Virus record (IMG/VR): IMGVR_UViG_3300025121_000011
Coordinates: 271,170-335,169 of that record
DNA length: 64,000 nucleotides
Direction: 5' to 3' (one strand)
Shown: piece by piece, positions 1-64,000 of the stretch
Position numbering within the stretch: the stretch's first letter is position 1
Layout of the letters: each line of letters opens with the position of its first letter
The notes under the pieces: generated by a model
What the model was told of the DNA's origin: nothing
Databases searched by the model: none
The model's input: only the letters and a program-made list of their open reading frames with translations
Made by a program: the position numbers and the translations under genes

Positions 1-598
1 TGACGGTGTGCAGACAAAAGCATTTGAAAATCTGGTTTCGATCACCGGCAAATCTTCACATGATATCACCGCGGATGATCTCATTGCGCTGGCGGCTGCT
101 GGAACTAAGCTTCGCACGCTTACACAAGCCGATGAAAGGCTTAGTCTGCTTCTTGGCAACTGGGATACGGGCGGTCGTCCACCTCGAACGCATGGTGATG
201 ATATGACAGACGACCCCTCATGGGAAGGCGACCCTGAGACGTTCTCGTCGCAGCCAGTAGACTACGAAGGCGAGTGGAGGGCAGGAGTGTGGCGATGAAG
301 ACAAATCGAGACGACAGCCAGAGCGATTACAACTATGATAGCAGACATGATAGCCGACGCCGACGGACGACGGAGGCGACGACGGCAGCACGACGACAGC
401 GACAGGCCGAAAGAGAGGCGGACGATCGCCGGACGCTGGTCTTGATGATCGGACAGGAGAGATTTGACTCAGATATGGTCTCTACTGTAGAAAAGTAGTG
501 GGAGTGTGCGTGCTAATGAATGAGTACACAGTGTTTGTTCAGTTTGTAGATGGATAAATCCCGGCGCCCGAACCGTATGCCGGGCAGAAGGAGTAGAT

Positions 599-1090
599 AT
601 GATCATCGATTGGCCGTGGAATGGCGAAGAGTTGGCGTTTGCCCATCTTCCCAATGAGGTGGTCTACGCGTGTGAATGCGAAAACCGGACGGCGTACTTC
701 GATGTCGCCGGCATCTGTATTTTGGTTTCTGGCAAATGTGACGTGTATAGGCGTACACCATACCAACTGTTCGTCTGGCGCCCCAATGCCGAAGATGCTG
801 AATGGTGGCAAGATATATTTCGTCACGGAGTTGAAAACCGACTCCGGGGAGAATCTGATTTTGCCCAGCCCCGGTACATTGATCCCTCTAATCAAGTCGC
901 AGAATGGGAAAAGGTTGAATGGCCTATTCCGCGGGAGTGGGTGGCGCATCTACCGCCCCCACTGGTACCTCGCACTTCTGACCCTCAATTTTACGGCGTG
1001 TTCGTCCTTTGTGATGATGAGTGTCACCAGCGCAAACTGTTGGAACGTTTCGCCGGAAATAAGTTTAAATGCCGTGCGTGGAACTTGTAA
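599..1090 (+). CDS. hypothetical protein
   Basis: 163-aa ORF with AAGGAG RBS upstream. Confidence 0.6.
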   Translation: MIIDWPWNGEELAFAHLPNEVVYACECENRTAYFDVAGICILVSGKCDVYRRTPYQLFVWRPNAEDAEWWQDIFRHGVENRLRGESDFAQPRYIDPSNQVAEWEKVEWPIPREWVAHLPPPLVPRTSDPQFYGVFVLCDDECHQRKLLERFAGNKFKCRAWNL

Positions 1091-1153
1091 GGAGAAAACA
1101 TACAAGTGTTCACTCATCGACTCTGGCGGTAAAAACATTACATGTATATGCAT

Positions 1154-1170
1154 TGGCATAGTTTTTGCTT
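1154..1170 (+). promoter_or_regulatory. sigma54 (-24/-12)-like site
   Basis: TGGCATAGTTTTTGCTT fits the TGGCAC-N5-TTGCW consensus; similar sites at 3250, 5429, 8595 and 13700. Confidence 0.5.
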
Positions 1171-1209
1171 AATGCATGTATTGTGCCACCACGATTCCAA
1201 ACACCGCCT

Positions 1210-1263
1210 GGCGGCAAAAGATTTACTATAACTCTAAAAATATATTCTTTGCAGTAACTAAGG
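1210..1263 (+). promoter_or_regulatory. repeated phage promoter-like motif
   Basis: GGCGGCAAAA-N~14-CTCTAAAAATATATT-N-CAGTAA directly upstream of ORF 1285; about 10 copies in 1-12 kb. Confidence 0.7.
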
Positions 1264-1284
1264 ATTACATACAAACATCAAGAG

Positions 1285-2139
1285 ATGAAAAAAATGCCTA
1301 TTTCTCATATAACCTCAGAAGAGACCGCAGAAAATATACGAAGGATTTTCACGGATCGTGTTGGCAAGATTCGTGCATCTACTTCGGAACTCTGTGGGTT
1401 TGTCGACTCGCCCGCCAAAACAGCGAAGATGTTTGGATTCAATCTTGAAGATGATCGCATCTATAGCGATGACGAGTGGTATGACCTCTGTGATGTAATA
1501 TTTTACGTCCGAGATATGACAGAGCTATTCAGGCGTACCACGGGCCTTCTCTCTGGTTGTAACTCTGATGCTGCATTGATGCTCTCTTTCTATGAGATCA
1601 GACTCCTGGCCAATATGCTGCGGTCTCCGAAAGTTGCACTGATGGTGCTGGCTTACATTTACAATGGAGCAATCAATCACGAACTTATGGCGATGTCCTA
1701 TCTCACGGAGATTGGAAAGTGCGTAACCGGAACCGTGGATTGTAAGGCCAACGCTTTCGCAGATGCGGCGTACCTCCTTGGGAACCATGCGGCTAAGCTT
1801 CTCGGGAGGAAGATGCCTGATCCGCTGGAGGGGCAGAGCCAGCAGAGCCACAGGTGGGCGAGTGTGGAAGAGATTCGTCAGTATGAAGATCGGATGCATG
1901 AGAAGTTTCTAAACATCACGCATTCTGCTCTCGAAAACCTCGTTGGTGTTAGCGGCCTAAAGGAAGGAGGACGCGTGTTCATCTTCAAGAGTAATGACTT
2001 GCCAGAGTTTTTGTGGGGGAAGAATGGTACAATCCTTGGTAAAGATGGAGATGACAGTTATTGGATTACACTGGCTCATCCTGGTCCCCAGGGTGAGACT
2101 GAATGGCTGATAGATTATCATTACTTTAGAACGCTGTGA
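1285..2139 (+). CDS. hypothetical protein
   Basis: 284-aa ORF behind promoter motif; C-terminal segment resembles part of ORF 16140. Confidence 0.75.
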   Translation: MKKMPISHITSEETAENIRRIFTDRVGKIRASTSELCGFVDSPAKTAKMFGFNLEDDRIYSDDEWYDLCDVIFYVRDMTELFRRTTGLLSGCNSDAALMLSFYEIRLLANMLRSPKVALMVLAYIYNGAINHELMAMSYLTEIGKCVTGTVDCKANAFADAAYLLGNHAAKLLGRKMPDPLEGQSQQSHRWASVEEIRQYEDRMHEKFLNITHSALENLVGVSGLKEGGRVFIFKSNDLPEFLWGKNGTILGKDGDDSYWITLAHPGPQGETEWLIDYHYFRTL

Positions 2140-2187
2140 GAACGCTTCCATAGACATTCAAATGTATCTGGGCTCATATGAGCCCAA

Positions 2188-2243
2188 GGCGGTAAAAGAT
2201 TTACAGCATCTCTAAAAATATATTCCTCATAGTAAGTAATAGG
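2188..2243 (+). promoter_or_regulatory. repeated phage promoter-like motif
   Basis: GGCGGTAAAA...CTCTAAAAATATATT...TAGTAA. Confidence 0.65.
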
Positions 2244-2296
2244 CAAATGTTTATAAATCCGCCTCATTAAAGTGAAGCATACATAGGGAGATTATC

Positions 2297-2614
2297 ATGT
2301 TTGATATTTGTCCAGGTTGTGGTTCTAATCAGAAAGGTGAACCGATTCCCGAGAAACTCAAACATACCGAGGCGTGTGGTGAAGGTCCATACTTCGGAAA
2401 AGAAGGCACCTGTGTAGATCCGGATCATCATTGTTATGGAAAAGAACAGGAGTATTTCTATCGTAGCGTTGGATATTATGCTTGTGATGTTACGTTGTTT
2501 TCCTTCTGTCCGGATTGTAAGATTGCATGGCATCGTTTTCTAAAGGGCGATTACTATTGGTATCTGGCTGCCAGGTACATGCAAGACGAGGGATATAAAG
2601 TCCATGACGAGTAA
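2297..2614 (+). CDS. Cys-rich hypothetical protein (possible Zn-binding)
   Basis: CPGC and CPDC motifs; GGGAG RBS. Confidence 0.65.
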   Translation: MFDICPGCGSNQKGEPIPEKLKHTEACGEGPYFGKEGTCVDPDHHCYGKEQEYFYRSVGYYACDVTLFSFCPDCKIAWHRFLKGDYYWYLAARYMQDEGYKVHDE

Positions 2615-2676
2615 AATACTGGTCGGATTTGTTCTGGTTGCAGTTGTTTCTGGTCTTATAATGGAGGGAGTGTGTC

Positions 2677-2892
2677 ATGCCTTCTCAAGAAGAACTCCTC
2701 GTGACTAACGGAACAGTCCAAGTTCAAGCTCGAATATGCGGACATCGCTACATGGTAATGAGCACGCCAGTCCAGTGGTCAACATACATCTGTCGGATTT
2801 GCGGCCTGATGACAGACCTGATGGTTGTGCCTATGGAAATGCGTATTCAACAGGCAAGACTTGAGAAAAGAAACGCGCACAAAGCTCAGTAA
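2677..2892 (+). CDS. small Zn-ribbon-like hypothetical protein
   Basis: GGAGG RBS; CGH...CRIC. Confidence 0.55.
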   Translation: MPSQEELLVTNGTVQVQARICGHRYMVMSTPVQWSTYICRICGLMTDLMVVPMEMRIQQARLEKRNAHKAQ

Positions 2893-2973
2893 TCTCAAAA
2901 GCATCTTCTGTGTATTGTGCGTTTAGGATTTTCTGGTAGAAATAACTCGTGCGAAAGCATATGGAGACAACTC

Positions 2974-3138
2974 ATGAACTATGGAAGTAAAGCGAACAAA
3001 GAAAGCATCAAAGCTATTGCTGTTGTTTTGGTAATGTTTTTTGGTGTTGCGGGCATCTTGTATGCCAGTTGGACTTGGGCAGAGTTTACATACGGAGATG
3101 GCACTTGTGCCTTTTCTGATTGTGTAAAACTCAAGTAA
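2974..3138 (+). CDS. small membrane protein
   Basis: GGAG RBS; one hydrophobic helix. Confidence 0.5.
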   Translation: MNYGSKANKESIKAIAVVLVMFFGVAGILYASWTWAEFTYGDGTCAFSDCVKLK

Positions 3139-3294
3139 TCAGTCTTTACTAAGAAAAGGTAGGTACATAATCCTGTGGCTCGAACAGCGCTCCGCCGGAT
3201 TTATGCATGCCCGCTATCTTAGTATTTAAAGATTTTTGGTATAATATCTTGGCATAATTTTTGCTTAATGCAATATGTATGCCACCCTTTTCAA

Positions 3295-3345
3295 GGCGGC
3301 AAAAACTTAACTATAACTCTAAAAATATATCTGTTAGAGTAAGTA
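3295..3345 (+). promoter_or_regulatory. repeated phage promoter-like motif
   Basis: GGCGGCAAAA...CTCTAAAAATATAT...GAGTAA; sigma54-like site at 3250-3266. Confidence 0.65.
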
Positions 3346-3365
3346 TTATACAAAGGAGAGATTCA

Positions 3366-3647
3366 ATGATTACTGCATATTTTATTTATTGTTCTACTGG
3401 TTGCTCATGCTGTTCGTATGACAACCATTTCAGCGGGCCTTTTTCTACGCGAGAGATTGCAGAGAAGATGAGGCAGGAGTTTATTGATGGTAGGAAGTTG
3501 TCCAGCCAGTTTTCTGTAGCTGGCAGATACTTAATCGAGGAAGAAGAAGCTGAACAGCTTTTAGATGGAAGGCTGATTATCAATGATCGAGTTTTTCCTG
3601 GATGGGCTGATGACGATGGGTGGAAAGAGGCATTCAAAGAGTGGTAA
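3366..3647 (+). CDS. hypothetical protein
   Basis: AAAGGAG RBS before ATG 3366. Confidence 0.65.
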   Translation: MITAYFIYCSTGCSCCSYDNHFSGPFSTREIAEKMRQEFIDGRKLSSQFSVAGRYLIEEEEAEQLLDGRLIINDRVFPGWADDDGWKEAFKEW

Positions 3648-3662
3648 TCGGAGGATTGTTCG

Positions 3663-3875
3663 ATGGGTAAGAAGATTAAGCATAGTGGTCAAAACACTGA
3701 AGAAGTAGATCGAGCTACTGCTCAGCGAGGCCAAGATCGCAAAACTCATTTTAAGGAAGGCGGATCAACTGAGGAGTGGACCGGAACCCATCGGGTTCAT
3801 GATTCCCGTCCTCGTGGTTCGCGAAACCGAAGAGATTTGAGAGAACAAGCCATTCGTGAGAGCGCAGAGGAGTAG
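3663..3875 (+). CDS. hypothetical protein
   Basis: GGAGG RBS; tightly packed with neighbours. Confidence 0.6.
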   Translation: MGKKIKHSGQNTEEVDRATAQRGQDRKTHFKEGGSTEEWTGTHRVHDSRPRGSRNRRDLREQAIRESAEE

Positions 3876-3877
3876 TC

Positions 3878-4147
3878 ATGAAAGACGCGAGCATTATCAG
3901 GCTGAAGAAAGAACTTGAAATGCTTGCGCGCAGGCGGCATGCATTGGAAGGGCATCGACTTCTTGCAAATGTTTTAGAAAGCATTAGACGATATGAAGAT
4001 GAAACAGGAGATGTAGTGAGATGTTCCCTTGAATTTGTCGCTGAGCAAGATCAAGATTCTGTACGGCATGAATGGATTGGTGGCGGATTTAAGGCTGAGC
4101 CCCAATGGTATCTGCAAAAGAATCATGTTGTTTTAGAAGAGATATGA
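3878..4147 (+). CDS. hypothetical protein
   Basis: GAGGAG RBS. Confidence 0.6.
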   Translation: MKDASIIRLKKELEMLARRRHALEGHRLLANVLESIRRYEDETGDVVRCSLEFVAEQDQDSVRHEWIGGGFKAEPQWYLQKNHVVLEEI

Positions 4148-4386
4148 GCATGCAAGTACAAGTAGCTCTACCCAAAACAGAGGAAGAGATTCTCGCCTAT
4201 CTTCAGGGATTGCAACCTGGAGAGAGAGTGAGAGAAACTGGTAATTCTATGACAAATCAAGAAGGCGATGTCTCCATCAATGGACGTGGAAGCGTCTGTG
4301 TACTTTGGGATCCATTTGAAGATGGGAACCGGATGGGGACATCTATAACTTATGGCACACGAAGAGTGTCTGATCTAGAGGAATAG
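4144..4386 (+). CDS. hypothetical protein
   Basis: ATGA overlap with the upstream ORF. Confidence 0.55.
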   Translation: MSMQVQVALPKTEEEILAYLQGLQPGERVRETGNSMTNQEGDVSINGRGSVCVLWDPFEDGNRMGTSITYGTRRVSDLEE

Positions 4387-4423
4387 TATGTGATCGCAAT
4401 AAATTAGAGTTAAAATGTTCGCA

Positions 4424-4482
4424 GGCGGCAAAAACTTAACTGCATCTCTAAAAAAATATTCTACATAGTAATATAGGGCTGT
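4424..4482 (+). promoter_or_regulatory. repeated phage promoter-like motif upstream of a ~900-nt non-coding region
   Basis: GGCGGCAAAA...CTCTAAAAAAATATT...TAGTAATATAGGG with no ORF following. Confidence 0.65.
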
Positions 4483-4547
4483 GAGAGGAGCTAACTTGAA
4501 GGGCTAAAGAGTTTGTGGTGATGATAGTGTTAGTTGAGTTAACTTCT

Positions 4548-4622
4548 TTCACAGGACCTGGAGACTTCTCGGAAATATTTAAGATGGTATCATAACCGAC
4601 TGGCAGGGAGCCGCACGGCAAC
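4548..4622 (-). CRISPR. solitary spacer-like segment plus 36-nt repeat-like element
   Basis: 4548-4586 matches each of the three tandem Imm5-like genes at 34/39 (e.g. 24834-24872); 4587-4622 reads GTTGCCGTGCGGCTCCCTGCCAGTCGGTTATGATAC on the minus strand, present once only. Confidence 0.4.
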
Positions 4623-4952
4623 AAAGGGCGTTCACCTTAGGGTGGGGGTCTGCCAAAATGATCAAGCCAAGCCTTGCAGGTAGGAGTGACCGGCGAAACT
4701 CCCGTAACCTGAGTAGGAGAATGGCAAGACGTGAGGGACATGCAGTCGACCCTTAGGGATACGATAATCCCCATTTTTTAACATCGTTACAAATAAGTGT
4801 TTATTGAGTTTCACCAGTATCTCGGATAAAGGCGATGTTAAAGTTAAAACTGGTACTTGTTCTTAGCGGATCCCCGGCTCCGCGTTTGCCCAGAGGAAAG
4901 CCGAGAGACGTATAGTTTCTAACGGGTAGGCAGCATCGCAAGAGTGCCTGAT

Positions 4953-5152
4953 AAAAAGAGGTTATCGGTGGTTGGCTTAGAGGCAGCCATCCTTAATGAG
5001 TGAGACGATTGCCCCAAGGCGCAAAATGTCGGTAAGTGGTAACAGCTATGCCGATGATGTACCGGGGATAAACAGGGAAAGTGAAAGGCACCCCGTAACT
5101 GGTAAGGCCAATCTTCTCTTCAGCGTAATAGCACGCCGATATAATCTCTTTT
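4953..5152 (+). ncRNA. structured RNA resembling 23S rRNA helices 43/44 (L11-binding GTPase-associated centre), with an insertion
   Basis: GGTTGGCTTAGAGGCAGCCATCCTTAATGAGT...GCGTAATAGC, closed by the AAAAGAGGTTATCGGTG / CGCCGATATAATCTCTTTT stem. Confidence 0.65.
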
Positions 5153-5493
5153 AGGTAGGTCCACATGGAATAGCCAAGCGCTATGGGATCGAATATTATC
5201 GCATTTGGGAATGGTACTCTCCCGCTGGTTGTACCACCTTCTTAAGCGTCAGACATTTACAATGCATAATGCCGGTTAATTTTGCCGGTTAAAGTTGTGA
5301 ATGTAGAAAACACTTGTATATATAAGAACACAAGCAGTGACGTAAGTCTGTGATGATTCTATGCAGACACTCTATCATAAATTATAAAAGATGCGCAGCT
5401 TTAAAGCTGCGCATCTTCATTTATGTGTTGGCACAGGAAATGCATTATGCAAAAATCATGCCAGTTAATTATTGTGCAAAAATCAACGTCTCC

Positions 5494-5550
5494 GGCGGCA
5501 AAAACTTAACTTCTCTTCTAAAAAAATATTCTATAGAGTAACATAGGGCT
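5494..5550 (+). promoter_or_regulatory. repeated phage promoter-like motif
   Basis: GGCGGCAAAA...CTAAAAAAATATT...GAGTAACATAGGG; opposed sigma54-like pair at 5429-5463. Confidence 0.65.
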
Positions 5551-5564
5551 GTAGGAGAAACCAA

Positions 5565-5810
5565 ATGCCTTCCATCGATTATTCGGTATATATGAGGACC
5601 AGGTTACTGGACAAGGTAACCATGGCACAGCTGATAAAGGTTTGTAAAGATCGACAAGATCTGACCGTTACTCAGGAAGGTGACGATATCTTTCGTGTCT
5701 ATCTTGATGTTCCAGGAAATCTGAACGCTGTTAGGATTTTGGAAGCGATTCATCGCGCAGATCGTTGGTGGGATGTAGCTTATGATCTTCGTTTCATGAA
5801 AAGCCTATAA
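5565..5810 (+). CDS. hypothetical protein
   Basis: AGGAG RBS after the promoter motif. Confidence 0.65.
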   Translation: MPSIDYSVYMRTRLLDKVTMAQLIKVCKDRQDLTVTQEGDDIFRVYLDVPGNLNAVRILEAIHRADRWWDVAYDLRFMKSL

Positions 5811-5834
5811 TACAATCTTGTATCAGGAGGAAAG

Positions 5835-6095
5835 ATGAAATTTCTTTCAAGTCTTTTCAACAAGCTTTTTGGTCGTCCTGCCGCTGAAATGTATCTTCAT
5901 CGAATGACGACGGCTATCTTGGATGAAGAGTTACAAGCGATGAATTATCGGGCTTGTCTTGAACATTCCGGTATGGATATTGATACATTCTGTGAGAAAA
6001 ACAAGTGTAGTCGTCAATCAATCATCAACGGATGGACGAGAGTATACGGTTCTCCTCCTTCATGGATGAATAAATCTGATTTCATTGGAGAATAA
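5835..6095 (+). CDS. hypothetical protein
   Basis: AGGAGG RBS. Confidence 0.65.
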   Translation: MKFLSSLFNKLFGRPAAEMYLHRMTTAILDEELQAMNYRACLEHSGMDIDTFCEKNKCSRQSIINGWTRVYGSPPSWMNKSDFIGE

Positions 6096-6099
6096 TCAC

Positions 6100-6468
6100 A
6101 TGACAATTCCAAAGCCGAATTATACCGACATTAGGCGTCAAAGGGAAGCGTTGGAGCTTGCTGTTAAACTCCGAAGGCAAAGAGAGGCGGACGAGCTTAA
6201 AGCCGGTCTTGAAAGACAGGAAGCGGAAAGAAACAATGAGTGCTTTGAAGAGCGTGTGCGTTGCGCCATTCAGGAGGGTATTGGAGACGCAATCACAAGA
6301 GGGGTTCCGACCTTCCATGTTCGAGTTGGAAATGTTGATCCCCTTAGTCTTATAGATCTGGCAAACTGGGGACATCAGATTACCTGCTATGGATTTAGGG
6401 TGTGCTTTTCGGCTCTCGATAAATGTAACCCTCCAAATGGAGTTGTGTTTACAGTTTCTGTTGAATAA
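6100..6468 (+). CDS. hypothetical protein (N-terminal coiled coil)
   Basis: GGAG RBS before ATG 6100. Confidence 0.6.
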   Translation: MTIPKPNYTDIRRQREALELAVKLRRQREADELKAGLERQEAERNNECFEERVRCAIQEGIGDAITRGVPTFHVRVGNVDPLSLIDLANWGHQITCYGFRVCFSALDKCNPPNGVVFTVSVE

Positions 6469-6491
6469 ATATAAATGGAGATAGACAAATC

Positions 6492-6869
6492 ATGCCTGAT
6501 TCTTTGGATCTTGCCCTACAACAGATTCGCGACACTTTATGTGTAAGCGGGGATACACATCCCCTTTCACTGGATATCACATTTCAACTTGAAGTAGAGC
6601 GCGGAAATAAAGTTGAGGATAATGATTGGACTATTACATCTCTGGGTGTAGTTGAGGTTTCTTTGCCGCTTAACCGCTTTCTTTGCGGCAAGATGAGTCG
6701 TCCAGACTGGATGACAGAAAGCCAATGGCAAGCATTTGCCATAGTTCAATACGAAACAACCGAAGATCCAGAGTTCAGAGAAAGTTTAGATCATGCTCTG
6801 AATTCTCTTCTCTCAGAACCACACACAGAAGAAGAAGTTTCAAAGTTTCTTGCAACATTTAACCAATAG
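6492..6869 (+). CDS. hypothetical protein
   Basis: GGAG RBS; 125 aa. Confidence 0.65.
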   Translation: MPDSLDLALQQIRDTLCVSGDTHPLSLDITFQLEVERGNKVEDNDWTITSLGVVEVSLPLNRFLCGKMSRPDWMTESQWQAFAIVQYETTEDPEFRESLDHALNSLLSEPHTEEEVSKFLATFNQ

Positions 6870-7054
6870 GGGTTTTATCATGGTCAAGGTTCTTGTATCA
6901 ATCTGTTTCGGGTTTTGTCTTGGTGTGGCTACTTGTGTCTTTGCAAGTGAGGTGGTTTCTTCACAAGTTCACAAGGTGGATGCGGCTGTGACCGCATATC
7001 AGAAGTAAGGAGTCCGAAGAGTAACAGCAGTCGTCTATACATGTATGTAAGTAT

Positions 7055-7139
7055 GGGGGCGTGGCGGAAAGGCAGACGCGTCAGACTTAAAATCTGGTGA
7101 GCTTAGCTCGTGTGGGTTCAAGTCCCACCGCCCCTACCA
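7055..7139 (+). tRNA. tRNA-Leu(TAA)
   Basis: cloverleaf; anticodon arm TCAGA-ctTAAaa-TCTGG; long variable arm; encoded CCA. Confidence 0.93.
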
Positions 7140-7168
7140 TTTTAACTTTAACTTTATCTGAGGTGTTC

Positions 7169-7408
7169 ATGAATCCTTATATCCTTTGTCCTGAATTGAA
7201 CAAGTTGAACAACTATTACAAGAATGATTTCTATAAGAATGATCTCTCTTCTATTGTTATTGTTGGTTCCGTAGTCACACTGAATAGTGGTGGGCCGAAA
7301 ATGACGGTCGCCTCTATCTATAGAGGTAAAAATGTTGTTTGCACTTGGTTTGATGGTGAATATAAGACGTGGTACGGAGTTGTATCGATGCTTACTGTGG
7401 TAAAGTAG
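7169..7408 (+). CDS. DUF2158/YodC-like protein
   Basis: GSVVTLNSGGPKMTV...VVCTWFDG signature; GAGG RBS. Confidence 0.7.
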   Translation: MNPYILCPELNKLNNYYKNDFYKNDLSSIVIVGSVVTLNSGGPKMTVASIYRGKNVVCTWFDGEYKTWYGVVSMLTVVK

Positions 7409-7503
7409 ATTTACTTCAAAGCCTTCTTTATAAAGTCTTCTTTATATAGATAACCGCTTAAGCGGTTATCTATATTTGCGTTTACATACTAATCGCAAAG
7501 CCC

Positions 7504-7562
7504 GGCGGCAAAAGATTTGCAGCATCTCTAAAAAAATATCTTCTATAGTAATACAGAGGTGT
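7504..7562 (+). promoter_or_regulatory. repeated phage promoter-like motif
   Basis: GGCGGCAAAA...CTCTAAAAAAATAT...TAGTAA. Confidence 0.65.
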
Positions 7563-7667
7563 AACCAAGTCGGAGAAGTCCTCCCAATTACATTAATATT
7601 ACGGTTACGGGGTTTGGAGTTTTTCACCTCACGAAAGACCAACATTTTTCAAAGGAGGAATCAAATC

Positions 7668-8015
7668 ATGGATTCGGAACAGTTTGTCAAGGCAGGTGGT
7701 CGTTTTCTTCATTACCGAAGTTCTGCTCAACGTAGAATTACGGTGGCATATCGAGTGGAAAATGGGAATATTCTCTATGGGGCGGAGATTCATCAACCAG
7801 ATGGTCCGGATGATTGCTGGATAAGGAAACAGGCAAATTATCGAGCTTTGTATCGGCTGATTAGCCAGCCGGTGACTATTCCTGATGGGAATATGACAAA
7901 TACCGAGAGGCATAGTTATATCCGAAGTGCTCTTATCAAGTTTGGGTGTTGCCAAAGAGAAGTTCTTTCTGTCAATAAAAATATCGCCGGGAAGGACTTG
8001 AAGAGAAGGGTTTGA
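7668..8015 (+). CDS. hypothetical protein; 3' end runs into the CRISPR-derived locus
   Basis: AAAGGAGG RBS before ATG 7668. Confidence 0.65.
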   Translation: MDSEQFVKAGGRFLHYRSSAQRRITVAYRVENGNILYGAEIHQPDGPDDCWIRKQANYRALYRLISQPVTIPDGNMTNTERHSYIRSALIKFGCCQREVLSVNKNIAGKDLKRRV

Positions 8016-8172
8016 GGGATTTGAGATCAAGAGCTTCAATGGAGGGCCAAGTCTGCGGGGCTGTTTATGCTGCTTATGATAATGCTGCTGTTTATGGTAG
8101 CAAGCCCCTCTCGAACGGGGCCAAGTCTGCTGGTTCCTCAGATGATCTGATTATGCTGTTGAAAAGTAGCAA
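7984..8172 (-). CRISPR. degenerate chimeric CRISPR mini-array (two repeat families, three spacers)
   Basis: partial family-1 repeat 7984-7997, spacer 7998-8032, chimeric repeat 8033-8059, spacer 8060-8096, 37-nt family-2 repeat 8097-8133 (GCCCC/GGGGC hairpin), spacer 8134-8165, partial repeat GTAGCAA 8166-8172. Confidence 0.7.
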
Positions 8173-8662
8173 AAAGCCATCGGTAGCCATGGAGGAGTTT
8201 GTTGGGTCAACCAATAGATGTCGATTCCGAATCTGATGCAAGGCTCGTGTCCCGGATTTGCTTGCGGGAAAAGAGGTGGTGAATTGACCGTCTATGCGTT
8301 ATTACGTGTGGCCCGTCAAACATTGGACCTCATAGTTTGAGTGACGAACCTATTCTCAAACACACTTTACACCAGAAGAGAGTCATGCCTGGACGCAGGA
8401 AGATATACAGAACATAAAAGAATGGGCGCAATTCTCATCCTTCTGGTGTCTTTTATTTTATAATTTAGTCTTCACTTAAGAGTATCATGCTTTTGTCCTT
8501 CTTGTTGATGCGCTGATGCCTGTATTAACTCTGATACTAGACTAATCTGTAGTTACTTATATCAATGTTAAGGCGGCAAAACTTTTGCACATGCAGGCAC
8601 GAAAGCTGCTATATGCAAGAATCATGCCAAGGGTTGAGAGTATTGACGCGACAAGAATTCCT

Positions 8663-8822
8663 GGCGGCAAAAGCTTTACAGCAACTTTAAAAAAATATCC
8701 CCCGTAGTAACTAAGAGGTGCAGGGGCAAGGTTCCAGACTCCAGCCCGGTAGCCCCTGCCGACCGGGCGGCCAAAACGGCCTTCTAACTCTAAAAAAATA
8801 TTCTATAGAGTAATATAAGGCC
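8663..8822 (+). promoter_or_regulatory. two tandem copies of the phage promoter-like motif
   Basis: copies at 8663-8720 and 8766-8822 upstream of ORF 8865. Confidence 0.65.
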
Positions 8823-8864
8823 AGCCGCCTGAGCGGCAAATAACAACAAACAGAGAGGTGTGAG

Positions 8865-9467
8865 ATGGGTAGTTTTAAGTTTAAGATTGGTGCCGCTGCT
8901 GCTGCTCCGACCGAGCGACATCCTGTGGAAGTCATGACGGACTCCGTAAATCTTGTGGATTTCGTTCGAAACGGTGAGCTGGTTCCGGCTTTCGCCTTTG
9001 CAACGGCCGATGGTCGTGGTACGTCTCCGGAAGTCGTTCCCCTTGATGAGATTGAAGAGTATGCGGCAGTTCTGCGAAAGGCCCTTGACGAGGGCATTCC
9101 GGAGCGAGCAGAAGATGATGAAGGTTATATTCCTTCTTATGTTGTTCTTGCAGCGGAACTTCATCAAGGCGAATACACGACGATTCGAAAGGATGCTTCT
9201 GGCGAACCCGTGAAGCTGAATGGTAAGGTGCAGCGCGATGATCATGGTGTGCGGTACTTCTTCCGGAGTAACACTGGACGGGGTGCGAAAACCCAGAAGA
9301 TTCGGCCTGAGCATTTTGAAGATGTGGTTGGATTCGTTGAGGCCCTGATTGACGAGGTTCCTGGCACCCTTGATATGTGGAATAGGGAGCTTCCAAACAT
9401 TATGAAAGCTCGGGCTGAGGCTGAAGCCAAGGCTCAGACTGAGGCTGCCAAGGCTGCCAACGCCTGA
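8865..9467 (+). CDS. hypothetical protein, probably highly expressed
   Basis: 200 aa; GAGG RBS; double promoter motif upstream and hairpins downstream. Confidence 0.8.
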   Translation: MGSFKFKIGAAAAAPTERHPVEVMTDSVNLVDFVRNGELVPAFAFATADGRGTSPEVVPLDEIEEYAAVLRKALDEGIPERAEDDEGYIPSYVVLAAELHQGEYTTIRKDASGEPVKLNGKVQRDDHGVRYFFRSNTGRGAKTQKIRPEHFEDVVGFVEALIDEVPGTLDMWNRELPNIMKARAEAEAKAQTEAAKAANA

Positions 9468-9514
9468 TCGATACGGATGTGATTGTGTGTGATTGGGAAT
9501 TGAAAATGATTTAA

Positions 9515-9583
9515 GATTCAGTCTTTCCCGGCGATAAAAACCGGGAAAGACATCTCTGCTTCCTCAGATGATCGATTAAACTG
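9515..9583 (-). CRISPR. solitary diverged repeat plus spacer
   Basis: 37-nt element 9515-9551 aligns to the family-1 repeat without gaps (22/37, CCCGG/CCGGG stem kept); 9552-9578 is a 27/27 match to 24782-24808. Confidence 0.55.
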
Positions 9584-9587
9584 CTTT

Positions 9588-9615
9588 CGGGACAAGCTTT
9601 CGGGTTTGTCCCGTT
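9588..9615 (+). terminator. GC-rich hairpin, possible terminator
   Basis: CGGGACAAGC...GTTTGTCCCG inverted repeat. Confidence 0.35.
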
Positions 9616-9729
9616 CCTGCGTTTACGATGTCAAATTTTTGCCGCCCACGCATATGTGCAACTCTAAAAAAATATTCCACATAGTAATATAGGGCTGTAA
9701 GCAAACACCATTTCAAAGGAGATTATCCA

Positions 9730-9972
9730 ATGCGATTCCTGACCAGGCTTTTTTCCGCGATCTCTATTATCCTTGCCGCTCTGACTTCGGCCGTGTTTAC
9801 AGCTATTATCACCGGATTTGTTCTGATGCTTCTGTGGAACTGGTTGCTTGTTGGAGCTACCTCTGTGATCGGAGTGGGGCTTCCTGCAATCACTTGGCTT
9901 CAGGGTTGGGGGCTTTGTTTCCTTTGTACTATGCTTTTCAATAGTCGTTCAAAGATCGGGGCTTCTACCTGA
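9730..9972 (+). CDS. membrane protein
   Basis: AAAGGAG RBS; promoter motif at 9662-9697; hydrophobic helices. Confidence 0.7.
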   Translation: MRFLTRLFSAISIILAALTSAVFTAIITGFVLMLLWNWLLVGATSVIGVGLPAITWLQGWGLCFLCTMLFNSRSKIGAST

Positions 9973-9988
9973 CATCTGCCTGAATAAA

Positions 9989-10064
9989 GGGACGTTAACT
10001 CAATTGGTAGAGTAGCGGACTTTTAATCCGTTTGTTTGGGGTTCGAGTCCCCAACGTCCCACCA
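9989..10064 (+). tRNA. tRNA-Lys(TTT)
   Basis: cloverleaf; GCGGA-ctTTTaa-TCCGT; CCA end. Confidence 0.93.
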
Positions 10065-10170
10065 TTTAATAACGAGCGGTTCCGGAAAAAGCTATCCGGA
10101 TAGTGAGAGTGGCGAAGGTCTCACGAACAAGTGGAGTAGCTTCCATACGATCCTGATCCCCATAAGTTAC

Positions 10171-10250
10171 AATCCGGTGGTAGCTCAGCAAGGTTAGAGC
10201 GCTCAGACAACTGAGAAAACGCGGGTTCAATTCCCGCCCCCGTATTACTA
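10171..10250 (+). ncRNA. tRNA-like element with a 4-nt anticodon loop
   Basis: D arm GCTC...GAGC; CTCAG-acaa-CTGAG; T arm GCGGG-TTCAATT-CCCGC; poor acceptor stem. Confidence 0.5.
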
Positions 10251-10405
10251 CGAAAGCGGTGATGGTGAGCAGCCCGAGATCTACAGTAATAGACGTATGA
10301 GTGGATGCGTTAGAGACACCTGCGGAGTCCTTGAGATGTTGATGTAAGGGTCTCACCACTATTTAACTTTTCTAACATTTAACCCTTTTAACAAAGGAGC
10401 TTCCG

Positions 10406-10804
10406 ATGCCTCTTGAAGATAATGAAAACCTTGCCATGGAATTGGTTCGGGTTGCTGATGTGATCCAAATTTCTATTTCCTACTTGACCAGGCTTGTTGA
10501 ATCCTTGGTAGCTCAAAACCCCTCTGATCGTTCAAGGAATGAAGGTGATGCCATCCTTAAGATGATTAATGAAAACAAAGATGCTCTGGCTGAGGGAGTT
10601 GCCGCTATCTATAGCAAGTATTGGTCTCCAGAGGTAATGCAAGCAGCTATTGATTGGAATAATAGTGCTTCATGCATGGAGATGAAGGCGAAAACAGCAG
10701 TTGTCTCTGCGGAAGTAGAACAACTCTCGGGTGTGTGGATGCAACAGATTGTTGCTTCTGTTCTCGGTTCTGATGGTAATCAAACACTCGATACCCTCAA
10801 TTAA
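10406..10804 (+). CDS. DUF2059-like helical protein
   Basis: IYSKYWSPEVMQAAIDWNNS pattern; AAAGGAG RBS. Confidence 0.5.
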   Translation: MPLEDNENLAMELVRVADVIQISISYLTRLVESLVAQNPSDRSRNEGDAILKMINENKDALAEGVAAIYSKYWSPEVMQAAIDWNNSASCMEMKAKTAVVSAEVEQLSGVWMQQIVASVLGSDGNQTLDTLN

Positions 10805-10834
10805 GATTAATTCTTATACTTAAGAGGTGTAGTA

Positions 10835-11350
10835 ATGACTTGTGTAACTATGTATTTGATTGGTGGCCTTCAGTTTCTTGGGATTATAGTTGGAGTGATG
10901 TTAGTAACCGTACTCATTTTTGCCGGACCTGCTCTATTTTGGAGATGGGCTGTAGGCTTTAGGATGGTTGATTTTATCTGGAATGATCAGGACAAGGTAT
11001 ATAAACACGTCTGGATTCGGAAGAATCCGGGATGGCTTATCAGGTTTCTTGATCGTTTGACGCCAGGTTGGATTAAAAAGATTTCATCTTTTCTCTATAC
11101 TTGGTTTGAACGAACCATGCCAAAGTTGTTCATCATTCTGATGGGTTTACTTGTAGTCTCTATTTTGGGATTTGGTTCATACGGATACTCTCAGCAACAA
11201 GTCTTAATTTCATTCTCAGAAGAGTGTGAATACACTTGTCGAGAGGATGAAACCTCTCGACTCTGGGAAGAAGATGGAGATATCAAGTGTGCTTGCACTC
11301 CAGTTGGTGCAGAGGAAGTCTTTATCCTCGGACATATTCCTTGCGGATGA
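10835..11350 (+). CDS. membrane protein
   Basis: two hydrophobic segments; GAGG RBS. Confidence 0.65.
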   Translation: MTCVTMYLIGGLQFLGIIVGVMLVTVLIFAGPALFWRWAVGFRMVDFIWNDQDKVYKHVWIRKNPGWLIRFLDRLTPGWIKKISSFLYTWFERTMPKLFIILMGLLVVSILGFGSYGYSQQQVLISFSEECEYTCREDETSRLWEEDGDIKCACTPVGAEEVFILGHIPCG

Positions 11351-11386
11351 AATGAAAACCAAGGAAGAGTTTCTCAACTCTTCCGC

Positions 11387-11445
11387 GGCGGCAAAAACTT
11401 AACTGCATCTCTAAAAAAATATCCTCCGTAGTAACTAAGGGGTGT
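11387..11445 (+). promoter_or_regulatory. repeated phage promoter-like motif
   Basis: GGCGGCAAAA...CTCTAAAAAAATAT...TAGTAA. Confidence 0.65.
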
Positions 11446-11543
11446 AAATCCAATAGGAATCGGAGATGACAGTGTTCCGAGCGTAAGAATGTTTGACTCT
11501 CCGATTTCTTTTTGGAAAAACCTTTACTACTCAGGAGTATCTA

Positions 11544-11801
11544 ATGTCTTGTACGTGTCGCGATAACACTGGATGTTCAGTTTGTGATCCTTCTTGGGAG
11601 TCTGATTTGGAATCGTTTTTCGATTTCTCGTGTGAAGAGTGGCCGGATTTGTCCAACCTTCTCGATAGGGAGCCTTGGCTTCAAGATGTGATTGCATCGG
11701 CATATCTCAACGGCGCCATGCAAAAAGATGATGATGAAAATGAAGCGGCTTTTGATCAGTATCTGGCGATAGAAGATTACAACATCGATGACTCCGATTG
11801 A
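11544..11801 (+). CDS. very acidic small protein
   Basis: AGGAG RBS; D/E-rich with an N-terminal Cys cluster. Confidence 0.6.
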   Translation: MSCTCRDNTGCSVCDPSWESDLESFFDFSCEEWPDLSNLLDREPWLQDVIASAYLNGAMQKDDDENEAAFDQYLAIEDYNIDDSD

Positions 11802-11867
11802 AATATTCTTTCTGTATTTCCTAAAGACTGTTGGCAAATAGGGCTTATTTTATAAGGAGAATTACTC

Positions 11868-12158
11868 ATGGCTATTTATGTATCAAATGCTGATAGTGTT
11901 CCAAAGTGTCAGCATTGGGCTATTCTCAAGTTTCAAACAATCCATATTCCCGGTGATGAAAGAAGTCGAACAAATCCCGGGCACGGATATGGTCCTTCTA
12001 CAGAAACCACTTGTTCATATGTTGCATATATGAACGAACAGGAGTGGGTGGTAGAAGTTCAAAAACTTGCGTCCCGAGCATTTCCTTCGGATGACTTTAT
12101 TGCAATCAAGGTAATTCCCGCCACAATTACTACAAAGGTAAGCGTTAGCGTATCTTGA
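11868..12158 (+). CDS. hypothetical protein
   Basis: AAGGAG RBS. Confidence 0.65.
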   Translation: MAIYVSNADSVPKCQHWAILKFQTIHIPGDERSRTNPGHGYGPSTETTCSYVAYMNEQEWVVEVQKLASRAFPSDDFIAIKVIPATITTKVSVSVS

Positions 12159-12262
12159 TGGAACTCAAGATCTTTTCAGAAAAGAATATTTGATATGCAA
12201 AGATTTAGAATATGGATTCATTTCTTTGCATAAGTCTTTTTCTCTTGTCTTTACTTTCTCAG

Positions 12263-12364
12263 CTGCATCTTCTGAAAGCATTTGCATATATGTGTTTTTG
12301 TTGTTTTTTCGTCGATTCGCATGTCAAATAATACATATCATACAAGTGCTTTCAGAAGATGCAG
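12263..12364. repeat. 22-bp inverted repeat with a 58-nt loop
   Basis: CTGCATCTTCTGAAAGCATTTG / CAAGTGCTTTCAGAAGATGCAG. Confidence 0.7.
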
Positions 12365-12433
12365 AGAGATACCTATATCTCCGTTCTCTATAATTGTAGA
12401 TGAGATGTCTCGCATATAAACATCCAAAAGTAT

Positions 12434-12778
12434 ATGAGGAGGGTTGATATGTATTATATCATCTTCGAACGAGGACCAGATGCAACAAAGAAGCTTGTTG
12501 TTGGACCATTTTATACGGTTCTAATCACACTCGATTTGTTGCGAGTAGATGATTGCAAAACCTTGGCATCATTTAGTGGATACACGCTCAATAGTGATGT
12601 TCAACCTTATTGGTGGATTGAATATATTTTTCCGCCAGGGATTGAAGATCATTTTCAAGATATAACTATTTCAATCACTTCTCCCACAAACTCTCCAGAC
12701 GGATTCATCGAACTGGATGATAGTGGAGACAATCCTTTGAGGGCAAACTATTGGACGAACCCTACGTATTCAACCTGA
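12434..12778 (+). CDS. hypothetical protein
   Basis: 114-aa ORF. Confidence 0.55.
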   Translation: MRRVDMYYIIFERGPDATKKLVVGPFYTVLITLDLLRVDDCKTLASFSGYTLNSDVQPYWWIEYIFPPGIEDHFQDITISITSPTNSPDGFIELDDSGDNPLRANYWTNPTYST

Positions 12779-13041
12779 CAAATTGCAACGCTGATGTGTG
12801 CGAGCTATTTCCAGCAGACTTGATTAAGGCACAACGCATCGGATTTGCCGATCTCCAGGTTGGAGATTTGATCTTATCCTTTACTGATGATTATAAGCCA
12901 GCGTGGAATGAGGTTACGTTTGTTTCTCGCAAATACGAATTAATGCGCGTGTATTGGAGCGTAGACAACGGTGAGCGATATATGTGTTGGGGTGATACTC
13001 CAATATACATCAAAAAGAAACTAAAACAGGAGGTTGCATGA
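12751..13041 (+). CDS. hypothetical protein, paralogue of 13366-13665
   Basis: shares ADVCE...RI.FA.L..GDLILS..DD..PA.N.V; start uncertain. Confidence 0.6.
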   Translation: MDEPYVFNLTNCNADVCELFPADLIKAQRIGFADLQVGDLILSFTDDYKPAWNEVTFVSRKYELMRVYWSVDNGERYMCWGDTPIYIKKKLKQEVA

Positions 13042-13057
13042 GTCATTATATGAGTTA

Positions 13058-13342
13058 GTATTAATGGGGCCCGGCTTCTGTCGCCGGGAAGGACGAAGTA
13101 TCCGAAGGATTTACGACCGAGAAAAGCTGTTGCTTCAATGGGGCCCGGCTTCTGTCGCCGGGAAGGACTTGAAGAGAAGGGTCCGAAGGATTTGAGACCA
13201 GGAGCTTCAATAGAGGGCCTAAGTCTGCAAGGAACACATCTTTAATCTTATTATATCTCTGCTTCCATAGGTTAGCGAGTCCCTTCCGATAAGGAAGGGA
13301 CTCTGTCTATCTTCAACAGGGGACTTCTGCTGCCGGGAAGAA
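13058..13342 (-). CRISPR. CRISPR mini-array (type I-G/I-C-like 37-nt repeat), no cas genes nearby
   Basis: repeat GTCCTTCCCGGCGACAGAAGCCGGGCCCCATTGAAGC (minus strand) at 13132-13168 and at 13058-13094 (decayed 3' end); spacers of 37 and 35 nt; degenerate repeats at 13204-13231 and 13310-13342. Confidence 0.85.
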
Positions 13343-13365
13343 ATAAGAATAGGAGGTTGTAAGTT

Positions 13366-13665
13366 ATGAGTCACTATTGGAGGTTTAACTCTCAGGATTC
13401 TCATGCAGATGTGTGTGAAGATTATGGAGTAGAACAACTTGGAGTAACACGCATTCGATTTGCCTATCTTAAATTTGGAGATCTAATTCTGTCTATTGAT
13501 GACGATAATAGACCTGCTTATAACTTAGTGGTTTATGTTTTACTAAAGGAAGACAAGGTAATTTGGGAAGTAGAAGGTGTTCGATATATATCTTCAAAAG
13601 AAAGCGCGGTGTATGTAGACAGCGCAGTGCATGTTAAAAATCGAGAAGCAGAAACAAACGGCTGA
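13366..13665 (+). CDS. hypothetical protein, paralogue of 12751-13041
   Basis: AGGAGG RBS; sequence similarity to 12751. Confidence 0.65.
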   Translation: MSHYWRFNSQDSHADVCEDYGVEQLGVTRIRFAYLKFGDLILSIDDDNRPAYNLVVYVLLKEDKVIWEVEGVRYISSKESAVYVDSAVHVKNREAETNG

Positions 13666-15035
13666 TTGATTCTTTGGCGGAAAATTTTAACGCAATATCC
13701 GGCATGATTCTTGCTTGATGCAATATCCATGCCGACCATACAAATCCCAGGCGGCAAAACCTTTACACCAGCTACAGTCGACACTGGGTACAAAAACTTT
13801 GCAGCACAAACAATCCATGGCGGCAAAAGTTTGTCATGCGCATTATTCAACTGGATACAAAAACTTTGCACAAGATATAACCAACTCTTATACATCATCA
13901 TCTTATAAAAAAAATCATGAAGCTAATACAAGGCTGTAAATAGAACGGATTGGTTAGCAATCCATTGGATTGCCTTGATTAATACTAAGGGAGAGTTTCA
14001 GTTATGACATCAATAATCTTTGGCATCATTGCTGCAATGCTTTTTCTGGTATTATTCGTTCTTCTGCTTTATGAGCTTGATACTTTTTATCGAGGACTGC
14101 TCGCAGAGTTTGTGGAGTGGATGGCACAACGACCAAAACGACCAAAGAAATAACAAAGAAAGAATTAAAAAAGAATGGAGTTGATCTTAACTCTCAGCTT
14201 TCTTTATTTGCTGTGGTATTTATTTATTTTTAGAGGAGAATAACATGATGGAATTTTTTCTTATTCTTTTTTTGTGGTTTGGATTCGTCTCTATTCTATA
14301 CTTGCTTTCTGTTATCAGAGGAAATAGAGGAGACGAAGACTGATTACCCATTTGATACCCGTTTGGTCGTAATCCTTTTTGAATAGGGAGCGTAAATGTT
14401 CTGGAAACTTTTGCCGTTGATTATGGTTATCATTTTAACTGCACCTTACTTTTATAACTCGTACAAAGAATCTCTCATTAGAAAGAAGATTCCTGGGAAT
14501 AAAGACTTTTCTGAGGATGGGACTTTTTCTGAGTAATCGACTTTTTCTGAGAATGAAAAGTTTTTAAAGGGGGGGGGGTGCAGTTTTAAAAGTTAAAAGT
14601 AACTGAGTAACGGTTGAAAACTGACCCAGGTACCTTTCTAACTTTATAAAAATATTTACTCCTTTTTATTAAAGCATCGCTGCAAATGCATACCTAAATG
14701 CATACCTAAAAAATATAATCTGGAAATATTTAAAGAAATATCATACAACCTATTCACAGACATGAACATGCGTTTTCTTTCTACTGACACTCGCTTCAAA
14801 CACTCTCCTAAAGAAAGTGAAAGAGTATTTATTACTGAGAGTGAGGATTTGCAGAATAAGCCGTAGAATCATTGTGATACTGTTATTAACAAAAAAGATG
14901 ATCAACGTGTGCGAACATATCACACAGAGTTTCCAGAGTTTCATTAAGGTCCGTATACAGATACGCATATCCGAAAATATATTCTGGAAATTTTTTTTCC
15001 AGATATTTATATAAGACATTCATACGGAAATACTC

Positions 15036-15257
15036 ATGCAAACTATAATCATTCGTATCGCAGACTCTGAATGCGAAGCGGAAGACTCGAATAATTACTC
15101 CGTCATTACCGTTAACCGAGACTATCTTACTTCGGTATTAAAAATACTGAATGAAAGTAACCTGGTTCAGTATTTCTATGTCTCTGATGGAGTTAACTTG
15201 TTTGATCAAGTTTCGCTGGGATATGATCACAATGCTTATCCAAAGTTGGTTAAGTAA
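15036..15257 (+). CDS. hypothetical protein, tandem duplicate 1
   Basis: closely similar to 15328-15564 (YSVITV.R.YLT...YFYVSDGV.LFDQ..LGYD.NAYPK). Confidence 0.7.
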   Translation: MQTIIIRIADSECEAEDSNNYSVITVNRDYLTSVLKILNESNLVQYFYVSDGVNLFDQVSLGYDHNAYPKLVK

Positions 15258-15327
15258 CCTTTGGTGGATTAAGTGACTTTTAACTCTCTTTAGGTAAATA
15301 CAAATTCTCATTCATACGGAGATACTC

Positions 15328-15564
15328 ATGCAAATGGTAATTATTCGCGTCGCATACTTTTCTTTCTACTTTGAAGGTCTAAAAGTAGAAGGGCAAAAGG
15401 GTTATTCGGTCATTACCGTTGAACGATCATATCTTACTCCGATGTTGGAAATGCTGAACGCAAGTGATCGTGTCGAGTATTTCTATGTCTCTGATGGAGT
15501 TGGATTGTTTGATCAGGCTGCGTTAGGATATGATCGCAATGCTTATCCAAAGTGGGCTTACTAA
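15328..15564 (+). CDS. hypothetical protein, tandem duplicate 2
   Basis: paralogue of 15036, including the upstream CATTCATACGGA leader. Confidence 0.7.
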   Translation: MQMVIIRVAYFSFYFEGLKVEGQKGYSVITVERSYLTPMLEMLNASDRVEYFYVSDGVGLFDQAALGYDRNAYPKWAY

Positions 15565-15852
15565 CCTTTAGTGGATTAACTAACCTTTTCGCAAGTTTCC
15601 GCTGAGTCTCGACGCAGAATAACAAGGAGAATAAAGCTATGAAAATTTATATCATTGCAATGTCTGATAACGGTGGATGTTGGATTCCCGGATCGGAATT
15701 TTTTTCAATTTTTGCAATGCAGAAAAAGCTTTAGCTCTCCGCAAGGAGAAGAAACCTTATCTCTGAATCTATACTCTTCGCGCTGTTGATTCTGAAACTC
15801 CCGCTCTTTAGACATGGGCACATATGCGTTCATTTAACCGTAGGAGTATAAA

Positions 15853-16074
15853 ATGTTTTTTCTTTCCAATGCCAGTCTATCGACTCTGATGGATTTGGAG
15901 CTGATGACTTACTTTGATCATAAGAGGGCTCCGGATGATAAGCACGAGGGCGCCTCTAAAAATTATCGAGCTGTTATAACGGAATTGAAACGTCGTGGTA
16001 TTAAACCGCGGGATTTTACAGATCAGTCTGATTATGGTTTCAATCTTTGGGAAAATCAACTGAAATTGGACTAA
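15853..16074 (+). CDS. hypothetical protein
   Basis: AGGAG RBS; resembles the C-terminal domain of 16140. Confidence 0.6.
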   Translation: MFFLSNASLSTLMDLELMTYFDHKRAPDDKHEGASKNYRAVITELKRRGIKPRDFTDQSDYGFNLWENQLKLD

Positions 16075-16139
16075 GCAGAATAGTTAGTGTATGGTTGGAA
16101 GATTTTTTGAAAAGATTACGTTCTTAAGGAGATACACGC

Positions 16140-16736
16140 ATGCCTACTTATCGAATTCCATACACTTTAAGTATGAATAATACTATTCGCACTTTATATA
16201 TGTCTGTGCATGGAGATAACTTGTGTAACGCAGAAAAGACTTTAGAAGAATCTTTTCTTTCTCAAAGCCTTATGGGTAGAGATATTTTATATGGACAAGG
16301 GGTAGAGAAATCTTGTGTGCATATCCCACAAAAGGGCGATCAAGTCTTTATTCTAAAAGACGATTCTCTGCCTAAATCAATTTGGCATAAAATCGGCACT
16401 ATTGATTCTGAACCTATTTCCATTGGAGAAGATGGAGAAGCCAACGGTTCTTATCTGGTTCATTTTACATCGGATACCGAAGGGTATAAGATTCATGTAA
16501 GTCTATTTCATCTGATGAAGGCAGAACCTCTTAAAGAGATCAGCGACTCTGATCTTAAGAGTTTAGAAATACAGGTTTATTACGATTATAAAGCATCTAT
16601 CTCTTCGGGCGGAGAAGGAGTGAGAAGGGCTATTGAAAATTTACAAACACTGCAATGTGAAATGGATCGTCGCAATCTGTCACACGCAGATGCCACAAAT
16701 TTTTTTAAAGTTGTTCCTTGGAAACCACTTGATTGA
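16140..16736 (+). CDS. modular hypothetical protein
   Basis: AAGGAG RBS; 198 aa. Confidence 0.7.
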   Translation: MPTYRIPYTLSMNNTIRTLYMSVHGDNLCNAEKTLEESFLSQSLMGRDILYGQGVEKSCVHIPQKGDQVFILKDDSLPKSIWHKIGTIDSEPISIGEDGEANGSYLVHFTSDTEGYKIHVSLFHLMKAEPLKEISDSDLKSLEIQVYYDYKASISSGGEGVRRAIENLQTLQCEMDRRNLSHADATNFFKVVPWKPLD

Positions 16737-16945
16737 AACCACTTAGTTAATATTTCTAAATGTGCATGTATGCGCAGAGGCGAGTTTTAGATTTATAACA
16801 ATCTCTGTGCATAAACTTAGACACTTTTTATTGACTTCTTTATAATCTCTTTTTAATCCGAACTGAGTTTTCATTCTTTATTCAAACTTTAGAAAACTCA
16901 GATGCACGTAACGATTACTTTTAATAACTCTTAAGGAGGGCCACC

Positions 16946-17302
16946 ATGGATAAAGCTTTAGAGGATAAATTTCTAGAAATTATTGAACAGATTCAAAATC
17001 TTCTTTCCAAAATTGATTTTAATACTGGTTCTAGACTTGTAAATGTTCTATATCCTGATGGCATCTGGAATAAAGATGGTAAACATTTAAGCCTTCAGAC
17101 TGGAGAAATGCCAAGAGTTGGCGATCATATCAATCTTTATGTGGATGGATCGTGGCAAACCTTCCGCGTGGCAGATAAGATATTTGCTCCGGGTTGTACT
17201 CCTCACCTTAGTCTCCATTTGACTTATCCTAATGATTCAGTAATTAAAGTACAAGCAAGACAAGAAGCGGAAGCAGAGAGGTTTATGAGTAGTCATGGGT
17301 AA
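16946..17302 (+). CDS. hypothetical protein
   Basis: TAAGGAGG RBS. Confidence 0.7.
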   Translation: MDKALEDKFLEIIEQIQNLLSKIDFNTGSRLVNVLYPDGIWNKDGKHLSLQTGEMPRVGDHINLYVDGSWQTFRVADKIFAPGCTPHLSLHLTYPNDSVIKVQARQEAEAERFMSSHG

Positions 17303-17651
17303 TCTTTGTAAAACCGGAAAGGCTCGACAAATCGTATATGATGCTATTAAATATGTTCGAGAAACGGGCGAATCTAAGTGGGTTACGTTTGGGAAAAAAC
17401 GTATAAAGATTTATAGAGATAAAGGCTCCGCATACACAAACTCAGAACCTCCTGATAGTTTTGAGTTTGTTGGAAACGAACCTTGCGGCTGGCATCTTGT
17501 TAAACATCATGGACGTGTAATTTTGACTGATGTTTATTCAAAGGATTATACATGGTGCTATCCCCCGGGCTCAAAAACCGCTTGTGTTATTCGACAAAAA
17601 GATCTATTAGCATATGTCCATCAAATTTATGACCGTAACTCGGAAGATTAA
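17295..17651 (+). CDS. hypothetical protein
   Basis: overlaps the upstream stop. Confidence 0.6.
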   Translation: MGNLCKTGKARQIVYDAIKYVRETGESKWVTFGKKRIKIYRDKGSAYTNSEPPDSFEFVGNEPCGWHLVKHHGRVILTDVYSKDYTWCYPPGSKTACVIRQKDLLAYVHQIYDRNSED

Positions 17652-18329
17652 AATGCAAACTTAAAATGCAAACTCACGCTAAACCATATTTACCTGAAAG
17701 GTTTTAGCTGAGTGTTGTTCTGTTTTTATAGATGCACTTCCAATCATTGGCGTTACCAATTCGTGAATATAGGAGTTCCTTGTGATAACTTATAACTTTC
17801 CAATTATCTTTAAAATTCCAAGTGAAGACGGAACAATCAACATGGAAATTTCGCCAAAAACCGTCGCCACAGCTATAGCGAGATCAAATTATGGATCTAA
17901 AAGTGTTTTAGAAGCATTAATCGAAGAAAGGATCAAGAAATGATTGAAGATTACATTTCGCGACATCAATCAAATTTGGATCCGGGTGATGATAATGATT
18001 TTAAATTTTATAAAATTGCAATCCATAGAAATACTGCCAAACTAAAAGAACTGTTAGGCGATGGTTGGTTTTAAACTGGAGTTAAATATATAATGAATAC
18101 ATCAGATCACAAACAGTTACTTGAAACAATTTCCAGATTACTTGAAGAGTTTGAAACAAAACATTCTACGGTGATTGGATGCTTTTTAGACTTAGAAACC
18201 GGAGAAAGATCTCCAGACAGTATCATTTCTCAATCTTTATGGTATGAATGGGGCGGAAAAGCGTTTAATCCATGCCCTAGTTGGAGATTAGAAAAGGTTC
18301 GCAAGGCATAACGCGTTTCGAGGTATATT

Positions 18330-18620
18330 ATGCCGTCTGTTACTATTACGTTCAAACCTGTTTCAAATAAAAAATTCAGAGTTGCGCCAAAAGCAATTCA
18401 TTCAGAAGTTGTAACAGCGCTTTGTGCTATGCTGAAACAAGAAATAAATGAAGCAGAAAGGGAAGGGCGATTACCAGAATTTGTTTCGGGATATTGTGGA
18501 TACTTACCACTTGTTCCAATTAAAGATTACGAAATTCACGACAAATCGATCCCAAAAGAATCAGAGTGGATTGATGATTCAGATACATTTGAAATGGAAA
18601 TTATCAATGGAGATTTATAG
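18330..18620 (+). CDS. hypothetical protein
   Basis: GAGG RBS. Confidence 0.6.
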   Translation: MPSVTITFKPVSNKKFRVAPKAIHSEVVTALCAMLKQEINEAEREGRLPEFVSGYCGYLPLVPIKDYEIHDKSIPKESEWIDDSDTFEMEIINGDL

Positions 18621-18872
18621 ATGGGTAAGTTTAAACAAGTAACGGAAACGAATCACAAACTTGAAATCCAAATTTTAGATGAAAACGGACAACTTACAAA
18701 ATTAGCTTTCGATCTAATTCGGCAAGGTCTTCGTAACTATATGGAAGATGCTTGGGATGATCATCATCGCTCAGCCGTTATAATTCCAGAGAACGCAGAA
18801 TACGCCCTTCAAATCATTGAACCGGATGATAATGATTCTACAAAACTTGTTATCACATGGCATACAAAATGA
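18621..18872 (+). CDS. hypothetical protein
   Basis: GGAG RBS; abuts the upstream gene. Confidence 0.6.
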   Translation: MGKFKQVTETNHKLEIQILDENGQLTKLAFDLIRQGLRNYMEDAWDDHHRSAVIIPENAEYALQIIEPDDNDSTKLVITWHTK

Positions 18873-19450
18873 GTTATGCATTCGAACATCTGTTTTTTCA
18901 GTGAAGCATTTGGTATATAGGAAAGGTTAATAACCTGGAATAAACAGTTACATAGAATTTATTAAGGCTGACAGCAATGTTATTTTGCATGAAGCTAATT
19001 GACTTTGTTGTTAGCCTTAAGTGGTTAACAGCAGTTACCGCTGGTGTAAAAACCCTTACGGGGATTCTACTACTTTGATCTCGTGTCACACTAATTTTTT
19101 TTAATAAAATTTTAAAAAAGTTTGGTGGGGCTGTTTTTTGTTTAGCTTAAAAAGATAATCATCTGTATAATAATGGATTGTGTAGCTCGCCTATGTGTGA
19201 GTTGAGTTTTAACTTGAGGGACCAATAATAATGTTACAACCAGGACCCGCCATTTGGCGCACCGATGTTTATGATGTCGATGTAGAAATCGTTAGATATC
19301 TCGGTACTACAGATGGGGTGCGTTATTATATGATCCGTAATGATTCTGGCGAAACAGGTGTGCCAGAAACTGAGTTGATTGTTAAAAAACAAAATATAAT
19401 TTTTGATTGGGCAGATATCTTTTTCCATGGATGAAATGATGAAATTAATC

Positions 19451-19909
19451 ATGTGGAGAATTTTGGTTCCGGCCTATGGTCGTCAAGAATCATTTTCTTA
19501 TGAACATTATAAGGCGTGGGTGAATTACGTTCACTCTATTGCTGGAGGGTTTACAGTTTCTCAGGGAGTTAAGGGTCAATGGACATCTCCTGATGGAATC
19601 ATCTTTCGAGATAGAATGATTCCAGTGGACATTCTTTGTAGTCGAAAACAGATTAAAAAGATTATTGATTTTACTCTTGTTCATTATAAACAAAAAGCCG
19701 TCTTGGCTTATAAGATTAGTGAAGAAGCTATCATTAGATACAGTGAAGAAGTTCCTGTTGAGCCTGTTGCGGTTGTGAAGCCTCTTCTGTTGCATGATTA
19801 TTCTTATCAATTTGCTCCTGGATGGTATAAGTGTAATTTGTGTGGTCACGAAGTTCATTATAAAAATTATAATTATGTTTATCCCGAGCGTTGTCCCGGA
19901 CCGGAGTAA
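19451..19909 (+). CDS. hypothetical protein with C-terminal Zn ribbon
   Basis: CNLC...C motif; start uncertain. Confidence 0.55.
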   Translation: MWRILVPAYGRQESFSYEHYKAWVNYVHSIAGGFTVSQGVKGQWTSPDGIIFRDRMIPVDILCSRKQIKKIIDFTLVHYKQKAVLAYKISEEAIIRYSEEVPVEPVAVVKPLLLHDYSYQFAPGWYKCNLCGHEVHYKNYNYVYPERCPGPE

Positions 19910-20405
19910 AATTTATGGGAAATCATGCACTTAGACGACAAACTTCTATGGCTCTTAGAGCGGCAGGTTTGCCGCATAAACTTTATCGCGGGAAGAGTCG
20001 TGTCGCATGGAAATATCTACATGCGAAGACTCTTAGAAATATGATTAAGGAAGCGGATCGTCGTGTTGGAGACTTAATTAATGATTGCGATGGATTTAAT
20101 CATCGCATTACAAAGGTGAATGTTTCCTATGGTTGGAATGGTGTTCTAATGTTTAATGCATATAATTTGGAAGATAAACATTGGTCTTGTGGTTGTTCTG
20201 GTCGGTCGGATGATTCAAAGACTGTTGAGCAGATTGTTGCATTTTTTAACGTTACAGATCAACAGGTTGTTGAGATGGGTGATTGGTGGACTGAAAATGA
20301 TCAGAGGTTGCTTGATAAAATTAAAGCAGGCGAGCCAATCTGTGATAAGGATGGGATTAAACTTCCGTTATAAATAAAAAAGATGATGTAAATATAAGGA
20401 GTAAG

Positions 20406-20933
20406 ATGAGTAATCTTGTAGCAGATAAAGCAGCGCGGGGTCGGAAGCATTGTCCCAAGTGTGATAAGTATCCGGGAGTTCGTAGCAATACTTGTCCTAA
20501 TTGTGGATATTTATTTGTGGTGTCTGAAAAACCCAAAGAGTCAGATTCGATTAAAATCAAAATTAAAATAGCGAAAGATATTAGTGTGGATGATGAAACT
20601 TCTCAGGATACTTCGTCAAGAGATAAAGAAGAAGTTAAAAAGATATCTGCACCGGGTTATATTCAGGGACAGGATTACGTTTTGATTCCTGCCGGCAAAT
20701 GTCCTGTTTCTTTGGATGGACAAAGTATTAATGAGATTAGAGTCTGGATGAAGGCGGTTAGAGATGTTTATAATCAAGGATATTTATCCACGGAGGCTCT
20801 TTGTTATTGGGTTAGAAATTTTTATCCATTCTTTTATTTAAAAGATGGTAAGGTTGTAGCTGATGACACTGGAGATAAAATTCGAGCGATCATTGAAAGG
20901 CTTGATGGATCAATTATTTTAGAAAAGGAGTGA
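20406..20933 (+). CDS. Zn-ribbon protein
   Basis: CPKC...CPNC; TAAGGAG RBS. Confidence 0.7.
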   Translation: MSNLVADKAARGRKHCPKCDKYPGVRSNTCPNCGYLFVVSEKPKESDSIKIKIKIAKDISVDDETSQDTSSRDKEEVKKISAPGYIQGQDYVLIPAGKCPVSLDGQSINEIRVWMKAVRDVYNQGYLSTEALCYWVRNFYPFFYLKDGKVVADDTGDKIRAIIERLDGSIILEKE

Positions 20934-20937
20934 AATT

Positions 20938-21480
20938 ATGTTTGGAAAGAAAAAATATGGTTGGTTTAGTGCAAGGGCTGCTGAAGCTTGTGGTACGTTC
21001 GCGTATCACAATATAAGTGGTGAGGTAATCACCGTTACCGTTGTTGGTTCTAATCCGTTTTCCCCTTCAAGTTTTTGGGGAGATGAAGTTTTTATTGGAG
21101 AAGTTTTTGGATATGTAGCAAGTAACTTGAAGCTTAGCTTTTTTGATAAAAATTTGATTTATAAGGAGTCTAAAACGATTAGTAATTATGTGATCGGTAG
21201 TCCTAATCTTAACTCTTCAGATCACTTTGATTATGATAAATTTATCAATTGTGAAATTCCAAAATATATTGGTGTGGATCCGGTTAGGTCGGAGGATCTT
21301 TCTTCATTGGATTTTTCTCCATATGAACAGCATCAAATTTGTGGAGATTTTCGTTTGATTTCAAATCCAAATGATGGATGCGGTGGAGTAAGAAAGTGGG
21401 TTAGCCTTGCAGCTATTCGTTCAGAGGGAGTGTCTGGCGCGTTTTATGACGCGGATATGATGTTTGATCCAACTGAATAA
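20938..21480 (+). CDS. hypothetical protein
   Basis: AAGGAG RBS; 180 aa. Confidence 0.65.
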   Translation: MFGKKKYGWFSARAAEACGTFAYHNISGEVITVTVVGSNPFSPSSFWGDEVFIGEVFGYVASNLKLSFFDKNLIYKESKTISNYVIGSPNLNSSDHFDYDKFINCEIPKYIGVDPVRSEDLSSLDFSPYEQHQICGDFRLISNPNDGCGGVRKWVSLAAIRSEGVSGAFYDADMMFDPTE

Positions 21481-21869
21481 ATTGATTCATAAAATATAAA
21501 TAATCAGGAGGTTATCTTGTATAAGAAAACCGTATTTCATTTTGAGCAACCGTTTTGTAGTTGTAATGTTTTAGATCTTGCTTGGGGTATGGTGGCTGTA
21601 AATGGCGCGCCGTGTATGTCTTTTCAATGTAGGACTTGTGCAACCGCAATTACAATTCCGTTACCAAAACTAAATGCGGGATTTGAATTTAGTTTTAAAG
21701 CAGAAGGAGTTACGGTTAAGGGTGAGGAAAGGGAGATTCCAAATCCAGAGATTATTAAGGAACCGAAAGATAGTGGATTGGTTGTCATTGGTAATGTAAC
21801 GTATGGACCATGGGCGGGTGTTGAAATCCCTGAAGAATAATATAAACAATTTAATTAAAAGAGGTGCTT

Positions 21870-22757
21870 ATGAATATGAGTAAGATGATTCTTGTGATGA
21901 TTGGCGTTGGTATGTTTTCCGGTTGTGTGATTCCGCCGGGAACCGTGGCGATTGAAACCTCTGTATGTGGCGATATGCCTGACGCAGAACGATATACTGT
22001 AGTTCGCAGTGGTCGGGTTTGGTCTGGACCATGTACCGAAATTTATACTCTGCCAACTCGCGAGCAGCGAGCGGTGTGGACTTTAGATCCTACGGATGGT
22101 TCTCCCAATGATGAGAGTATTACTTTTGCGGGAGTAGATGGACAGCCAGTTAATGCGGATATCGGTATTTCATATTCTATTGGAGTTGACGATTCCAGTA
22201 TCATTGCAATGATTAGGACTTATGGCCCTGATCTTGAAAGTACAATCGACTCTAAGGTTCGAGATTATGTTCGAGATTCGCTTAATGCATGCGCCAGCGA
22301 GAATAATCGAACGGTGCAGGATCTTTATGGTGTATTTAAGACTGAGACTGTAGCTTGTGCTCAGGAGCGAACTCAAAAGGAATTTGGGCCAAACGGTTTG
22401 GTGATTAATCGACTGACGCTCAATTCAGAAATTAGACTTCCTGCGAAGATTAAGCAAGCAATGGAAATGGCTCAGGCTGCAACTCAGGAAGCAGATCGAG
22501 TTAGTCGAGAGGTCCAAATGACTGAGGCAGAGGCTCGTAAACAGCTTGTATCTGCTCAGGCTGACGCTGATTCTCTGCGAATTAGATCTGAATCTGAGGC
22601 TGAAGCAAACCGGATTATTACTCAGTCTCTGACAAAGGAAGTGTTGGAGCTTCGCAGGTTGGAGGTAGAAGAGGCTTTGATTGGAAAATGGAATGGTTCC
22701 GTTCCCACTACTGTTTTGAGTGGTGAAAGTAATATGCTATATAATATTGGCAAGTAA
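21870..22757 (+). CDS. SPFH/band 7 (prohibitin-like) lipoprotein
   Basis: lipobox-like FSGC; SPFH core; A/E/Q-rich coiled coil; KWNG..P C-terminal motif. Confidence 0.8.
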   Translation: MNMSKMILVMIGVGMFSGCVIPPGTVAIETSVCGDMPDAERYTVVRSGRVWSGPCTEIYTLPTREQRAVWTLDPTDGSPNDESITFAGVDGQPVNADIGISYSIGVDDSSIIAMIRTYGPDLESTIDSKVRDYVRDSLNACASENNRTVQDLYGVFKTETVACAQERTQKEFGPNGLVINRLTLNSEIRLPAKIKQAMEMAQAATQEADRVSREVQMTEAEARKQLVSAQADADSLRIRSESEAEANRIITQSLTKEVLELRRLEVEEALIGKWNGSVPTTVLSGESNMLYNIGK

Positions 22758-22767
22758 AGGAGATTTT

Positions 22768-23031
22768 ATGGTCTTGGGCATTAGTGGTTTGCTTCTTATT
22801 ATTGTAATCGTAATGCTTGTTTTGGGAATAACAATGATTGTGCCCAAGACTATACTTCTTTATAGTTCATGGAGTTATGATAATAAAATTAAGAAGTTGA
22901 AATTAGAACAAGAAAAGATACACACCAGAGCGTTAGAGGAGTTGGCTATAAATGCACAGCTATCTAACGACTGGTGTAATGTGCGTTCAGATAAAGCGAA
23001 TAAACAAGAAGAATTTAAAGAAAAGATTTAA
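22768..23031 (+). CDS. membrane protein
   Basis: AAAGGAG RBS; N-terminal transmembrane helix. Confidence 0.6.
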   Translation: MVLGISGLLLIIVIVMLVLGITMIVPKTILLYSSWSYDNKIKKLKLEQEKIHTRALEELAINAQLSNDWCNVRSDKANKQEEFKEKI

Positions 23032-23034
23032 GGA

Positions 23035-23403
23035 TTGATTATGCATTACGTGTTATGGATTGATGATGAACCAGCCAGATATAATCTTCTTTGTGGGGAT
23101 TTTTCTGATACACTTTTTATCTTTGCATGTGGTGTAAAGCAAATCAATCATTATCTTAATCATGCAAAAATTAAATGGGATTTGATTTTATTGGACCATG
23201 ATATGGGAAGTGCCATTAATGGGATGGAGGTTTGTAAAAAATTTTTGGGAGAAAGAGGATTTAGAGTTGCTTGTGTTAGTAATAATACACCAAGGCGATT
23301 GGATATGATTGCTTATTTAAAAGAGTATGCCGTTCCGGTATATGACATTTCAGTAACTGATACGAATTTTTCTGCAAAAATAATTCAATTGTTAACCTTA
23401 TAA
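23035..23403 (+). CDS. receiver-like domain protein (cyclic-phosphate-processing receiver family)
   Basis: WIDDE...WDLILLDHDMG...NGMEV motifs. Confidence 0.6.
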   Translation: MIMHYVLWIDDEPARYNLLCGDFSDTLFIFACGVKQINHYLNHAKIKWDLILLDHDMGSAINGMEVCKKFLGERGFRVACVSNNTPRRLDMIAYLKEYAVPVYDISVTDTNFSAKIIQLLTL

Positions 23404-24104
23404 TATATGAGATGCTATAGGAACAAACGCACTCAATTCTCAGGATATTTATAAGGTTCTATTTAAAAAAGAATAATGGAGGGAGTGATGGATCTTAAAG
23501 TTAAAACTATTCATGCAAAGAGTTTGATTTACGGTGCTGCGTTTAAGGCTATGTATTGGACGTTAGGAAAAGAAGATGAGATTACGCGATATACATTAGA
23601 GGTTTATCGCAAAACTCGTAGGCAAATTCCGGGTTGGAAAGATCCTAAGACTGGCCGGTCTACACGTTACGGTGCTAATGAGGCATATGAATCTACTCGA
23701 AAAGATTAAAATGAATTATAAGAAAGCAATTATATGTTTACCGGAAGAGCATATTGTGCTTCGTGACGTATCAGTAAAATCAACTGAAATTGAAGGGTTG
23801 ATTATGATAACCGGGCAGAGGAAAATTGTAGCAGAAGAAAGGTTGGCGAGTAAATTTCAAATCAAAGTAGAAGTGCAAAGATCTAAGTGGTCAATATGGC
23901 GGCTGTTTGGATTTCAGACTTATTTTAAGTATGAAATAAATTTGCCAAGTGATTGGAATGCAAAATATAGTTGTTATGTTGATGATTATATTTGCATCAG
24001 ATATGAATATATTACAAAAAGCTACATCGTATCTATATATTCTACACAGATTTTCTTTGAAGAAGTTGTCTAAGTTTTACCTATTCCAACTGAATTGCGA
24101 GAGC

Positions 24105-24438
24105 GAAAAAGAGTGGATTGATTTTTATTATGGTTTATCAGTCCTCCTTCATATTTAGTTATATAATTGCTTATACGGTTGTTTTAGATGTTTTGTCTAT
24201 ATTTAAATAGCAATATACAAAAGATATACGTCTAAGAAAAGTTTGAATTAAGTAAAAATATTTAGATAGCGATAAAATTCAGTATCTGTTGAGTTTGTTA
24301 GAGAAATTTATACACAAATTGATGAAGTTAATATCATTGGGTATTATTCTTCTTATGATGTTATTCATGTTGATGTTAACCGATGAACAGAAGAAATCGG
24401 TGATATATAATATGGATGCAATTGGAGGTTGGAAATGA
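24105..24438 (+). pseudogene. decayed copy of the Imm5-like tandem gene
   Basis: retains ATTGCTTATACGGTT...CTAAGAAAAG and GTTAACCGATGAACAGAAGAAA...ATGGAT, but is broken by stops and frameshifts. Confidence 0.65.
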
Positions 24439-24935
24439 TCTCATCAAGAGATTTGATTCTTTTTATTAATCCTCCAAAATATTTATCCGTATTGATTGCT
24501 TATACAGTTGCCGCAGATGTTCTGCCTATATTTGAAAAGCATTTTCCGAAGGATTTGAGACCGAGAAAAGCTGTTGAAGCGTCTAAGATGTATTTGGATG
24601 GATATGCGGTTGATGCTGCTGCTTATGTTGATGCTCCTTCTGCTCATTATGCTCCTTCTGCTCATTATGCTGCTGTTGCTGTTAATGCTGCTGATGCTTA
24701 TGCTGCTGCTAATGCTGCTGCTAATGCTGTTTATTTTACGGCCAAAGATTCTTCCGAAGAACACATCTTTAACCTAATTTTATCTCTGCTTCCTCAGATG
24801 ATCGATTATGCTGTTGAAAATCAAGTTAAGTTATTCACCGGGTCTGGAGACTTCTCAGAAATATTTGAGATGTTAACCGATGAACAGAAGAAGCTGGTGA
24901 TATACAATATGGATGTAATTGGGAATTGGAAATGA
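24435..24935 (+). CDS. Ala-rich Imm5-like protein, tandem copy 1
   Basis: A..VLPIFEK.FPKDLRPRKAVEA followed by an Ala/Tyr-rich tract; GGAGG RBS. Confidence 0.75.
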   Translation: MISSRDLILFINPPKYLSVLIAYTVAADVLPIFEKHFPKDLRPRKAVEASKMYLDGYAVDAAAYVDAPSAHYAPSAHYAAVAVNAADAYAAANAAANAVYFTAKDSSEEHIFNLILSLLPQMIDYAVENQVKLFTGSGDFSEIFEMLTDEQKKLVIYNMDVIGNWK

Positions 24936-25489
24936 TTTCATCAAAAGATTTGGTTTTATTCATTAATCCTCCTAAATATTTATCCGTATTGATTGCTTAT
25001 ACAGTTGCCGCAGATGTTCTGCCTATATTTGAAAAGCATTTTCCGAAGGATTTGAGACCGAGAAAAGCTGTTGAAGCGTCTAAGATGTATTTGGATGGAT
25101 ATGCGGTTGATTCTGCTACCGCTGTTAATGCTGCTAATGCTGCTGCTAATGCTGCTTATGCTGCTGTTAATACTGCTGCTAATGCTGCTGCTAATGCTGC
25201 TGCTTATGCTGCTGCTTATGCTGCTGCTTATGCTGTTTATTATGTTGATGCTACTGATGTTGCTGCTAATGCTGCTTATGCTGCTTGTTATGCAGCCAAA
25301 GCCTCTTCCGAAGAACACATCTTTAATCTTATTCTATCTCTGCTTCCTCAGATGATCAATTATGCTGTTGAAAATCAAATCAAGTTGTTCACCGGACCTG
25401 GAGATTTCTCAGAGATATTTGAGATGTTAACCGATGAACAGAAGAAGCTGGTGATATACAATATGGATGTAATTGGGAATTGGAAATGA
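24932..25489 (+). CDS. Ala-rich Imm5-like protein, tandem copy 2
   Basis: near-identical flanks, longer Ala-rich tract; ATGA coupling. Confidence 0.75.
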   Translation: MISSKDLVLFINPPKYLSVLIAYTVAADVLPIFEKHFPKDLRPRKAVEASKMYLDGYAVDSATAVNAANAAANAAYAAVNTAANAAANAAAYAAAYAAAYAVYYVDATDVAANAAYAACYAAKASSEEHIFNLILSLLPQMINYAVENQIKLFTGPGDFSEIFEMLTDEQKKLVIYNMDVIGNWK

Positions 25490-25995
25490 TTTCATCAAAA
25501 GATTTGGTTTTATTCATTAATCCTCCTAAATATTTATCTGTATTGATTGCTTATACAGTTGCCGCAGATGTTCTGCCTATATTTGAAGAGAAGTATCCGA
25601 AGGATTTAAGACCGAGAAAAGCTGTTGAAGTTGCTAAGATGTATTTGGAAGGATATGCTGCTGATGCTTATGATGCTGCTATTTATTATGTTACTGATGC
25701 TGCTTATGCTATTGATGCCACTGTTTATGCTGCTAATGCTGCTTATTATGCTGCTTATGCTGCTTATGCTGTTACTTATAATTCTGATGCTGCCTATGCC
25801 GCTTATTATGCAGCTAAAGCTTCTTCCGAAGAACACATCTTCAACCTGATTTTATCTCTGCTTCCTCAGATGATCAATTATGCTGTTGAAAATCAAATTA
25901 AGTTATTCACAGGACCCGGAGATTTCTCAGGAATATTTGAGATGTTAACCGATGAACAGAAGAAGCTGGTGATATTCAATATGGATGTAATTTAA
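25486..25995 (+). CDS. Ala-rich Imm5-like protein, tandem copy 3
   Basis: near-identical flanks; ATGA coupling. Confidence 0.75.
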   Translation: MISSKDLVLFINPPKYLSVLIAYTVAADVLPIFEEKYPKDLRPRKAVEVAKMYLEGYAADAYDAAIYYVTDAAYAIDATVYAANAAYYAAYAAYAVTYNSDAAYAAYYAAKASSEEHIFNLILSLLPQMINYAVENQIKLFTGPGDFSGIFEMLTDEQKKLVIFNMDVI

Positions 25996-26025
25996 ACAAT
26001 AATCTGAACAATAGAGGATAATGAT

Positions 26026-26991
26026 ATGAAGCTTGAAGAAATTGGTTTTTATAGTTTGCACGATGAGCGAGCCAAAAATACTTCGTCCTCTTCTCCTATG
26101 CAACGATGCGAAGTTTTAATTACGGAGGATTGCAATTTTAGTTGTCCTTATTGCAAGATGAAGAAGAATAGTTCTTATCTTTCTTTTGAAGATGCAAAAA
26201 CCCTTATTGATTATTGGGCAGATGATGGATTAGTTAATATTCGATTCTCCGGAGGAGAGCCGACTATGAATCCGTATCTTTATCAGATGGTAGAATATGC
26301 TAAGAGTCGCGAGATTAAACGGATAGCTATTTCTACCAATGGCTCCATGGTAACCGAGGTTTATCACGATCTGGTTCAAGCGGGAGTAAATGACTTCTCT
26401 ATTTCACTTGATGCTTGTTGTGCATCTGATGGAGATATTATGGCAGGTGGTGTTGAGGGCTCTTTTAATAGGGTGATTGAAAATATCAAATATTTGTCAG
26501 CAAGAACATATGTTACGGTAGGAGTTGTTATTACTCATGAGAATGTTTCTAATGTGGCGAATATTGTTCGTTTTGCTCATGAACTTGGAGTTGCGGATAT
26601 TCGCTTGATTTCTGCTGCACAATATAATGTTCTTTTAAAAGGAGTAGAGGATATCGATCCACAGATACTTGAGGCTCACCCGATTCTTAAGTATCGAGTT
26701 AATAATATTTTAGCCGGCCATAATGTGCGCGGTATGAAAGATTGTGATTCTCATACTTGTTATTTAATTCAGGACGATTCTGTGGTAGTTAATGGGAAGC
26801 ATTATCCTTGTGTTATTCATATGAGGGAAAGTGGTAAACCAATTGGAAAGATTGGACCAAATATGCGACAGGAAAGAATTGCTTGGATGAAAAATCATGA
26901 TCCTCATGATGACCCGATATGCAGATCGAATTGCTTGGATATTTGTATTCTATACTCTAATAAGGTAAGATCATTTCACAAGGACATTTAA
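26026..26991 (+). CDS. radical SAM protein (MoaA/SPASM-twitch-like)
   Basis: CNFSCPYC, SGGEP, STNG motifs; C-terminal Cys cluster. Confidence 0.85.
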   Translation: MKLEEIGFYSLHDERAKNTSSSSPMQRCEVLITEDCNFSCPYCKMKKNSSYLSFEDAKTLIDYWADDGLVNIRFSGGEPTMNPYLYQMVEYAKSREIKRIAISTNGSMVTEVYHDLVQAGVNDFSISLDACCASDGDIMAGGVEGSFNRVIENIKYLSARTYVTVGVVITHENVSNVANIVRFAHELGVADIRLISAAQYNVLLKGVEDIDPQILEAHPILKYRVNNILAGHNVRGMKDCDSHTCYLIQDDSVVVNGKHYPCVIHMRESGKPIGKIGPNMRQERIAWMKNHDPHDDPICRSNCLDICILYSNKVRSFHKDI

Positions 26992-27028
26992 ACTAGTTAA
27001 ACATAAAAACTAAAAATATGAGGTAATA

Positions 27029-28117
27029 ATGCGATTTATTCATTTTCCAAAAATTGGTCAATTCAAGGATGCTATTCATTCGATTCGTCAACGAGGCGCT
27101 TATGTAGGTAGAGATGTTAATGGCGATATTATTTATGATAGTTCTATTTTGATGCCAAAAATTACATTCATTGGTTCTGTTAAAATGCATGGTACTAATT
27201 CTGCTGTATCTTTTCATCGTATGGAAGGAGTGAGGCAGGCTCAATCTAGGAATAAGATTTTATCTATAGAATCAGATAACAATGGATTTTGTAGATTTAC
27301 AGAGTCTATTCCCGAAGATGTTTGGGATTTTCTTTTTAATTCTCTATTATCTCCACTAATTACTGAGCCATATCTTTTTGGACGAGTAACGGTTTTTGGA
27401 GAATGGATTGGTCCCGGTGTTCAGGGTGGTGAAATTGGTATTAAATATCTTCCGAATAAAATCTTTGTAGTGTTCGGAGTATATGTTGGGGAGCGTGATG
27501 AATTAGAAGATAAAACTCCCACCGGATACTTTGTTCCTCTTTGTGATATTCCATCTTTCAATGATGAATCTTATCATCTGAATGATAATAGAATTTATTT
27601 AATTACTGATTTAGCTCCAACTTTCAAAATAGAAGTCGATTGTAATTATCCAGAAATTTCTAGGAATAAGTTGGTCGAATTAACTATGCAAGTTGAAGCT
27701 AAGTGCCCAGTCGCCAATTACTTTGGAATTGAAGGAACGGGAGAGGGCATCGTATGGTGCTCAATTACGGAAGGGTGGATGGGTCCAGATTTTTGGTTTA
27801 AGACCAAGGGAGAAAAGCATTCCGCTTCAAAGATAAAAAAGATAGCCGAAGTAGATGTAACAAAGGTAGAGGGAGTAATTGCGTTTTTAGAAGAGACTCT
27901 AACTGAAGTTAGATTGAATCAAGCTTTGGAATACTTAAAAGAAAAAGAGATGCCTATCGATCGAAGTAGCACAGGCGAGTTTGTTCGGTGGATGATCAAT
28001 GACGTTACTACTGAAGAGGCTATAATGATGGAAGCCTCAGGACTTACAGTAAAAGAAGTTGGTCCCAAATTAGGCACAGCCGCCAGGCAGTGGTTTTTTA
28101 ATCAACTTAATAAGTAG
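27029..28117 (+). CDS. RNA ligase, Rnl2 family
   Basis: nucleotidyltransferase motifs KMHGTN, FGEW, EGIVW, FKTKGEKH. Confidence 0.8.
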   Translation: MRFIHFPKIGQFKDAIHSIRQRGAYVGRDVNGDIIYDSSILMPKITFIGSVKMHGTNSAVSFHRMEGVRQAQSRNKILSIESDNNGFCRFTESIPEDVWDFLFNSLLSPLITEPYLFGRVTVFGEWIGPGVQGGEIGIKYLPNKIFVVFGVYVGERDELEDKTPTGYFVPLCDIPSFNDESYHLNDNRIYLITDLAPTFKIEVDCNYPEISRNKLVELTMQVEAKCPVANYFGIEGTGEGIVWCSITEGWMGPDFWFKTKGEKHSASKIKKIAEVDVTKVEGVIAFLEETLTEVRLNQALEYLKEKEMPIDRSSTGEFVRWMINDVTTEEAIMMEASGLTVKEVGPKLGTAARQWFFNQLNK

Positions 28118-28358
28118 GAGATGTCCATGTCTTTTACATTTGTTAATGTACTTTTCATTCTCTTTATTTATATGATAGTTTTTGGTTATCCACTTCGTGG
28201 TATAATTTTATTATTTTTATGGATAATAGATTGTTTTCCAGAAACAAAACATGATCGTTTGTTAATAATTTCTTCATGTATACTTCCAGTATTTGGAGAG
28301 TGTGTGGTTCTTTGGTTCTTAATTAAGCAAATGATTAAGTGGATAAAGGAGGGAAAAG

Positions 28359-28685
28359 GTGATTAAAATTAACGGTAAAACATTTTTTACAACTAATATT
28401 TCAAATGTTTCTATTCGTAATAATGAAATATATATCGACGGAAAGTTGGTAGGCGATAGTAAAGATGCAGAACAGGGTATTCTTACTGTCAAGATTGAGG
28501 GTAATTTGGTTAGCTTAATTTGTGATGCAACAGTAGAAGTAACAGGCAATGTAAATGGTAGCATTAGCGCTGGTAACTCTGTTTACTGTGGTAATGTTAA
28601 TGGAAATGTTAATTGTGGAAATTCTGCTCATTGTAATAATATTGAAGGCAATGTAACTGCTGGAAATTCGGTTCATAAATTATAA
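28359..28685 (+). CDS. beta-helix (bactofilin-like) protein
   Basis: repeated GNV.G.(I/V)..GNS..C units. Confidence 0.55.
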   Translation: MIKINGKTFFTTNISNVSIRNNEIYIDGKLVGDSKDAEQGILTVKIEGNLVSLICDATVEVTGNVNGSISAGNSVYCGNVNGNVNCGNSAHCNNIEGNVTAGNSVHKL

Positions 28686-28980
28686 AGAATTGATTCTTGT
28701 AATAAAATTTATGTAGTCGAAAAGATTATTATCTTAGAAAAAAAAGTATCAAGATAATGTATCGATATAAAGCCACGGGATTGCTTTGATTTAGCGTAAG
28801 GATGGCGGACTCAGGTCCGCTATTTGGCGCATTGGTTGTCATGGATTAATAGAGGTGATAATTGTATAATAAAAGTTTTATTGATCTTAGTAAAGATAAG
28901 TCAATGAATTGTAGCTAAGGTTTTATTATTTTGATTCGAAAATCGATTGTTCAATACTCAGGATAGAAAGGGAAATAATA

Positions 28981-30342
28981 ATGATTATACGATTTACATC
29001 GACCAATCCAAACGCACTTGATATTCTTAAAAAGAATCCAGAAAGTTTTTCAGGTATTCAATTGAGAAGTCATAAAAATGGTGTGGCTATAGGTAGGATT
29101 ATTTCCGCAAAGATTCCTATTGAATATCATATGATCTTTCAAGATACTAAATATAGTTACTCTCAGGATTCCTCTAATCAGATTGATTTTCAAAGTTATT
29201 GCAATCCTCGTGCAGCACTTGGTTTAATTGGAGAGTTACTCCGGCACGTATTAGTATCAGATCAAGATTGGCGGGATACAGATATTCCATGGCTTAACTC
29301 TACAATTGGAGAAGTTGATACAAGAGACTTTAACCACACTATTATAGTAGATAATTTATATGCAGATGGTTTTAACTTAGATGGAGGGCTGGTTTTAGAA
29401 AAGTATTTTAAGGAGATTTCTCTAAAAAGAAATGGTCAGAATCAGTTTGAGCTAAAGATAGATGTCTGTCGAGATACAATACATTATACCATTAATTTAT
29501 TGGCTTTTGTATGTATGTATTTGGCGGCAACTAATAAACAGCCTTGGTATCTTAACCGAGATATAGCATCAAAATACATTAGAGTTTTAGAAAATATTGG
29601 TGACGTGCCATATTTTATTTTATATCTTTTTGCCCGTTCCTGTCTTCCATCGGAAGAATTATTTAATGAATTCGCTCCTCGATTGGAGAATATTTTTTAC
29701 AGCTATGATGATCGAGCAAATGATCTAACTATGGTATATGGAAATACTCAATCAATGAGATTGCGAAGTATTTCTGATTTGCTTTTAACTAATGATAAAA
29801 TTTTTTCTAACATTATAGAAATTGGTTGTGGCGATGGAGATTATCCTCGCCGATTAGCAAAGAAGTTGAATAATGGATTAAGTTGGTGGTCATATGATAT
29901 TGAAGATCATAGTTATCTTAATCGTAAAATTCCAGAAATGATGGGAAAATTAGCAACATTTAAATTTACTCAAGAGTGGGATCAAATTCCTTTATTGGAT
30001 AACCCTATAGTATTGTTAGTAGAAGTAATTGAGCATATGTCGGTTGAAGAAGCGATAGAATTAATCTGTCGAATTTTAGATAAGCACTCTCCGACACAAT
30101 TAATTATTACTACTCCAAATAGGACATTTAATAATTATTATCGGTTTGATCCCGAAGATGATGGATTTAGACACAGCGATCACAATTTTGAAATGACTCA
30201 GGAGCAATTTAAAGAATATATTCTTAGTATCATTAAATTGCTCCCATATGATGCATCCTTTTTCGGAATTGGTGATCGAATTGATGCAGATTATACTACT
30301 CAAGGAGTGGTATTAACTCGTAAAGATCCTGGGTCAAGCTAA
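28981..30342 (+). CDS. hen1: Hen1-type RNA 3'-terminal 2'-O-methyltransferase
   Basis: EIGCGDG SAM-binding motif; EVIEH, ITTPN and FRHSDHNFE motifs; N-terminal activation domain. Confidence 0.85.
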   Translation: MIIRFTSTNPNALDILKKNPESFSGIQLRSHKNGVAIGRIISAKIPIEYHMIFQDTKYSYSQDSSNQIDFQSYCNPRAALGLIGELLRHVLVSDQDWRDTDIPWLNSTIGEVDTRDFNHTIIVDNLYADGFNLDGGLVLEKYFKEISLKRNGQNQFELKIDVCRDTIHYTINLLAFVCMYLAATNKQPWYLNRDIASKYIRVLENIGDVPYFILYLFARSCLPSEELFNEFAPRLENIFYSYDDRANDLTMVYGNTQSMRLRSISDLLLTNDKIFSNIIEIGCGDGDYPRRLAKKLNNGLSWWSYDIEDHSYLNRKIPEMMGKLATFKFTQEWDQIPLLDNPIVLLVEVIEHMSVEEAIELICRILDKHSPTQLIITTPNRTFNNYYRFDPEDDGFRHSDHNFEMTQEQFKEYILSIIKLLPYDASFFGIGDRIDADYTTQGVVLTRKDPGSS

Positions 30343-30800
30343 TGTGGGGCATTAGTCGTAAAGATTCTAGCCCATGTAATGTAGTACCACCACTTTTTAT
30401 TAAATATTTAGATTATTTAGTGAGAGATGGACAATTATATTATATGAAGAGAAATTCTATAAGTCCATCTGTAATGATTCCAGATTCAGCTTACAGTTGG
30501 GGCTGGGATAATGCCGGGAATTATGGATTTGTTTGGCGCGGACCTAATGCCTATGAAGGGAATTTGCCATCCGATTTAGCTGGAATATTTCCACTGTGGG
30601 ATATAATTTGGTCTTTTGCTTATCGTTATGAAAGACATCTTGTAGCAGAACAGAATTGGAATGCAACTCAAAGAGAATACTTTTATATCCTTCCTGATAG
30701 ATTTTTGGAATTAGAAGAAATAAGAGAGTTATGCGAACAAAATCTTTGGGTTGAGGCCGCTTCTTTATATGAGGTTAAGAAAAAAATATGGTGCGATTAA
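30342..30800 (+). CDS. hypothetical protein
   Basis: translationally coupled to hen1. Confidence 0.6.
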   Translation: MWGISRKDSSPCNVVPPLFIKYLDYLVRDGQLYYMKRNSISPSVMIPDSAYSWGWDNAGNYGFVWRGPNAYEGNLPSDLAGIFPLWDIIWSFAYRYERHLVAEQNWNATQREYFYILPDRFLELEEIRELCEQNLWVEAASLYEVKKKIWCD

Positions 30801-30998
30801 CTTTGAAATTTCCAAATATTACTGCTGATATTTTAGAGGAAAAGTTAAAGGATGCTGTTGAAAAATTTACATTATCCGCAGAGTATTCTGATGGCGAAGT
30901 AATCATTATTGGATCAAAAGAGGCAATTCATATAATTCAAAAGGCATATAAAATACAACAGATGCTTTCATCTATGACAGTCAATTAGTGAGGCTTGC

Positions 30999-31409
30999 AT
31001 GTCTGATTATGAGTTTGAATCAAATAGTTTGTTAAATGCTCTTCAACACATTGATTGGGATAAGTTAGTTCTTAATAAAAATTCAGGTATGGCACGTTTG
31101 CTTACTGGAAGAGATGATTCTATTCCACTTAATAAAATACAAGTGAAGATTGTGTATTCAGATTATAATCCGGTTGGATGGGCTTGGGTTTTTCCATATA
31201 TTGATTATGATGGCCGTCGGCGCCTCGGATTTATGATTTTTATTCAAAGAGAATATCGTCGCAAAGGCTTGGGATCTAAATTGTTAGATTGGGGTCGAAA
31301 CATTGCACGTCAAAAGCACATTAAATTTATTGTATATCCATGGGATAAAAAAGGACATTTGTTTTTTGAATCAGCCGGAATAACAAGTAGAAACAAAGGG
31401 GACTGGTAA
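30999..31409 (+). CDS. GNAT acetyltransferase
   Basis: YRRKGLGSKLL acetyl-CoA-binding motif A. Confidence 0.75.
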   Translation: MSDYEFESNSLLNALQHIDWDKLVLNKNSGMARLLTGRDDSIPLNKIQVKIVYSDYNPVGWAWVFPYIDYDGRRRLGFMIFIQREYRRKGLGSKLLDWGRNIARQKHIKFIVYPWDKKGHLFFESAGITSRNKGDW

Positions 31410-32635
31410 TGGGTAAACGATATTTAACTGAAAAAGAAGAGGGGCGTATTCGTCGAGCTATTAAGCAGAAGATTCAGTTTTTTTCGCCTACTATCTCTCC
31501 AGCTCCAAAAGATATGACTCGTAGAGAGATTGAAAGCATTCGTTCTGCAATCATGATTTATCATGAAGCTGGTATGAAAGGTGTTGTTATTCAACCAAAG
31601 TATATGGGTTCTTATTGTGATATTTATTTGCATCGAGATCTTGATAAGACTAAATTTTATTCTCGTCGTGGTTATGAAGTTAGACTTGATTTTGAAATCT
31701 TGATTCAAGCAGTTAAATATTTGCATAATAAGTTTTTTTCCGATGAGTGTGAAATTAATTTTAAAGATGCAGAATTAATCATTATTCAATCCGAGCTTAT
31801 GCCTTGGCATGCTTTAGGTGGAGGATTAATTGAGCGAGATTTTGGAGGGTATGAAATCTCTCACCGTATTCACCAAAGGTATTTTGCATCTACTGGCATT
31901 AAAAAAGATGTAGAGTCTTTAACAGAAGATCCGATTTATCGTCAATTTTTAGAAGATAAGTGTGTTATGGATCGTAAGACACTTCTTAAAAAGTATCCAA
32001 TGCATATTGCTTCTCAATATGAAGCTTTAGAAGCTCTTGCTTTTCCAGATGTAGAACAGTATCTTCAAGATATTGAAGTTTATTCCGAACAGCTTTCTCT
32101 ATATGGTTCGGCAGGAGAATTGCATTTTAAACCTTTTAATATTTTAAAGATTGTATATTGTGATGGGCGGGAGGTAATTCCTGGTGATCATAAATTTGGA
32201 TTTTTATCAGTGAGATTAAATCAAGAAGAAAATCCAATGTTTGAAATCGATTTCTCAACACCAGAATTGGATAAACAAATCGATTTAGCTTATAAATTCT
32301 TTAATACATTAACTGATGATAAAAAGATGGAGGGAGTAATTATCAAGCCGATTGGGATATGGAATCCTGATGTTGCACCAATGTTTAAGGTTCGAAATAA
32401 TAATTACTTACAAATGATTTATGGTGTCAATTTTCAGCGTGAGTATGATTATTATCTTAATAAACGAAGCATTGGTGGAAAAGTAAGGGCTTCTAAAAAC
32501 CAATGGAATATTGCACAAGAAATTATTAAAATTCCTATGACGGAAATTAGTGATGACAATGTTAATTACACCAAATTAATTCGTGGTAGAATTTATGAAG
32601 AAGATTATGAGAGGTTGTTAGATTCTAGATTATAA
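31409..32635 (+). CDS. Pnkp-type RNA ligase domain, stand-alone (no kinase or phosphatase module)
   Basis: QPKYMGS, SELMPW, EGVIIKP and KVRNNNYLQMIYG motifs; C-terminal DSRL; close to hen1. Confidence 0.8.
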   Translation: MGKRYLTEKEEGRIRRAIKQKIQFFSPTISPAPKDMTRREIESIRSAIMIYHEAGMKGVVIQPKYMGSYCDIYLHRDLDKTKFYSRRGYEVRLDFEILIQAVKYLHNKFFSDECEINFKDAELIIIQSELMPWHALGGGLIERDFGGYEISHRIHQRYFASTGIKKDVESLTEDPIYRQFLEDKCVMDRKTLLKKYPMHIASQYEALEALAFPDVEQYLQDIEVYSEQLSLYGSAGELHFKPFNILKIVYCDGREVIPGDHKFGFLSVRLNQEENPMFEIDFSTPELDKQIDLAYKFFNTLTDDKKMEGVIIKPIGIWNPDVAPMFKVRNNNYLQMIYGVNFQREYDYYLNKRSIGGKVRASKNQWNIAQEIIKIPMTEISDDNVNYTKLIRGRIYEEDYERLLDSRL

Positions 32636-32651
32636 ACAAAAGGTGGTGTAG

Positions 32652-33146
32652 ATGTCTTCTGGTCATGATTCTCAATTGCAAGATGTATTAAGACTTTATG
32701 GTTATAAATGTTTTTGGTGCAGAACTGATATAGTCAGGGTTTCTTCTTATAGAAAGATGTCTTCGCATGAAAAATCTAAATATAGGGTTGCTACGATAGA
32801 TCATCTTCTTCCGCAATCTTTTGCTGGCACCAATAATTTAAAAAATTTACGACCATCTTGTACTGATTGTAATGGGGCGCGAGGTAATGGTTGGCATAAA
32901 GATGAGGCAGAAGTTTTCCCAAGTTGTCCATTATTGCAAAAGTTAGAGAAGGAAAAGAAAAATCTCAATATTAAACTTAGTTTTCCGGATTCTACAAAGT
33001 GGCATGCTAAGTGGGGTTCTCGTTTGAGATATACAATTCTTCCTTATGTATCGAAACAGGAGGGAGAAGATACGGAGATTAAACTGGATTTAATTTCCGA
33101 AGAAATGAATCTGGAGATTCTTAATGAAGGCTCTGAATTGGATTAA
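32652..33146 (+). CDS. HNH endonuclease
   Basis: CFWC...TIDHLLP...N...NL..SC..CN..RG. Confidence 0.8.
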   Translation: MSSGHDSQLQDVLRLYGYKCFWCRTDIVRVSSYRKMSSHEKSKYRVATIDHLLPQSFAGTNNLKNLRPSCTDCNGARGNGWHKDEAEVFPSCPLLQKLEKEKKNLNIKLSFPDSTKWHAKWGSRLRYTILPYVSKQEGEDTEIKLDLISEEMNLEILNEGSELD

Positions 33147-33362
33147 AGTTATTAAAGCAGAAGAAAATGATGATGAAACTTTTTATCAACTTCGTAAGTT
33201 AATTCGTGTTTCAGATATTCGTGATATAGATGAGTTAACTTATGAAAATGATGATGGAGAATCTGAGTTTTCTGGATGTTTAATTAATTTTTATGATGGA
33301 GACTCCATTAGAGTCTTTGATTCTTATGAGGAGCTTTACGAAAGTTTAGAAGGAGTTTTAAA

Positions 33363-33902
33363 ATGACGCCAATTTTAGTATTGCTTATTATGATGTTTAT
33401 TCAAATAGGATTTGGAATAATTTGGTCTATACTGAAATATAAAAAGAATACGAAAAATAGCGGTTCTCTTGAATCTGAAGTAGAATTTTTGGAAAAGAAG
33501 ATTAATGAACTTAATAAATATAATTCAAAGTTAGAAAAAAAAGTTACGTCTCAGTTAGATTCCTTGAATAAATTCGTAGAAGCTTCAAAAACTCAGACGG
33601 TTAAGTATGTAAACCCAAAAATTGAAGAACTTGAAGATAAACCCCATTTGTTTACTTATAGAGGAAGTATTGTAAAGAATTTAAAGATAATGGAAGAAGA
33701 TTTAAAATCTTTATCAAATGGCGGGCGATGCAAGGTTGAGTTAACGGTTAAGGTGATTGGAGGATGGAAAGCTCACCTTATGAAGACTTGGACTTGTCCA
33801 AAGACTGAGCACAGATATGATATATTATCAGAGCATATAAAAATATCTCCTTATAGAGGCACAGCAGATCAGATTATAAGTGAGATAAAAGGAGTCTGTT
33901 AG
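33363..33902 (+). CDS. membrane-anchored coiled-coil protein, apparently continuing in the -1 frame to 34216
   Basis: N-terminal transmembrane helix; start-less open frame 33884-34216. Confidence 0.6.
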   Translation: MTPILVLLIMMFIQIGFGIIWSILKYKKNTKNSGSLESEVEFLEKKINELNKYNSKLEKKVTSQLDSLNKFVEASKTQTVKYVNPKIEELEDKPHLFTYRGSIVKNLKIMEEDLKSLSNGGRCKVELTVKVIGGWKAHLMKTWTCPKTEHRYDILSEHIKISPYRGTADQIISEIKGVC

Positions 33903-34508
33903 ATCCGTTTTGGGGTCTCGCTAAAGATGGTGAATATATTTTTGATTATCCAATCATATTTGAAGTCGGCGTATATCTTGATACTTCTAATAGGATTGCT
34001 CCTGAAGTACATGAGGTTCAAATTGCAATTCCAGTTGTCACAGTAGAAATTGTAGAGAAGCCAATTTTCATAGAGGTGGAACCAGAATCTACTCTTGATA
34101 TGCAGGAGGTCAAAGATCTAATTGCCTCGCAATTAGAAGTTGAGCTATCTCTGTTAGATGCTTCTAAGAAGAAAAATTTAGCATCACATTCAGGCATTAG
34201 GACTATTGGAGGCTGAAGTTGGTGTCAATATTGATGATACTTGTTGATTTAGCAGAGTTACGGACTAATGTTGACTTGTCATGCAGTTCTTATCGTATAA
34301 GACTTGGGTGTTCTAATGGCAATAGATGGGCGAAGTTGAGGCAAATTATCTCAACTTCGCCCAAAGGCGGCAAAAACTTGGCAGTGCAATTACTACTAAG
34401 TTTAGTTATTGTCTTATTAAAAAAAATGCCGTCGTAATACATGGGCATAAAGAACAAGATAACCAAAACCCTTAGCTGGAAGTATATTGACTTTACTCGG
34501 AGGAAATC

Positions 34509-34853
34509 ATGGGTGACCGTATTAAATTTGATTGGGTGACAGGAAAAACCTGTAATGTTTCAGAACTTGAACGAGATATCGATGAGTATCTTAGGGATAA
34601 TGCTGGAGCGTCAAATATTGTTAAGCTAAGGACCGCCACAGAAGGTGGAAAGAATTTTACTACACCTCGAAAGACTATTGTAGAGGCGAAAGTTAGAATT
34701 CCAATTTTTCAAGGTGTTCGTCGATTTAAAAAGCTTGAAATTAAAACTGACGAACAGATTGCGGAAGAAAAGAAACTTGCTGAAAATGAAGCGAGGTTAG
34801 TTGAGCGTCGTCGTCAACGTGCGGAAAGAGTTCTCATGGAGAAGGCTGGATAA
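34509..34853 (+). CDS. hypothetical protein
   Basis: GGAGG RBS; promoter-motif variant at 34366-34445. Confidence 0.7.
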   Translation: MGDRIKFDWVTGKTCNVSELERDIDEYLRDNAGASNIVKLRTATEGGKNFTTPRKTIVEAKVRIPIFQGVRRFKKLEIKTDEQIAEEKKLAENEARLVERRRQRAERVLMEKAG

Positions 34854-34914
34854 TCATAAATAATAGACCACTTTAATTAAAGTAGTAAATTTATAAAATT
34901 TTTCGGAGGAAACC

Positions 34915-35259
34915 ATGATTGACACTAATGAAGTTATTATTAAAACTGAGATTGGAACCTTTGCTCTTGTTCGGGATATGGAGCGATTTGAGCGATATTG
35001 GATTACTCGTGATGGACGGTGTCCCGGTGCGCTAAAAAACGATAATATCGGGATGGTTGTTCCAGCTATATTTAGTATGGAACTTTATGCCATGGCTTTG
35101 GAAGAGGGATATTCTGTAGATTCTTTGTCTACACCTAAGCGTCCGATCAAGGAACATACTTCTAATCCGCGTGAGGCAAAGGCCCCGTCTGGTAAGCTGA
35201 AGATTAAGATTTCTATGAAGCCTCGTATTGTAACTCGTGGTGAAGCCATTATTAATTAG
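34915..35259 (+). CDS. hypothetical protein
   Basis: GGAGG RBS. Confidence 0.7.
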   Translation: MIDTNEVIIKTEIGTFALVRDMERFERYWITRDGRCPGALKNDNIGMVVPAIFSMELYAMALEEGYSVDSLSTPKRPIKEHTSNPREAKAPSGKLKIKISMKPRIVTRGEAIIN

Positions 35260-35297
35260 TTTAATGCATAGTGCTCAACCTATGATAAGAGGTTAAT

Positions 35298-35858
35298 ATG
35301 ATTGATGTTGAGGCTTTGTATTTAGAGATAAATGCTGCGCATTTTAAAAATAGTCTACCCGCGGATCTTCCAATCGAATGGAATTATAGTTTGCGCACAA
35401 CAGCGGGAAGGTGTCATTATAGAGGCATAGGTTATAGAGTTTCCCCAACCAAGATTGATCTAAATCCACGATTGTTAGATTCTGATGAAAAAATTAGAAA
35501 CACTTTAACTCATGAGATGGTGCATGCCTGGTTGATGCTTGATACCGGAGAGTATCATGGTCATGATGTATTTTTTCAACGGAAGATGGATGAAATTGTA
35601 GGATACAAGTGTTCACACACGTATCATCAGTATGATGTTTCTGATTTGCAGGAGGTGCGAGGTATTGAATATCATTGTCCGAAGCACGGAGTTGTTGGCC
35701 ATAGAGCCAGAATGCCTCGTGCATATGATCTTAATCGCTATGTCTGCGATTACTGTGGTAGCAGAATTGAGTTTGTGGATACGCGACCTCCGACTTCTGC
35801 TGCTGCATCTCGTAAACAAAAGTCGGGAAAATTATCTATTAAGATACGACTTAAATGA
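35298..35858 (+). CDS. SprT-like zinc metalloprotease
   Basis: TAGRC, HEMVH, H..FF; C-terminal Zn ribbon. Confidence 0.85.
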   Translation: MIDVEALYLEINAAHFKNSLPADLPIEWNYSLRTTAGRCHYRGIGYRVSPTKIDLNPRLLDSDEKIRNTLTHEMVHAWLMLDTGEYHGHDVFFQRKMDEIVGYKCSHTYHQYDVSDLQEVRGIEYHCPKHGVVGHRARMPRAYDLNRYVCDYCGSRIEFVDTRPPTSAAASRKQKSGKLSIKIRLK

Positions 35859-35870
35859 GTCTAAATTAAA

Positions 35871-36575
35871 ATGATTTGGTATATTGGAGATGTTCATTGT
35901 CGAGTTAAAGATATTAAAAAAATCGCCAATGATGCAGAATCGTCTTGTAATCCTCCTGCTGTGTTAATTCAAGTTGGAGATTTCGGATGTTTTTGGCCAA
36001 ATTATACAAAAGAAATGGATGCCTGGATCCATGCCCGCGCGTTAACGCGGGAATGGTCTATTCCAATTATTACATGCGGAGGAAATCACGATAATTGGAA
36101 TTTATTTCTAAAGCTAGAATCAGAAAGTGATGCAGATTTACTAGAGATTATTCCAGATTCTGGAATTTTTTATGCTCGTCGTGGGTCTGTAATAGATATT
36201 GGCGGCATATCTCACGGATTTTTAGGTGGAGCATTTTCAACAAATCAGTCTTCTCTTATAGAAAACATAGATTGGTGGCGTCGTGAGGAACCAAATCGAG
36301 AAGAGTTCGACAGATTTTATCAAAATCTTTTAACATATCATCCAGATACAATCATTACGCATGAAGCTCCACGCTGTGTTTCTTATGATAGAATAGGAAG
36401 AAATTCAAATACCACAGTTAGGATGTTGGATAATTTGTTTTGGATGGCAATGAAAGATGGATATCAACCGAAACGACATTACTACGGACATCATCATATA
36501 TTAGAAAAAAGAAAAATAGCTGGAACAAAATTTTTCTGTTGTGGATACCACGGGGAATATTGGATTCGAGATTAG
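35871..36575 (+). CDS. calcineurin-like metallophosphoesterase
   Basis: GDVH, GDFG, GNHD, THEAP, GHHH motifs. Confidence 0.85.
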   Translation: MIWYIGDVHCRVKDIKKIANDAESSCNPPAVLIQVGDFGCFWPNYTKEMDAWIHARALTREWSIPIITCGGNHDNWNLFLKLESESDADLLEIIPDSGIFYARRGSVIDIGGISHGFLGGAFSTNQSSLIENIDWWRREEPNREEFDRFYQNLLTYHPDTIITHEAPRCVSYDRIGRNSNTTVRMLDNLFWMAMKDGYQPKRHYYGHHHILEKRKIAGTKFFCCGYHGEYWIRD

Positions 36576-38185
36576 ATTTAAAAAGGAGGCAACTAATGGG
36601 CGTGTGGTATCTATGCTGTTTGGCTATCATAAATATTTATCTAATAAAAATATGTTATGATGTAATCCCAAAAGCAAGAAACTTTGGTGAAAAGTTTCGG
36701 GCCTGGGTTGGGCTCGTGGCAAATATTTTTGCTTTAATTGTTTCTGTTATATTTTTAGTGACATACCTAACTATCTAGGAGGGTTTAAAATGTTGGGGTA
36801 TTTAATTTTCTGGATTGTTTCTAGAATTATTATATTTATTCTAATTTCAAAAAAATTCTATATTTCAAGAAATACAGAGTTGCCATCTGTTGTATGCTTT
36901 CTGTCTATACCTATTGTTGGTGAAATGGTTGTAATTCTAGAAGTTTTATTTTTTACATATGACATCCTTATTCCACGTATTATGATGCGGGTTGGTGGTG
37001 TTTGTAACAATCTCACAAGGAAAAAATAATGGAATTTATTATTCTATATATTCTTAATAGTCCCGCTGGACTTGTTGTGGTTACCGCCATTATGTTATGG
37101 GGGTTGTATGTGGTGGCGGGTATGGGTATGCGTGCATATCGAGATAATGATTTGGCGACAGGCTTATCATCATTATTGGCGATTTTAATGTATCTTTGTT
37201 GTTTTGGCAGCTTTATTCTATAATAGGATATTATAATGTCTACACCGGCTATTATTTATTTAGTGCTTGTTATAATGCAACTCTTTTATATGTGGGTTAG
37301 GTATTGTCTTGATGTAAATGTAGATGCTCCAGTCGATACGTTGTCGATCATTATGATTTGTTTGTTATTGCTTTGGGGAGGGTTTTTCGATCCTCCTCAT
37401 AAAGAGGTTGATTGTTCTACAGATGATGTTGTTGTGGCAATTCCAAATGGTTATCATCTGGAAAAGATTCAAACTAACATAAAAGATTTAGACTCGGGAA
37501 TTTAAAGGTATCTAGGTTTATAGTAACTTATAAAAATATATCTCACGGTAAACTTAAATAGAATAATATAGGATTATTATATCTCAGTGGAAGCTGAGAA
37601 TTTTGTATTTTAATAAACTAAATATAGGAGATATTACAGTGGATAAATATGATGATATGGCCGGATTACCACTTTGGAGTATCCCAAAATCTTCGTCTGA
37701 GACTCGTTTGCAGTTTATTAAGGATTCTGAAAAAGATTTATCTGATATTAAATCGATAGATCTAAGAACTCAGGATGGAGTAAAGCTGTTTCATCAAACG
37801 ATGAATAAATTTGGTTTTCAATTTACTGAAGGCACAAAGGAAGATGAGAAAATTCTCAAGATTCAACAGGATAATGCTTGTATTATCATGGAGAGTTTAA
37901 TTGAGGCAGCAAAGATTGGAAAAGAGGGACAAACAGTTTTAATAGCTACATATCAAAAGGATGTTTTATACGGATTATGTTTTGACTTAGAAAATAAAAG
38001 AGTATATAAAACATCGGTTAAGATTGATATGACTAAGTATACCAATCAAGATGCTGTTTTGAAAGAAATCTCAGATCTTACAATTGGGTTAACACTTGAA
38101 GCATGGGCAAAGCAACAGAATGCTGTTATTGCTTGGGATGCTGTAAGTATTTTATGCGGTTGTGCTTTTTAAAAGGAAAAAATAA

Positions 38186-39361
38186 ATGACTACATCACTT
38201 GAAGATCTTACCACTGCATTACCAACTTTATATGCTTTAGACAGCAGCGGACGTATCAAGGTCTGGTCCGTTAGCATATGCATACATTTGGATCAATCCG
38301 CTACATATACAGTAATTCACGGGCTTTTAGATGGAAAGAAACAGAGAAGCCCGCGCAAAATTACCAGCGGGAAAAATATTGGGAAAGCTAATGAAACTTC
38401 CCCATATGCTCAAGCGTTATCAGAAGCTCAAAGCAAATGGAAAAAACAGATTGACAAGGGATATGTAGAAGATGTGAATAACATTCCTGTCTGCACAGAG
38501 GTAGAATATTTTCTTCCGATGCTTGCTCAAAAATATACTGAGCGTAGTAAGCACATGAAATATCCTGCGTATGTGCAGCCAAAGTTCGATGGTTATCGAG
38601 CACTTAGTCGAAGAATCGGTAAGCAAGTTGTTCTATGGTCTAGAACCGGGAAGCCATTTTTTACCCTGGATATTATCGTTTCTGAATTAGAATCGATAAT
38701 AAGTTCAAATGAATGTTTAGATGGGGAAGTTTATAGGCATGACTGGAGAAGTCCATCTAATGAGCCCGACTTTCAAAGAGTTTCTTCGGCAATTAAAAAG
38801 AGAAAGGCAGATACAGATTTGTTAGAATATCATGTTTATGATCGTCCAATTCCAGAGAAGCCTGAAGCCTCATTCTATGAGCGGTTTTATAAACCAGCGT
38901 TCATTGACGGCACTTTAGTTGGCAGTGACCATGTTAAAATTGTCCCCACTGCATTGGTGGCATCAGAAGAAGAAATGATGCTTCTTTTTAATCAATGGGT
39001 CAGTGAAGACCTTCCGTATGAAGGTGCTATCGTTAGAAATGCTTCTGGTGTATATGGATTTGACACCAGAAGCAATGATCTTCTGAAGGTAAAGGATTTT
39101 CAAGAAGAAGAGTATGAAATCATTGGAGCTAAAGAAGGTACCGGAAAAGACGAGGGTACTGCAATCTTCTTATGTAAGATGAAGGATGGTACAGAATTTG
39201 ATAGTCGTCCGGTAGGCTCTTATGAGCAGAGAGCAGAATATTTAACTAACATTAGTAAATATATAGGCAGATATCTTCGGGTAAGATTTAATGGTCTGTC
39301 TAATCTTGGGGTTCCACGCTTTAATCGTGGCGTAGGTATCAGAGAAGAATGGGATATGTAA
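38186..39361 (+). CDS. lig: ATP-dependent DNA ligase
   Basis: QPKFDGYR, LDGEV, YEGAIVR and LLKVK motifs; OB-fold C-terminus. Confidence 0.9.
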   Translation: MTTSLEDLTTALPTLYALDSSGRIKVWSVSICIHLDQSATYTVIHGLLDGKKQRSPRKITSGKNIGKANETSPYAQALSEAQSKWKKQIDKGYVEDVNNIPVCTEVEYFLPMLAQKYTERSKHMKYPAYVQPKFDGYRALSRRIGKQVVLWSRTGKPFFTLDIIVSELESIISSNECLDGEVYRHDWRSPSNEPDFQRVSSAIKKRKADTDLLEYHVYDRPIPEKPEASFYERFYKPAFIDGTLVGSDHVKIVPTALVASEEEMMLLFNQWVSEDLPYEGAIVRNASGVYGFDTRSNDLLKVKDFQEEEYEIIGAKEGTGKDEGTAIFLCKMKDGTEFDSRPVGSYEQRAEYLTNISKYIGRYLRVRFNGLSNLGVPRFNRGVGIREEWDM

Positions 39362-39677
39362 TGTATAGCATAGTAATTTTATTGTTTGGCTTTTGTGTTA
39401 TGATGCTTTTGATAAAACTTGGCATGTTGAGTAGTGTGCATGATCTTGATCGCACTAATAAGCTTCTTAAGATTGCTAAGAATCAATTAAAAGAATTATT
39501 TGAAGCAGAACAGATTTTAGGAAGAGCTCTCGGATATCCCACGTATGATCCTGTTTTATTTCCAGATGCAGATGGCGATGTTTGTACTGGTGAAAACACT
39601 GTAGTAACTTTGGCATTGGAAGCAGCGGACTTAATTGCAAATTTGGATACAACTGACAAAGTATTAGTGGAGATTTA

Positions 39678-40178
39678 ATGATTTTTTATATTGGTACATA
39701 TAATGATGGAGTTGTAAAACATGAGGGCTGTGAAAACTTAAAGGAGGCAGTAAGATTTTTCTCTAGAGATGTTATGGGTCATACTTTAAATAGTATTACA
39801 GATTATAATTACAATTTGTTATGGTCTATAGATGGAGGATACAAACCCTATCAGAGTAGCTCCATTAGGGCTATTGATGAGGTAGAAGTATCTCATATTA
39901 TAGATTATCTAAAAAATTCAGAAGAGGAATTATTTACCTTCTTAGTTGAAGACTCTAAGTTAAAGACAAAAGGGTATCGAACTGGTGCAAGCTTTACTTT
40001 TGAAGATGGAGTGTTTGTGTTAAAAGATTCAGAAATGCAACCACGTAAAATGATTAAGATTTCAATAGACGTAGTTGATATTATGAAACATAGGTTCAAT
40101 GCTGAATACTTATGTGAGAATTGTAATAGGAGCATGCTAGATATGGAAGATCCAACCGGATTTTGTAATTCAATTTAA
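39678..40178 (+). CDS. hypothetical protein
   Basis: GGAG RBS; 166 aa. Confidence 0.6.
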   Translation: MIFYIGTYNDGVVKHEGCENLKEAVRFFSRDVMGHTLNSITDYNYNLLWSIDGGYKPYQSSSIRAIDEVEVSHIIDYLKNSEEELFTFLVEDSKLKTKGYRTGASFTFEDGVFVLKDSEMQPRKMIKISIDVVDIMKHRFNAEYLCENCNRSMLDMEDPTGFCNSI

Positions 40179-40192
40179 AAGAGATATTTAAT

Positions 40193-40636
40193 ATGAACTC
40201 CTATCAGCGAAGAAAAAATCGTCGTTTTTTTAGCAAACTAATTAAAGCCCATCAAAATGGGCGACGAGGTAATTGGGCTTACTCTAGGGGCGGTAAGAAA
40301 TATGATTGTGAAGTATTTTTTGGTGTAGATAGAATAAGTTTATTATCAAAAGATAGGCGAAGTGTAGTTGTAACTTGGACACCCTCTTTCCCCATGCAGA
40401 TACGAAGTTTAAAGTTTTTAGAAGAATATTATGGAGAGGATTCTGAGCTGAGATTCTTTCCTGCCTTTAGATTAAAAAATACCGATTATGTTATTATTCC
40501 GGGATTGCTAAAGGGTTCTATACAGTGGATCTCCCTCCCATTATTAAGAAATGCTTCTTTTGATGAAGTATTTAATGTTCTGACTAGTGCTCAGAAGAAG
40601 GAAATCATTTGGGTTTTTGATATACTTAGAGGATAG
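40193..40636 (+). CDS. hypothetical protein sharing its C-terminal tail with the Imm5-like family
   Basis: SFDEVFNVLTSAQKKEIIWVFDI versus DFSEIFEMLTDEQKKLVIYNMDV. Confidence 0.6.
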   Translation: MNSYQRRKNRRFFSKLIKAHQNGRRGNWAYSRGGKKYDCEVFFGVDRISLLSKDRRSVVVTWTPSFPMQIRSLKFLEEYYGEDSELRFFPAFRLKNTDYVIIPGLLKGSIQWISLPLLRNASFDEVFNVLTSAQKKEIIWVFDILRG

Positions 40637-40640
40637 TGTA

Positions 40641-41462
40641 ATGAAAAAAATTGCAATAATTGGAGATATTCATGGTCGTTTAGATATGTTGATGAAAATG
40701 CATCTGAAAATCAGAGATGCATATGGAGATTTACAATTATATTCAACAGGTGATTTAATTGATCGAGGACCTGATGCCAGTGGTGTGATACAATATTGTA
40801 TTGATAATAATGTAAAGGCTGTTAGAGGCAATCATGATGATTGGCTTAGACAATTATGTGTAAATTATACATTTGACTCTCTTTCTATGCACGAGGTAAT
40901 GGGAGGTAGATATACCGCCGTCTCTTATGGAGTTCAATCGGCAATTGTAGGGGAAAATAATAGGGAGATTGCCGAAGACCTTTTTAAAAAGGTTCCTACT
41001 TCACATAAGAATTGGTTATCTGCACTACCTATTTATTGTAAAATAGTAATGGATTCTGGAGAAGTTTATTGGATAACGCATGCGGGTTTAACAATCCCTA
41101 TGGCAAACGATTTAACAGATGGTTTGTCAAAAGTTTCTGACGATATGCTTATGGCTAGCATTAATACTCCTGATCTTATTGAAACCTTTATATGGACTCG
41201 GCCAAATTTTCCAAAAATATTTGATGAGTCTACACCAGTTAAAAAAAGTACGCATGGCAACAATCTATACCATTTTAAAAATGGAGCTATTCAGGTATTT
41301 GGTCATAGCGTAACTGGATATCCAGTTATAGATAAACATTATATCGCAATTGATACTGGATGTGGAACACTTAAACGGGAGAAGTTAACCGCAGTTGTTT
41401 TACCAGATAATGTATTTATTACAGTGGACGATTTTGAATTGAGTGGAGATCAGAGCAAATGA
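40641..41462 (+). CDS. PPP-family metallophosphatase (Pnkp-phosphatase/PrpA-like)
   Basis: GDIHG, GDLIDRG, GNHD, HAG, FGH, IDTG motifs. Confidence 0.85.
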   Translation: MKKIAIIGDIHGRLDMLMKMHLKIRDAYGDLQLYSTGDLIDRGPDASGVIQYCIDNNVKAVRGNHDDWLRQLCVNYTFDSLSMHEVMGGRYTAVSYGVQSAIVGENNREIAEDLFKKVPTSHKNWLSALPIYCKIVMDSGEVYWITHAGLTIPMANDLTDGLSKVSDDMLMASINTPDLIETFIWTRPNFPKIFDESTPVKKSTHGNNLYHFKNGAIQVFGHSVTGYPVIDKHYIAIDTGCGTLKREKLTAVVLPDNVFITVDDFELSGDQSK

Positions 41463-41926
41463 AAAAGTGGGTAATTTTAGTTTCACAAGTGGTGTTAGGA
41501 AAATCAAAAGCTCCAGAGAAATCTCCTAGCAAAGGGCCAAAGTGGTCTAGACACAAACCTTATCCATATTCTGATTCCTGGGAAGATCATAAAATTTTAT
41601 ATTCTAAAAGCTTTTCCGCTACAGAAGAAGATGCCAAAGCTGAAGCAGAAAGAGTTAATGCTGCGATGTTTAATACTTATATTATGGGTATGGGAAAGAC
41701 GGATAATTGTTGTGTTAAAGAATATAAAGTGATTTTGCATAATGCATCTGATGATGTATCTTTGGATATGGGCGGAACACTTAAAGCGAATGCTGGACAG
41801 CTATGGCCTAATGAGAGTGGTTCATTTGTTTCAAGTGGGCAACTCAAAAATTGGGGAGTCATTCCGTATGATCCATCAAATGCATTATACAAAATTTTAC
41901 TTGATAAGCAGAGAAAAATTACATGA
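41459..41926 (+). CDS. hypothetical protein
   Basis: ATGA coupling. Confidence 0.6.
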   Translation: MKKWVILVSQVVLGKSKAPEKSPSKGPKWSRHKPYPYSDSWEDHKILYSKSFSATEEDAKAEAERVNAAMFNTYIMGMGKTDNCCVKEYKVILHNASDDVSLDMGGTLKANAGQLWPNESGSFVSSGQLKNWGVIPYDPSNALYKILLDKQRKIT

Positions 41927-42627
41927 AGCCATCCAATAAGTCTAGATGCTATATTCCATCCTCTTATTCAAAAATAAGGGTACAAGGTGCTAGTATAGAA
42001 TTTGACTCTTGTATTAAAGATTTGGAGATGATTTTATCTTTGACAATGGATGGTAAAATTAAGTGGCATAGGTTCGCTTTTTATCGAAAGAAACAAGATG
42101 TCGAAAGAACATATGCCAGAATTGGAGCCGTTAAAGATAAAGTTGAAATGACAAGTATCAGTCTAAATCATGTTGGCTCAAATAGAGACGGCAGATTCTT
42201 CTCTAATAAGAATCTTGATAAAATATCTGAATTTCAAACATGCAGTGGTAAGTTGAAGAAACAAAGTCGTGTGCTTACAAAGCAACTTAATAAAGAACGA
42301 AAGTCTTTAGCTAAGACTGCTATAACACACTGGAAATCAGTTAAGAAGTTTTGCATTAGGACAAGTAATTTTGTAATAGTATTAGAAGATCATAAAAATG
42401 AAAATGTATTTGCACATTTTTATATCAGAACTATGGGTTCTTTTTTTAGCGATGATGATACATATGATAATATGGATTTTAAATATCCATATTTATCATT
42501 AACAGATGATGACTGTCCAAGTTTAATTACATTAATAATGATACTCAAAGGTGGTCAAGCGCTGGTTGATAATGAATTTGAGAATTCAATGTATGACAAT
42601 ATGTATATATTAAACAGCTGTTTTTGA
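41923..42627 (+). CDS. hypothetical protein
   Basis: ATGA coupling; 234 aa. Confidence 0.6.
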   Translation: MKPSNKSRCYIPSSYSKIRVQGASIEFDSCIKDLEMILSLTMDGKIKWHRFAFYRKKQDVERTYARIGAVKDKVEMTSISLNHVGSNRDGRFFSNKNLDKISEFQTCSGKLKKQSRVLTKQLNKERKSLAKTAITHWKSVKKFCIRTSNFVIVLEDHKNENVFAHFYIRTMGSFFSDDDTYDNMDFKYPYLSLTDDDCPSLITLIMILKGGQALVDNEFENSMYDNMYILNSCF

Positions 42628-42771
42628 TTCTAAAATAGAATTTACAGTTTGATGGCGGCAAAAACTTGATAACCAATTTATCCATACGATAAAGTTTTAA
42701 CTTATTTAAATATATTTCAAAGTAAGAATGCGTTATGGAGATGAACATTTGCTTTAACCAAAGAGATAATC

Positions 42772-43146
42772 ATGACGCCGAGACTTTTTACGAAAGCAAA
42801 AACCCTTGCCTTGTCTAATGGGCATGACTATCATTTGGTTGCAATCTTGCAGAGAAGGAAACAGATTATAAGAGTCGGTACGAATTCGTACAAGACTCAT
42901 CCAAAATACCCGAGGTATTATAGAACTGGTCCAAAACTGGTTTATCATCTTCATGCAGAAATGGCTGTTCTAAGATTTGCCCAGCCTGGAGATAAAATAT
43001 TGGTGTTGAGATTTAAAGCAGACGGATCACTTTCCATGGGGAGGCCCTGTATTGAATGTCAAAAACATATTAAGGCAGCGGGGATTAGAGAGGTGGAATA
43101 TTCTGATTGGGATGGAAATATTGTAAGGCTCGAAGATGTAGAGTAA
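42772..43146 (+). CDS. cytidine/deoxycytidylate deaminase-like protein
   Basis: HAE...PCIEC zinc-binding motif. Confidence 0.8.
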   Translation: MTPRLFTKAKTLALSNGHDYHLVAILQRRKQIIRVGTNSYKTHPKYPRYYRTGPKLVYHLHAEMAVLRFAQPGDKILVLRFKADGSLSMGRPCIECQKHIKAAGIREVEYSDWDGNIVRLEDVE

Positions 43147-43186
43147 AATTTATTGTAAAAAAAAATCTAAAGTAGTAAGATGGTGT

Positions 43187-43272
43187 AGGGTGGTATGCAA
43201 ATGGTTAAGTAGTTAGTTTGATAAGCTGGTGCCTTCATAGTATATGAGTTTAAATCTTATTTGTCCCTACCA
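43187..43272 (+). pseudogene. degenerate tRNA (GAT loop, Ile-like)
   Basis: weak cloverleaf; ttGATaa loop; ends ACCA; promoter-motif variant just upstream. Confidence 0.4.
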
Positions 43273-43291
43273 TTAAATGATATTTGATAAA

Positions 43292-43666
43292 TCATTTTAA
43301 ATGTAAATTGAAATGGGTTTGTCTGTGACAATTAGCGCACAGTAAGATACATTTATCAAGTTCAGTTTTGATCTTATCAAGTTTGGTGCCTTTATAATTA
43401 GATATGGAGAAGTCTTTTTGAATTGGATTTCTATGGTGAAATTCTAAGGCGGCATCGCAAGTATTGTATCCGCATTCTTGACAATTACCACCAAGATATT
43501 CAATAGCTTCATGTTTTAATTTTCCAAAACAATCGATTCTAATGTTGTTCCAACAACTCCTACAATAGGAATAGGAGCGACCGTCACTTTTTATATAGAA
43601 ATCCTTAATGAGAAGTACCTGTTCACATTTTGTACAATATCTGGTGTTACCTGGTTCTTTTAACAC
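43292..43666 (-). CDS. HNH homing-type endonuclease
   Basis: CTKC and CRSC Zn motifs; LEFHH...ELDKCILLCANCH. Confidence 0.85.
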   Translation of the reverse strand: MLKEPGNTRYCTKCEQVLLIKDFYIKSDGRSYSYCRSCWNNIRIDCFGKLKHEAIEYLGGNCQECGYNTCDAALEFHHRNPIQKDFSISNYKGTKLDKIKTELDKCILLCANCHRQTHFNLHLK

Positions 43667-43823
43667 TTTGGTATTGTGGCCACCAAATGGTGAACATTCT
43701 AAACAATATTTCCGCGATTGGAGGTTTTTAGTCTTTCCATCGATGTTAATTGAAAATGGAAAGAGTTTGTTGCATTTTTTTGCAAAGTTTTGGCATGTGG
43801 CTGTCTCCTGAAGATACGATATG

Positions 43824-43858
43824 GACCCTTAGCTCAGTTGGTTAGAGCGTTCGCCTTA
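43824..43858 (+). pseudogene. 5' half of a tRNA, truncated at the anticodon loop by an HNH gene
   Basis: GGACCCTTAGCTCAGTTGGTTAGAGCGTTCGCC followed by the HNH 3' end. Confidence 0.6.
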
Positions 43859-43862
43859 ACTA

Positions 43863-44288
43863 TTAAGAATCTTCTGAAACTATTTTCCTAGAATTGAATG
43901 TTCTTATTCTGTGGCAGTTAGCGCAAACTAATTCGCATTTTGAAATTTCGTTTGACAGTCTTGCTAAAGATACTCCTTTGTTTCGAGCAATACTAATATT
44001 AAATTCCTTATTTTTAAGGTGGTCAAAATCCATCACATAAGTTGGGTATGTGATACCACAATCAGTACATGGAGCGTCTTTTGCCTTTGCAATTACATCT
44101 AGTATAGATTGTTCTCTAATACTTTTCCTCTTTCGATAAGCATCTTTGTTAGATTGATAATGAGCTTTACTCATAATCTTATTGCACTCTCGACATCGAT
44201 TATGACGCTTGTTTAAAGATTTGTTTTCAAATGGGAAATCAGTAAGTAATAGGGTTTCGTGACATACATTACATTCTTTGGTAAGCAT
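43863..44288 (-). CDS. HNH homing-type endonuclease
   Basis: PCTDC...MDFDH...EISKCELVCANCHRIRT. Confidence 0.85.
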   Translation of the reverse strand: MLTKECNVCHETLLLTDFPFENKSLNKRHNRCRECNKIMSKAHYQSNKDAYRKRKSIREQSILDVIAKAKDAPCTDCGITYPTYVMDFDHLKNKEFNISIARNKGVSLARLSNEISKCELVCANCHRIRTFNSRKIVSEDS

Positions 44289-44341
44289 AAATCCTCCGTA
44301 TAATTTATGCTTATAAATTAGTAGATTCTTTAGTAAATTTT

Positions 44342-44418
44342 AGGGCCATAACTCAATTGGTTAGAGTGTCGCTCTCATAAAGCGAATGTTCTGAGTTCGA
44401 GTCTCAGTGGCCCTACCA
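44342..44418 (+). tRNA. tRNA(CAT): Ile2 (TilS substrate) or Met
   Basis: cloverleaf; TCGCT-ctCATaa-AGCGA; ends ACCA. Confidence 0.88.
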
Positions 44419-44597
44419 TTTTAATCTTAAATAATAAAGCCTTGTTGAGTCGCTAAAATCTGGGTTGGCTTCCCAGCTTCCCAGCTCCTCGCTCTGGAGT
44501 AGGTACGAGTCAAAGAGAATGCCTGCCCGGGTTTCCCCCGGCTGGGAGCCGGATTAAGTTCTCATAGTAGTGTGATGGTCCTATTCACTACATTCCT

Positions 44598-44662
44598 GGA
44601 ACAAATAGTTTAATTGGGAGAACATTGACGAAAGGTGTGGGTTCGAGTCCTGCTTTGATTTT
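44598..44662 (+). ncRNA. tRNA-like RNA lacking an anticodon arm (degenerate copy)
   Basis: D-loop-like segment and T arm GTGGG-TTCGAGT-CCTGC; paralogue of 44939. Confidence 0.4.
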
Positions 44663-44693
44663 TTATATTAATCTTAAAATCGCGAGGAGTAAT

Positions 44694-44906
44694 ATGACTG
44701 TATTTCTTGTTGTAAAAGATTACAATCGTGAGTGTCCAAAGGACATAATTATGTCAGCCTTTTATAATAAAGAGGATGCCAAGACTTTTATGAAAAATAC
44801 TTTTGAAGAGATATGTAATTGTCCTGATCGGCAGACTGATGAAGATGAATTGGGATGTTTCAGATGTTGCTTGTGGATTGGTATTGATTCGATAGAGGTA
44901 AAATAA
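44694..44906 (+). CDS. small hypothetical protein
   Basis: GAGGAG RBS. Confidence 0.55.
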   Translation: MTVFLVVKDYNRECPKDIIMSAFYNKEDAKTFMKNTFEEICNCPDRQTDEDELGCFRCCLWIGIDSIEVK

Positions 44907-44938
44907 CATAGTGATCATCCTATTCATTACATATTAAT

Positions 44939-45009
44939 GGGCCAAATAGTTCAAGTGGGAGAATATCGTCGCGAGAAGATGTAGGTTCAAATCCTACTTT
45001 GAGCCCCCA
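44939..45009 (+). ncRNA. tRNA-like RNA with a truncated anticodon arm
   Basis: GGGCCAAA/TTTGAGCCC acceptor; T arm GTAGG-TTCAAAT-CCTAC; CCA end. Confidence 0.55.
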
Positions 45010-45026
45010 ATTTCATATTCATAGTT

Positions 45027-45079
45027 TGGGTACATTCAGCATAAATTTTTTTTACCATATAAAAACAAATCGTACCCAG
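45027..45079 (+). ncRNA. stem-CAGCA motif RNA, copy a
   Basis: TGGGTAC att CAGCA...GTACCCA G. Confidence 0.55.
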
Positions 45080-45118
45080 TGATTTAATCCTGGCTTTTGC
45101 CATTTAATGAGGTGTTTA

Positions 45119-45334
45119 ATGTGGAAGAATATTTTGGTTATGCTAATGCTTATGGGTTGCCCTACTGTTGAATCAGTTTCTGATGATGCAGCAGTAGTGG
45201 ATGATGCAGTAGTAGTTGAGACTCCGGTAGTTCAGTCTGATGCAGCAGTTGATGCGACTGTTACTACTCCGGTAGTTGATGAAAATGATGTTACTGCTGA
45301 TGTTGTAGAAAATGTTCCAGTTGCAACTGAGTAA
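45119..45334 (+). CDS. small acidic Val/Asp-rich lipoprotein
   Basis: signal peptide with LMGC lipobox. Confidence 0.6.
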   Translation: MWKNILVMLMLMGCPTVESVSDDAAVVDDAVVVETPVVQSDAAVDATVTTPVVDENDVTADVVENVPVATE

Positions 45335-45499
45335 ATAGGGAATAGGCATCACGGTCGCCTTTAAGTACGCCGTCATAGGTAAGTTTAGTTTTGGGTTGAT
45401 AACTATATTTAAGCAAACCTTAAACAGTTCATAATTTTAAGAAGAGATTTCTTATTATTCACAAATGAATGAGCCAATGATTGTGTCAGTTGGCATCGG

Positions 45500-45583
45500 T
45501 GCGGAGTATACAAGTGGTCAAAGTAGAGGCGCTCATAACGCTTTGCTATAGCTTCATGGGTTCGAATCCCATTTCCGCTCCCA
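45500..45583 (+). tRNA. tRNA(CAT) with a long variable arm and 1:72 mismatch (Met/fMet/Ile2 unresolved)
   Basis: AGGCG-ctCATaa-CGCTT; T arm ATGGG-TTCGAAT-CCCAT; CCA end. Confidence 0.75.
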
Positions 45584-45845
45584 ATGCTTGCACGAATATA
45601 GGTTCCGGTCGAAACACCTACAAAGTTTCGTAAAATCCTGTGAGTTTAGCCATCTGTAACCAACCAGGTCGGGTCAGGATTAAGCAACCGCAAGCGGGTC
45701 ATGCTAATATATTCTCATAACCTTTAGAAGTAGGATCGGAAAGAAATCCGGTAGGCAAGGTCGACTTACCCTGGTAAACTTCTTAAAGTGCTGCACTGGA
45801 ATAAAAAGCATACAGTTGGGTGATTGTCCTAGTCCCAACATCTTT

Positions 45846-46081
45846 AAGCCTTAACAGTTGGAGTTCTGTTTTTCATGAGTAAGCAGTGTCGGAGATTTAA
45901 TTTATTAAATCAATGACTAGGCTGAAAGTCGCTTTGCTGAATTTGATGATGCTTGTGTCAAAAGTATCTGATCTGAAAGCTTCAGACTTGATTGAATGCG
46001 AAAGTCATGGTTCTTAATTGACACTCCCCATGACAGTTAGTAAATCCAAGAGACGGTTAGGTTCGAATCCTAGGAGGCTTA
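45846..46081 (+). ncRNA. large tRNA-like RNA (acceptor stem and T arm enclosing ~200 nt)
   Basis: AAGCCTT/GAGGCTT acceptor; TTAGG-TTCGAAT-CCTAG T arm. Confidence 0.45.
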
Positions 46082-46086
46082 TTATT

Positions 46087-46434
46087 ATGAAAAAGCAAAA
46101 GGGTTGGATTATTATTGGTTTAAAACGAAACGGAGATTATGTTGGTTACATTGAAAATTCTTTTTCAATGGGACGCAGTTTAGAACGGGTTTTAGTTTTT
46201 CGTCCAAATCCTCTTTCTGAAAAAGAACATCCAAATAAGAGTGCTGTAGATAATGCTCGTTCACATTTAGCAAAACTTCAGGCTCTTGATGACCACACTG
46301 AGTGGTGGTTGTATCGAGTTGGTTCTTGTACTTGTCCCGTCAAAATTGATTGGGGTTCTTTATACGAAGAATATCGAGGAAGTACAAGAGTAAGTAATTT
46401 TAACTGGAGAAATCTTAAATTCAGTCGGAAATAG
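46087..46434 (+). CDS. hypothetical protein
   Basis: AGGAGG RBS overlapping the 3' end of the tRNA-like element. Confidence 0.6.
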   Translation: MKKQKGWIIIGLKRNGDYVGYIENSFSMGRSLERVLVFRPNPLSEKEHPNKSAVDNARSHLAKLQALDDHTEWWLYRVGSCTCPVKIDWGSLYEEYRGSTRVSNFNWRNLKFSRK

Positions 46435-46709
46435 AAGTATATTATTTGTTACCTGAGGGGATTTAAATGTCTGTGCCGAATGTAATTCAAAAGGCTTTTG
46501 ATCTTGATGAGAGGATTATTGCCGTGGCTTGGGATAAGATTGAGCCAGTGCTGATTTTATCTAAACCATGGCTCGAAAGTGCCGAAGAGGAGATGGTTCA
46601 AGAAGAGTTTTTAAGGCAAAGTGAAACATATCTATTATTTGATGAACTATGGCGATTTTTTGAAGATTGTGAATCAACTAGATATGATAGAGAATAGTTT
46701 TTGTTTTGA

Positions 46710-46866
46710 TGCCATGTAGCAAAGTAGGTAAATGCAAGTGTGGACTAAGCCAATATGGATGGTCTTGTAATCGAGAGAACAAGTTCCGGGATCATGGTGA
46801 AACCCATTGTTATTATTTAGCCCGACGAATAATGACGCGCTGGTTCGAGTCCAGCCATGGCAACTA
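46710..46866 (+). ncRNA. tRNA-like RNA with ~100 nt in place of the anticodon and variable arms
   Basis: TGCCATG/CATGGCA acceptor; D arm; GCTGG-TTCGAGT-CCAGC T arm; ends ACTA. Confidence 0.6.
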
Positions 46867-46871
46867 TTTTT

Positions 46872-46988
46872 TGCGGAATAGTGTAGTAGGGAGCACGCGT
46901 ATAATGTATCTTGATAAAGATGTATACAGCAATCAAACAAATCCATTGGGTGGACGAAGTATAGGTTCGAGTCCTATTTCTGCAACTA
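46872..46988 (+). ncRNA. tRNA-like RNA carrying a permuted stem-CAGCAA motif in the anticodon arm
   Basis: TGCGGAA/TTCTGCA acceptor; GTGT/GCAC D stem; ATAGG-TTCGAGT-CCTAT T arm; insert GTATCTTG-ataa-AGATGTATACAGCAA. Confidence 0.65.
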
Positions 46989-47027
46989 TTTGAGAAGACA
47001 TAACACTTAACAAAAGGAGATAATTAA

Positions 47028-47279
47028 ATGAAGAATTTTATGATTATTTTGGCAGCACTGTTTGCTTTTGGATGTGCAGAATCTAAGGTGATTAATGGTG
47101 TGGAGTATGAGCCATGTGGATTGCTGGATGACTCAGACTGTAAGGATCCTTCTATTCGTTATGAAGCTAACATTGGAAATGTCATCTGGGGAGTTATTTT
47201 GGTTGAGACTGTGGTTGTTCCGATTTGGCTTTTTGGGTTTGAGCTTTATGAGCCAACTTATGCAAAGCCGATCAAGTAA
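47028..47279 (+). CDS. small lipoprotein/membrane protein
   Basis: AAAAGGAG RBS; FAFGC lipobox; transmembrane segment. Confidence 0.7.
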   Translation: MKNFMIILAALFAFGCAESKVINGVEYEPCGLLDDSDCKDPSIRYEANIGNVIWGVILVETVVVPIWLFGFELYEPTYAKPIK

Positions 47280-47355
47280 GTAAAAATAATATAAAAATCT
47301 TTTGATTATTTTTAAAACGTAGCGTATGCTAAATGTAGCAATCAATTAAATTTAT

Positions 47356-47434
47356 GCCTCTGTAGCTCAGGATTGAGAGTGCCTGGCGTTTCGCTGGGAG
47401 GGTCGTTAGGTTAAAGTCTTAACCGGAGGCACCA
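47356..47434 (+). ncRNA. atypical tRNA-like RNA (cgTTTcg loop)
   Basis: GCCTCTG/CGGAGGC acceptor; ends ACCA; non-canonical anticodon and T loops. Confidence 0.55.
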
Positions 47435-47534
47435 TACAGGTTTGAGGGGAACGCGAAGAGATAGTCCTTAACGTAAGTATTCTATCGTGAGATAGAGTAG
47501 CCTACTACAATCATTTTATATAGATGTCATTTAT

Positions 47535-47627
47535 ATTTGAATAGCTTAGTGTCAAAGCGTTTGCGGCCTACTTCTTCGGATTCAAAAGCCGTAAAAGTCA
47601 TAGGTTAGATTCCTATTTCAAATACTA
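47535..47627 (+). ncRNA. tRNA-like RNA with an enlarged anticodon arm
   Basis: ATTTGAA/TTCAAAT acceptor; TTTGCGGC...GCCGTAAA stem with a 20-nt loop; ends ACTA. Confidence 0.55.
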
Positions 47628-47716
47628 TTTAAACTATAGGTTCACGGAACACACTCTTTCACGGTGGTTACTCACTTTAAATTGAAATATTTTTAGGTCT
47701 ATAGTTTAAATTTTTA

Positions 47717-47838
47717 AGGGATGCAATCAGCAATTAAATTTTTCTTTATGTAAAAACAAATCGCACCCTGATTTTTTTAGGATACAAACAGCAAATAAAC
47801 ATTCAACTTGTTTTTGAAAAACGTTTAATTGTATCCTG
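47717..47838 (+). ncRNA. two tandem stem-CAGCAA motif RNAs, copies b and c
   Basis: AGGGATGC aat CAGCAA...GCACCCTG; AGGATACAA a CAGCAA...TTGTATCCTG. Confidence 0.6.
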
Positions 47839-47870
47839 TTTATTATTAGTAGTAGCATTAAGGTGATAAT

Positions 47871-48161
47871 ATGATTCAAGCTATGACTGTATTGACAGCA
47901 GAACCGCATCCTAATGCGGATAGATTAAAAGTCTATACTCTACGTGCAAGTTATGATGAGCCAATTCTTCAGGTGTGTGCTAATCTAACCAATGTTTATA
48001 GTGTTGGTAATGTTGTAGCTGTTTGTTTAATTGGTCATGCATATGATGGTATGGTTATCAAATCCCGGAAGGTGCGTGGGGTTCTGTCTCAAGGAATGAT
48101 GATTGGTACTACAAAGGCTGTTTCAGGTTCTGATGTTACTGATTCATTTGTGATTGTGTAA
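47871..48161 (+). CDS. tRNA-binding OB-fold protein (Trbp111/PheT N-terminal-like)
   Basis: PHPNADRL...QVC...N...G..VAV...KVRGVLSQGM. Confidence 0.8.
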   Translation: MIQAMTVLTAEPHPNADRLKVYTLRASYDEPILQVCANLTNVYSVGNVVAVCLIGHAYDGMVIKSRKVRGVLSQGMMIGTTKAVSGSDVTDSFVIV

Positions 48162-48213
48162 AATATATAATTTAAAGTAATCTTCTTATGAATATTGTTA
48201 ATTTGTTTTTGTT

Positions 48214-48267
48214 TGGGTGCAACCAGCAAACTAAATAATTCAGGCTACTATTCTAAATTGCACCCAG
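48214..48267 (+). ncRNA. stem-CAGCAA motif RNA, copy d
   Basis: TGGGTGCAA c CAGCAA...TTGCACCCA G. Confidence 0.6.
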
Positions 48268-48343
48268 CTTTTAATTTTTACTTATAAATATATAATCAGA
48301 AGTAACTATCCTATGAAATTAAAAACATACCAGGAGGTATGCC

Positions 48344-48952
48344 ATGTTAAGGATGGTTGGGCCCAAAATTCCTATGGATATTTATGTGGCGGCTTCTGGT
48401 GGACCAGACAGCATGGCTGTCTTGGATTTTCTTATTCGTGGTGGTCGTAAAATTACAGTTTTACATTTTGATCATGGGACTAAACATGGAGAAGATGCTA
48501 GAGAGTTTATTAGGGAGTATTGTCAGTCGAGAGATATTAAACTGATTATTGGAAATGAGATTAGAGAGCGAGACTCTAACGAGTCTATGGAAGAATATTG
48601 GCGTGATATGCGATATCAGTTTCTTGATCAGTATTCAGATAAGCCAATTGTCATGGCACATAATCTTGATGATCAGGTGATGAGTTGGGTATTTACTTCT
48701 TTGAATGGATTGCCAAAACTTATTCCTTATAACAGAAGGAACGTTATCCGTCCTTTCATTGTAACTTCTAAGCAGAATATGATTGATTGGTGTGAGCGAA
48801 ATGGGGTTCCGTATTTAACGGACCCAAGTAATGATGATACAAGATATATGAGAAATTTTATTAGAAAAGAAATTCTTCCTTCAGCTTTAGTTGTTAATCC
48901 AGGATTATATAAAGTAATCTTAAAGAAGATTTTAAGAAATTTTGAAGGATAA
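48344..48952 (+). CDS. tilS: tRNA(Ile)-lysidine synthetase (PP-loop domain only)
   Basis: SGGPDS, DHG, RY.F, AHNLDDQ, IRP, DPSN...RNFIR. Confidence 0.88.
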   Translation: MLRMVGPKIPMDIYVAASGGPDSMAVLDFLIRGGRKITVLHFDHGTKHGEDAREFIREYCQSRDIKLIIGNEIRERDSNESMEEYWRDMRYQFLDQYSDKPIVMAHNLDDQVMSWVFTSLNGLPKLIPYNRRNVIRPFIVTSKQNMIDWCERNGVPYLTDPSNDDTRYMRNFIRKEILPSALVVNPGLYKVILKKILRNFEG

Positions 48953-48964
48953 ATAATTATATTT

Positions 48965-49000
48965 TGGATATATGCAGCAATTAAATCACAAACTATCCAG
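48965..49000 (+). ncRNA. stem-CAGCAA motif, copy e, abutting the RBS of the DUF2828 gene
   Basis: TGGATA tatg CAGCAA...TATCCA G, then AGAGG and ATG 49013. Confidence 0.55.
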
Positions 49001-49012
49001 TAGAGGTGAAAT

Positions 49013-50464
49013 ATGAGTTTTGTAGACGCAATGACTTCTAATGATATGCTTACAGAAAATGGTGCCGTTACTCACAGCACCTCAGGAAAAGCAATTATGG
49101 ATATGTTTTTCCAGATCGGTGGTATGCGTGGCCATAGTGGTGAAGATGTAATTTCTTTATTTACTAAGGCTCTTGGAGAAGATCCTTTAACGGCAATGAA
49201 GATCTTGTTTTATAACCGCGATATTCGTGGTGGACAAGGAGAGCGGCAAACTTTTCGTTATATTATGTCTTATCTTGCTCAGTATCATCCGGAGCTTATT
49301 CGAAAGAATATGCATTTGATTCCGGAATACGGTCGGTGGGATGATATGTTTGTGTTTGTTGGAACCGGATTGGAGAATGATGCTTTTGCTTTAATTCGCA
49401 CTGCATTGCATGAGCAAAACGGTTTAGCCGCAAAGTGGTGTCCTCGTTTGAAGTCTTCTAAAAAGATTTTAGCAGCAAAACTGTGTGCATATCTTGGAAT
49501 GACTCCGAAGCAATATCGTCAAACGCTTGCGAGACTTACCAAGGTTGTTGAAACTCCAATGTGCGCTAATCAGTGGGAAGATATTAACTTTAGTCAGGTC
49601 CCTTCGGTAGCAATGAAAAATTATCGCAAGTCATTTGCGAGACATACTCCCAACGAGTGGGAACAGTATCTTGCTGCTTTAGAAAAGGGCGACCCGGCTG
49701 TTAAGATTAATGCAAGCGCTATTTTCCCACATGACATTATCAAACAGTGGGTTGCTGGTTCAGTCGGTTATTATAGGGTTACATCTCCAGATCGTCAAGA
49801 GATTCGCGCAGCCGAAGCACAGTGGAATGCTTTGCCTGATTATATGGGTGAGAATTCTGGAAAGGTATTGGTTATGGCCGATGTTTCGGGTTCTATGTAT
49901 TCTGGTTTAAATCCCAGTTTAGCTCCAATTCAGGCTTCCGTTTCTTTGGCGCTGTATTGTGCCGAACGATGTAAGGGGCCTTTTAAGAATTTTTACATGA
50001 GTTTTTCTGGAAATCCAGAATTTGTAAAGGTTCAAGGAAGTAATATTTACGAAAAAGTTATTAATATCAACAATAAAAATGTTGGATATAACACTGATAT
50101 TAATCGTGCTTTTGCGGTATTGTTGAGTCGCGCAAAGCAGCACTCTGTTTCACAGGCCGACATGCAAGAAACTTTATTGATTCTTTCAGATATGCAATTT
50201 GATTGCAGCGAAATTAGTGGAAAGACTAATTTTGAAACGATTCGAGATCAGTACCGTGCATCTGGTTATCAACTTCCTCAGATTGTTTTTTGGAATTTGA
50301 ATTCTAAGGGTGGTGTTCCGGTAAAAATAACTGATGATGGAGTAGCTTTAGTGTCCGGGTTTAGCCCAAGTATTCTTACTGCAATCCTGGGTGGAGAAGT
50401 ATCGCCCATGGCAGTTTTGAATAGGGCAATTCATAGTGGACGATATGATGCGGTAACTCTTTGA
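49013..50464 (+). CDS. DUF2828 family protein with C-terminal vWA domain (Ro60/TROVE-like architecture)
   Basis: TENG, RDIRGGQGER, YGRWDD, AAKWCPR; MIDAS DVSGSM; ILSDMQFD, IVFWNL, VSGFSP. Confidence 0.82.
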   Translation: MSFVDAMTSNDMLTENGAVTHSTSGKAIMDMFFQIGGMRGHSGEDVISLFTKALGEDPLTAMKILFYNRDIRGGQGERQTFRYIMSYLAQYHPELIRKNMHLIPEYGRWDDMFVFVGTGLENDAFALIRTALHEQNGLAAKWCPRLKSSKKILAAKLCAYLGMTPKQYRQTLARLTKVVETPMCANQWEDINFSQVPSVAMKNYRKSFARHTPNEWEQYLAALEKGDPAVKINASAIFPHDIIKQWVAGSVGYYRVTSPDRQEIRAAEAQWNALPDYMGENSGKVLVMADVSGSMYSGLNPSLAPIQASVSLALYCAERCKGPFKNFYMSFSGNPEFVKVQGSNIYEKVININNKNVGYNTDINRAFAVLLSRAKQHSVSQADMQETLLILSDMQFDCSEISGKTNFETIRDQYRASGYQLPQIVFWNLNSKGGVPVKITDDGVALVSGFSPSILTAILGGEVSPMAVLNRAIHSGRYDAVTL

Positions 50465-50495
50465 TAAGGGATTGATGTTTATTGAATAAGTTTTA

Positions 50496-50628
50496 AGGAT
50501 ACATTAACAGCAAAACAAAAGACTACATGATGCAATTAATTAGGTCTTCGGATCGGAATTAATATGAGTGGCGGCGGGAAGGCATGACGCCACTCATTAA
50601 AAAAATAAATAGATGTCTATGTATCCTG
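50496..50628 (+). ncRNA. stem-CAGCAA motif RNA, copy f, with an internal hairpin
   Basis: AGGATACAT taa CAGCAA...ATGTATCCT G, enclosing ATGAGTGGCG/CGCCACTCAT. Confidence 0.6.
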
Positions 50629-50656
50629 ATTTTAATATTTTTATATAGAGGAATTA

Positions 50657-51292
50657 ATGCGAATTTGCACCTCAAATCCCGGCAAGGTATCTGAGTTTGG
50701 AGGGCTTCTCGCACCTCTAGATATTAACCTAGATGTGTCTGGAGATTACGATATTCCAGAAACCGGTATAACTTTTGCAGATAACTCGCGAGAAAAAATT
50801 CTGGGTTATGCCAAGCATTATTCTGGAGAATGGTTATTGGCAGATGATTCTGGATTAGTAATTCCAGCTTTAAATAATTTGCCAGGCCCATTTAGCGCGC
50901 GATTTAGTGATCTTGATCTTGATACGTTAATGATTGTATCAAGTGGAGATGATCGAGAAGTAATTGATTTAAAAAATAACAATCGTGTATTAGAGTTACT
51001 TAGTAATATTCCTCACGATAATCGTGGAGCTTACTTTGTGGCTTGTATTACTGTTTTAAATCCAGATGGAAAAGTTTCTTTCCAAGTAGAACGCAGAGCG
51101 TATGGTTATATTTCCAAAGAACTTCGTGGGAAAAATGGATTTGGATATGATCCTCTTTTCATTTCAGATAATAGCTTTGGCAAAACATGGGCAGAAATTG
51201 ATAAGGCTAGAAAGTCTTTAATCAGTCATCGATCTAAAGCTATTTGGGATTTCTTGGCTTGGATCTGCTCTACATCTGAGGTTATTTCATGA
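50657..51292 (+). CDS. rdgB: RdgB/HAM1 non-canonical purine NTP pyrophosphatase
   Basis: TSNPGK, DDSGL, PG..SAR, FGYDP, SHR motifs. Confidence 0.9.
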   Translation: MRICTSNPGKVSEFGGLLAPLDINLDVSGDYDIPETGITFADNSREKILGYAKHYSGEWLLADDSGLVIPALNNLPGPFSARFSDLDLDTLMIVSSGDDREVIDLKNNNRVLELLSNIPHDNRGAYFVACITVLNPDGKVSFQVERRAYGYISKELRGKNGFGYDPLFISDNSFGKTWAEIDKARKSLISHRSKAIWDFLAWICSTSEVIS

Positions 51293-51332
51293 GTATTCAG
51301 TTTACAATTAATGTCGTAGTAACTCGGTTTTA

Positions 51333-51917
51333 ATGATGGAATCAATACTTTTGCATTTTGATTCGGTTATAAATTCAATTAAGATTGGAATGCCAACAGG
51401 TAGGCTCCGTGTGCCAGATATAATTTCTGTGCTTGGCGTCGAACCACCTAAGAGAATTGGGCGTGAATTGTTTCTTGCAAGTGGGCGATTTGTTTATTTT
51501 TATTCTAGAACAAAAGTTTATCCACAAATGGTTGCCATGAATGATCTTGATGTGGCCTTTGTTGGGTCGGACGCCTTAGAGGCTGGTCCTTATGCTCAAC
51601 AGTGTAATGTTGTTTGGTCAGAGCTACAGCAAGGCGTAAGAGTAGTCCTGGCTGGCTCTACACAAATCTCTAAGGGTAAGCTGCTCCGAGTAGTTACCCC
51701 ATTTCCAGAATGGGCTCAGAAGGTCATTGGCGAGCTAGGAATTCCTCATACGATTTACGCAGTAACGGGCGGATCAGAGGGTTTGGTTGCTCATGGTTTG
51801 GCTGATGCCGTATTTGATATTGTTGAGACTGGAGAAACATTAAGAGATAATGGATTGGAAATTTTAATGGATTTCGGACAACTTCATACATGCTGTATTG
51901 TTAAGAGTAAGCCATGA
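51333..51917 (+). CDS. hisG: ATP phosphoribosyltransferase (short form, divergent)
   Basis: PTGRL, D.AFVG.D, G..E and ADAVFDIVETGETLRDNGL motifs. Confidence 0.8.
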   Translation: MMESILLHFDSVINSIKIGMPTGRLRVPDIISVLGVEPPKRIGRELFLASGRFVYFYSRTKVYPQMVAMNDLDVAFVGSDALEAGPYAQQCNVVWSELQQGVRVVLAGSTQISKGKLLRVVTPFPEWAQKVIGELGIPHTIYAVTGGSEGLVAHGLADAVFDIVETGETLRDNGLEILMDFGQLHTCCIVKSKP

Positions 51918-52798
51918 TTGAACTAGATTCTATGACGATGGATACATTTCGCCAACAACCATTAGTAGTAGAAGGTGAAAGCAAAGAAATTAGAGAGCAT
52001 CCAGAAGATCCAGAAAAAGTATTAATTTGGTTAAAGCCCACAATCTATAGCTTCACAGAAAATCGTTGTGCTTGGGTCGAAGGATCAAATCTTTTGAGAG
52101 CAAGAGCTATGAAAATCATTGTTCCTTTATTGCAAAGTAAAGGAATAGATCATGCTTATCAAGATATTTCCGATGTAACTGGTTTGATTTCGGCCAGAAA
52201 AATCCATCCGTCAGAAGACCCAAATGTAGAGGTAATCGTAAAGAGATTTAATAGTGGCACATCTTATCATCGTTATTATGGAATGGCGGCTAAGCCAACG
52301 AGGGGATCTCATAAGTTATGGCCCGGGGAAGTTGTTGGAAAGTATGAGCCATATCGTGGACCAAAGATTAGGTTTGACTGGAGGAATCCATTCTGGATTC
52401 CAGAATTAGTAATGAAGCTTCGTAAGACTAATCCGTTACTTCCAGCGGAAGTTTATAAGTGGCCTGATGAATTGCGTCAAGGCATTATGATGCGTGATGA
52501 AGTCTTGGGAGAGGATTTTGCTTCCGAGCTAATTGATACAAAGCAAGCTAGGAAAACTGCTCTATGGACATATGCAGTTTTACAAAATTATATGGGTGAA
52601 AGAAATATCGTTATATATGATATGTGTTTGTTTATTACATCAGATGGTAAAACTGTATATGGTGAAATCAATCAAGACTCTGGACGATTTAGACATTTAG
52701 ATTATGGAATGTTGGATAAGGATGTCTGGAGAGCAGGAGGCTCCATTGGAGATGTTTTAGAAAAATGGCAGATGCTAACTGTTATGTTACAAGAATAA
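51914..52798 (+). CDS. purC: SAICAR synthetase (PurC)-like protein, divergent
   Basis: EGESKEI, VEVIVK...GT, GEINQDSGR, LDKDVWR. Confidence 0.65.
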   Translation: MIELDSMTMDTFRQQPLVVEGESKEIREHPEDPEKVLIWLKPTIYSFTENRCAWVEGSNLLRARAMKIIVPLLQSKGIDHAYQDISDVTGLISARKIHPSEDPNVEVIVKRFNSGTSYHRYYGMAAKPTRGSHKLWPGEVVGKYEPYRGPKIRFDWRNPFWIPELVMKLRKTNPLLPAEVYKWPDELRQGIMMRDEVLGEDFASELIDTKQARKTALWTYAVLQNYMGERNIVIYDMCLFITSDGKTVYGEINQDSGRFRHLDYGMLDKDVWRAGGSIGDVLEKWQMLTVMLQE

Positions 52799-52818
52799 TG
52801 ACAGAAGGTTTGTGAAAT

Positions 52819-54066
52819 ATGATTATACCAAGTATTGATATTCAGGGCGGCAAAGTAGTTCAGCTTATTGAGGGCAGGGAGTTAGCATTAACTGTAGATG
52901 TTCCATACGCTTTAGCTGAAAAGTTTTCTCGCGTTGGAGAGTTTGCTGTTATAGATTTAGACGCTGCTATGGGTTTGGGTAATAATCGAGAGATTGTAGA
53001 ATCTTTAGTAAGAAAATATCCAGTTAGAGTTGGTGGTGGTATTAGGAATATATCAGATGCATTATATTGGTTAAATGCCGGGGCGTCAAAGATTATTATT
53101 GGAACCGCCGCTGTTCCAAATTTTATTTCACAACTTCCTCGTGATCGAATTATTGTAGCTTTAGATTCTTATAATGACGATGTTGTTATAAATGGTTGGA
53201 CTACAAGAACTGGACGTAATGTTGCCCAAGCTATGCAAGATGTTTTACCATATACATCTGGATTCTTAATTACTTTTGTAGAGAAAGAAGGAAGGTTAGA
53301 TGGCACAAACTTAGACAGGACTAAGTTTTTAGTTGATGCCGCAAATGGTGCGCGCATCACTTTTGCAGGAGGAATTACAACTGCTAATGATATAGCATAT
53401 CTAGATTCTATTGGTGCCGATTCGCAGGTCGGAATGGCTCTTTACACTGGAAAGCTTTTATTATCGGAAGGGTTCGCTTCTGTTTTGAAAAGTGATCGAA
53501 GCGATGGACTTTGGCCAACAGTTGTTCAAGATGAATCTGGAGTATTAGGTTTAGTATATTCAAATCAAGAAAGTCTTCATACATCAATTGAATCTGGTGA
53601 AGGTGTATATTGGTCAAGAAGAACCGGTTTATGGAAGAAGGGAAACTTTTCTGGCAATACACAATCAATAGTAAATATTAAAGTAGATTGTGATCGAGAT
53701 GCTTTGCTTTTTACAGTAAAGCAGCATGGTGAGGGATTCTGTCATACCGGTTCTTATCAATGTTTTAATTCAATGGATGCACTATTTGAACTTGAACAAA
53801 CATTAGAGCGCAAGAAACATTCTAATGATTTAGAATCTTATACATATAACTTATTTGAGCAATCAAATATCTTAAGAAATAAGATCATGGAAGAGGCGGC
53901 TGAATTATGTGACGCCCATAGTAATAGTGAGGTTATTCATGAGGCGGCAGATCTGATATATTTTATGATGACTTATCTTTCTTTACATGATGTAACTTTA
54001 GCTGATATTAAGAAAGAAATTAAACGTCGGTCATTAGTGATTGCAAGAAGGAAAAGTAAAGAGTGA
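52819..54066 (+). CDS. hisA: HisA-HisI-HisE fusion (ProFAR isomerase, PR-AMP cyclohydrolase, PR-ATP pyrophosphatase)
   Basis: IIPSIDIQGGKVVQL, VGGGIR; YWSRR...DCDRDALL...CHTG...C; KIMEEAAE...EAADL. Confidence 0.85.
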   Translation: MIIPSIDIQGGKVVQLIEGRELALTVDVPYALAEKFSRVGEFAVIDLDAAMGLGNNREIVESLVRKYPVRVGGGIRNISDALYWLNAGASKIIIGTAAVPNFISQLPRDRIIVALDSYNDDVVINGWTTRTGRNVAQAMQDVLPYTSGFLITFVEKEGRLDGTNLDRTKFLVDAANGARITFAGGITTANDIAYLDSIGADSQVGMALYTGKLLLSEGFASVLKSDRSDGLWPTVVQDESGVLGLVYSNQESLHTSIESGEGVYWSRRTGLWKKGNFSGNTQSIVNIKVDCDRDALLFTVKQHGEGFCHTGSYQCFNSMDALFELEQTLERKKHSNDLESYTYNLFEQSNILRNKIMEEAAELCDAHSNSEVIHEAADLIYFMMTYLSLHDVTLADIKKEIKRRSLVIARRKSKE

Positions 54067-54683
54067 CCAAGCCTTCCGAGGTTAGCTAAATTCTTTTGTT
54101 TCAAATATTGGAGAAATCTTATGAATAGCAGCGTGTTATATGCTCCAAGTCTTATTAGATTAGTGCGAGTTTTAAACTCGCAAACCAGTTCTTATAACTA
54201 TATTGATATGACAAAAGATAAGTGGGCGGAGCAAGGATATGTTGAGTGGAGTACTAGGTTAAGACTATTACAGTATAATAAAAAGTCTAGATGGTGTGGG
54301 CCAAATATTAGAGTGGTTATACCTGTTCGTAAAATAGCTCTAGACCGAAAGATAGCATACGATGAGGGACTTGTTGCCGGTGGCAACATTGTAGTGGCTG
54401 AACGTACAAGAGTATCCAAGATTCAGCAAAATTATAATTATGAAAATAATAAATATAAGCCTATCATACAGGAACTTTATACAATTGAGTTGCCACCAAA
54501 ATCCTCTAGTGGTGAGCTTTATAATGCTATTATGACTCTTAGAGAGGCAACGGGAAGGCCAATGGAAAAGCCTTGGTGGAATAAACATAAAAATTATATG
54601 TTGAATGATCATCTAACTTATTTAATCAGCCAAATATCTTAAGAGATAAGATCATGGAAGAGGAGGCTGAATTATGTGACGCC
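53864..54683 (+). repeat. 53-bp direct repeat (53864-53916 and 54631-54683)
   Basis: 51/53 identical. Confidence 0.8.
54121..54642 (+). CDS. hypothetical protein
   Basis: GGAG RBS. Confidence 0.65.
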   Translation: MNSSVLYAPSLIRLVRVLNSQTSSYNYIDMTKDKWAEQGYVEWSTRLRLLQYNKKSRWCGPNIRVVIPVRKIALDRKIAYDEGLVAGGNIVVAERTRVSKIQQNYNYENNKYKPIIQELYTIELPPKSSSGELYNAIMTLREATGRPMEKPWWNKHKNYMLNDHLTYLISQIS

Positions 54684-54778
54684 GGAGCCACCAACTTAAA
54701 AATATTTTCAAGCAAGAAATATAGGAAAGCGTCATATTTGATGATTCCGTTATCAATCGTGTAAGAGGAGAAGCTAAA

Positions 54779-55051
54779 ATGTCTTTGCCAAATTTCGATC
54801 AAGAATGTTATATAATTATTACATTAAAGAGCAGAACGGTTCATCATGAAGAGAGAGATTATGGCGAGTCATGGGGTCCGATGCCAGCGCATAACAGCAT
54901 CGAAGAATATTTACATACAGAAATGTATACAAGTAAACCTAAGTGGTTGGATGACCTAAAGAAGATTGAAGCGTCCGGCAGCGAATACTATGCCGGGATA
55001 TGTTCGCCAGTTGAAGTAAGATTCAGTATAACTCCAACAAAGGATATTTAA
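54779..55051 (+). CDS. hypothetical protein
   Basis: GAGGAG RBS. Confidence 0.6.
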   Translation: MSLPNFDQECYIIITLKSRTVHHEERDYGESWGPMPAHNSIEEYLHTEMYTSKPKWLDDLKKIEASGSEYYAGICSPVEVRFSITPTKDI

Positions 55052-55052
55052 A

Positions 55053-56156
55053 ATGTCTTTTATTCCGTTGATGACTGCTCTGGAGACTTCTGAATGGAAA
55101 TATCGCATTAAGGCACCTTCACAACTTATATGTGAGGAACCATATAAGGCGGCTAAAATTGTGCGATCTATGTATCGCGCTAGATTGATTGAACTTGCTA
55201 AAGAAAGACCGCACGAATATCTTGCAAATCTAATTGTGTTGATTTCTTCAAGGGTTACAAGGGGTCAAGTAAAGCTTGAGTTGGCATACAGTGAATATGA
55301 CGTTAATGATGTAACGACATGGAATACTCCGGAGGGACGATGGTGGACGGATAAGTTTCTAGAAGCTGTGGCCAATATGCCTCTTAATTATGCTATGAGT
55401 GCTGCTATCAGATATCTACGAGGAAATGGTAAGCAGGCAAAGATAAAGAGTCCTGGCGTTGGTATTATGTCCGCTGATACTGGTTGGAAAAACAGTGAAG
55501 TATCTAGGCTAACTGACATTTTTTTTAGTGGAGATTTTGGGGCGCCTTGTTATGATCCGGAATATATCGGGAATTATAGTGAGTTTAATTACACATGCAC
55601 AGCAGAAGAATTAGATGCTATGTGGGAAAAGGGAGTTAATATGTTTGCCCTTATGAGGGCAGAGAAAGATTTGAATTTTATTGCAGAGCTTCGTTCAATG
55701 TTGAAGTCTTTGGGCATGACTGCTCCCGCTCCTTTGAAAACAAAAGCTTTACCGAAGCCACGCAAAGTAAAGCAGTACTCTGTTGGTGATAAACTTGTTA
55801 AAAGTTCGCTTAGGGATCTTCCGGATGGAACAATTATTGTAAATAATAATGGTCCAATTAAATATCGATGTGCGACTCAAGAAGCTTGGGATGTTGGGTG
55901 GGGAACGGCAAATAAGAAAAACATTTGTGTGAAATGTAAGGATGATCTAAACTTTTACCATGAAACTGCACCTGGTTTGGGAGTTAAGTATCAACAGCCG
56001 TATATTTGGCGTCCATGTTTTGACAAGCATGATAAAGTTATTTGTAGGGTAGAGGATCCTACGGCTGATTCTAAAAGTTATTTTAAGGTTCTAAATGTTA
56101 CCGCTAATTTTATTAGCAACGGGTTTGTTGTGGTAACCCTACCACAAAAGCATTAA
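55053..56156 (+). CDS. hypothetical protein
   Basis: 367-aa ORF; AAGGA RBS. Confidence 0.75.
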   Translation: MSFIPLMTALETSEWKYRIKAPSQLICEEPYKAAKIVRSMYRARLIELAKERPHEYLANLIVLISSRVTRGQVKLELAYSEYDVNDVTTWNTPEGRWWTDKFLEAVANMPLNYAMSAAIRYLRGNGKQAKIKSPGVGIMSADTGWKNSEVSRLTDIFFSGDFGAPCYDPEYIGNYSEFNYTCTAEELDAMWEKGVNMFALMRAEKDLNFIAELRSMLKSLGMTAPAPLKTKALPKPRKVKQYSVGDKLVKSSLRDLPDGTIIVNNNGPIKYRCATQEAWDVGWGTANKKNICVKCKDDLNFYHETAPGLGVKYQQPYIWRPCFDKHDKVICRVEDPTADSKSYFKVLNVTANFISNGFVVVTLPQKH

Positions 56157-56188
56157 AAACTCAATGATAGAGGGCGCTATTAGCGGAG

Positions 56189-56779
56189 ATGCTTAAAAAA
56201 TTGACGCCAGAAGAATTTATACGGTTTGTTAATCCTGATCCATCCTTATCTTTAAGGATATCTATGATGATGGCGGAAGGTGTAATTGATTTTTATTACA
56301 TTAGATATCCACACAATCAACTTCCCAAACAATTGATGAAACAATGTCAAGATATATTAAGTAGTAAGCATATTAATATGTATGGCCAATTATATGAAAT
56401 GGAATTAACAGAACATAATGCGGTGCAATTTGCAGAAGATCATCCATTTGATACAATAAGCGTTCAAGCAGCACAAGCAGCTAAGGTTATTACATCAGTT
56501 TGTTCTGTTTCCTGCTATGCTAGTGAGTATCTGGTTACGAAGCCGAATATTTATTTGTATAATGCATGTTCTTATTATGTCGCGTATACTGTGCAATTGG
56601 CTACAGATCTTATTGATACGGAATCAATGATTGCATATTTAATTCCTGAAATTATTGATTACGCTATTAAAAATGAAGTGAGGATGTTTTCTGGGATAGG
56701 AGATTTTTCTAAATTTTTTGACACTTTATCTCCAGAGTTAAAAGATAAAGTAGTTTACAATATTAATTTATTTGGATAA
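56189..56779 (+). CDS. diverged member of the Imm5-like family
   Basis: FVNP, LIPEIIDYAIKNEVRMFSGIGDFSKFF...VVYN; lacks the Ala-rich tract. Confidence 0.7.
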   Translation: MLKKLTPEEFIRFVNPDPSLSLRISMMMAEGVIDFYYIRYPHNQLPKQLMKQCQDILSSKHINMYGQLYEMELTEHNAVQFAEDHPFDTISVQAAQAAKVITSVCSVSCYASEYLVTKPNIYLYNACSYYVAYTVQLATDLIDTESMIAYLIPEIIDYAIKNEVRMFSGIGDFSKFFDTLSPELKDKVVYNINLFG

Positions 56780-56901
56780 ATAAAATGATTATTTTGAGTA
56801 TCGAAAGCAAAATAAAGTTCTATTAAAGCTGGAACAAATGGGTAAGATATAAAAAAATAATATAACGTAATATAAGCTTGGATTATGAAACAAAATAAAA
56901 T

Positions 56902-56988
56902 GGCCGAGTGGCGGAGTAGGTAGACGCGCCAGACTCAAAATCTGGTTCTCAAAAGGGAGTGAGGGTTCGATTCCCTCCTCGGCCACCA
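56902..56988 (+). tRNA. tRNA-Leu(CAA)
   Basis: CCAGA-ctCAAaa-TCTGG; long variable arm; ends ACCA. Confidence 0.95.
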
Positions 56989-57183
56989 TTTTCTTTTTCA
57001 ATAGGTTAGCTTTGATAAAGCAGCTTCTATAAGCCAAATAATTATTTTAATTACATATGGCAATCGATGTAGATGTGGTGATGAAGTTGTTGGTAAAGAG
57101 GTTATGTTATGATATCTCAATAAAACTTTTATTCGCCAACGATGAAGATATTATTAAATATGTAATAAAGTATCGGAGAAATA

Positions 57184-57576
57184 ATGATGAAGACTGATTC
57201 TATAAAAAGATACCAAGACTGTGGGATTCTAGAAAAGATTTATCGACGCCGATACTATTTGGGGATTCCATATCATACGCTAAGTATGTGGATTAAAAAT
57301 AAATTCGCTGAAGAAGATTCAGAAGAAGATTTAGGCATTTTTTGGTCTATTTCAATCGGCTTAGCTCAGTTTAAAATGCACTGGTATTATACATTTGAAG
57401 AGGCGGGAGAATATTTTCGAAATTCCTCGGCGGCAAAAATCTCACCCACACGACGCTTTTTTAGATACTTTGTTGATTTATTCCGTAAGGAAGTAGTAGA
57501 GGAAGAGGAAATGGTAGTAGAGGAAGACAAGATAGATGTTTCCGATACAGAACGACACGAAGAGTTCCTATCTTAA
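57184..57576 (+). CDS. hypothetical protein
   Basis: GGAG RBS. Confidence 0.6.
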   Translation: MMKTDSIKRYQDCGILEKIYRRRYYLGIPYHTLSMWIKNKFAEEDSEEDLGIFWSISIGLAQFKMHWYYTFEEAGEYFRNSSAAKISPTRRFFRYFVDLFRKEVVEEEEMVVEEDKIDVSDTERHEEFLS

Positions 57577-57651
57577 TAAAAAAAGATCCAAGGTAAGAAG
57601 ATTGTAGAAATAGTTATTGTCTGCATTTTATTAGCTGTCTTTGTTTTATAT

Positions 57652-57726
57652 GGGCTCATAGTGAAAGGGATATCACAAGAAACTTCTAATTTCTAGTTCC
57701 AAGTTCGAATCTTGGTGGGCCTACCA
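57652..57726 (+). tRNA. tRNA-Arg(TCT)
   Basis: AGAAA-ctTCTaa-TTTCT; ends ACCA. Confidence 0.9.
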
Positions 57727-57744
57727 TTTATTGGAGATAATTAA

Positions 57745-58161
57745 GTGAATAAACGAAGTTGGATCATTTCTAATTCTGGCGAATGGAAAGCTATGCGTCA
57801 AGAAATGATTAAAGAATTGGAATCATCTTTAGAAACAGGAGAGGTTTATATTTTTAGTATCAGTCCTTGGATTAATGATGGAAGAAGGTTTGAGACTAGA
57901 AAGAAGAAGGATAGAACAATTCTTTATCTTGATATTCCATGTCCAATGGGTGAGGTTGTTGAAATTAATGGTGAGAAGAATATTGGCAATTTATTTTCAG
58001 TATTAGAGGACTTTAAAAGATATTATGTGAAACATGAGAAGCGAATAAGTTATTTGGTATCTGTTACGGATATCAAATATACCTCATGGTCAGAGGCTAC
58101 AGTGATTGGTCGAACAAGAAATGTATTGGTTTCTGGAACTATCTTGGAATATAAGGAGTAA
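57745..58161 (+). CDS. hypothetical protein
   Basis: GGAG RBS; GTG start. Confidence 0.6.
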   Translation: MNKRSWIISNSGEWKAMRQEMIKELESSLETGEVYIFSISPWINDGRRFETRKKKDRTILYLDIPCPMGEVVEINGEKNIGNLFSVLEDFKRYYVKHEKRISYLVSVTDIKYTSWSEATVIGRTRNVLVSGTILEYKE

Positions 58162-58231
58162 ATGTATCAATGGATTATGTTTGGATGTAAAAGATAACCA
58201 TGATAAGGAGCGTAAAAGTTATTAATGAAAA

Positions 58232-58606
58232 ATGTTTATTCCAGAAATTGGTGATGAGATTCAGCTTACTGAAGATTGGAATTTTAATCTTTATTTAGAG
58301 TCTCGTAATGAATCTTTGATTTCTTATTTAGGATTAAGTGAAGAGAGTTTTCCAAAACAAATCGGGAAATATTGGGAACCAAATTTTAAAATGGTATATA
58401 TATCAGCGAGTCTTCCTGCTGGTTCTATTTTTAGAATAGATCGAATTTATATTAGAAAAGGTCGTAGTGAATTTAGCTCCATTTCTTTTATCATGCAAGG
58501 AGTGACAACACAGAAATCTTATTCGTCTGATAAGACAAAAGAAATTCGTGTACGATTTTGGGCGAAACTTTCTGATATTAATCAGATTAATTTTAAATTT
58601 CTATAA
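58232..58606 (+). CDS. phage hypothetical protein
   Basis: IPEIGD...DW.F.L..E.RN...IDRIYIRKG...RFWAKL. Confidence 0.65.
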   Translation: MFIPEIGDEIQLTEDWNFNLYLESRNESLISYLGLSEESFPKQIGKYWEPNFKMVYISASLPAGSIFRIDRIYIRKGRSEFSSISFIMQGVTTQKSYSSDKTKEIRVRFWAKLSDINQINFKFL

Positions 58607-58840
58607 ATAATAGGAGAAGTTGTGATTCCTTACAGGGTGACGTTTAAATTAGAAGATCATGAATCTGTTGATGTAGAATATATTGTAGAAGAATTAGAGC
58701 ATCTTCTTGAAGATTGGTGTGAGAAATTGAATACATTGAATATTAAAATTAGATTTAATCCTGAATCGTTAACTGTTATTGATATGCCACTTGTCAAGTA
58801 ATAGCACATATATACATATATGTGTGCGCAAATTGATTAT

Positions 58841-58917
58841 TCCCACTTAGTTCAGTTGGTTAGAACATCTGACTGTTAATCAGAGGGTCCACAGTTCAAG
58901 TCTGTGAGTGGGAGCCA
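58841..58917 (+). tRNA. tRNA-Asn(GTT)
   Basis: TCTGA-ctGTTaa-TCAGA; ends GCCA. Confidence 0.93.
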
Positions 58918-59049
58918 TAATAAATTTAAATGTTCTCAGAGTAAAAGCATGGCTTTTTAGCCAGGAAATTAACCTGAAAGATGGTTAGTCACAATCTAAC
59001 CTTTATTATCTTATAATTATAAGAATTTGTTAAAAAGTAAGTTGAATAT

Positions 59050-59112
59050 GGATGTTAACAGCAAGTTAAAAACTCTTTGATTCATTCTCAAAATAAGTAA
59101 ATATACATCCTG
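59050..59112 (+). ncRNA. stem-CAGCAA motif RNA, copy g, just 5' of tRNA-Glu
   Basis: GGATGT taa CAGCAA...ACATCC TG. Confidence 0.55.
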
Positions 59113-59116
59113 TTTT

Positions 59117-59191
59117 GCTGCGGTCTTCTAATGGTAGGAAAACAGCCCTTCAAGCTGTAGAATACGAGTTCGAGTCTCGTTCGCAGTGCCA
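59117..59191 (+). tRNA. tRNA-Glu(TTC)
   Basis: ACAGC-ccTTCaa-GCTGT; ends GCCA. Confidence 0.88.
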
Positions 59192-59217
59192 TCACGATTA
59201 AATCAGAGGATATAACC

Positions 59218-60423
59218 ATGTCTATTAAAACACAACTTTATATGCGAAATGGTAGAGATTTTTCCGTTACATCTGATGATGCAACGGAAATACATACAAA
59301 ACTCCCCGTTGGAATTTATCGTTTAGCATCTTATCCTTTTGTAGGATGGGTATTTGAGCGAATTGATGATTTTAATTTGCCTTTAAAACTATATGGTGAT
59401 TTATCAAATCAGGCGGATAGAATTTTAAAAACTTATAAACATAGACTTAGTGGAGGACATTCAACTGGAGTTTTGTTGCATGGAGATAAGGGAGCTGGGA
59501 AAACGCTCTTAGCAAAGAAGGTGGCAAATGATAGTGATCTTCCTGCAATTGTTATTAATCAAGCTTTTTATGATGATTCGTTTAAAGAATTAATTGCTGG
59601 ACTCGGAGAGTGTGTTGTTATTTTTGATGAATTTGAAAAAGTTTATTCTGATGCAGACAAGCAGAATGCGTTATTAACTCTTTTTGATGGCGTGTTTAAT
59701 GTTCAGGCATTAATGTTTGTGATTGTAAATGAACGGACTGGATTAGTCGGACCGCTGTTAAACCGCCCCGGTCGTCTATATTATTCGTTGGAATATCGAG
59801 GACTAGATAAGAAGTTTATACAAGATTATTGTGAGGATCGACTTGATAATCAAGATGGAATTATCGGCGTGTTGTCTGTGGCTACCATGTTTTTAAGTTT
59901 TAATTTCGATATGTTACAAGCATTGGTAGAAGAGATGAATAGATATAAAGAGCTGGCATCAGATGCAGTAAAATATTTAAATATTCAGAATCCATATGAA
60001 ATAATTAACGCGCGATATAAAGTTCAAGCTTTTGATATGACAAATGAGCGAGAATATTCTTTAACAAAGCAAGAGGAGATATTTCGAGGTTCTCCTATTG
60101 GTGGTGGAGGAGCTTTTGTTAAATATATTTATACTGGTAAAAAATTAAGTGATGATGAGGAAGAGTGTAAAGAAATTTATGTTACTTATATTGAAAGTAA
60201 TTTGGTTGGTATAGATCCAGTTAAAGAGGTTTTTATTTATGAGTATATGGGTACTAGAGTCATTCTAACAAAAGATAATGGAATGGACGGATTTGTTCTT
60301 GGAAACACTATGCGTCTTAATTATGATCGTTGGAATTCGGAAAGACAGTTTGAGGAGTGTCTTGAGCCGATAAAGTTAACTCCTAATGGGAGTGTTGCTA
60401 GGGCGGCACAAGTTTATAAATAA
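59218..60423 (+). CDS. AAA+ ATPase
   Basis: Walker A GDKGAGKT; Walker B IFDEFEK; RPGR arginine finger. Confidence 0.88.
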   Translation: MSIKTQLYMRNGRDFSVTSDDATEIHTKLPVGIYRLASYPFVGWVFERIDDFNLPLKLYGDLSNQADRILKTYKHRLSGGHSTGVLLHGDKGAGKTLLAKKVANDSDLPAIVINQAFYDDSFKELIAGLGECVVIFDEFEKVYSDADKQNALLTLFDGVFNVQALMFVIVNERTGLVGPLLNRPGRLYYSLEYRGLDKKFIQDYCEDRLDNQDGIIGVLSVATMFLSFNFDMLQALVEEMNRYKELASDAVKYLNIQNPYEIINARYKVQAFDMTNEREYSLTKQEEIFRGSPIGGGGAFVKYIYTGKKLSDDEEECKEIYVTYIESNLVGIDPVKEVFIYEYMGTRVILTKDNGMDGFVLGNTMRLNYDRWNSERQFEECLEPIKLTPNGSVARAAQVYK

Positions 60424-60692
60424 GATTAATGGAAGAGATATTTATTTTTAGCATAATCAAGAGGACTTTAAATGTTACCAACGAAACTTCATTCGATTTT
60501 TGATTCAGTGATCAAGGGAGAAATTTTGGAGGTTAGAGTAAATGAATACGATGATTGTGATTCTTATCTGCTTGCCGCCAAAATTGATGGAGATCATGTA
60601 ATATTTAATGTTATAGATTATGAAGATGGTATAGTAGAAATTAGGGATTCAGAGTCTGAAATAATCTGGTCCGGAAGATTTGGAGAATTGTA

Positions 60693-61295
60693 ATGCGACT
60701 TGTTGGAATTACCGGTGGGATTGCCACTGGAAAATCATCTGTTTCTAAAATGTTACAGGAGTATTATGGAGTACCTGTAATTTATACAGATCAAGCGGCA
60801 AGGATTGTTGTTGAGCCTGGTTCCGATACTCTTAAGAAATTGGTAGAAGCATTTGGGTTAGATATTCTAACTGTGTCTGGAGAAATGGACAGATCAAAGG
60901 TGAGGCAATTAACGATTCATGATTCAGATAAGATGAAGATTTTAACCCAAATAATGTGGCCTGCAATTTCTAGACGAGTTAATCATATGATGAACAACTT
61001 TGAGCGTGCTGGTTATCATACGGTTTGCATAGAAAACGCAATGTTAATTGAATTTGGAAATCAAAAACTCTATGATAAGATTGTAGTTGTAACATGTGAT
61101 CCAGAAATTCAATTGGCTCGGGTTATGGAAAGGGATAACCAAAGCAAAGAAGATGCTATAGCAATGATTAACCAACAAATGCCCTTGGAAGAGAAGGAGA
61201 AGCATGCGGATTTTTTAGTTGTTAACAATGGTTCTGTTACTACATTAAGAAAACAAGTAGATGCATTATATAGAAAAATTATTCAAGAAGAGTGA
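60693..61295 (+). CDS. coaE: dephospho-CoA kinase
   Basis: VGITGGIATGKS, RVMERD, QMPLEEK...ADF.V.N.G. Confidence 0.9.
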   Translation: MRLVGITGGIATGKSSVSKMLQEYYGVPVIYTDQAARIVVEPGSDTLKKLVEAFGLDILTVSGEMDRSKVRQLTIHDSDKMKILTQIMWPAISRRVNHMMNNFERAGYHTVCIENAMLIEFGNQKLYDKIVVVTCDPEIQLARVMERDNQSKEDAIAMINQQMPLEEKEKHADFLVVNNGSVTTLRKQVDALYRKIIQEE

Positions 61296-61309
61296 AAAAT
61301 AGGTGAAGC

Positions 61310-61786
61310 ATGGATATCGGCTCCGGAAAAATAGGTTCATCTGGCGGTTTATCAAATTTCCGTCCAAGAGTTTTTATTTTTGACGGAATAGAATGTGCTT
61401 CCATGGAAGGTCTTCTTCAATCTTTTAAATTTGATAAACCTCATATTCAAGAGCATGTTTGCTCTTTGGTTGGATTGCGCGCAAAGCGTAAAGGACAAAA
61501 AAGAAATAAGGCATGGAAATCTAAACAAAATTTATGGTGGAAGGAAGAGGTTTATAAGCGAGATTCAAAAGAGTATCAGGATCTTTTGGATGCAGCTTTT
61601 TTTTCTTTAGCTATGCAGAATAAGGGTTTTCAGCGAGCATTATTACAATCTGGTGATGCAGTGTTGAGACATTCTATTGGTAAAAGTAAAACTCAAGATA
61701 CTGTATTGACTGAGGCAGAGTTTTGTTCAAGATTAACATGGTTGAGGACGCAATTAAACAATGGCGTGATCAAAATTATAGAATAA
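61310..61786 (+). CDS. NADAR/YbiA-like protein (T4 gp30.3-like)
   Basis: LSNF.P..F.FDG.ECASMEG.LQS.KF...L.H.IG..K...TVLT..EF. Confidence 0.7.
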   Translation: MDIGSGKIGSSGGLSNFRPRVFIFDGIECASMEGLLQSFKFDKPHIQEHVCSLVGLRAKRKGQKRNKAWKSKQNLWWKEEVYKRDSKEYQDLLDAAFFSLAMQNKGFQRALLQSGDAVLRHSIGKSKTQDTVLTEAEFCSRLTWLRTQLNNGVIKIIE

Positions 61787-62199
61787 TTTATTGTATGCCT
61801 TGCTTTATTAATAGCAGGGCTACTGCTTTTTCTGGTGAATCAGTTGATTCAGTTAGTTTTAAGTAATTAGAATTTCTAATGTAGAAGTTATCTTCGGAGC
61901 CATCAACAGTGTAATTGTTTAAGAACTTAGTGTAGTCACCATGAAGCATAAGCAGATTAGCGATTTCTTCTTGAATCTTTTGTAATTCTTGTAAGTTCGC
62001 AGTCCTGATTAACTCACTAATGGCTAATTCGATTTCACTATCTATCCGAGTGTCTCCGGCAATACTTCGAATCATTAGATCGACATAGTTAGCTCGCACA
62101 GAAAGGCCGATCCAATTTAGTTGCTTAGACAATGCTTTTAGTTCTTGTAGCATGAAAGCTCCTGTTAAGATTCCAAATATTACTATATGGGAGAAACAT

Positions 62200-62505
62200 A
62201 TGATTGAGGTACGGATTAGTTCACAAGATTTTATGGCAACTTTTGAATGTGATTGTGATTCAGAATTAGAATCATACATTTATTATATAGATAAGTTTCT
62301 TCAGAAAATGGAGGAAACATATGGCTGTATTAATTACAGTGATTCTGATACGTCGGAAGAATACGATGCTATCGAGCTTGCTTATATTGCTGATGAACTT
62401 GGATTAGAGCAGGTAGTGATGTTAACAGAGTTGGCTCAAAAGATTTATGATCATATGGAGAAGCGATATTATGTTTCAAATCTACATGTCATACGGCATT
62501 CTTAA
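62200..62505 (+). CDS. acidic hypothetical protein
   Basis: GGAG RBS before ATG 62200. Confidence 0.55.
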   Translation: MIEVRISSQDFMATFECDCDSELESYIYYIDKFLQKMEETYGCINYSDSDTSEEYDAIELAYIADELGLEQVVMLTELAQKIYDHMEKRYYVSNLHVIRHS

Positions 62506-63004
62506 ATATGATCCGCGACATAGTAAGACTCGGCAAGAAGATTGGTGGTTGGTGGCTGAGTGTAGTCGCGGGTTGGTTTTAACATATAAATGGTTACTCG
62601 AAAGAGAGGGTATAAAATCTGTTAAAGCAAGCAAATTCTTTCAAGGTGATTATAATTGGCAGGTTACTCAAAAGGGAATTAAAGTAGCAGAGTCAGCTTG
62701 GAATGCTCATATTTCTGTTGTTCGCGGAGAGACTCCACTTAATCAAAATGCTTGGAAGAAATATCAAGGAGAAAGAATAGAGTTTGAGTATTCACCTATT
62801 CTTCAGAGTAATGGTGCTCATTGGTGGCTTCCAGTAGTATCAAAAGACTTGGATGATATTCGTAGCGAACTTGGATTACCAAAAGTATCATCTAGTTATA
62901 TTTCGGAATATTTTAATGATCAAGGACTTGTTATGCGTTGTCCTGCGCAATTTCATTTGACAATTGGTAAAGATATAGATTCTCCTCCAAAAAGAAAGCA
63001 GTAA
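62471..63004 (+). CDS. putative 2H phosphoesterase
   Basis: two Hx[S/T]x motifs (AHISV, FHLTI) about 80 aa apart. Confidence 0.55.
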   Translation: MFQIYMSYGILKYDPRHSKTRQEDWWLVAECSRGLVLTYKWLLEREGIKSVKASKFFQGDYNWQVTQKGIKVAESAWNAHISVVRGETPLNQNAWKKYQGERIEFEYSPILQSNGAHWWLPVVSKDLDDIRSELGLPKVSSSYISEYFNDQGLVMRCPAQFHLTIGKDIDSPPKRKQ

Positions 63005-63056
63005 GATTTGTTATAAAAATAAATTTAATATGGTAATCAATCTATAGGAATTTAAA

Positions 63057-63545
63057 ATGTTTATAATACGCCCGCCAAATAAAATCTCAAATGATGTAGA
63101 ATGCTTGGTAATATTTTTAGCTGGAAGCATTGAGATGGGTGCGGCACAAGATTGGCAAAAGATTATAGAAACCGAATTAGACGGAATAGATTGTGTTTTA
63201 TTAAATCCAAGACGTTCTAATTGGAATAGTGAATGGGTGCAATCTATAGATAATTCTCAATTTACAGACCAAGTAACTTGGGAGATGGATGGAATTGAAT
63301 CAGCTGGACTTGTGATTTTTTATTTTGATCCAAAAACTAAGTCACCTGTTTCACTTGCTGAATTAGGTTTGGTGGCGGGTTTGGGAAAGAAAGCTATAGT
63401 ATGCTGCCCAAATGATTTTTGGCGGAAAGGAAATGTGGATATTATTTCTCTTAGGTATGGATTTCAAATGATAGAATCTATTGATGATTTTATTATTGCA
63501 ATTAAGCGTTATATTAAAGTTGTTGGATTAAAGGGGATTAAATGA
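63057..63545 (+). CDS. nucleoside 2-deoxyribosyltransferase-like protein
   Basis: IFLAGSI, DWQ, NPRR, QVTWE, SPVSLAELG, WRKGNV. Confidence 0.8.
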   Translation: MFIIRPPNKISNDVECLVIFLAGSIEMGAAQDWQKIIETELDGIDCVLLNPRRSNWNSEWVQSIDNSQFTDQVTWEMDGIESAGLVIFYFDPKTKSPVSLAELGLVAGLGKKAIVCCPNDFWRKGNVDIISLRYGFQMIESIDDFIIAIKRYIKVVGLKGIK

Positions 63546-63840
63546 TATATAGAAAGATTGAATCCAATACGGGCGCAAAATGTGTTTATGATTTCGAGTG
63601 TATACGTTATCCCAAGGGAAGGATAAATGGACGGAGAACTTATACTATTAATAAAGGAGAGTTTGCGTTATACTCCAATGACCATTGGGTCTGTTCGGAT
63701 TGTATTGTAAAATACATTAATCAACAGTTTGTGAATTTAATTGAAGTTTCCAAACAAATTATTGCAGAAGGTAATGCTGAAATGACAGAAGCAATTATAT
63801 TTAACTTGGGAGAGGTGGAAGAAATTCTTAAAGAAAAGAA

Positions 63841-64000
63841 ATGATTTCATCAAAGAATTTGGTTTTCTTCATCAATCCTCCTAAATATTTATCTGTATTG
63901 ATTACTTATACAGTTGCCGCAGATGTTCTGCCTATATTTGAAAAGCATTTTCCGAAGGATTTAAGACCAAGAAAAGCTGTTGAAGCGTCTAAGATGTATT
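63841..64000 (+). CDS. Imm5-like family paralogue (5' part, truncated by the window end)
   Basis: nearly identical to the 5' end of 24932-25489. Confidence 0.8.
   Translation, partial: MISSKNLVFFINPPKYLSVLITYTVAADVLPIFEKHFPKDLRPRKAVEASKMY

Follow-up and report, generated by a model that had tools for sequence, protein, structure and literature searches.

The complete genome of a groundwater jumbo phage of 335 kb carries a gene of about 200 nt that would specify a stable non-coding RNA built like the GTPase-associated centre (GAC) of bacterial 23S rRNA. The earlier note on this DNA had proposed a phage-encoded non-coding RNA that mimics helices H43 and H44 of 23S rRNA. This reading is strongly supported by sequence comparison within a family of 186 elements, in which covariation is found in every helix and in a tertiary triple. 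As possible functions, the note had named L11 binding and a decoy role towards factors such as RelA or ribotoxins; of these, L11 binding is the better supported.

The element in the phage genome

The window (the whole stretch of 64,000 nucleotides that was analysed) forms the final 64 kb of a virus record of 335,169 bp, which is complete and has direct terminal repeats. The sequencing runs that match it are DNA runs from groundwater and soil metagenomes, and an independent DNA contig from a groundwater run is identical over positions 4430-5700, with zero differences. The element is located at 4954-5152 on the + strand and occurs once in the phage genome. It resides in an unusually long gap of about 1.2 kb, between an ORF ending at 4386 and an ORF starting at 5565, which contains short ORFs only. 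The element follows the bacterial 23S consensus for H42-H44 through G1087-AGU. At this point, a 118-nt insert and a 4-nt 3' junction split U1090 from G1091, and the H44 hairpin and the closing stem follow. Up to and including G1087-AGU, and once more in GCGUAAUAGC, the sequence is identical to the bacterial LSU consensus. The parts of the element are as follows.

4954..4968, + strand: 5' strand of P1, the H42-like closing stem (outer part 4954-4961, inner part 4963-4968), which pairs with 5136-5152
4969..4993, + strand: H43-like hairpin (E. coli 1057-1081), with the landmarks G1062 = 4974, A1067 = 4979, G at 1070 = 4982, G1071 = 4983, C1072 = 4984 and A1077 = 4989; 1057/1081 is U.U in the window copy
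4994..5001, + strand: junction UAAUGAGU (about 1082-1090), with G1087 = 4998, A1088 = 4999 and U1090 = 5001
5002..5119, + strand: insert, with stem P2 (5002-5005 / 5115-5118) and its possible extension (5007-5011 / 5109-5113)
5012-5066, + strand: central irregular hairpin module of the insert, GCGCAAAAUGU-CGG...CCG-AUGAUGUAC, with a fold that is a prediction only
5087-5109, + strand: 3' module of the insert, with stems Pa (5087-5089/5107-5109) and Pb (5093-5095/5100-5102), internal loop ACC/UAAG between them and loop UAAC
5119..5122, + strand: 3' junction between P2 and H44, UUCA (family consensus UUUG)
5123..5135, + strand: H44-like hairpin GCGUAAUAGC and linker ACG, with G1091 = 5123, C1092 = 5124, A1095 = 5127, G1099 = 5131, C1100 = 5132 and C1102 = 5134 (presumed partner of G1087)
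5136..5152, + strand: 3' strand of P1, which pairs with 4954-4968

The strings quoted in the earlier note are all present (GGTTGGCTTAGAGGCAGCCATCCTTAATGAGT at 4970-5001, GCGTAATAGC at 5123-5132). Their spacing, given there as about 120 nt, is confirmed, as GCGTAATAGC begins 122 nt past the end of GGTTGGCTTAGAGGCAGCCATCCTTAATGAGT. The insert closes on itself as described, GAGACGATTG (5002-5011) pairing with CAATCTTCTC (5109-5118), and the outer stem that was said to enclose the whole is indeed found at 4954-4968 / 5136-5152 (6 bp, an internal loop and 8 bp), also in the MFE fold.

For an H43-type 17-mer with at most two mismatches, 0.03 occurrences per window are expected and one is present; chance resemblance is excluded for this 17-mer. 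When the 46-mer around it was compared to all 5,426 E. coli genomes, only 23S rRNA was matched, each match being short and having a weak E-value. A single-sequence fold of the window element is modestly better than those of shuffled sequences (z = -2.3), and the structural support is comparative, not thermodynamic.

The window junction UAAUGAGU is 1 nt shorter than the family consensus UNUAAAGAGU. The window copy (4967-5001) belongs to a subtype, together with those from loci L018, L034, L073, L076, L043 and L108, which has U at 1057 (U.U with 1081), has no unpaired nucleotide at 1056 and has a junction shorter by 1 nt with U1086 (UUAAUGAGU). Judged from these sequences, the changes at 1057, at 1056 and in the junction appear to travel together.

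Two other contigs from the same aquifer (runs X4 and X16) have a 30-40 nt H43 core in common with the window copy (4968-5008) and then continue with different inserts, which indicates that several family members coexist in the aquifer. The library of one of these contigs is labelled metatranscriptomic but is probably DNA.

Distinction from rRNA genes and from known RNA families

The earlier note had suggested an alignment to the LSU covariance model. In this comparison, the window gave no match and the related locus L075 only a weak local one (E = 0.042), because the insert splits the domain. With the bacterial model (RF02541), the best result is this 37-nt local match in L075, with 13.8 bits compared to a gathering score of 50. 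The complete 335 kb phage genome, compared to the same model, has neither an LSU match nor 23S flanks, and the model matches the bacterial control genomes (13/14 controls overall). Among the viral loci with the H43 17-mer (at least 118), the alignment to E. coli 23S rRNA covers at most 56 nt in every locus listed. The element is thus not an rRNA gene.

At the gathering score, Rfam reports only tRNAs in the window, and nothing credible is obtained for 4350-5600 at E <= 10. In 11 related loci, only tRNA and tmRNA were reported at the gathering score, with no match to ROOL, GOLLD or any other family. No family of Rfam 15 covers the element. Neither ARAGORN nor Rfam assigns a tRNA or tmRNA cloverleaf to it, the nearest tRNA in the window being at 7055, and no gene for uL11 (L11) was found in the phage genome. 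A BLASTn search with 4400-5560 against phages in GenBank gave no match, and relatives are found with the short conserved core alone. A full-text search of the open-access literature, which included the element sequence as a search string, returned no description; an account in a subscription journal would escape such a search. The RNA family, which is absent from Rfam 15 and undescribed in the open-access literature searched, appears to be new.

A family of 186 elements

Scanning IMG/VR for GGCTTAGRRGCAGCCAT retrieved at least 118 loci, and a scan for the variant with U1072 retrieved 61 further ones. A scan with the 3' half retrieved at least 120 viral loci and 106 prokaryotic contigs, about 37 of which also have the 5' half. 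The remaining prokaryotic 17-mer matches (about two-thirds) were treated as chance, since about 100 chance matches are estimated in 596 Gb. Locating 5' halves by P1 complementarity alone yielded false candidates, such as tRNA T-arms, and an HMM of the 5' half was used instead.

A search for homologues in phages had also been suggested, and it was productive: 186 distinct full-length elements were catalogued among the matches listed, with lengths of 91-431 nt and a median of about 200 nt. Nearly all listed loci have the 5' side P1-GGA-NG-UN-GGCUUAGARGCAGCC-AU-CN'-UNUAAAGAGU, followed by a variable body, and the 3' side UUUG-GCGUAAYAGC-ACA-P1'.

The elements originate from viral contigs, from cultured phages of Proteobacteria and Firmicutes, and from about 37 prokaryotic assemblies. 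Cultured carriers include Cronobacter phage GAP32, Pectobacterium phage CBB, Serratia phage BF, Erwinia pEa_SNUABM phages, Yersinia phage fHe-Yen9-04, Pseudomonas phage pf16, Aeromonas phage 4_4572, Ralstonia phage RSP15, Xanthomonas phage XacN1, Vibrio phage 2.275.O, Acinetobacter phage ME3 and Paenibacillus phage Pd_22F. The element is not annotated in cultured carriers, except that Pseudomonas phage Milchi and Erwinia phage Kaldavass each have a "hypothetical protein" CDS overlapping the match.

Covariation in the helices

For covariation analysis, we aligned 23 elements which have the 3' insert module of the window (alignment A1). RNAalifold recovered P1, both parts of H43, the two small stems of the insert module, and H44. 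When P2 is added, 95.1% of the cells show standard pairs, compared to 76.1% after shuffling of the columns (none of 500 shuffles attained the observed value) and to 32-48% when the partners are slid by 1-3 columns. Double changes are found in 18 of 28 pairs, and the covariation score is 0.538 versus 0.176. Covariation extends to all seven P1 pairs (with double compensatory changes), all four P2 pairs, Pa and Pb. A candidate pseudoknot (GG in columns 165-166, CC in 181-182) was rejected, being paired in 65% and lacking covariation.

The H43 hairpin (GGCUUAGAAGCAGCC; stems 1057-1059/1079-1081 and 1062-1064/1074-1076) has 98% of its cells paired. Reciprocal retrieval via the 3' half, which is unbiased with respect to H43, provided 94 distinct 5' halves. 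In these, the pair 1058/1080 is U-A in 39, G-C in 27, A-U in 22 and C-G in 5 cases, and 1057/1081 alternates between A-U and C-G.

These data bear on the possibility that the element is an inert host 23S fragment, or a coding or cis-regulatory region that resembles rRNA by chance. Short ORFs do overlap the element (4996-5154, +, 52 aa; 4993-5166, -, 57 aa). However, compensatory changes affect every helix as well as a base triple among the 186 distinct copies, and this covariation already contradicts an inert or coding sequence. The inserts differ in length and sequence, so that no reading frame is conserved. A 23S fragment is at odds with the lack of 23S flanks, and cis-regulation with the lack of an L11 gene that could be regulated in the phage. 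We consider this possibility extremely improbable.

The tertiary triple between H43 and H44

In the ribosome, C1072 of the H43 loop takes part in a base triple with C1092-G1099 of H44, as assigned in the comparative work of Draper and Gutell and in crystal structures. The corresponding positions were analysed in 111 distinct elements for which the 3' halves had been located without constraining 1092 or 1099. The combination 1072/(1092-1099) is C/C-G in 79 elements, U/U-A in 30, C/U-A in one and U/U-G in one. The rule (C/C-G or U/U-A) is thus kept in 109 of 111 elements, and the window copy obeys it with C4984.(C5124-G5131). Among members retrieved through an H44 with C-G, C1072 is found in 94/94. 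The U state occurs in 24 separate clusters of insert similarity, and three clusters of related inserts hold both states, which indicates that the three-way switch arose repeatedly. This covariation spans inserts of 58-363 nt and is, in our view, what argues most strongly for a packing of the two halves like that of H43 and H44, a packing which we infer from sequence.

H44 itself is present as a hairpin with the pairs G1091-C1100 and C1092-G1099 and the loop GUAAUA. G1087 is invariant among the members and presumably pairs with C1102, which was fixed by the search pattern. Position 1101 is A in the phage RNAs versus U in 23S rRNA.

Conservation of the L11 contacts and the proposed role of the RNA

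An isolated 60-nt fragment binds L11, and the contacts of the L11 C-terminal domain (CTD) are 1058-1060, 1062-1065, 1075-1083 and 1088 (PMC1802607). Thiostrepton and micrococcin contact A1067 and A1095 (PMC1802607). The toxin Tre23 ADP-ribosylates nucleotides 1095-1098 of H44 (PMC8661411).

Conservation was computed from unbiased samples, namely those retrieved by the 3' half and elements with unconstrained 3' halves. The published L11 contact nucleotides proved mostly to be 81-100% conserved or to covary. The values for the CTD contacts and the core are G1059 99%, U1060 100%, G1062 97%, G1063 100%, C1064 97%, U1065 91%, G1071 98%, C1075 99%, C1076 87%, A1077 100%, U1078 81%, C1079 99%, U1083 97% and A1088 100%; 1058/1080 and 1057/1081 covary, and 1082 is variable. 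In the junction, which matches the Rfam bacterial LSU consensus, AA at 1084-1085 and GAGU at 1087-1090 are invariant in 94/94 independently retrieved members. At the loop tips, U1094 is conserved in 100%, A1067 in 80%, G1068 in 81%, A1070 in 81%, A1095 in 89% and A1096 in 76%, and position 1097 is free. The difference between contacts and tips indicates that selection is strongest on the fold and on the L11-CTD surface and is somewhat weaker on the cleft used by thiopeptides, EF-G and Tre23. Because the tips are less conserved than the core, a partner that reads the tips would not be fully constrained.

We thus consider it likely that the RNA is an autonomous GAC domain which binds host uL11 off the ribosome. 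Binding of uL11 is favoured because the RNA retains the fold of the natural 58-nt domain as well as its L11 contact surface, and this binding is the best-supported functional step because the published L11-CTD contacts are among the best-conserved positions. The best explanation overall, which we regard as fairly probable, goes further and considers this stable RNA with a GAC fold and its off-ribosome binding of uL11 as a sponge or decoy. According to this explanation, 4954-5152 would be transcribed as a stable non-coding RNA and would fold on its own into the GAC tertiary structure, consisting of the H42 end, H43 and H44, with a variable accessory domain in the 3-nt bulge of H44. It would bind host uL11 off the ribosome during infection, and the resulting particle would display a copy of the factor-docking cleft of the ribosome. 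This particle may titrate uL11, or a host factor or toxin that docks on the uL11-GAC surface, to the benefit of the phage. The insertion site adjoins A1088, which is both a tertiary and an L11 contact, and steric compatibility is assumed. Counting against the explanation, the window copy deviates by U.U at 1057/1081, the missing nucleotide 1056, the shorter junction and G at 1070.

A related proposal is that the RNA, probably together with uL11, is a decoy for agents that attack the GAC (a toxin from abortive infection or from a competitor, or a thiopeptide), so that the ribosomes stay active. It overlaps with the best explanation and differs only in the molecule which is titrated. Phage tRNAs, which replace or evade targeted host tRNAs, provide an analogy, and the GAC-like elements share their genomic niche. 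Agents of this kind exist (Tre23, PMC8661411; thiostrepton, micrococcin), and U1094 (100%), A1095 (89%) and A1067 (80%) are conserved. However, the positions read by such agents (1095-1097, 1067) are the least conserved ones of the mimic and are strongly kept in the bacterial rRNA consensus. In addition, a decoy must outcompete very many ribosomes, and no GAC-directed anti-phage system was found in the literature searched. We consider this proposal rather unlikely.

The insert and its modules

Nearly all members are split between U1090 and G1091 and do not have a contiguous domain of about 58 nt; in loci L021 and L070, the H44-type loop is located a mere 12 nt after H43. The graft (P2, body, UUUG) enters before G1091, within the 3-nt bulge of H44, and G1087 and C1102 are kept. 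An Rfam LSU alignment of the 5' half from L075, obtained with a small search space, prints the bacterial consensus AgGUUGGCUUAGAAGCAGCCAUCcUuuAAaGAguGCGUAAuAGCUC together with a structure line. Across the family, the inserts have lengths of 58-363 nt and differ widely in sequence. The 3' module of the window (Pa, internal loop ACC/UAAG, Pb, tetraloop) is found in 34/186 elements and covaries; the central module (GCGMAAAUGY ... RUGAUGU) is found in 11/186. In six loci (L064, L067, L086, L090, L106, L124), an extra small hairpin directly follows GCAGCCAU and precedes the junction CNUNUAAAGAGU; as judged from sequence, this is a second tolerated graft point in the putative domain.

A hairpin of the sarcin-ricin-loop (SRL) type, exemplified by CCCGCAC-AGUACGAGAGGAAC-AGCGGG, is present in 4/186 elements, three of which are convincing (L075, L100 and L051; 364-412 nt). 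The window copy does not have it. The four members, all among the largest, are located as follows.

L075:2316-2679: element with convincing SRL-like hairpin
L100:8578-8989 (-): element with convincing SRL-like hairpin
L051:3691-4065 (-): element with convincing SRL-like hairpin
L084:3423-3805: element with SRL-like hairpin

There are 4 such hairpins in 40.7 kb of elements versus 8 in 6.3 Mb of loci (a number that includes those 4), an enrichment of about 150-fold. In the largest members, AGUACGAGAGGAAC, AGUACGAAAGGAGC and AGUACGGGAGGAA are found within stems, and there are further common blocks, such as GUGNCGAGUGGAAGAG. BLAST comparison of the inserts to other 23S regions returned nothing significant beyond GAC and SRL. 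Only L075 has a hairpin resembling H91, and conservation of this hairpin does not extend to the subclass of L075.

In the factor site of the ribosome, the SRL represents the second rRNA element, and bL12 sits on the GAC beside uL11. The window phage encodes two ORFs of 88 and 81 aa that resemble the C-terminal domain of bL12 (L7/L12). They score above the Pfam cut-off, have the motif GDKISxIKAVRxxTGxGLxExKDAVE, lack the N-terminal uL10-binding domain, and lie 12-15 kb upstream.

G000:C1:260905-261171 (L379:1441-1707): bL12-like ORF, 88 aa
G000:C1:263664-263909 (L378:1468-1713): bL12-like ORF, 81 aa

The RNA might be a miniature off-ribosome docking site for translation factors, consisting of the GAC (plus the SRL in the largest members) and completed by uL11 and the stalk or by phage bL12-like proteins. 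Off the ribosome, such a particle would interact with the GTPases of translation, with RelA or with GTPase-like defence proteins; we consider this unlikely. In a related version, which we judge to be slightly less likely still, the RNA mimics the whole factor site and, with uL11 and perhaps stalk proteins, sequesters or mis-activates translational GTPases or RelA. The stringent response needs uL11, and it might, for example, be blunted. The SRL hairpin (AGUACGAGAGGAAC in a stem), enriched about 150-fold and present in three of the largest members, and the two bL12-like proteins argue for such a whole-site mimic. On the other hand, the SRL is convincing in 3/186 elements only and is absent from the window copy, and productive factor binding by an off-ribosome GAC domain is a supposition. 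The bL12-like genes co-occur in only 4 of 50 large element-bearing viral records, which does not indicate a general linkage, and we do not claim a partnership.

Genomic context and expression

The context was analysed for 238 elements; for 155 of them, the fetched locus also contains tRNAs. Among these 155, the median distance to the closest tRNA is 195 nt, 115 have it within 500 nt, and 154 are on the tRNA strand. Spacers to an adjacent same-strand tRNA are typically 3-14 nt, on either side. The position in tRNA arrays and the short spacers suggest that the RNA probably shares a transcript with tRNAs, from which the enzymes of tRNA processing release it, and this context fits an abundant, processed and stable RNA. 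In the related locus L003, a tmRNA is immediately upstream of the GAC-like element.

The tRNA-like spacers of 3-14 nt and the shared strand (154/155) would also be consistent with a structural or processing element of phage tRNA precursors, in which the resemblance to the GAC is the reuse of a robust fold. However, the copies of the window, of Mimasvirus and of Eneladusvirus are not beside tRNAs, and generic stability leaves the near-invariant unpaired A1088, G1071, U1060 and A1077 unexplained. We consider such an element highly unlikely. In the Mimasvirus and Eneladusvirus phages, the GAC-like element occupies a 290-nt intergenic gap and a U run follows the closing stem. Unlike the copies in tRNA arrays, that of the window is 2 kb away from the nearest tRNA (7055). 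The neighbours of the elements are tRNAs or small hypothetical genes, and the elements are not in the location of ribosomal protein leaders.

In the window, the surroundings of the element have two features that may delimit a transcription unit.

4424..4475, + strand: copy of a promoter-like motif (GGCGGCAAAAACTTAACTGCAnCTCTAAAAAAATATTCTnnATAGTAA) that precedes the element by about 480 nt and may serve as a promoter
5388..5417, no strand assigned: strong bidirectional terminator-like hairpin of 13-14 bp, which would end the non-coding unit; the next promoter-like repeat is at 5494

The motif GGCGGCAAAAACTTAACTGCAnCTCTAAAAAAATATTCTnnATAGTAA, of which at least 10 copies are present on the + strand of the window, probably represents a phage-specific promoter class. 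It is about 55 nt long and is found before genes on the + strand at 1210, 3294, 4424, 5494, 7504, 8663, 8788, 9657 and 11387. The copy at 4424..4475 is a likely start of a non-coding transcription unit, and 4424-5417 resembles a dedicated non-coding unit. Another short repeat, present at 4537-4589, is found again at 24824, 25388 and 25906. The regions 4483-4950 and 5153-5387 are devoid of a convincing ORF and have no relatives among the fetched loci. Upstream, 4560-4800 and 4855-4955 fold no better than shuffled sequences; 4699-4719 (CUCCCGUAACCUGAGUAGGAG) vaguely resembles the 3' module of the insert, and a weak terminator-like site is at 4756-4771.

Among the runs listed, the window is contained in DNA runs only and the element in no RNA library, and no contig from three small libraries labelled metatranscriptomic covers it. 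Several tRNAs were reported by Rfam but not by ARAGORN (10174-10244, 44599-44661, 44940-45005, 46872-46985 [114 nt] and 47535-47624 [90 nt]); these may be atypical or intron-bearing phage tRNAs. The phage also has a tmRNA (G000:C1:13455-13817) with the tag peptide VKVVIKKSIAELKLAA.

Comparison with known systems and significance

In 23S rRNA, the GAC (H42-H44, E. coli 1051-1108), also called the L11-binding or thiostrepton domain, is a high-affinity site for uL11, and thiostrepton binds to it cooperatively. The phage RNAs share with this domain the H43 hairpin and its loop, the U1082-A1086 turn, the G1087-AGU bulge, H44 and the closing helix. They also share the triple 1072.(1092-1099), which switches between C.(C-G) and U.(U-A), the retained G1071, and the conserved L11-CTD contacts. 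They differ in being free-standing genes of 91-431 nt rather than part of a 2.9 kb rRNA, in the variable graft of about 40-350 nt that separates U1090 from G1091, and in the more variable loop tips (1067, 1095-1097).

Several operon leaders of ribosomal proteins mimic rRNA. Examples are those for L1, S8, S15 and L20 and that for L10, whose leader is similar to the adjacent H42 site. In both cases, an RNA off the ribosome copies the rRNA site of a ribosomal protein. However, the leaders are cis-acting mRNA elements of cellular genomes, which represent a minimal site upstream of the regulated ribosomal protein gene, whereas the phage RNA is a separate gene in tRNA arrays, represents a whole tertiary domain, and has no ribosomal protein gene downstream. 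We know of no mimic of the L11 site. The niche in phage tRNA arrays, a complex conserved structure and a function that is not known are features in common with ROOL and GOLLD, but the GAC-like RNA is much smaller, consists partly of a recognisable rRNA domain and has no Rfam match. Phages are known to use RNA decoys or replacements, such as tRNAs that escape defences directed at tRNAs, RNA anti-CRISPRs resembling CRISPR repeats, and pseudo-ToxI antitoxin RNAs. The likeness to these is in concept only, a phage-made copy of a host RNA surface that titrates or replaces; here, the copied object would be a functional centre of the ribosome.

If our interpretation holds, this is the first viral RNA family modelled on a functional centre of the ribosome instead of on tRNAs or CRISPR repeats. 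It is widespread yet unannotated, being present in hundreds of viral contigs from many environments. Its culturable carriers include phages of Enterobacterales, Pseudomonas, Aeromonas, Vibrio, Acinetobacter, Xanthomonas, Ralstonia and Paenibacillus, so that the hypothesis is directly testable. The family also represents a natural experiment on the GAC fold, in which a 58-mer that has been studied for decades tolerates a large graft at one point while the triple is kept. It would provide a tangible starting point for studying how large phages manipulate translation or escape immunity directed at it. A particle that displays a docking site, if it indeed exists, would represent a new principle, in which phages take over the host or counter its defences by mimicking a functional centre of rRNA.

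What the first reader, a model, noticed from the sequence alone, without database searches (positions are those of the whole stretch)
13058..13342. Mini-array with a near-perfect self-targeting spacer, a TTC PAM and its only mismatch at position 18
Seen: the 37-nt repeat ends in ATTGAAGC and has a CCCGGC/GCCGGG hairpin. Spacer 13095-13131 matches 25590-25626 at 36/37; in crRNA orientation the protospacer is preceded by TTC and the mismatch is at position 18. Spacer 13169-13203 matches 25583-25617 at 30/35 with a TTT flank. Segment 13232-13266 matches 25313-25347 at 34/35. An 11-bp perfect hairpin (GAGTCCCTTCC/GGAAGGGACTC) sits before the last decayed repeat. Established: TTN/TTC PAMs and such repeat ends are typical of types I-G and I-C, and every sixth guide base is unpaired in Cascade. 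Inference: the mismatch would not protect the phage, so it must shield its DNA, block Cas3, or use binding without cutting.
Basis: partly seen in the sequence, partly recalled or inferred. Interest (0 to 1): 0.88.

Follow-up and report, generated by a model that had tools for sequence, protein, structure and literature searches.

The report
Orphan CRISPR mini-array in huge phage
A 335-kb groundwater phage carries a small, partly decayed CRISPR array of the type I-G class, with no cas genes, whose spacers all come from the phage's own multi-copy Imm5-like genes; it is a real feature, but more likely a silent captured relic or a sibling-exclusion device than proof of a special self-protection mechanism.

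Summary
The 37-nt repeat belongs to a family that sits next to type I-G cas genes in five of five bacterial loci examined. Its geometry (6-bp hairpin, 4 nt, 8-nt ATTGAAGC handle) puts the crRNA sense on the window's minus strand.

- The targets are a paralogous Imm5-like family with at least 11 copies. Spacer 1 has at least 10 own sites, all with a TTC flank and no seed mismatch.
- The C at position 18 is unique to the spacer and is a synonymous change.
- Only the unit R2-sp1-R1 is intact. Decayed sister loci lie at 7.96-8.17 kb and 9.49-9.58 kb.
- The array lies antisense inside a rightward transcription unit, just upstream of a plus-strand terminator, with no leader or recognisable minus-strand promoter.

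No Cas3g relative was found on the complete circular genome, and no cognate host array turned up in the metagenome scan.

Best reading: a genuine I-G array built from DNA of this phage lineage, probably by primed adaptation, and now carried as a largely silent relic. An active weapon against sibling phages is the main rival. Self-targeting is real on paper but not shown to be executed. This is a new member of the known kind, viral orphan mini-arrays.

The parts
13058..13094 (-). Repeat R1, the terminal (trailer-end) repeat. The hairpin is intact; the last 8 nt are degenerate (ATTAATAC instead of ATTGAAGC).
13095..13131 (-). Spacer sp1 (37 nt). It is the only spacer flanked by two hairpin-competent repeats.
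13132..13168 (-). Repeat R2, a perfect 37-nt type I-G-class repeat (hairpin, then CCCC, then the 8-nt handle ATTGAAGC).
13169..13203 (-). Spacer sp2 (35 nt). It has seed mismatches to every own Imm5-like copy; the flank is TTT.
13204..13231 (-). Repeat R3, a decayed 28-nt repeat. The handle ATTGAAGC is kept; the hairpin is lost.
13232..13266 (-). Spacer-like segment sp3 (35 nt). There is no repeat on its handle side. Its single difference from the Imm5-like genes creates TATAAT on the minus strand.
13277..13303 (+). 11-bp hairpin with a T-rich tail, terminator-like on the plus strand. Its arms resemble the 5' end of the repeat.
13309..13342 (-). Repeat remnant R4. The 3' arm of the hairpin is deleted.
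13038..13057 (+). Stub of a small tandem paralog (start codon plus 5 codons, then a stop). The array has replaced the body of this gene; the matching gene end plus ribosome-binding site is at 13338-13359.
   Evidence: (families D4, D6)
25590..25629 (+). Best own target of sp1 (36/37), plus GAA, which reads as a TTC PAM on the other strand. It lies inside Imm5-like gene 25480-25995.
25313..25347 (+). Best own match of sp3 (34/35), in Imm5-like gene 24926-25489.
24429..25995 (+). Three tandem Imm5-like paralogs (PF21805): 24429-24935, 24926-25489 and 25480-25995. Further sp1 sites are at 24539-24575 and 25036-25072.
63838..64000 (+). Start of another Imm5-like copy. It runs across the circular junction into a cluster of five copies at contig positions 1-2800. 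An sp1 site is at 63945-63981.
7953..8165 (-). Decayed sister array. In order: sp1 remnant; broken R2 (7966-7997); spA, which corresponds to sp2 (7998-8032); R3-type repeat (8033-8059); spB from the Ala/Tyr-rich middle of the gene (8060-8101); R3-type remnant (8102-8133); spC (8134-8165).
9492..9578 (.). Third remnant: an Imm5-like fragment (9492-9512), a palindromised repeat-like hairpin (9521-9551, 21/25 to the repeat's 5' part), and a 27/27 Imm5-like fragment (9552-9578).
4548..4586 (+). Isolated Imm5-like fragment (34/39). No repeat is recognisable next to it.

Best explanation
What it is. This is a genuine CRISPR array of the type I-G repeat class. A complete, circular ~335-kb groundwater phage carries it without cas genes.

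How it was built. A I-G adaptation module built it from DNA of this phage lineage. The oldest spacer, sp1 at the trailer end, covers the most conserved stretch of the multi-copy Imm5-like genes next to a TTC PAM. The younger spacers all come from the same family and the same strand, which is what primed adaptation started by sp1 would give. The array, or two diverged versions of it, then came to sit on the phage. Only the unit R2-sp1-R1 is still intact.

What it does now. My judgement is that it is largely silent as a source of guides. It lies antisense inside a rightward transcription unit, ends at a plus-strand terminator, has no leader, and has hairpin-less repeats on its leader side. On this reading the near-perfect self-match is a record of where the spacers came from, not an attack that the phage must survive.

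Shown: identity, class, orientation, origin of the spacers, number of own targets, absence of Cas3g. Inferred: priming, capture, silence.
For: - Repeat family and subtype. The repeats are 36-37 nt with a period of 70-77, most often 72-75; the period here is 74.
- Orientation from the hairpin + 4 nt + 8 nt geometry. There is also a sub-threshold Rfam CRISPR-DR16 match on the minus strand.
- Both spacers with a defined handle-side boundary have TTN flanks.
- All 8-9 Imm5-like fragments have one orientation and spacer size, 21-42 nt.
- sp1 matches 10 distinct own sites with 0 seed mismatches. The position-18 C occurs in none of the copies seen.
- The 8-kb and 13-kb loci share the trailer-end units and differ at the leader end.
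- Silence: a plus-strand terminator at 13277-13303 and no minus-strand promoter above chance; the phage's promoter-like element occurs ten times nearby, on the plus strand only; R3 and R4 do not fold into the repeat hairpin.
- The exact repeat is absent from 185,579 species genomes.
- A near-exact repeat pattern in the metagenome collection found only this phage.
- No Cas3g relative on the contig, and no tblastn hit of I-G Cas proteins in about 88 kb of the genome.
- The sister loci are decaying.
Against: - R1 and R2 are identical over 32 nt, while the sister locus at 8 kb has lost its hairpin. This is what selection on the one complete unit would give, although the counts are too small to prove it (1 vs 4 lineage-specific changes in sp2).
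- The terminal repeat is degenerate only beyond the Csb2 cut site, so a canonical sp1 crRNA could be made from any minus-strand transcript.
- The single change in sp3 makes a perfect TATAAT in the right place and direction, though the -35 element is weak.
- Sigma-70 consensus scans say little about an unknown host or about phage-specific promoters.
- All assemblies are near-clonal (at least 99.7% identical), so conservation cannot be used either way.
- No expression data were available.
Confidence: 0.5

Rival explanations
1. Active mini-array used against sibling phages (heterotypic superinfection exclusion). A minus-strand transcript is processed by the host's Csb2 and loaded into host I-G Cascade, and it destroys incoming relatives that carry the Imm5-like family. 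The carrier survives because its own DNA is shielded or modified in cis.
For: - This is the documented role of viral mini-arrays (PMC6858448; PMC11656645).
- The unit R2-sp1-R1 is intact.
- sp2 has seed mismatches at positions 3 and 4 to every own copy and keeps a TTT flank, as a self-sparing weapon should.
- Related but distinct Imm5-like-bearing contigs occur in one of the same samples (L126 and L128, 69-71% identity).
- A possible -10 element lies in sp3.
Against: - sp1 would hit at least 10 own sites with a TTC PAM and a perfect seed. In the described cases the self loci are mutated.
- Any trans-acting protection (an anti-CRISPR protein) would also protect the competitor, and siblings would share cis-acting protection.
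- No non-self target matches better than self. No perfect protospacer exists anywhere in IMG/VR.
- sp2 lacks a processable upstream repeat.
- No leader, no cognate host array, and an antisense position.
Confidence: 0.22
2. RNA-level anti-CRISPR. There are two versions. In the first, a repeat-sense decoy ties up Csb2 and Cas7g, as Racr does. In the second, the plus-strand read-through transcript carries the antisense of the repeat and pairs with the host's I-G pre-crRNA repeats, so that normal processing is blocked. In both versions the spacers are passengers.
For: - Solitary-repeat RNA anti-CRISPRs and viral crRNA-like RNAs are established (PMC10651486 and 10.1101/2024.10.29.618823).
- The 13-kb array sits at the 3' end of a plus-strand unit, before a terminator-like hairpin. 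The 9.5-kb remnant sits just after a plus-strand ORF, and from reading its sequence a hairpin with a T-rich tail follows it (not run through the terminator scan).
- The repeat cores are the best-kept parts of the 13-kb locus.
- Passenger spacers would explain why a self-match is tolerated.
- Two high-GC viral contigs carry a solitary 31/37-identical repeat in sense orientation between genes.
Against: - The decoy version needs minus-strand transcription, for which there is no sign.
- The antisense version has, to my knowledge, no precedent.
- The 8-kb copy has lost its repeat, so the repeat is not maintained everywhere.
- No cognate host repeat is known.
Confidence: 0.13
3. Guide-directed binding without cutting. 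The crRNA steers Cascade onto the phage's own Imm5-like genes to repress or time their expression. This was one of the first reader's options.
For: - The crRNA strand is complementary to the coding strand of all copies.
- Regulatory crRNA-like RNAs exist.
Against: - Regulatory guides described so far rely on partial complementarity. Here the seed-to-end match is effectively complete and the PAM is canonical, which licenses Cas3.
- The target lies inside coding sequence, about 110 nt from the start codon, not at a promoter.
- The same lack of minus-strand expression signals applies.
Confidence: 0.04
4. Not a CRISPR array: either a decayed Imm5-like pseudogene interrupted by a palindromic element, or a chance repeat.
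For: - At 8 kb the fragments lie in gene order.
- spA, R3 and spB stay in one reading frame.
Against: - All fragments are spacer-sized, with no longer homology at the outer flanks.
- sp1 and sp2 cover overlapping target sites 7 nt apart, which a single gene remnant cannot give.
- spC is out of frame.
- The repeat belongs to a family of 36-37-nt repeats next to I-G cas genes, with the same period.
- The flanks are TTN.
Confidence: 0.02

Closest known systems
Virus-borne mini-CRISPR arrays (Sulfolobales portogloboviruses SPV1/SPV2; phage and prophage mini-arrays surveyed by Faure et al., as reviewed in PMC11656645)
   Same: One or two usable spacers, no cas genes, repeats of a cellular CRISPR class, and spacers derived from the virus's own kin.
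   Different: - The best targets are the carrier's own genes, with an intact PAM and seed, at 10 or more sites.
- No leader was found, and no host array with the same repeat.
- The array lies antisense to all neighbouring genes.
- It is accompanied by two decayed sister loci.
- It is of the type I-G class and sits in a 335-kb phage.
Type I-G (formerly I-U) CRISPR arrays of bacteria (Geobacter sulfurreducens and Thioalkalivibrio sulfidiphilus type)
   Same: A 37-nt repeat with a hairpin followed by 4 nt and an 8-nt handle, a 74-nt period, TTN flanks, and close repeat relatives next to Cas3g, Csb1, Csb2 and Cas4g/Cas1g.
   Different: - It is an orphan: no cas genes within 13 kb on either side and no Cas3g relative on the genome.
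- It has only two good repeats.
- The carrier is 35-40% G+C, whereas every cellular locus with this repeat family is 59-76% G+C.
RNA anti-CRISPRs (Racr; solitary repeat units) and viral crRNA-like regulators (Cracr)
   Same: Phage-borne CRISPR repeat material without cas genes. A solitary repeat of the same family does occur in two high-GC viral contigs.
   Different: Here there are true spacers, they match phage genes rather than host cas promoters, and no dedicated promoter is seen.
Self-targeting spacers in bacterial genomes that are tolerated because of prophage anti-CRISPRs (my own knowledge; no paper was fetched for this)
   Same: A guide with an apparently lethal match to the genome that carries it.
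   Different: Here the carrier is the phage itself, and it is not known whether the guide is ever made.

Membership tests
CRISPR array, type I-G repeat class | A 36-37-nt direct repeat with a stem-loop, then 4 nt, then an 8-nt 5' handle, which is where Csb2 cuts | tested here: met
   Fold; geometry described in 10.1101/2022.08.08.503147. Met only on the minus strand.
CRISPR array, type I-G repeat class | Relatives of the repeat lie next to type I-G cas genes in cellular genomes | tested here: met
   Loci L116, L093, L014, L084 and L006 carry Cas3g, Csb1, Csb2, Cas4g/Cas1g and the Cas3-extension protein. The repeats are 27-33/37 identical, although 20 of those positions were fixed by the search pattern.
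CRISPR array, type I-G repeat class | Regular repeat-spacer period and several repeats | tested here: met
   The period is 74 nt for R1 to R2; cellular arrays have 70-77, most often 72-75. Only two good repeats are present, plus two decayed ones.
CRISPR array, type I-G repeat class | Spacers taken next to the system's PAM | tested here: met
   TTC and TTT for the two spacers with a defined boundary. sp3 gives TGA, but its boundary is lost. The PAM of the cognate system itself is unknown, and I-G PAMs vary between systems.
CRISPR-Cas locus (complete system) | cas genes on the same replicon | tested here: not met
   No Cas3g relative on the contig. No tblastn hit of I-G Cas proteins in about 88 kb of the genome. 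Cas7g, Csb2 and Cas8g were not scanned across the whole genome.
Viral mini-CRISPR arrays for interviral conflict | Repeat identical to that of the host's own array | tested here: inconclusive
   The host is unknown. The exact repeat had 0 hits in genome contigs, and the near-exact pattern in metagenome contigs found only the phage.
Viral mini-CRISPR arrays for interviral conflict | A leader or promoter precedes the array in the crRNA direction | tested here: not met
   No minus-strand promoter above chance, and no AT-rich non-coding leader. There is only a TATAAT inside sp3 with a 3/6 -35 element.
Viral mini-CRISPR arrays for interviral conflict | Spacers target related viruses | tested here: inconclusive
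   Related contigs L126 and L128 match sp3 at 34/35 and sp1 at 33/37. No target is better than self, and there is no perfect protospacer in IMG/VR.
Viral mini-CRISPR arrays for interviral conflict | The carrier's own loci are mutated so that self-targeting is avoided | tested here: not met
   Not met for sp1: 10 own sites, TTC PAM, no seed mismatch, 0-3 effective mismatches. Met for sp2: seed mismatches at positions 3 and 4.
Racr (solitary-repeat RNA anti-CRISPR) | A single repeat without a spacer, under its own promoter | tested here: not met
   Two repeats enclose a true spacer, and no promoter was found.
Cracr / viral crRNA-like regulators | The spacer is partly complementary to a host cas or toxin promoter | not testable with these tools
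   The host is unknown. All spacers are explained by phage Imm5-like genes.

The most novel reading that the evidence does not exclude
The array is expressed only as part of the rightward mRNA. Its product would then be an antisense-repeat RNA that pairs with the repeats of the host's type I-G pre-crRNA, so that Csb2 can no longer process them. That would be an anti-CRISPR made from a captured, inverted piece of the host's own array, with the self-matching spacers as harmless passengers.
Probability: 0.08. Interest if true: 0.85.

Novelty: new member of a known kind. Interest (0 to 1): 0.5.

Why it matters
Viral mini-arrays are thought to spare their carrier. Here the only intact guide would, on paper, hit ten or more sites of its own 335-kb genome, each with a canonical PAM and seed.

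If the guide is made, the phage must have a cis-acting way to keep type I Cascade-Cas3 off its DNA. In that case this locus is a ready-made reporter for that protection.

If the guide is not made, the locus is a clear fossil of a host-phage arms race centred on a multi-copy Imm5-like family. It would also be an example of CRISPR array pieces entering and decaying inside a huge phage.

Either way, it points to the Imm5-like genes as the part of this phage that CRISPR adaptation keeps sampling.

Tried and rejected
- The exact 37-nt repeat in genome contigs gave nothing. The relaxed hairpin-plus-tail pattern was needed to find the family.
- The metagenome scan with a near-exact repeat pattern returned only the phage itself, from two samples. 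The host therefore stays unknown.
- Megablast of 20 kb against GenBank phages gave no match. The DNA ligase reaches only 34% identity to Aeromonas phages, which says nothing about the host.
- Exact cores of sp1 and sp3 in IMG/VR matched only the spacers themselves.
- 171 spacers from the cellular I-G arrays were compared with the phage; none matched.
- Rfam gave only a sub-threshold CRISPR-DR16 match.
- Homologues of the flanking genes gave only near-clonal copies of the same phage, so there is no comparative information on array turnover.
- The pseudogene-with-insertions reading of the 8-kb locus was rejected on fragment size, the overlapping sp1 and sp2 targets, and reading frames.
- I tried to argue for selection on R1 and R2 from the 8-kb vs 13-kb divergence. 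The counts are too small (1 vs 4 polarised changes).
- The position-18 coincidence is not significant: 6 of 37 positions are multiples of six.
- Not attempted: whole-genome scans for Cas7g, Csb2, Cas8g, anti-CRISPR proteins or nucleus-shell proteins. I had only one sequence each for Cas7g and Csb2, and the pattern-based locus search finds only close relatives.

Full report
**Setting.** The window is the last 64,000 bases (positions 271170-335169) of a 335,169-bp viral contig, IMGVR_UViG_3300025121_000011, also recorded as Ga0208375_1000020. The last 127 nt of the contig equal its first 127 nt, so the assembly closes on itself and the genome is complete. It is a huge phage:
- Almost all ORFs are on the plus strand.
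- It has 8-12 tRNA genes.
- It encodes DNA ligase, RNA ligases and an RtcB-like protein.
- It has no close relative among GenBank phages.

Near-clonal copies (at least 99.7% identical) occur in at least ten groundwater assemblies.

**Observation.** There are two 37-nt repeats, R2 perfect and R1 with three changes in its last 8 nt. Spacers of 37 and 35 nt lie between them and after R2. A decayed 28-nt repeat (R3) follows, then a third spacer-like segment, an 11-bp hairpin and a last repeat remnant (R4). The three matches to 25.3-25.6 kb are 36/37, 30/35 and 34/35. Shuffled sequence gives none. The array region is identical in nine further assemblies, and the covered part is identical in a tenth, partial contig.

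**Class and orientation.** The exact repeat is absent from 185,579 species genomes. A pattern that keeps only the stem, the 4-nt spacing and ATTGAARC recovers many true arrays of 36-37-nt repeats with periods of 70-77 nt, most often 72-75.
- In all five such loci whose neighbouring genes I scanned and that contained cas genes, those genes are type I-G: Cas3g, Csb1/Cas7g, Csb2, Cas4g/Cas1g and the Cas3-extension protein.
- Published work on type I-G shows that Csb2 cuts 4 nt 3' of the hairpin base and leaves an 8-nt handle, that a TTN PAM is used, and that every sixth guide base is flipped out (10.1101/2022.08.08.503147).
- This repeat has that layout (stem, CCCC, ATTGAAGC) only on the minus strand. 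Rfam's best match, though sub-threshold, is also on the minus strand.

One caveat applies: Bifidobacterium I-G uses TAT/TAC (PMC9335239), so the PAM of the cognate system is inferred, not known.

**The targets are a gene family, not one site.** The matched genes are Imm5-like putative immunity proteins (PF21805).
- Three lie in tandem at 24.4-26.0 kb. A divergent copy is at 56.2 kb.
- One copy runs over the circular junction into a cluster of five. Two or three more lie near contig position 20 kb.
- In the roughly 88 kb of the genome I could read, sp1 has 10 distinct sites. All have a TTC flank and no seed mismatch, and all have 0-3 mismatches once every sixth position is set aside. Two of the sites are 36/37.

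The C at position 18 is found in none of the copies. It turns AGA into CGA, both arginine codons. It therefore came either from an unseen homologue or from drift in the spacer. Because 6 of 37 positions are multiples of six, its position is no evidence of design.

The other two spacers behave differently:
- sp2 differs from every own copy at seed positions 3 and 4 and keeps a TTT flank.
- sp3 has no repeat on its handle side, so its TGA flank means little.
- No perfect protospacer for sp1 or sp3 exists anywhere in IMG/VR, including the rest of this genome.

**More array remains.** A 74-nt stretch (part of R2, then sp2, then R3) recurs at 7984-8056 with 90.5% identity.
- That locus continues with two other Imm5-like-derived spacers and R3-type repeats. 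Its R2 has lost the hairpin.
- In crRNA direction the two loci share the trailer-end units and differ at the leader end, as two descendants of one array would.
- A third remnant at 9492-9578 has two Imm5-like fragments around a palindromised repeat-like hairpin.
- All 8-9 fragments are spacer-sized and have the same orientation.

Together with the TTN flanks, this fits primed adaptation seeded by sp1. Every sp1 site lies inside tandem Imm5-like genes, so spacers picked up nearby would again be Imm5-like. This step is inference.

**Context.** The array replaced the body of a small tandem paralog. The start of that gene (13038) and its end plus ribosome-binding site (13338-13359) remain.
- The nearest upstream promoter-like element is at 11387, on the plus strand. 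Ten such elements lie in the first 14 kb, all on the plus strand.
- The hairpin at 13277-13303 is a plus-strand terminator-like site, and no minus-strand promoter stands out.
- The one lead is that the single change in sp3 creates TATAAT on the minus strand, upstream of R3-sp2-R2-sp1-R1, with a weak -35 element.
- R3 and R4 cannot form the repeat hairpin. Even with a minus-strand transcript, only sp1 would be processed canonically.
- No Cas3g relative is encoded on the contig, and I-G Cas proteins have no tblastn hit in the parts held.
- The metagenome collection holds this repeat only on the phage.
- All cellular carriers of the repeat family are 59-76% G+C, against 35-40% for the phage.

**Interpretation.** Identity is secure: this is an orphan type I-G-class mini-array on a huge phage, with spacers taken from its own lineage's Imm5-like family.

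For function I favour a captured or retired array that is now silent as a guide source (confidence about 0.5). This reading needs no extra protection mechanism. It also fits the antisense position, the missing leader, the decayed leader-side repeats, the decaying sister loci and the missing cognate system.

The main rival is the documented role of viral mini-arrays, exclusion of sibling viruses (PMC6858448, PMC11656645). It fits sp2 and the intact R2-sp1-R1 unit. It has to explain why sp1 does not destroy the carrier, given that trans-acting protection would also save the competitor.

RNA-level anti-CRISPR roles, as a sense decoy or as an antisense-repeat RNA, and guide-directed repression remain possible but have no direct support.

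**Verdict.** This is a real feature and a new member of a known kind. It is unusual in that its only intact guide matches the carrier at many sites. One strand-specific RNA data set, or identification of the host, would settle the question.

Noticed in passing
window 24429-25995, 56189-56779, 63838-64000; L125:1-2800; L146:8806-10561: Imm5-like (PF21805) genes occur at least 11 times in tandem clusters. Their N- and C-terminal parts are conserved, and the Ala/Tyr-rich middle varies in length. The copy number and the role of this family in a phage are unexplained.
   Followed up: partly
window 63874-64000 and L125:1-127: The last 127 nt of the contig equal its first 127 nt, so the assembly closes on itself. 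This indicates a complete genome of about 335,042 bp.
   Followed up: yes
window 1232, 2206, 3294, 4420, 5494, 7522, 8663/8788, 9657, 11387, 13748 (all + strand): A dispersed element of about 60 nt (GGCGGCAAAA ... CTCTAAAAAAATATTC ... TAGTAATATAGGGCTGT) precedes many small genes in the first 14 kb. It looks like a phage-specific promoter class and occurs on the plus strand only.
   Followed up: partly
L002:761-791 and L003:10858-10888 (IMGVR_UViG_3300032313_001750 and IMGVR_UViG_3300044533_001947): Two high-GC viral contigs of about 39 kb carry a solitary copy of a 31/37-identical type I-G-class repeat. It lies in sense orientation between two genes. It could be a solitary-repeat RNA anti-CRISPR candidate, or simply a terminator.
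   Followed up: partly
L059 spacer at 1687 vs L002:1103-1124: A spacer of a Deltaproteobacteria MAG type I-G array matches one of those high-GC viral contigs at 21/22. This is a weak hint at a host link.
   Followed up: no
window 4590-5350: An ORF-free stretch of about 0.8 kb, relatively G+C-rich, follows a promoter-like element and an Imm5-like fragment. It has no credible Rfam match.
   Followed up: partly
window 44599-44661, 44940-45005, 46872-46985, 47535-47624, 10174-10244: Rfam calls five further tRNA-like genes, some weak or unusually long, that ARAGORN did not report, and it misses one that ARAGORN did report (45500-45583). That makes 12 Rfam calls against ARAGORN's 8.
   Followed up: no
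L146 (same phage, near contig position 8-29 kb): Next to one Imm5-like cluster lie a Gad2-family gene (PF26128), an N6/N4 DNA methyltransferase, a SpoU methylase and a Cpn60 chaperonin. A radical SAM gene follows the cluster in the window (26026-26991). These are possible counter-defence or DNA-modification functions.
   Followed up: no
window 12751-13041, 13366-13665, 15017-15588: A family of small proteins (about 75-100 aa) occurs in tandem and has no database relatives outside this phage population. The array replaced one member.
   Followed up: partly
window 1-14000 vs the rest: The first 14 kb are 40-50% G+C, against 32-39% for the rest of the window. All the array remnants lie in this part.
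   Followed up: no

What the first reader, a model, noticed from the sequence alone, without database searches (positions are those of the whole stretch)
44598..47627. Cluster of at least seven tRNA-like RNAs with missing, enlarged or non-canonical anticodon arms
Seen: elements at 44598, 44939, 45846, 46710, 46872, 47356 and 47535 (plus 10171) keep T arms and mostly acceptor stems, while the anticodon region ranges from absent to about 200 nt. Three in the cluster end in ACTA. The 44598 and 44939 copies share an upstream leader (CATAGT...TCCTATTCAYTACAT). Inference: retained pairing argues against simple decay. They may be decoys for anticodon nucleases or tRNA-sensing defences, or tRNA scaffolds that release cargo RNAs through RNase P/Z-type processing.
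Basis: partly seen in the sequence, partly recalled or inferred. Interest (0 to 1): 0.7.

Follow-up and report, generated by a model that had tools for sequence, protein, structure and literature searches.

The report
Phage tRNA-shaped RNAs lacking anticodons
A 335-kb groundwater phage carries at least eight genes for RNAs that keep the tRNA body but have no usable anticodon, placed inside its tRNA cluster just upstream of genes for a tRNA-binding protein and a Ro60-like ring protein, so they most likely act as protein-binding tRNA mimics rather than as decoders.

Summary
Besides 8 ordinary tRNAs, the window has tRNA-shaped elements at 44598, 44939, 45846, 46710, 46872, 47356, 47535 and 10174. 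Each keeps a T arm and a D arm, and all but 10174 a sound acceptor stem. The anticodon arm is deleted, capped or swollen to about 170 nt. Five pass Rfam's tRNA threshold; ARAGORN calls none. All 18 strict T arms in the genome lie on the + strand. Twelve of them have a perfect acceptor plus D arm, against 0.86 expected by chance.

Stems are maintained. The paralogues 44598/44939 and 46872/47535 differ by compensatory changes. The 47356 element belongs to a family found in related phages and unrelated phage contigs, with strong covariation.

The cluster lies between an RNA-repair block (Rnl, Hen1, Pnkp-ligase) and a conserved block: tRNA_bind, a TilS catalytic domain, and a DUF2828 protein whose model matches Ro60. 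Ro60-like genes of distant jumbo phages always follow tRNA arrays.

Best reading: non-decoding tRNA mimics, matured like tRNAs, serving as Y-RNA-like partners of these proteins. Function and expression are untested. A decoy role for anticodon nucleases is unlikely because the loops are gone. Closest precedents are YrlA Y RNAs and T4 species 1 RNA.

The parts
44598..44662 (+). tRNA-like E2. It has an acceptor stem with a bulged A in the 3' strand, a D arm and a canonical T arm. The anticodon arm is replaced by about 8 nt (UUGACGAA). No CCA is encoded.
   Evidence: Rfam tRNA 37.3 bits; sequence; paralogue of E3 (D7).
44939..45009 (+). tRNA-like E3, a paralogue of E2 with the same bulged-A acceptor. 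The anticodon arm is replaced by about 11 nt. It ends in discriminator C plus an encoded CCA (45007-45009).
   Evidence: Rfam tRNA 32.1 bits; MFE z-score -2.65; sequence.
45846..46081 (+). tRNA-like E5. It has a perfect 7-bp acceptor (AAGCCUU/GAGGCUU), a D-like hairpin, a T arm with a UUCGAAU loop, and about 170 nt of structured insert where the anticodon arm should be. Its 3' strand supplies the GGAGG that lies 8 nt before the ATG of the next ORF.
   Evidence: sequence. Not detected by Rfam or ARAGORN.
46710..46866 (+). tRNA-like E6. It has a perfect acceptor, D arm and T arm, about 70 nt in place of the anticodon arm, and a long variable-arm-like hairpin. The trailer is A-CUA-UUU.
46872..46988 (+). 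tRNA-like E7. A 53-nt two-hairpin insert replaces the anticodon loop. The acceptor and T arm resemble phage tRNA-Met genes. The trailer is A-CUA-UUU.
   Evidence: Rfam tRNA 40.8 bits; cloverleaf MFE.
47356..47434 (+). tRNA-like E8. It has a 7-bp acceptor, a UAGCUCAG D arm, a capped anticodon stem (the 7-nt loop CGUUUCG has G at position 33 and C at 37, and can close to 5 nt), a 6-bp T stem with loop UUAAAGU, and an encoded A-CCA. It belongs to a conserved family.
   Evidence: Fold; family members; covariation; model R1 78.9 bits, against 40.9 bits or less for ordinary tRNAs.
47535..47627 (+). tRNA-like E9, a paralogue of E7. An 8-bp extended arm containing a UUCG-closed hairpin replaces the anticodon arm. 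The T loop is UUAGAUU and the trailer is A-CUA-UUU.
   Evidence: Rfam tRNA 49.1 bits; MFE equals centroid cloverleaf.
10174..10244 (+). tRNA-like E10. The D and T arms are good and the anticodon stem is closed by a 4-nt loop, but the acceptor stem is weak. It may be decaying.
   Evidence: Rfam tRNA 36 bits; fold; sequence.
44342..44418 (+). Ordinary tRNA(CAU) with an encoded CCA at the head of the cluster.
   Evidence: ARAGORN; Rfam 69.2 bits.
45500..45583 (+). Odd tRNA(CAU) with a long variable arm, a U1-U72 mismatch and an encoded CCA.
   Evidence: ARAGORN; Rfam 41.1 bits. A similar tRNA sits next to TilS in L081.
44566..44593 (+). Leader hairpin before E2, with the conserved loop UGAU..UCCUAUU. 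Copies lie before E3 (44905-44932) and E5 (45814-45841), with different but still pairing stems.
   Evidence: D4; folds; sequence.
47871..48161 (+). Free-standing tRNA_bind protein (Trbp111/PheT-B2 type), the first gene after the cluster.
   Evidence: Pfam PF01588, 41 bits; PDB matches to the PheRS beta N-terminal region and to 3bu2; syntenic in relatives.
48344..48952 (+). TilS-like PP-loop enzyme consisting of the catalytic domain only.
   Evidence: Pfam PF01171, 117 bits. It aligns only to residues about 20-227 of solved TilS proteins.
49013..50464 (+). Ro60-like protein (TROVE plus vWA; Pfam DUF2828 and DUF7788).
   Evidence: Pfam; AF2 model with pLDDT 74.8; Foldseek top 13 hits are all Ro60/TROVE, with E from 9e-9 to 3e-4.
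27029..32635 (+). RNA-repair block upstream of the cluster: RNA ligase (27029-28117), Hen1 N-domain protein (28981-30342) and Pnkp-type ligase (31409-32635).
   Evidence: Pfam; same synteny in a relative.

Best explanation
These are genes for non-decoding, tRNA-derived RNAs that the phage keeps on purpose.

Shown:
- They retain the parts of a tRNA that the maturation enzymes and body-binding proteins read: a 7-bp acceptor stem stacked on a T arm, a D arm, and either an encoded CCA or a CCA-less trailer.
- They have lost the part the ribosome reads. The anticodon arm is deleted, capped by a short loop or tetraloop, or replaced by a multi-hairpin module.
- They sit on the coding strand inside the phage's tRNA array. 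The array lies between an RNA-repair block and a conserved block of three genes: a tRNA_bind protein, a TilS catalytic domain and a Ro60-like ring protein.
- At least one type (E8) is a conserved family with covarying stems.

Inferred:
- They are co-transcribed with the tRNAs.
- RNase P cuts them out at the 5' end.
- The 3' end is finished by trimming to the encoded CCA. For the three A-CUA-UUU elements, an RNase Z-type cut is followed by CCA addition, for which the phage has two candidate enzymes.
- The stable L-shaped products then serve as protein-binding RNAs. The most likely role is Y-RNA-like adaptors or gates for the phage Ro60-like protein and the Trbp111-like protein, in a tRNA and RNA quality-control or repair RNP.
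- The variable module at the anticodon-arm position would give each RNA its own partner or specificity.
For: Reality of the elements:
- Rfam hits.
- T-arm census: 12 of 18 strict T arms have a perfect acceptor plus D arm, against 0.86 expected by chance, and all 18 lie on the + strand.
- Cloverleaf MFE folds.

Selection on structure:
- Compensatory changes between E2 and E3, and between E7 and E9 (sequence; repeats).
- E8-family covariation exceeds all 500 shuffles.
- The E8 model separates family members (50.9 bits or more) from ordinary tRNAs (40.9 bits or less).

Conservation of the class:
- Relatives L082 and L084 carry arrays of 8-9 CCA-ended tRNA-shaped genes with non-canonical loops in the same slot.
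- Unrelated phage contigs carry E8-like genes, some with long UUCG-capped arms.

Genomic context:
- tRNA_bind, TilS catalytic domain and Ro60-like fold.
- The same synteny in every relative fetched.
- In 41 of 41 loci from distant jumbo phages, tRNA genes lie within 5 kb upstream of the Ro60-like gene.
- Two CCA-adding-type genes in the genome.

Precedent:
- The Ro60 of Thermus phage phiLo binds two upstream Y-like RNAs (PMC12135203).
Against: - There is no expression or processing data; no RNA run holds the phage.
- No Rfam Y RNA or YrlA hit at E up to 5.
- The ends form an acceptor stem, not the Ro60-binding helix of known Y RNAs.
- The GNCGAAN0-1G motif occurs in E2, in E7 and near E10, which is only about what chance allows (0.27 per kb genome-wide).
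- Eight to nine such RNAs is more than the 1-4 Y RNAs known per Ro60.
- E8-like genes in the unrelated contigs L152, L170 and L182 show no Ro60-like gene in the roughly 14 kb of each locus by tblastn.
- The large-insert elements E5, E6 and E7 have no identified orthologues, so their inserts are untested by covariation.
- E10 and 43187 look partly decayed.
Confidence: 0.4

Rival explanations
1. They are sponges or decoys for host factors that attack or sense tRNAs. By presenting many tRNA bodies and CCA ends, they would soak up toxins or sensors that read the acceptor end, the CCA or the elbow. This would protect real tRNAs, or hide phage tRNAs from a tRNA-sensing defence.
For: The phage invests heavily in tRNA damage control next to the cluster: RNA ligase, Hen1, Pnkp-ligase and Metallophos, plus two CCA-adding-type genes. 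So tRNA attack is a plausible selective pressure. The elements keep the acceptor, CCA and elbow but not the loop. There are many copies with diverse acceptor sequences.
Against: The best-known tRNA-directed defences cut anticodon loops (established knowledge of PrrC, RloC and PARIS AriB). These RNAs lack such loops, so they cannot act as decoys for them. No toxin, sensor or anti-defence gene is linked to the cluster here. The idea does not explain the large structured inserts.
Confidence: 0.2
2. They are tRNA scaffolds or punctuation marks. The tRNA frame would recruit RNase P and Z to cut a long transcript. That cut would release and stabilise either the module inserted at the anticodon position or the small mRNAs that lie between the elements.
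For: Inserts of 26 to about 170 nt are held in otherwise intact frames. In the window the elements alternate with five small ORFs. The 3' strand of E5 contains the only SD-like GGAGG before the next ORF. T4 species 1 RNA is a 139-nt stable RNA with a T arm in the T4 tRNA cluster.
Against: In L082 and L084 the same class forms contiguous arrays without ORFs between the elements, and with only short capped arms, so there is no cargo. E2 and E3 carry nothing at all. The inserts match no Rfam family and have no antisense targets above chance in the phage genome.
Confidence: 0.15
3. They are dying tRNA genes in a fast-turnover region. The anticodon arms would have been destroyed by deletions or by remnants of mobile insertions, and the rest simply has not decayed yet.
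For: A truncated tRNA 5' half at 43822-43862 lies beside an HNH gene and another minus-strand ORF. E10 and 43187 have weak acceptor stems. No orthologue was found for E2/E3, E5, E6, E7 or E9. Distant relatives have mostly ordinary tRNAs in the same slot.
Against: Damage is confined to one arm in eight or more genes, while acceptor, D and T stems stay fully paired. Duplicated copies have diverged by pair-preserving changes only. The E8 type is conserved with covariation across distinct phages. Stable caps such as UUCG tetraloops are not what random decay produces.
Confidence: 0.15
4. They are real decoding tRNAs that need splicing or editing to restore an anticodon loop.
For: The phage encodes RNA ligases and end-healing enzymes. 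E7 and 45500 resemble tRNA-Met genes.
Against: There is no Rfam group I or II intron hit. Removing any insert leaves no 5-bp stem with a 7-nt loop carrying U33 and R37. E2 and E3 have no arm at all. The inserts are too short for self-splicing introns.
Confidence: 0.03

Closest known systems
YrlA-type bacterial and phage Y RNAs, the partners of Ro60/Rsr (Chen et al. 2014, PMC4201824; phiLo Yrl1/2, PMC12135203)
   Same: They are encoded on the same strand a short distance upstream of a Ro60-type gene, next to RNA-repair genes. They carry tRNA-like D and T arms. [quoted passage not shown] A long helix projects from the anticodon-stem position.
   Different: In YrlA the 5' and 3' ends form the Ro60-binding helix and the acceptor-like stem is closed. 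Here the acceptor is open, often with an encoded CCA, and the anticodon-side arm is closed, so the topology is permuted. There is no Rfam Y RNA match. The Ro-binding motif is not enriched. There are eight or more RNAs rather than 1-4. The Ro60-like protein belongs to the DUF2828 branch and shares only 12-18% identity with solved Ro60 proteins.
Phage T4 species 1 RNA (rnaC) and species 2 RNA (rnaD)
   Same: They are stable small RNAs of unknown function encoded inside a phage tRNA cluster, directly after a tRNA. rnaC (139 nt) ends in a canonical T arm followed by a closing stem.
   Different: There is no sequence similarity. The T4 RNAs have no clear D arm or 7-bp acceptor in the MFE fold. T4 has two of them, and in the stretch examined no Ro60-like or tRNA_bind gene lies beside them.
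Ordinary phage tRNA genes
   Same: Location, strand, acceptor, D arm, T arm and CCA or trailer features are the same. E7 and E8 clearly descend from tRNA-Met-like and tRNA-Thr/Val-like genes.
   Different: They have no anticodon loop. ARAGORN rejects all of them. The E8 family has a 6-bp T stem and a non-canonical T loop.
tRNA-like domain of tmRNA
   Same: It is a tRNA mimic with an acceptor and a T arm but no anticodon arm, like E2 and E3.
   Different: The elements here have no tag reading frame, no pseudoknots and no G3-U70 pair. ARAGORN and Rfam find no tmRNA in the window.

Membership tests
Decoding tRNA | 7-bp acceptor stem stacked on a T arm, plus a D arm | tested here: met
   Perfect or near-perfect in E2, E3, E5-E9. 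Weak in E10.
Decoding tRNA | 5-bp anticodon stem with a 7-nt loop carrying U33 and a purine at position 37 | tested here: not met
   The arm is absent in E2 and E3. E10 has a 4-nt loop. The E8 loop CGUUUCG has G33 and C37. E9 has an extended capped arm. E5-E7 have 53 to about 170 nt of multi-hairpin insert. ARAGORN calls none of them.
Decoding tRNA | Score above the Rfam RF00005 gathering threshold | tested here: inconclusive
   Five of eight pass (32-49 bits) only because the model skips the anticodon region. E5, E6 and E8 fail.
Y RNA / YrlA | Encoded next to a Ro60/TROVE gene | tested here: met
   The cluster ends 1.4 kb upstream of a protein whose model matches Ro60 structures. The synteny is conserved.
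Y RNA / YrlA | Helix formed by the 5' and 3' ends that carries the Ro60-binding motif (GNCGAAN0-1G or CGAA bulge) | tested here: not met
   The ends form a tRNA acceptor stem. The motif occurs in E2 and E7 only, at a frequency compatible with chance.
Y RNA / YrlA | Match to the Rfam Y RNA or YrlA covariance models | tested here: not met
   No such hit at E up to 5 in 44000-48200, nor at gathering score in the whole window.
Y RNA / YrlA | Physical binding to Ro60 | not testable with these tools
   This needs EMSA or RIP with the 49013-50464 protein.
tmRNA | G3-U70 alanine identity, a tag ORF and pseudoknots | tested here: not met
   No tmRNA by ARAGORN or Rfam. The 3:70 pairs are C-G, A-U or G-C.
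Intron-containing tRNA (group I) | Recognisable intron core, with the anticodon loop restored after removal | tested here: not met
   No intron family hit. No canonical loop can be rebuilt from the flanks (sequence).
tRNA pseudogene | Unconstrained substitutions that break stems, with no conservation | tested here: not met
   Stems are intact, paralogues differ by pair-preserving changes, and the E8 family covaries. Inconclusive for E10, 43187-43268 and the 43822 fragment.
E8-type phage tRNA-like family (defined here) | UAGCUCAG D arm, GUCG junction, 6-nt 5' T strand, T loop UKAAAGU or UUAAACU, capped anticodon stem | tested here: met
   47356-47434 scores 78.9 bits with model R1, although it was itself one of the nine training rows. 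An independent member, L082 6300-6375, scores 50.9 bits, and the best ordinary tRNA scores 40.9 bits.

The most novel reading that the evidence does not exclude
Large phages encode a whole repertoire of anticodon-less, CCA-ended tRNA mimics. These form a new, permuted class of Y-like RNAs. Each would use a different module at the anticodon-arm position to direct a phage Ro60-like and Trbp111-like RNP, possibly with the domain-stripped TilS enzyme, to particular host or phage RNAs or nucleases. The same idea would at last give a function to tRNA-cluster RNAs such as T4 species 1 RNA.
Probability: 0.2. Interest if true: 0.85.

Novelty: new variant of a known kind. Interest (0 to 1): 0.62.

Why it matters
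Aberrant tRNA-like genes in phage tRNA clusters are usually dismissed as pseudogenes. The stable RNAs in the T4 tRNA cluster have had no assigned function since the 1970s.

This case shows such RNAs under structural selection. They are multiplied into a repertoire, and they are fixed next to a Ro60-like protein, a free tRNA-binding domain and RNA-repair enzymes.

That gives a concrete, testable hypothesis: tRNA-derived adaptor RNAs working in a phage RNA quality-control or repair RNP. It also defines one conserved family (E8 type) that can be searched for and assayed. If the hypothesis is right, it widens the Y RNA concept and adds a new layer to the phage-host conflict over tRNAs.

Tried and rejected
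- Near relatives for covariation of each element. IMG/VR searches with the cluster's 115-aa ORF, with TilS and with DNA patterns for E2/E3 gave nothing closer than 56-63% protein identity. The E7/E9 pattern returned mostly ordinary tRNA genes of other phages, many of them tRNA-Met-like. blastn of all elements against 80 Ro60 loci found nothing.
- Expression. No RNA run holds the stretch. Three metatranscriptome runs from the same study lay nothing on it. This is no evidence of absence.
- Rfam at E up to 5. No Y RNA, YrlA, tmRNA, intron, ribozyme, GOLLD or ROOL hit.
- Ro60-binding motif. GNCGAAN0-1G is present in E2, in E7 and at 10111, but the genome-wide rate of 0.27 per kb makes this weak.
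- Antisense function of inserts and spacers. No complementarity to the phage genome beyond 12-16 nt chance matches.
- Spacers 44419-44597, 45584-45845 and 47434-47534. Their fold energies are not distinguishable from shuffles.
- Sigma-70 promoters and intrinsic terminators. Counts are at shuffle level.
- Cellular origin of the E8 family. A strict pattern found 1 hit in 185,579 genomes, in a Sphingomonas prophage tail region and of doubtful membership.
- A loose hand-written cloverleaf scan was too permissive and was discarded.
- Complex prediction was not used. RNA partners get no verdict, and gene neighbourhood alone does not justify a protein-protein job.

Full report
**Origin.** The window is the last 64 kb of a 335,169-bp IMG/VR virus record with direct terminal repeats, that is, a jumbo phage. 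It is assembled in several groundwater and soil metagenomes. An identical copy lies on a 336-kb metagenome contig (L145/L178). All tRNA-type features lie on the + strand, as do nearly all genes.

**Observation.** ARAGORN finds 8 ordinary tRNAs.
- 47535-47624: 49.1 bits.
- 46872-46985: 40.8 bits.
- 44599-44661: 37.3 bits.
- 10174-10244: 36 bits.
- 44940-45005: 32.1 bits.

In each alignment the acceptor, D and T regions match, and the anticodon region is skipped as a deletion or an insert. The other three elements were checked directly.
- 45846-46080 and 46710-46862 have perfect 7-bp acceptors, D hairpins with GG, and canonical GGUUCGAnUCC T arms.
- 47356-47434 folds as a cloverleaf with an encoded A-CCA.

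A census gives the chance level. The genome holds 18 strict T arms, none on the minus strand and 17 in the window. Twelve have a perfect 7-bp acceptor plus D arm within 260 nt, against 0.86 expected with random 3' strands. That census also found a further member outside the window, at genome 3569-3749, with an insert of about 125 nt.

**Anatomy.** The elements fall into four kinds.
- Arm deleted: E2 and E3. These paralogues are 77% identical and share an unusual bulged A in the 3' acceptor strand. E3 ends in C-CCA.
- Arm capped: E8, E9 and E10. The E8 loop CGUUUCG has G33 and C37, and can close to 5 nt. E9 has an 8-bp stem and then a UUCG-closed hairpin. E10 has a 4-nt loop.
- Arm replaced by a multi-hairpin module: E7 (53 nt), E6 (about 70 nt plus a variable-arm-like hairpin), E5 (about 170 nt) and genome 3569 (about 125 nt).
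- Weak or broken pieces: 43187-43268 and a truncated 5' half at 43822-43862 beside an HNH gene.

All ordinary tRNAs here encode CCA. E3 and E8 do too. E6, E7 and E9 read A-CUA-UUU instead. The phage has two PolyA_pol/CCA-adding-type genes.

**Is the structure maintained?** Three lines of evidence say yes.
- E2 versus E3: acceptor pairs 2 and 3 change from G-C and C-G to A-U and A-U. Two T-stem pairs and two D-stem pairs change on one side while staying paired. The linker between the arms diverges freely.
- E7 versus E9: four acceptor pairs change on both sides (D1).
- E8 type: this family recurs three times in L082, twice in L084, and in unrelated phage-like metagenome contigs (L107, L108, L132, L152, L170, L175, L182, L192, L207).

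For the E8 family, nine alignable members give these figures:
- 94.8% of cells are paired, against 72.7% in shuffles.
- 11 of 17 pairs have changes on both sides.
- None of 500 shuffles reaches the observed values.
- Sliding the 3' partners drops pairing to 35-53%.

The acceptor was used to pick members, so it is biased. The T stem was not, and 4 of its 6 pairs covary. A covariance model separates members (50.9 bits or more) from ordinary tRNA-Thr and tRNA-Val genes (40.9 bits or less). A strict pattern has a single, doubtful hit in 185,579 prokaryote genomes. Members in L152 and L175 carry long arms closed by tetraloops, like E9. The class is therefore real and under selection. For the large inserts of E5-E7 no orthologues were found, so their internal structure is untested.

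**Context.** Upstream lies an RNA-repair block: RNA ligase, Hen1 N-domain protein and Pnkp-type ligase. A DNA ligase and a Metallophos phosphoesterase follow it. Three genes come immediately downstream of the cluster.
- A 96-aa free-standing tRNA_bind protein.
- A 202-aa TilS-like protein consisting only of the catalytic PP-loop domain.
- A DUF2828/DUF7788 protein. Its AlphaFold model (pLDDT 74.8) has Ro60/TROVE structures as its 13 best PDB matches, led by the Ro60 of Thermus phage phiLo, then Xenopus Ro and Deinococcus Rsr.

TilS-like and Ro60-like genes are adjacent in every relative fetched, and tRNA_bind lies upstream in most.

In L082 and L084, the stretch before tRNA_bind is filled with 8-9 back-to-back, CCA-ended tRNA-shaped genes. 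Most have loops or T loops that are not canonical, and several pair up as orthologues between the two phages.

In more distant jumbo phages, 41 of 41 Ro60-like loci with enough upstream DNA have tRNA genes within 5 kb upstream (median 12). Only 12 of 53 have any downstream. Those tRNAs are mostly ordinary. So the slot before the Ro60-like gene is a tRNA array in this whole group of phages. In the window's lineage, much of that array consists of non-decoding derivatives.

**Mechanism.** What is shown: these are tRNA-derived genes that keep the acceptor/T helix, the elbow and the 3' end but not the anticodon, and they are linked to tRNA-binding, Ro60-like and RNA-repair genes. What is inferred:
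- They are co-transcribed with the tRNAs.
- RNase P and 3'-end enzymes mature them.
- They accumulate as stable L-shaped RNAs.
- They act by binding proteins.

The closest documented system is Ro60 with its Y RNAs. These are encoded just upstream of the gene. Bacterial YrlA contains a tRNA-like domain that tRNA enzymes accept (PMC4201824). The phage phiLo Ro60 binds two upstream Y-like RNAs and can recruit host PNPase (PMC12135203). Jumbo-phage TROVE proteins have been noted as part of RNA-repair systems with a tRNA-like partner (PMC7824862).

The RNAs here would be a permuted version, with an open acceptor and a closed arm on the anticodon side. I hold the full model, with maturation and a Y-like role, at about 0.4. 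The narrower claim that they are functional non-decoding tRNA mimics I would put near 0.7.

**Rivals.**
- Sponge for factors that read the acceptor, CCA or elbow (0.2). A decoy for anticodon nucleases is unlikely, because the target loop is missing.
- Scaffold or punctuation role (0.15). The inserts and the alternation with five small ORFs fit. The cargo-free arrays in relatives and the lack of antisense targets do not.
- Decay (0.15). This is plausible for E10, 43187 and the 43822 fragment. It does not fit the intact, compensated stems elsewhere.
- Spliced or edited decoding tRNAs (0.03).

**Comparison with the known.**
- They are not decoding tRNAs, because the anticodon test fails.
- They are not members of the Rfam Y RNA or YrlA families: there is no model match, and the defining end-helix is absent.
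- They are not tmRNA and not intron-bearing tRNAs.
- T4 rnaC (species 1 RNA) is annotated in the T4 tRNA cluster with unknown function. It ends in a canonical T arm plus a closing stem, which makes it an old phage precedent for this kind of gene.
- My literature searches found no description of arrays of anticodon-less tRNA mimics next to phage Ro60 genes. The library is incomplete.

**Verdict.** This is a real, non-random and structurally maintained set of tRNA mimics. It is a new variant of known kinds (Y-like and tRNA-like ncRNAs, and the T4 stable RNAs). Function and expression are untested.

Noticed in passing
window 11183, 45028-45079, 47719-47770, 47780-47838, 48215-48266, about 48967-48999; also L082, L084, L087, L208, L209: There is a repeated hairpin element of the form GGRURC-N-CAGCAA, then 25-40 A/U-rich nt, then GYAYCC-(U/A)G. 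Its closing stems covary between copies and between phages. It usually ends right at the RBS of the next gene, including the Ro60-like and tRNA_bind genes. It gives weak Rfam hits to Dictyostelium class I RNA, which shares the CAGCAA motif. It may be a 5'-UTR regulatory hairpin, a small RNA or a phage promoter.
   Followed up: partly
window 45500-45583; L081 8443-8526: A tRNA with a CAU anticodon carries a long variable arm (type II shape). In the window it also has a U1-U72 mismatch and an encoded CCA. It is conserved next to the TilS-like gene in a related phage. Its amino-acid identity and decoding (AUG, or AUA after lysidine formation) are unclear.
   Followed up: partly
window 48344-48952 and 49013-50464; L082, L084, L087, L208, L209: A TilS consisting of the catalytic domain only (about 200 aa, lacking the C-terminal tRNA-binding domains) is always the immediate upstream neighbour of the Ro60-like gene. 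This raises the possibility that the two work together.
   Followed up: partly
window 43292-44288 and 43822-43862: A truncated tRNA 5' half (acceptor, D arm and the start of the anticodon stem) sits just upstream of a 141-aa minus-strand ORF. That ORF lies close to an HNH endonuclease gene. Together they look like the scar of a mobile-element insertion into a tRNA gene.
   Followed up: no
window 44566-44593, 44905-44932, 45814-45841: Leader hairpins lie 4-10 nt upstream of E2, E3 and E5. They share the loop UGAU..UCCUAKU and have different but still pairing stems. They may be a processing or protein-binding signal.
   Followed up: partly
genome 3569-3749 and genome 7244-7624, 83697-84062 (outside the window): A further tRNA-like gene with an insert of about 125 nt lies near the left end of the genome. 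The genome also has two PolyA_pol/CCA-adding-type nucleotidyltransferase genes.
   Followed up: partly
window 10263-10364: A 6-7-bp closing stem (GGUGAGC...GUCUCACC) is followed by the same ACUAUUU trailer seen on E6, E7 and E9, just downstream of E10. It may be another, more degenerate member without a T arm.
   Followed up: no
window 50657-54066: This is a block of metabolic genes: Ham1 NTP pyrophosphatase, HisG-like, a weak SAICAR-synthetase-like match, and a fused HisA/HisI/HisE protein. Histidine-pathway genes are unusual in a phage.
   Followed up: no
window 46057-46089: The T-stem and acceptor 3' strand of E5 contains the only Shine-Dalgarno-like GGAGG, 8 nt before the ATG of the 115-aa ORF at 46087. 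Folding or cleavage of E5 should therefore affect translation of that ORF.
   Followed up: no
L152 549-954 and 11663-13301; L086 9879-9958; L236: Other large-phage contigs carry similar oddities. L152 has two adjacent capped-arm tRNA-likes beside an EF-Ts gene and a tmRNA. L086 has a CCA-ended tRNA-like directly before TilS. L236 has a 66-nt CCA-ended element without D and anticodon arms.
   Followed up: partly
L243 (T4, AF158101 70908-71046): T4 species 1 RNA (rnaC) ends in a canonical T arm, CCGGGUUCGAAUCCCGG, plus a closing stem. Its MFE z-score is -4.57.
   Followed up: partly
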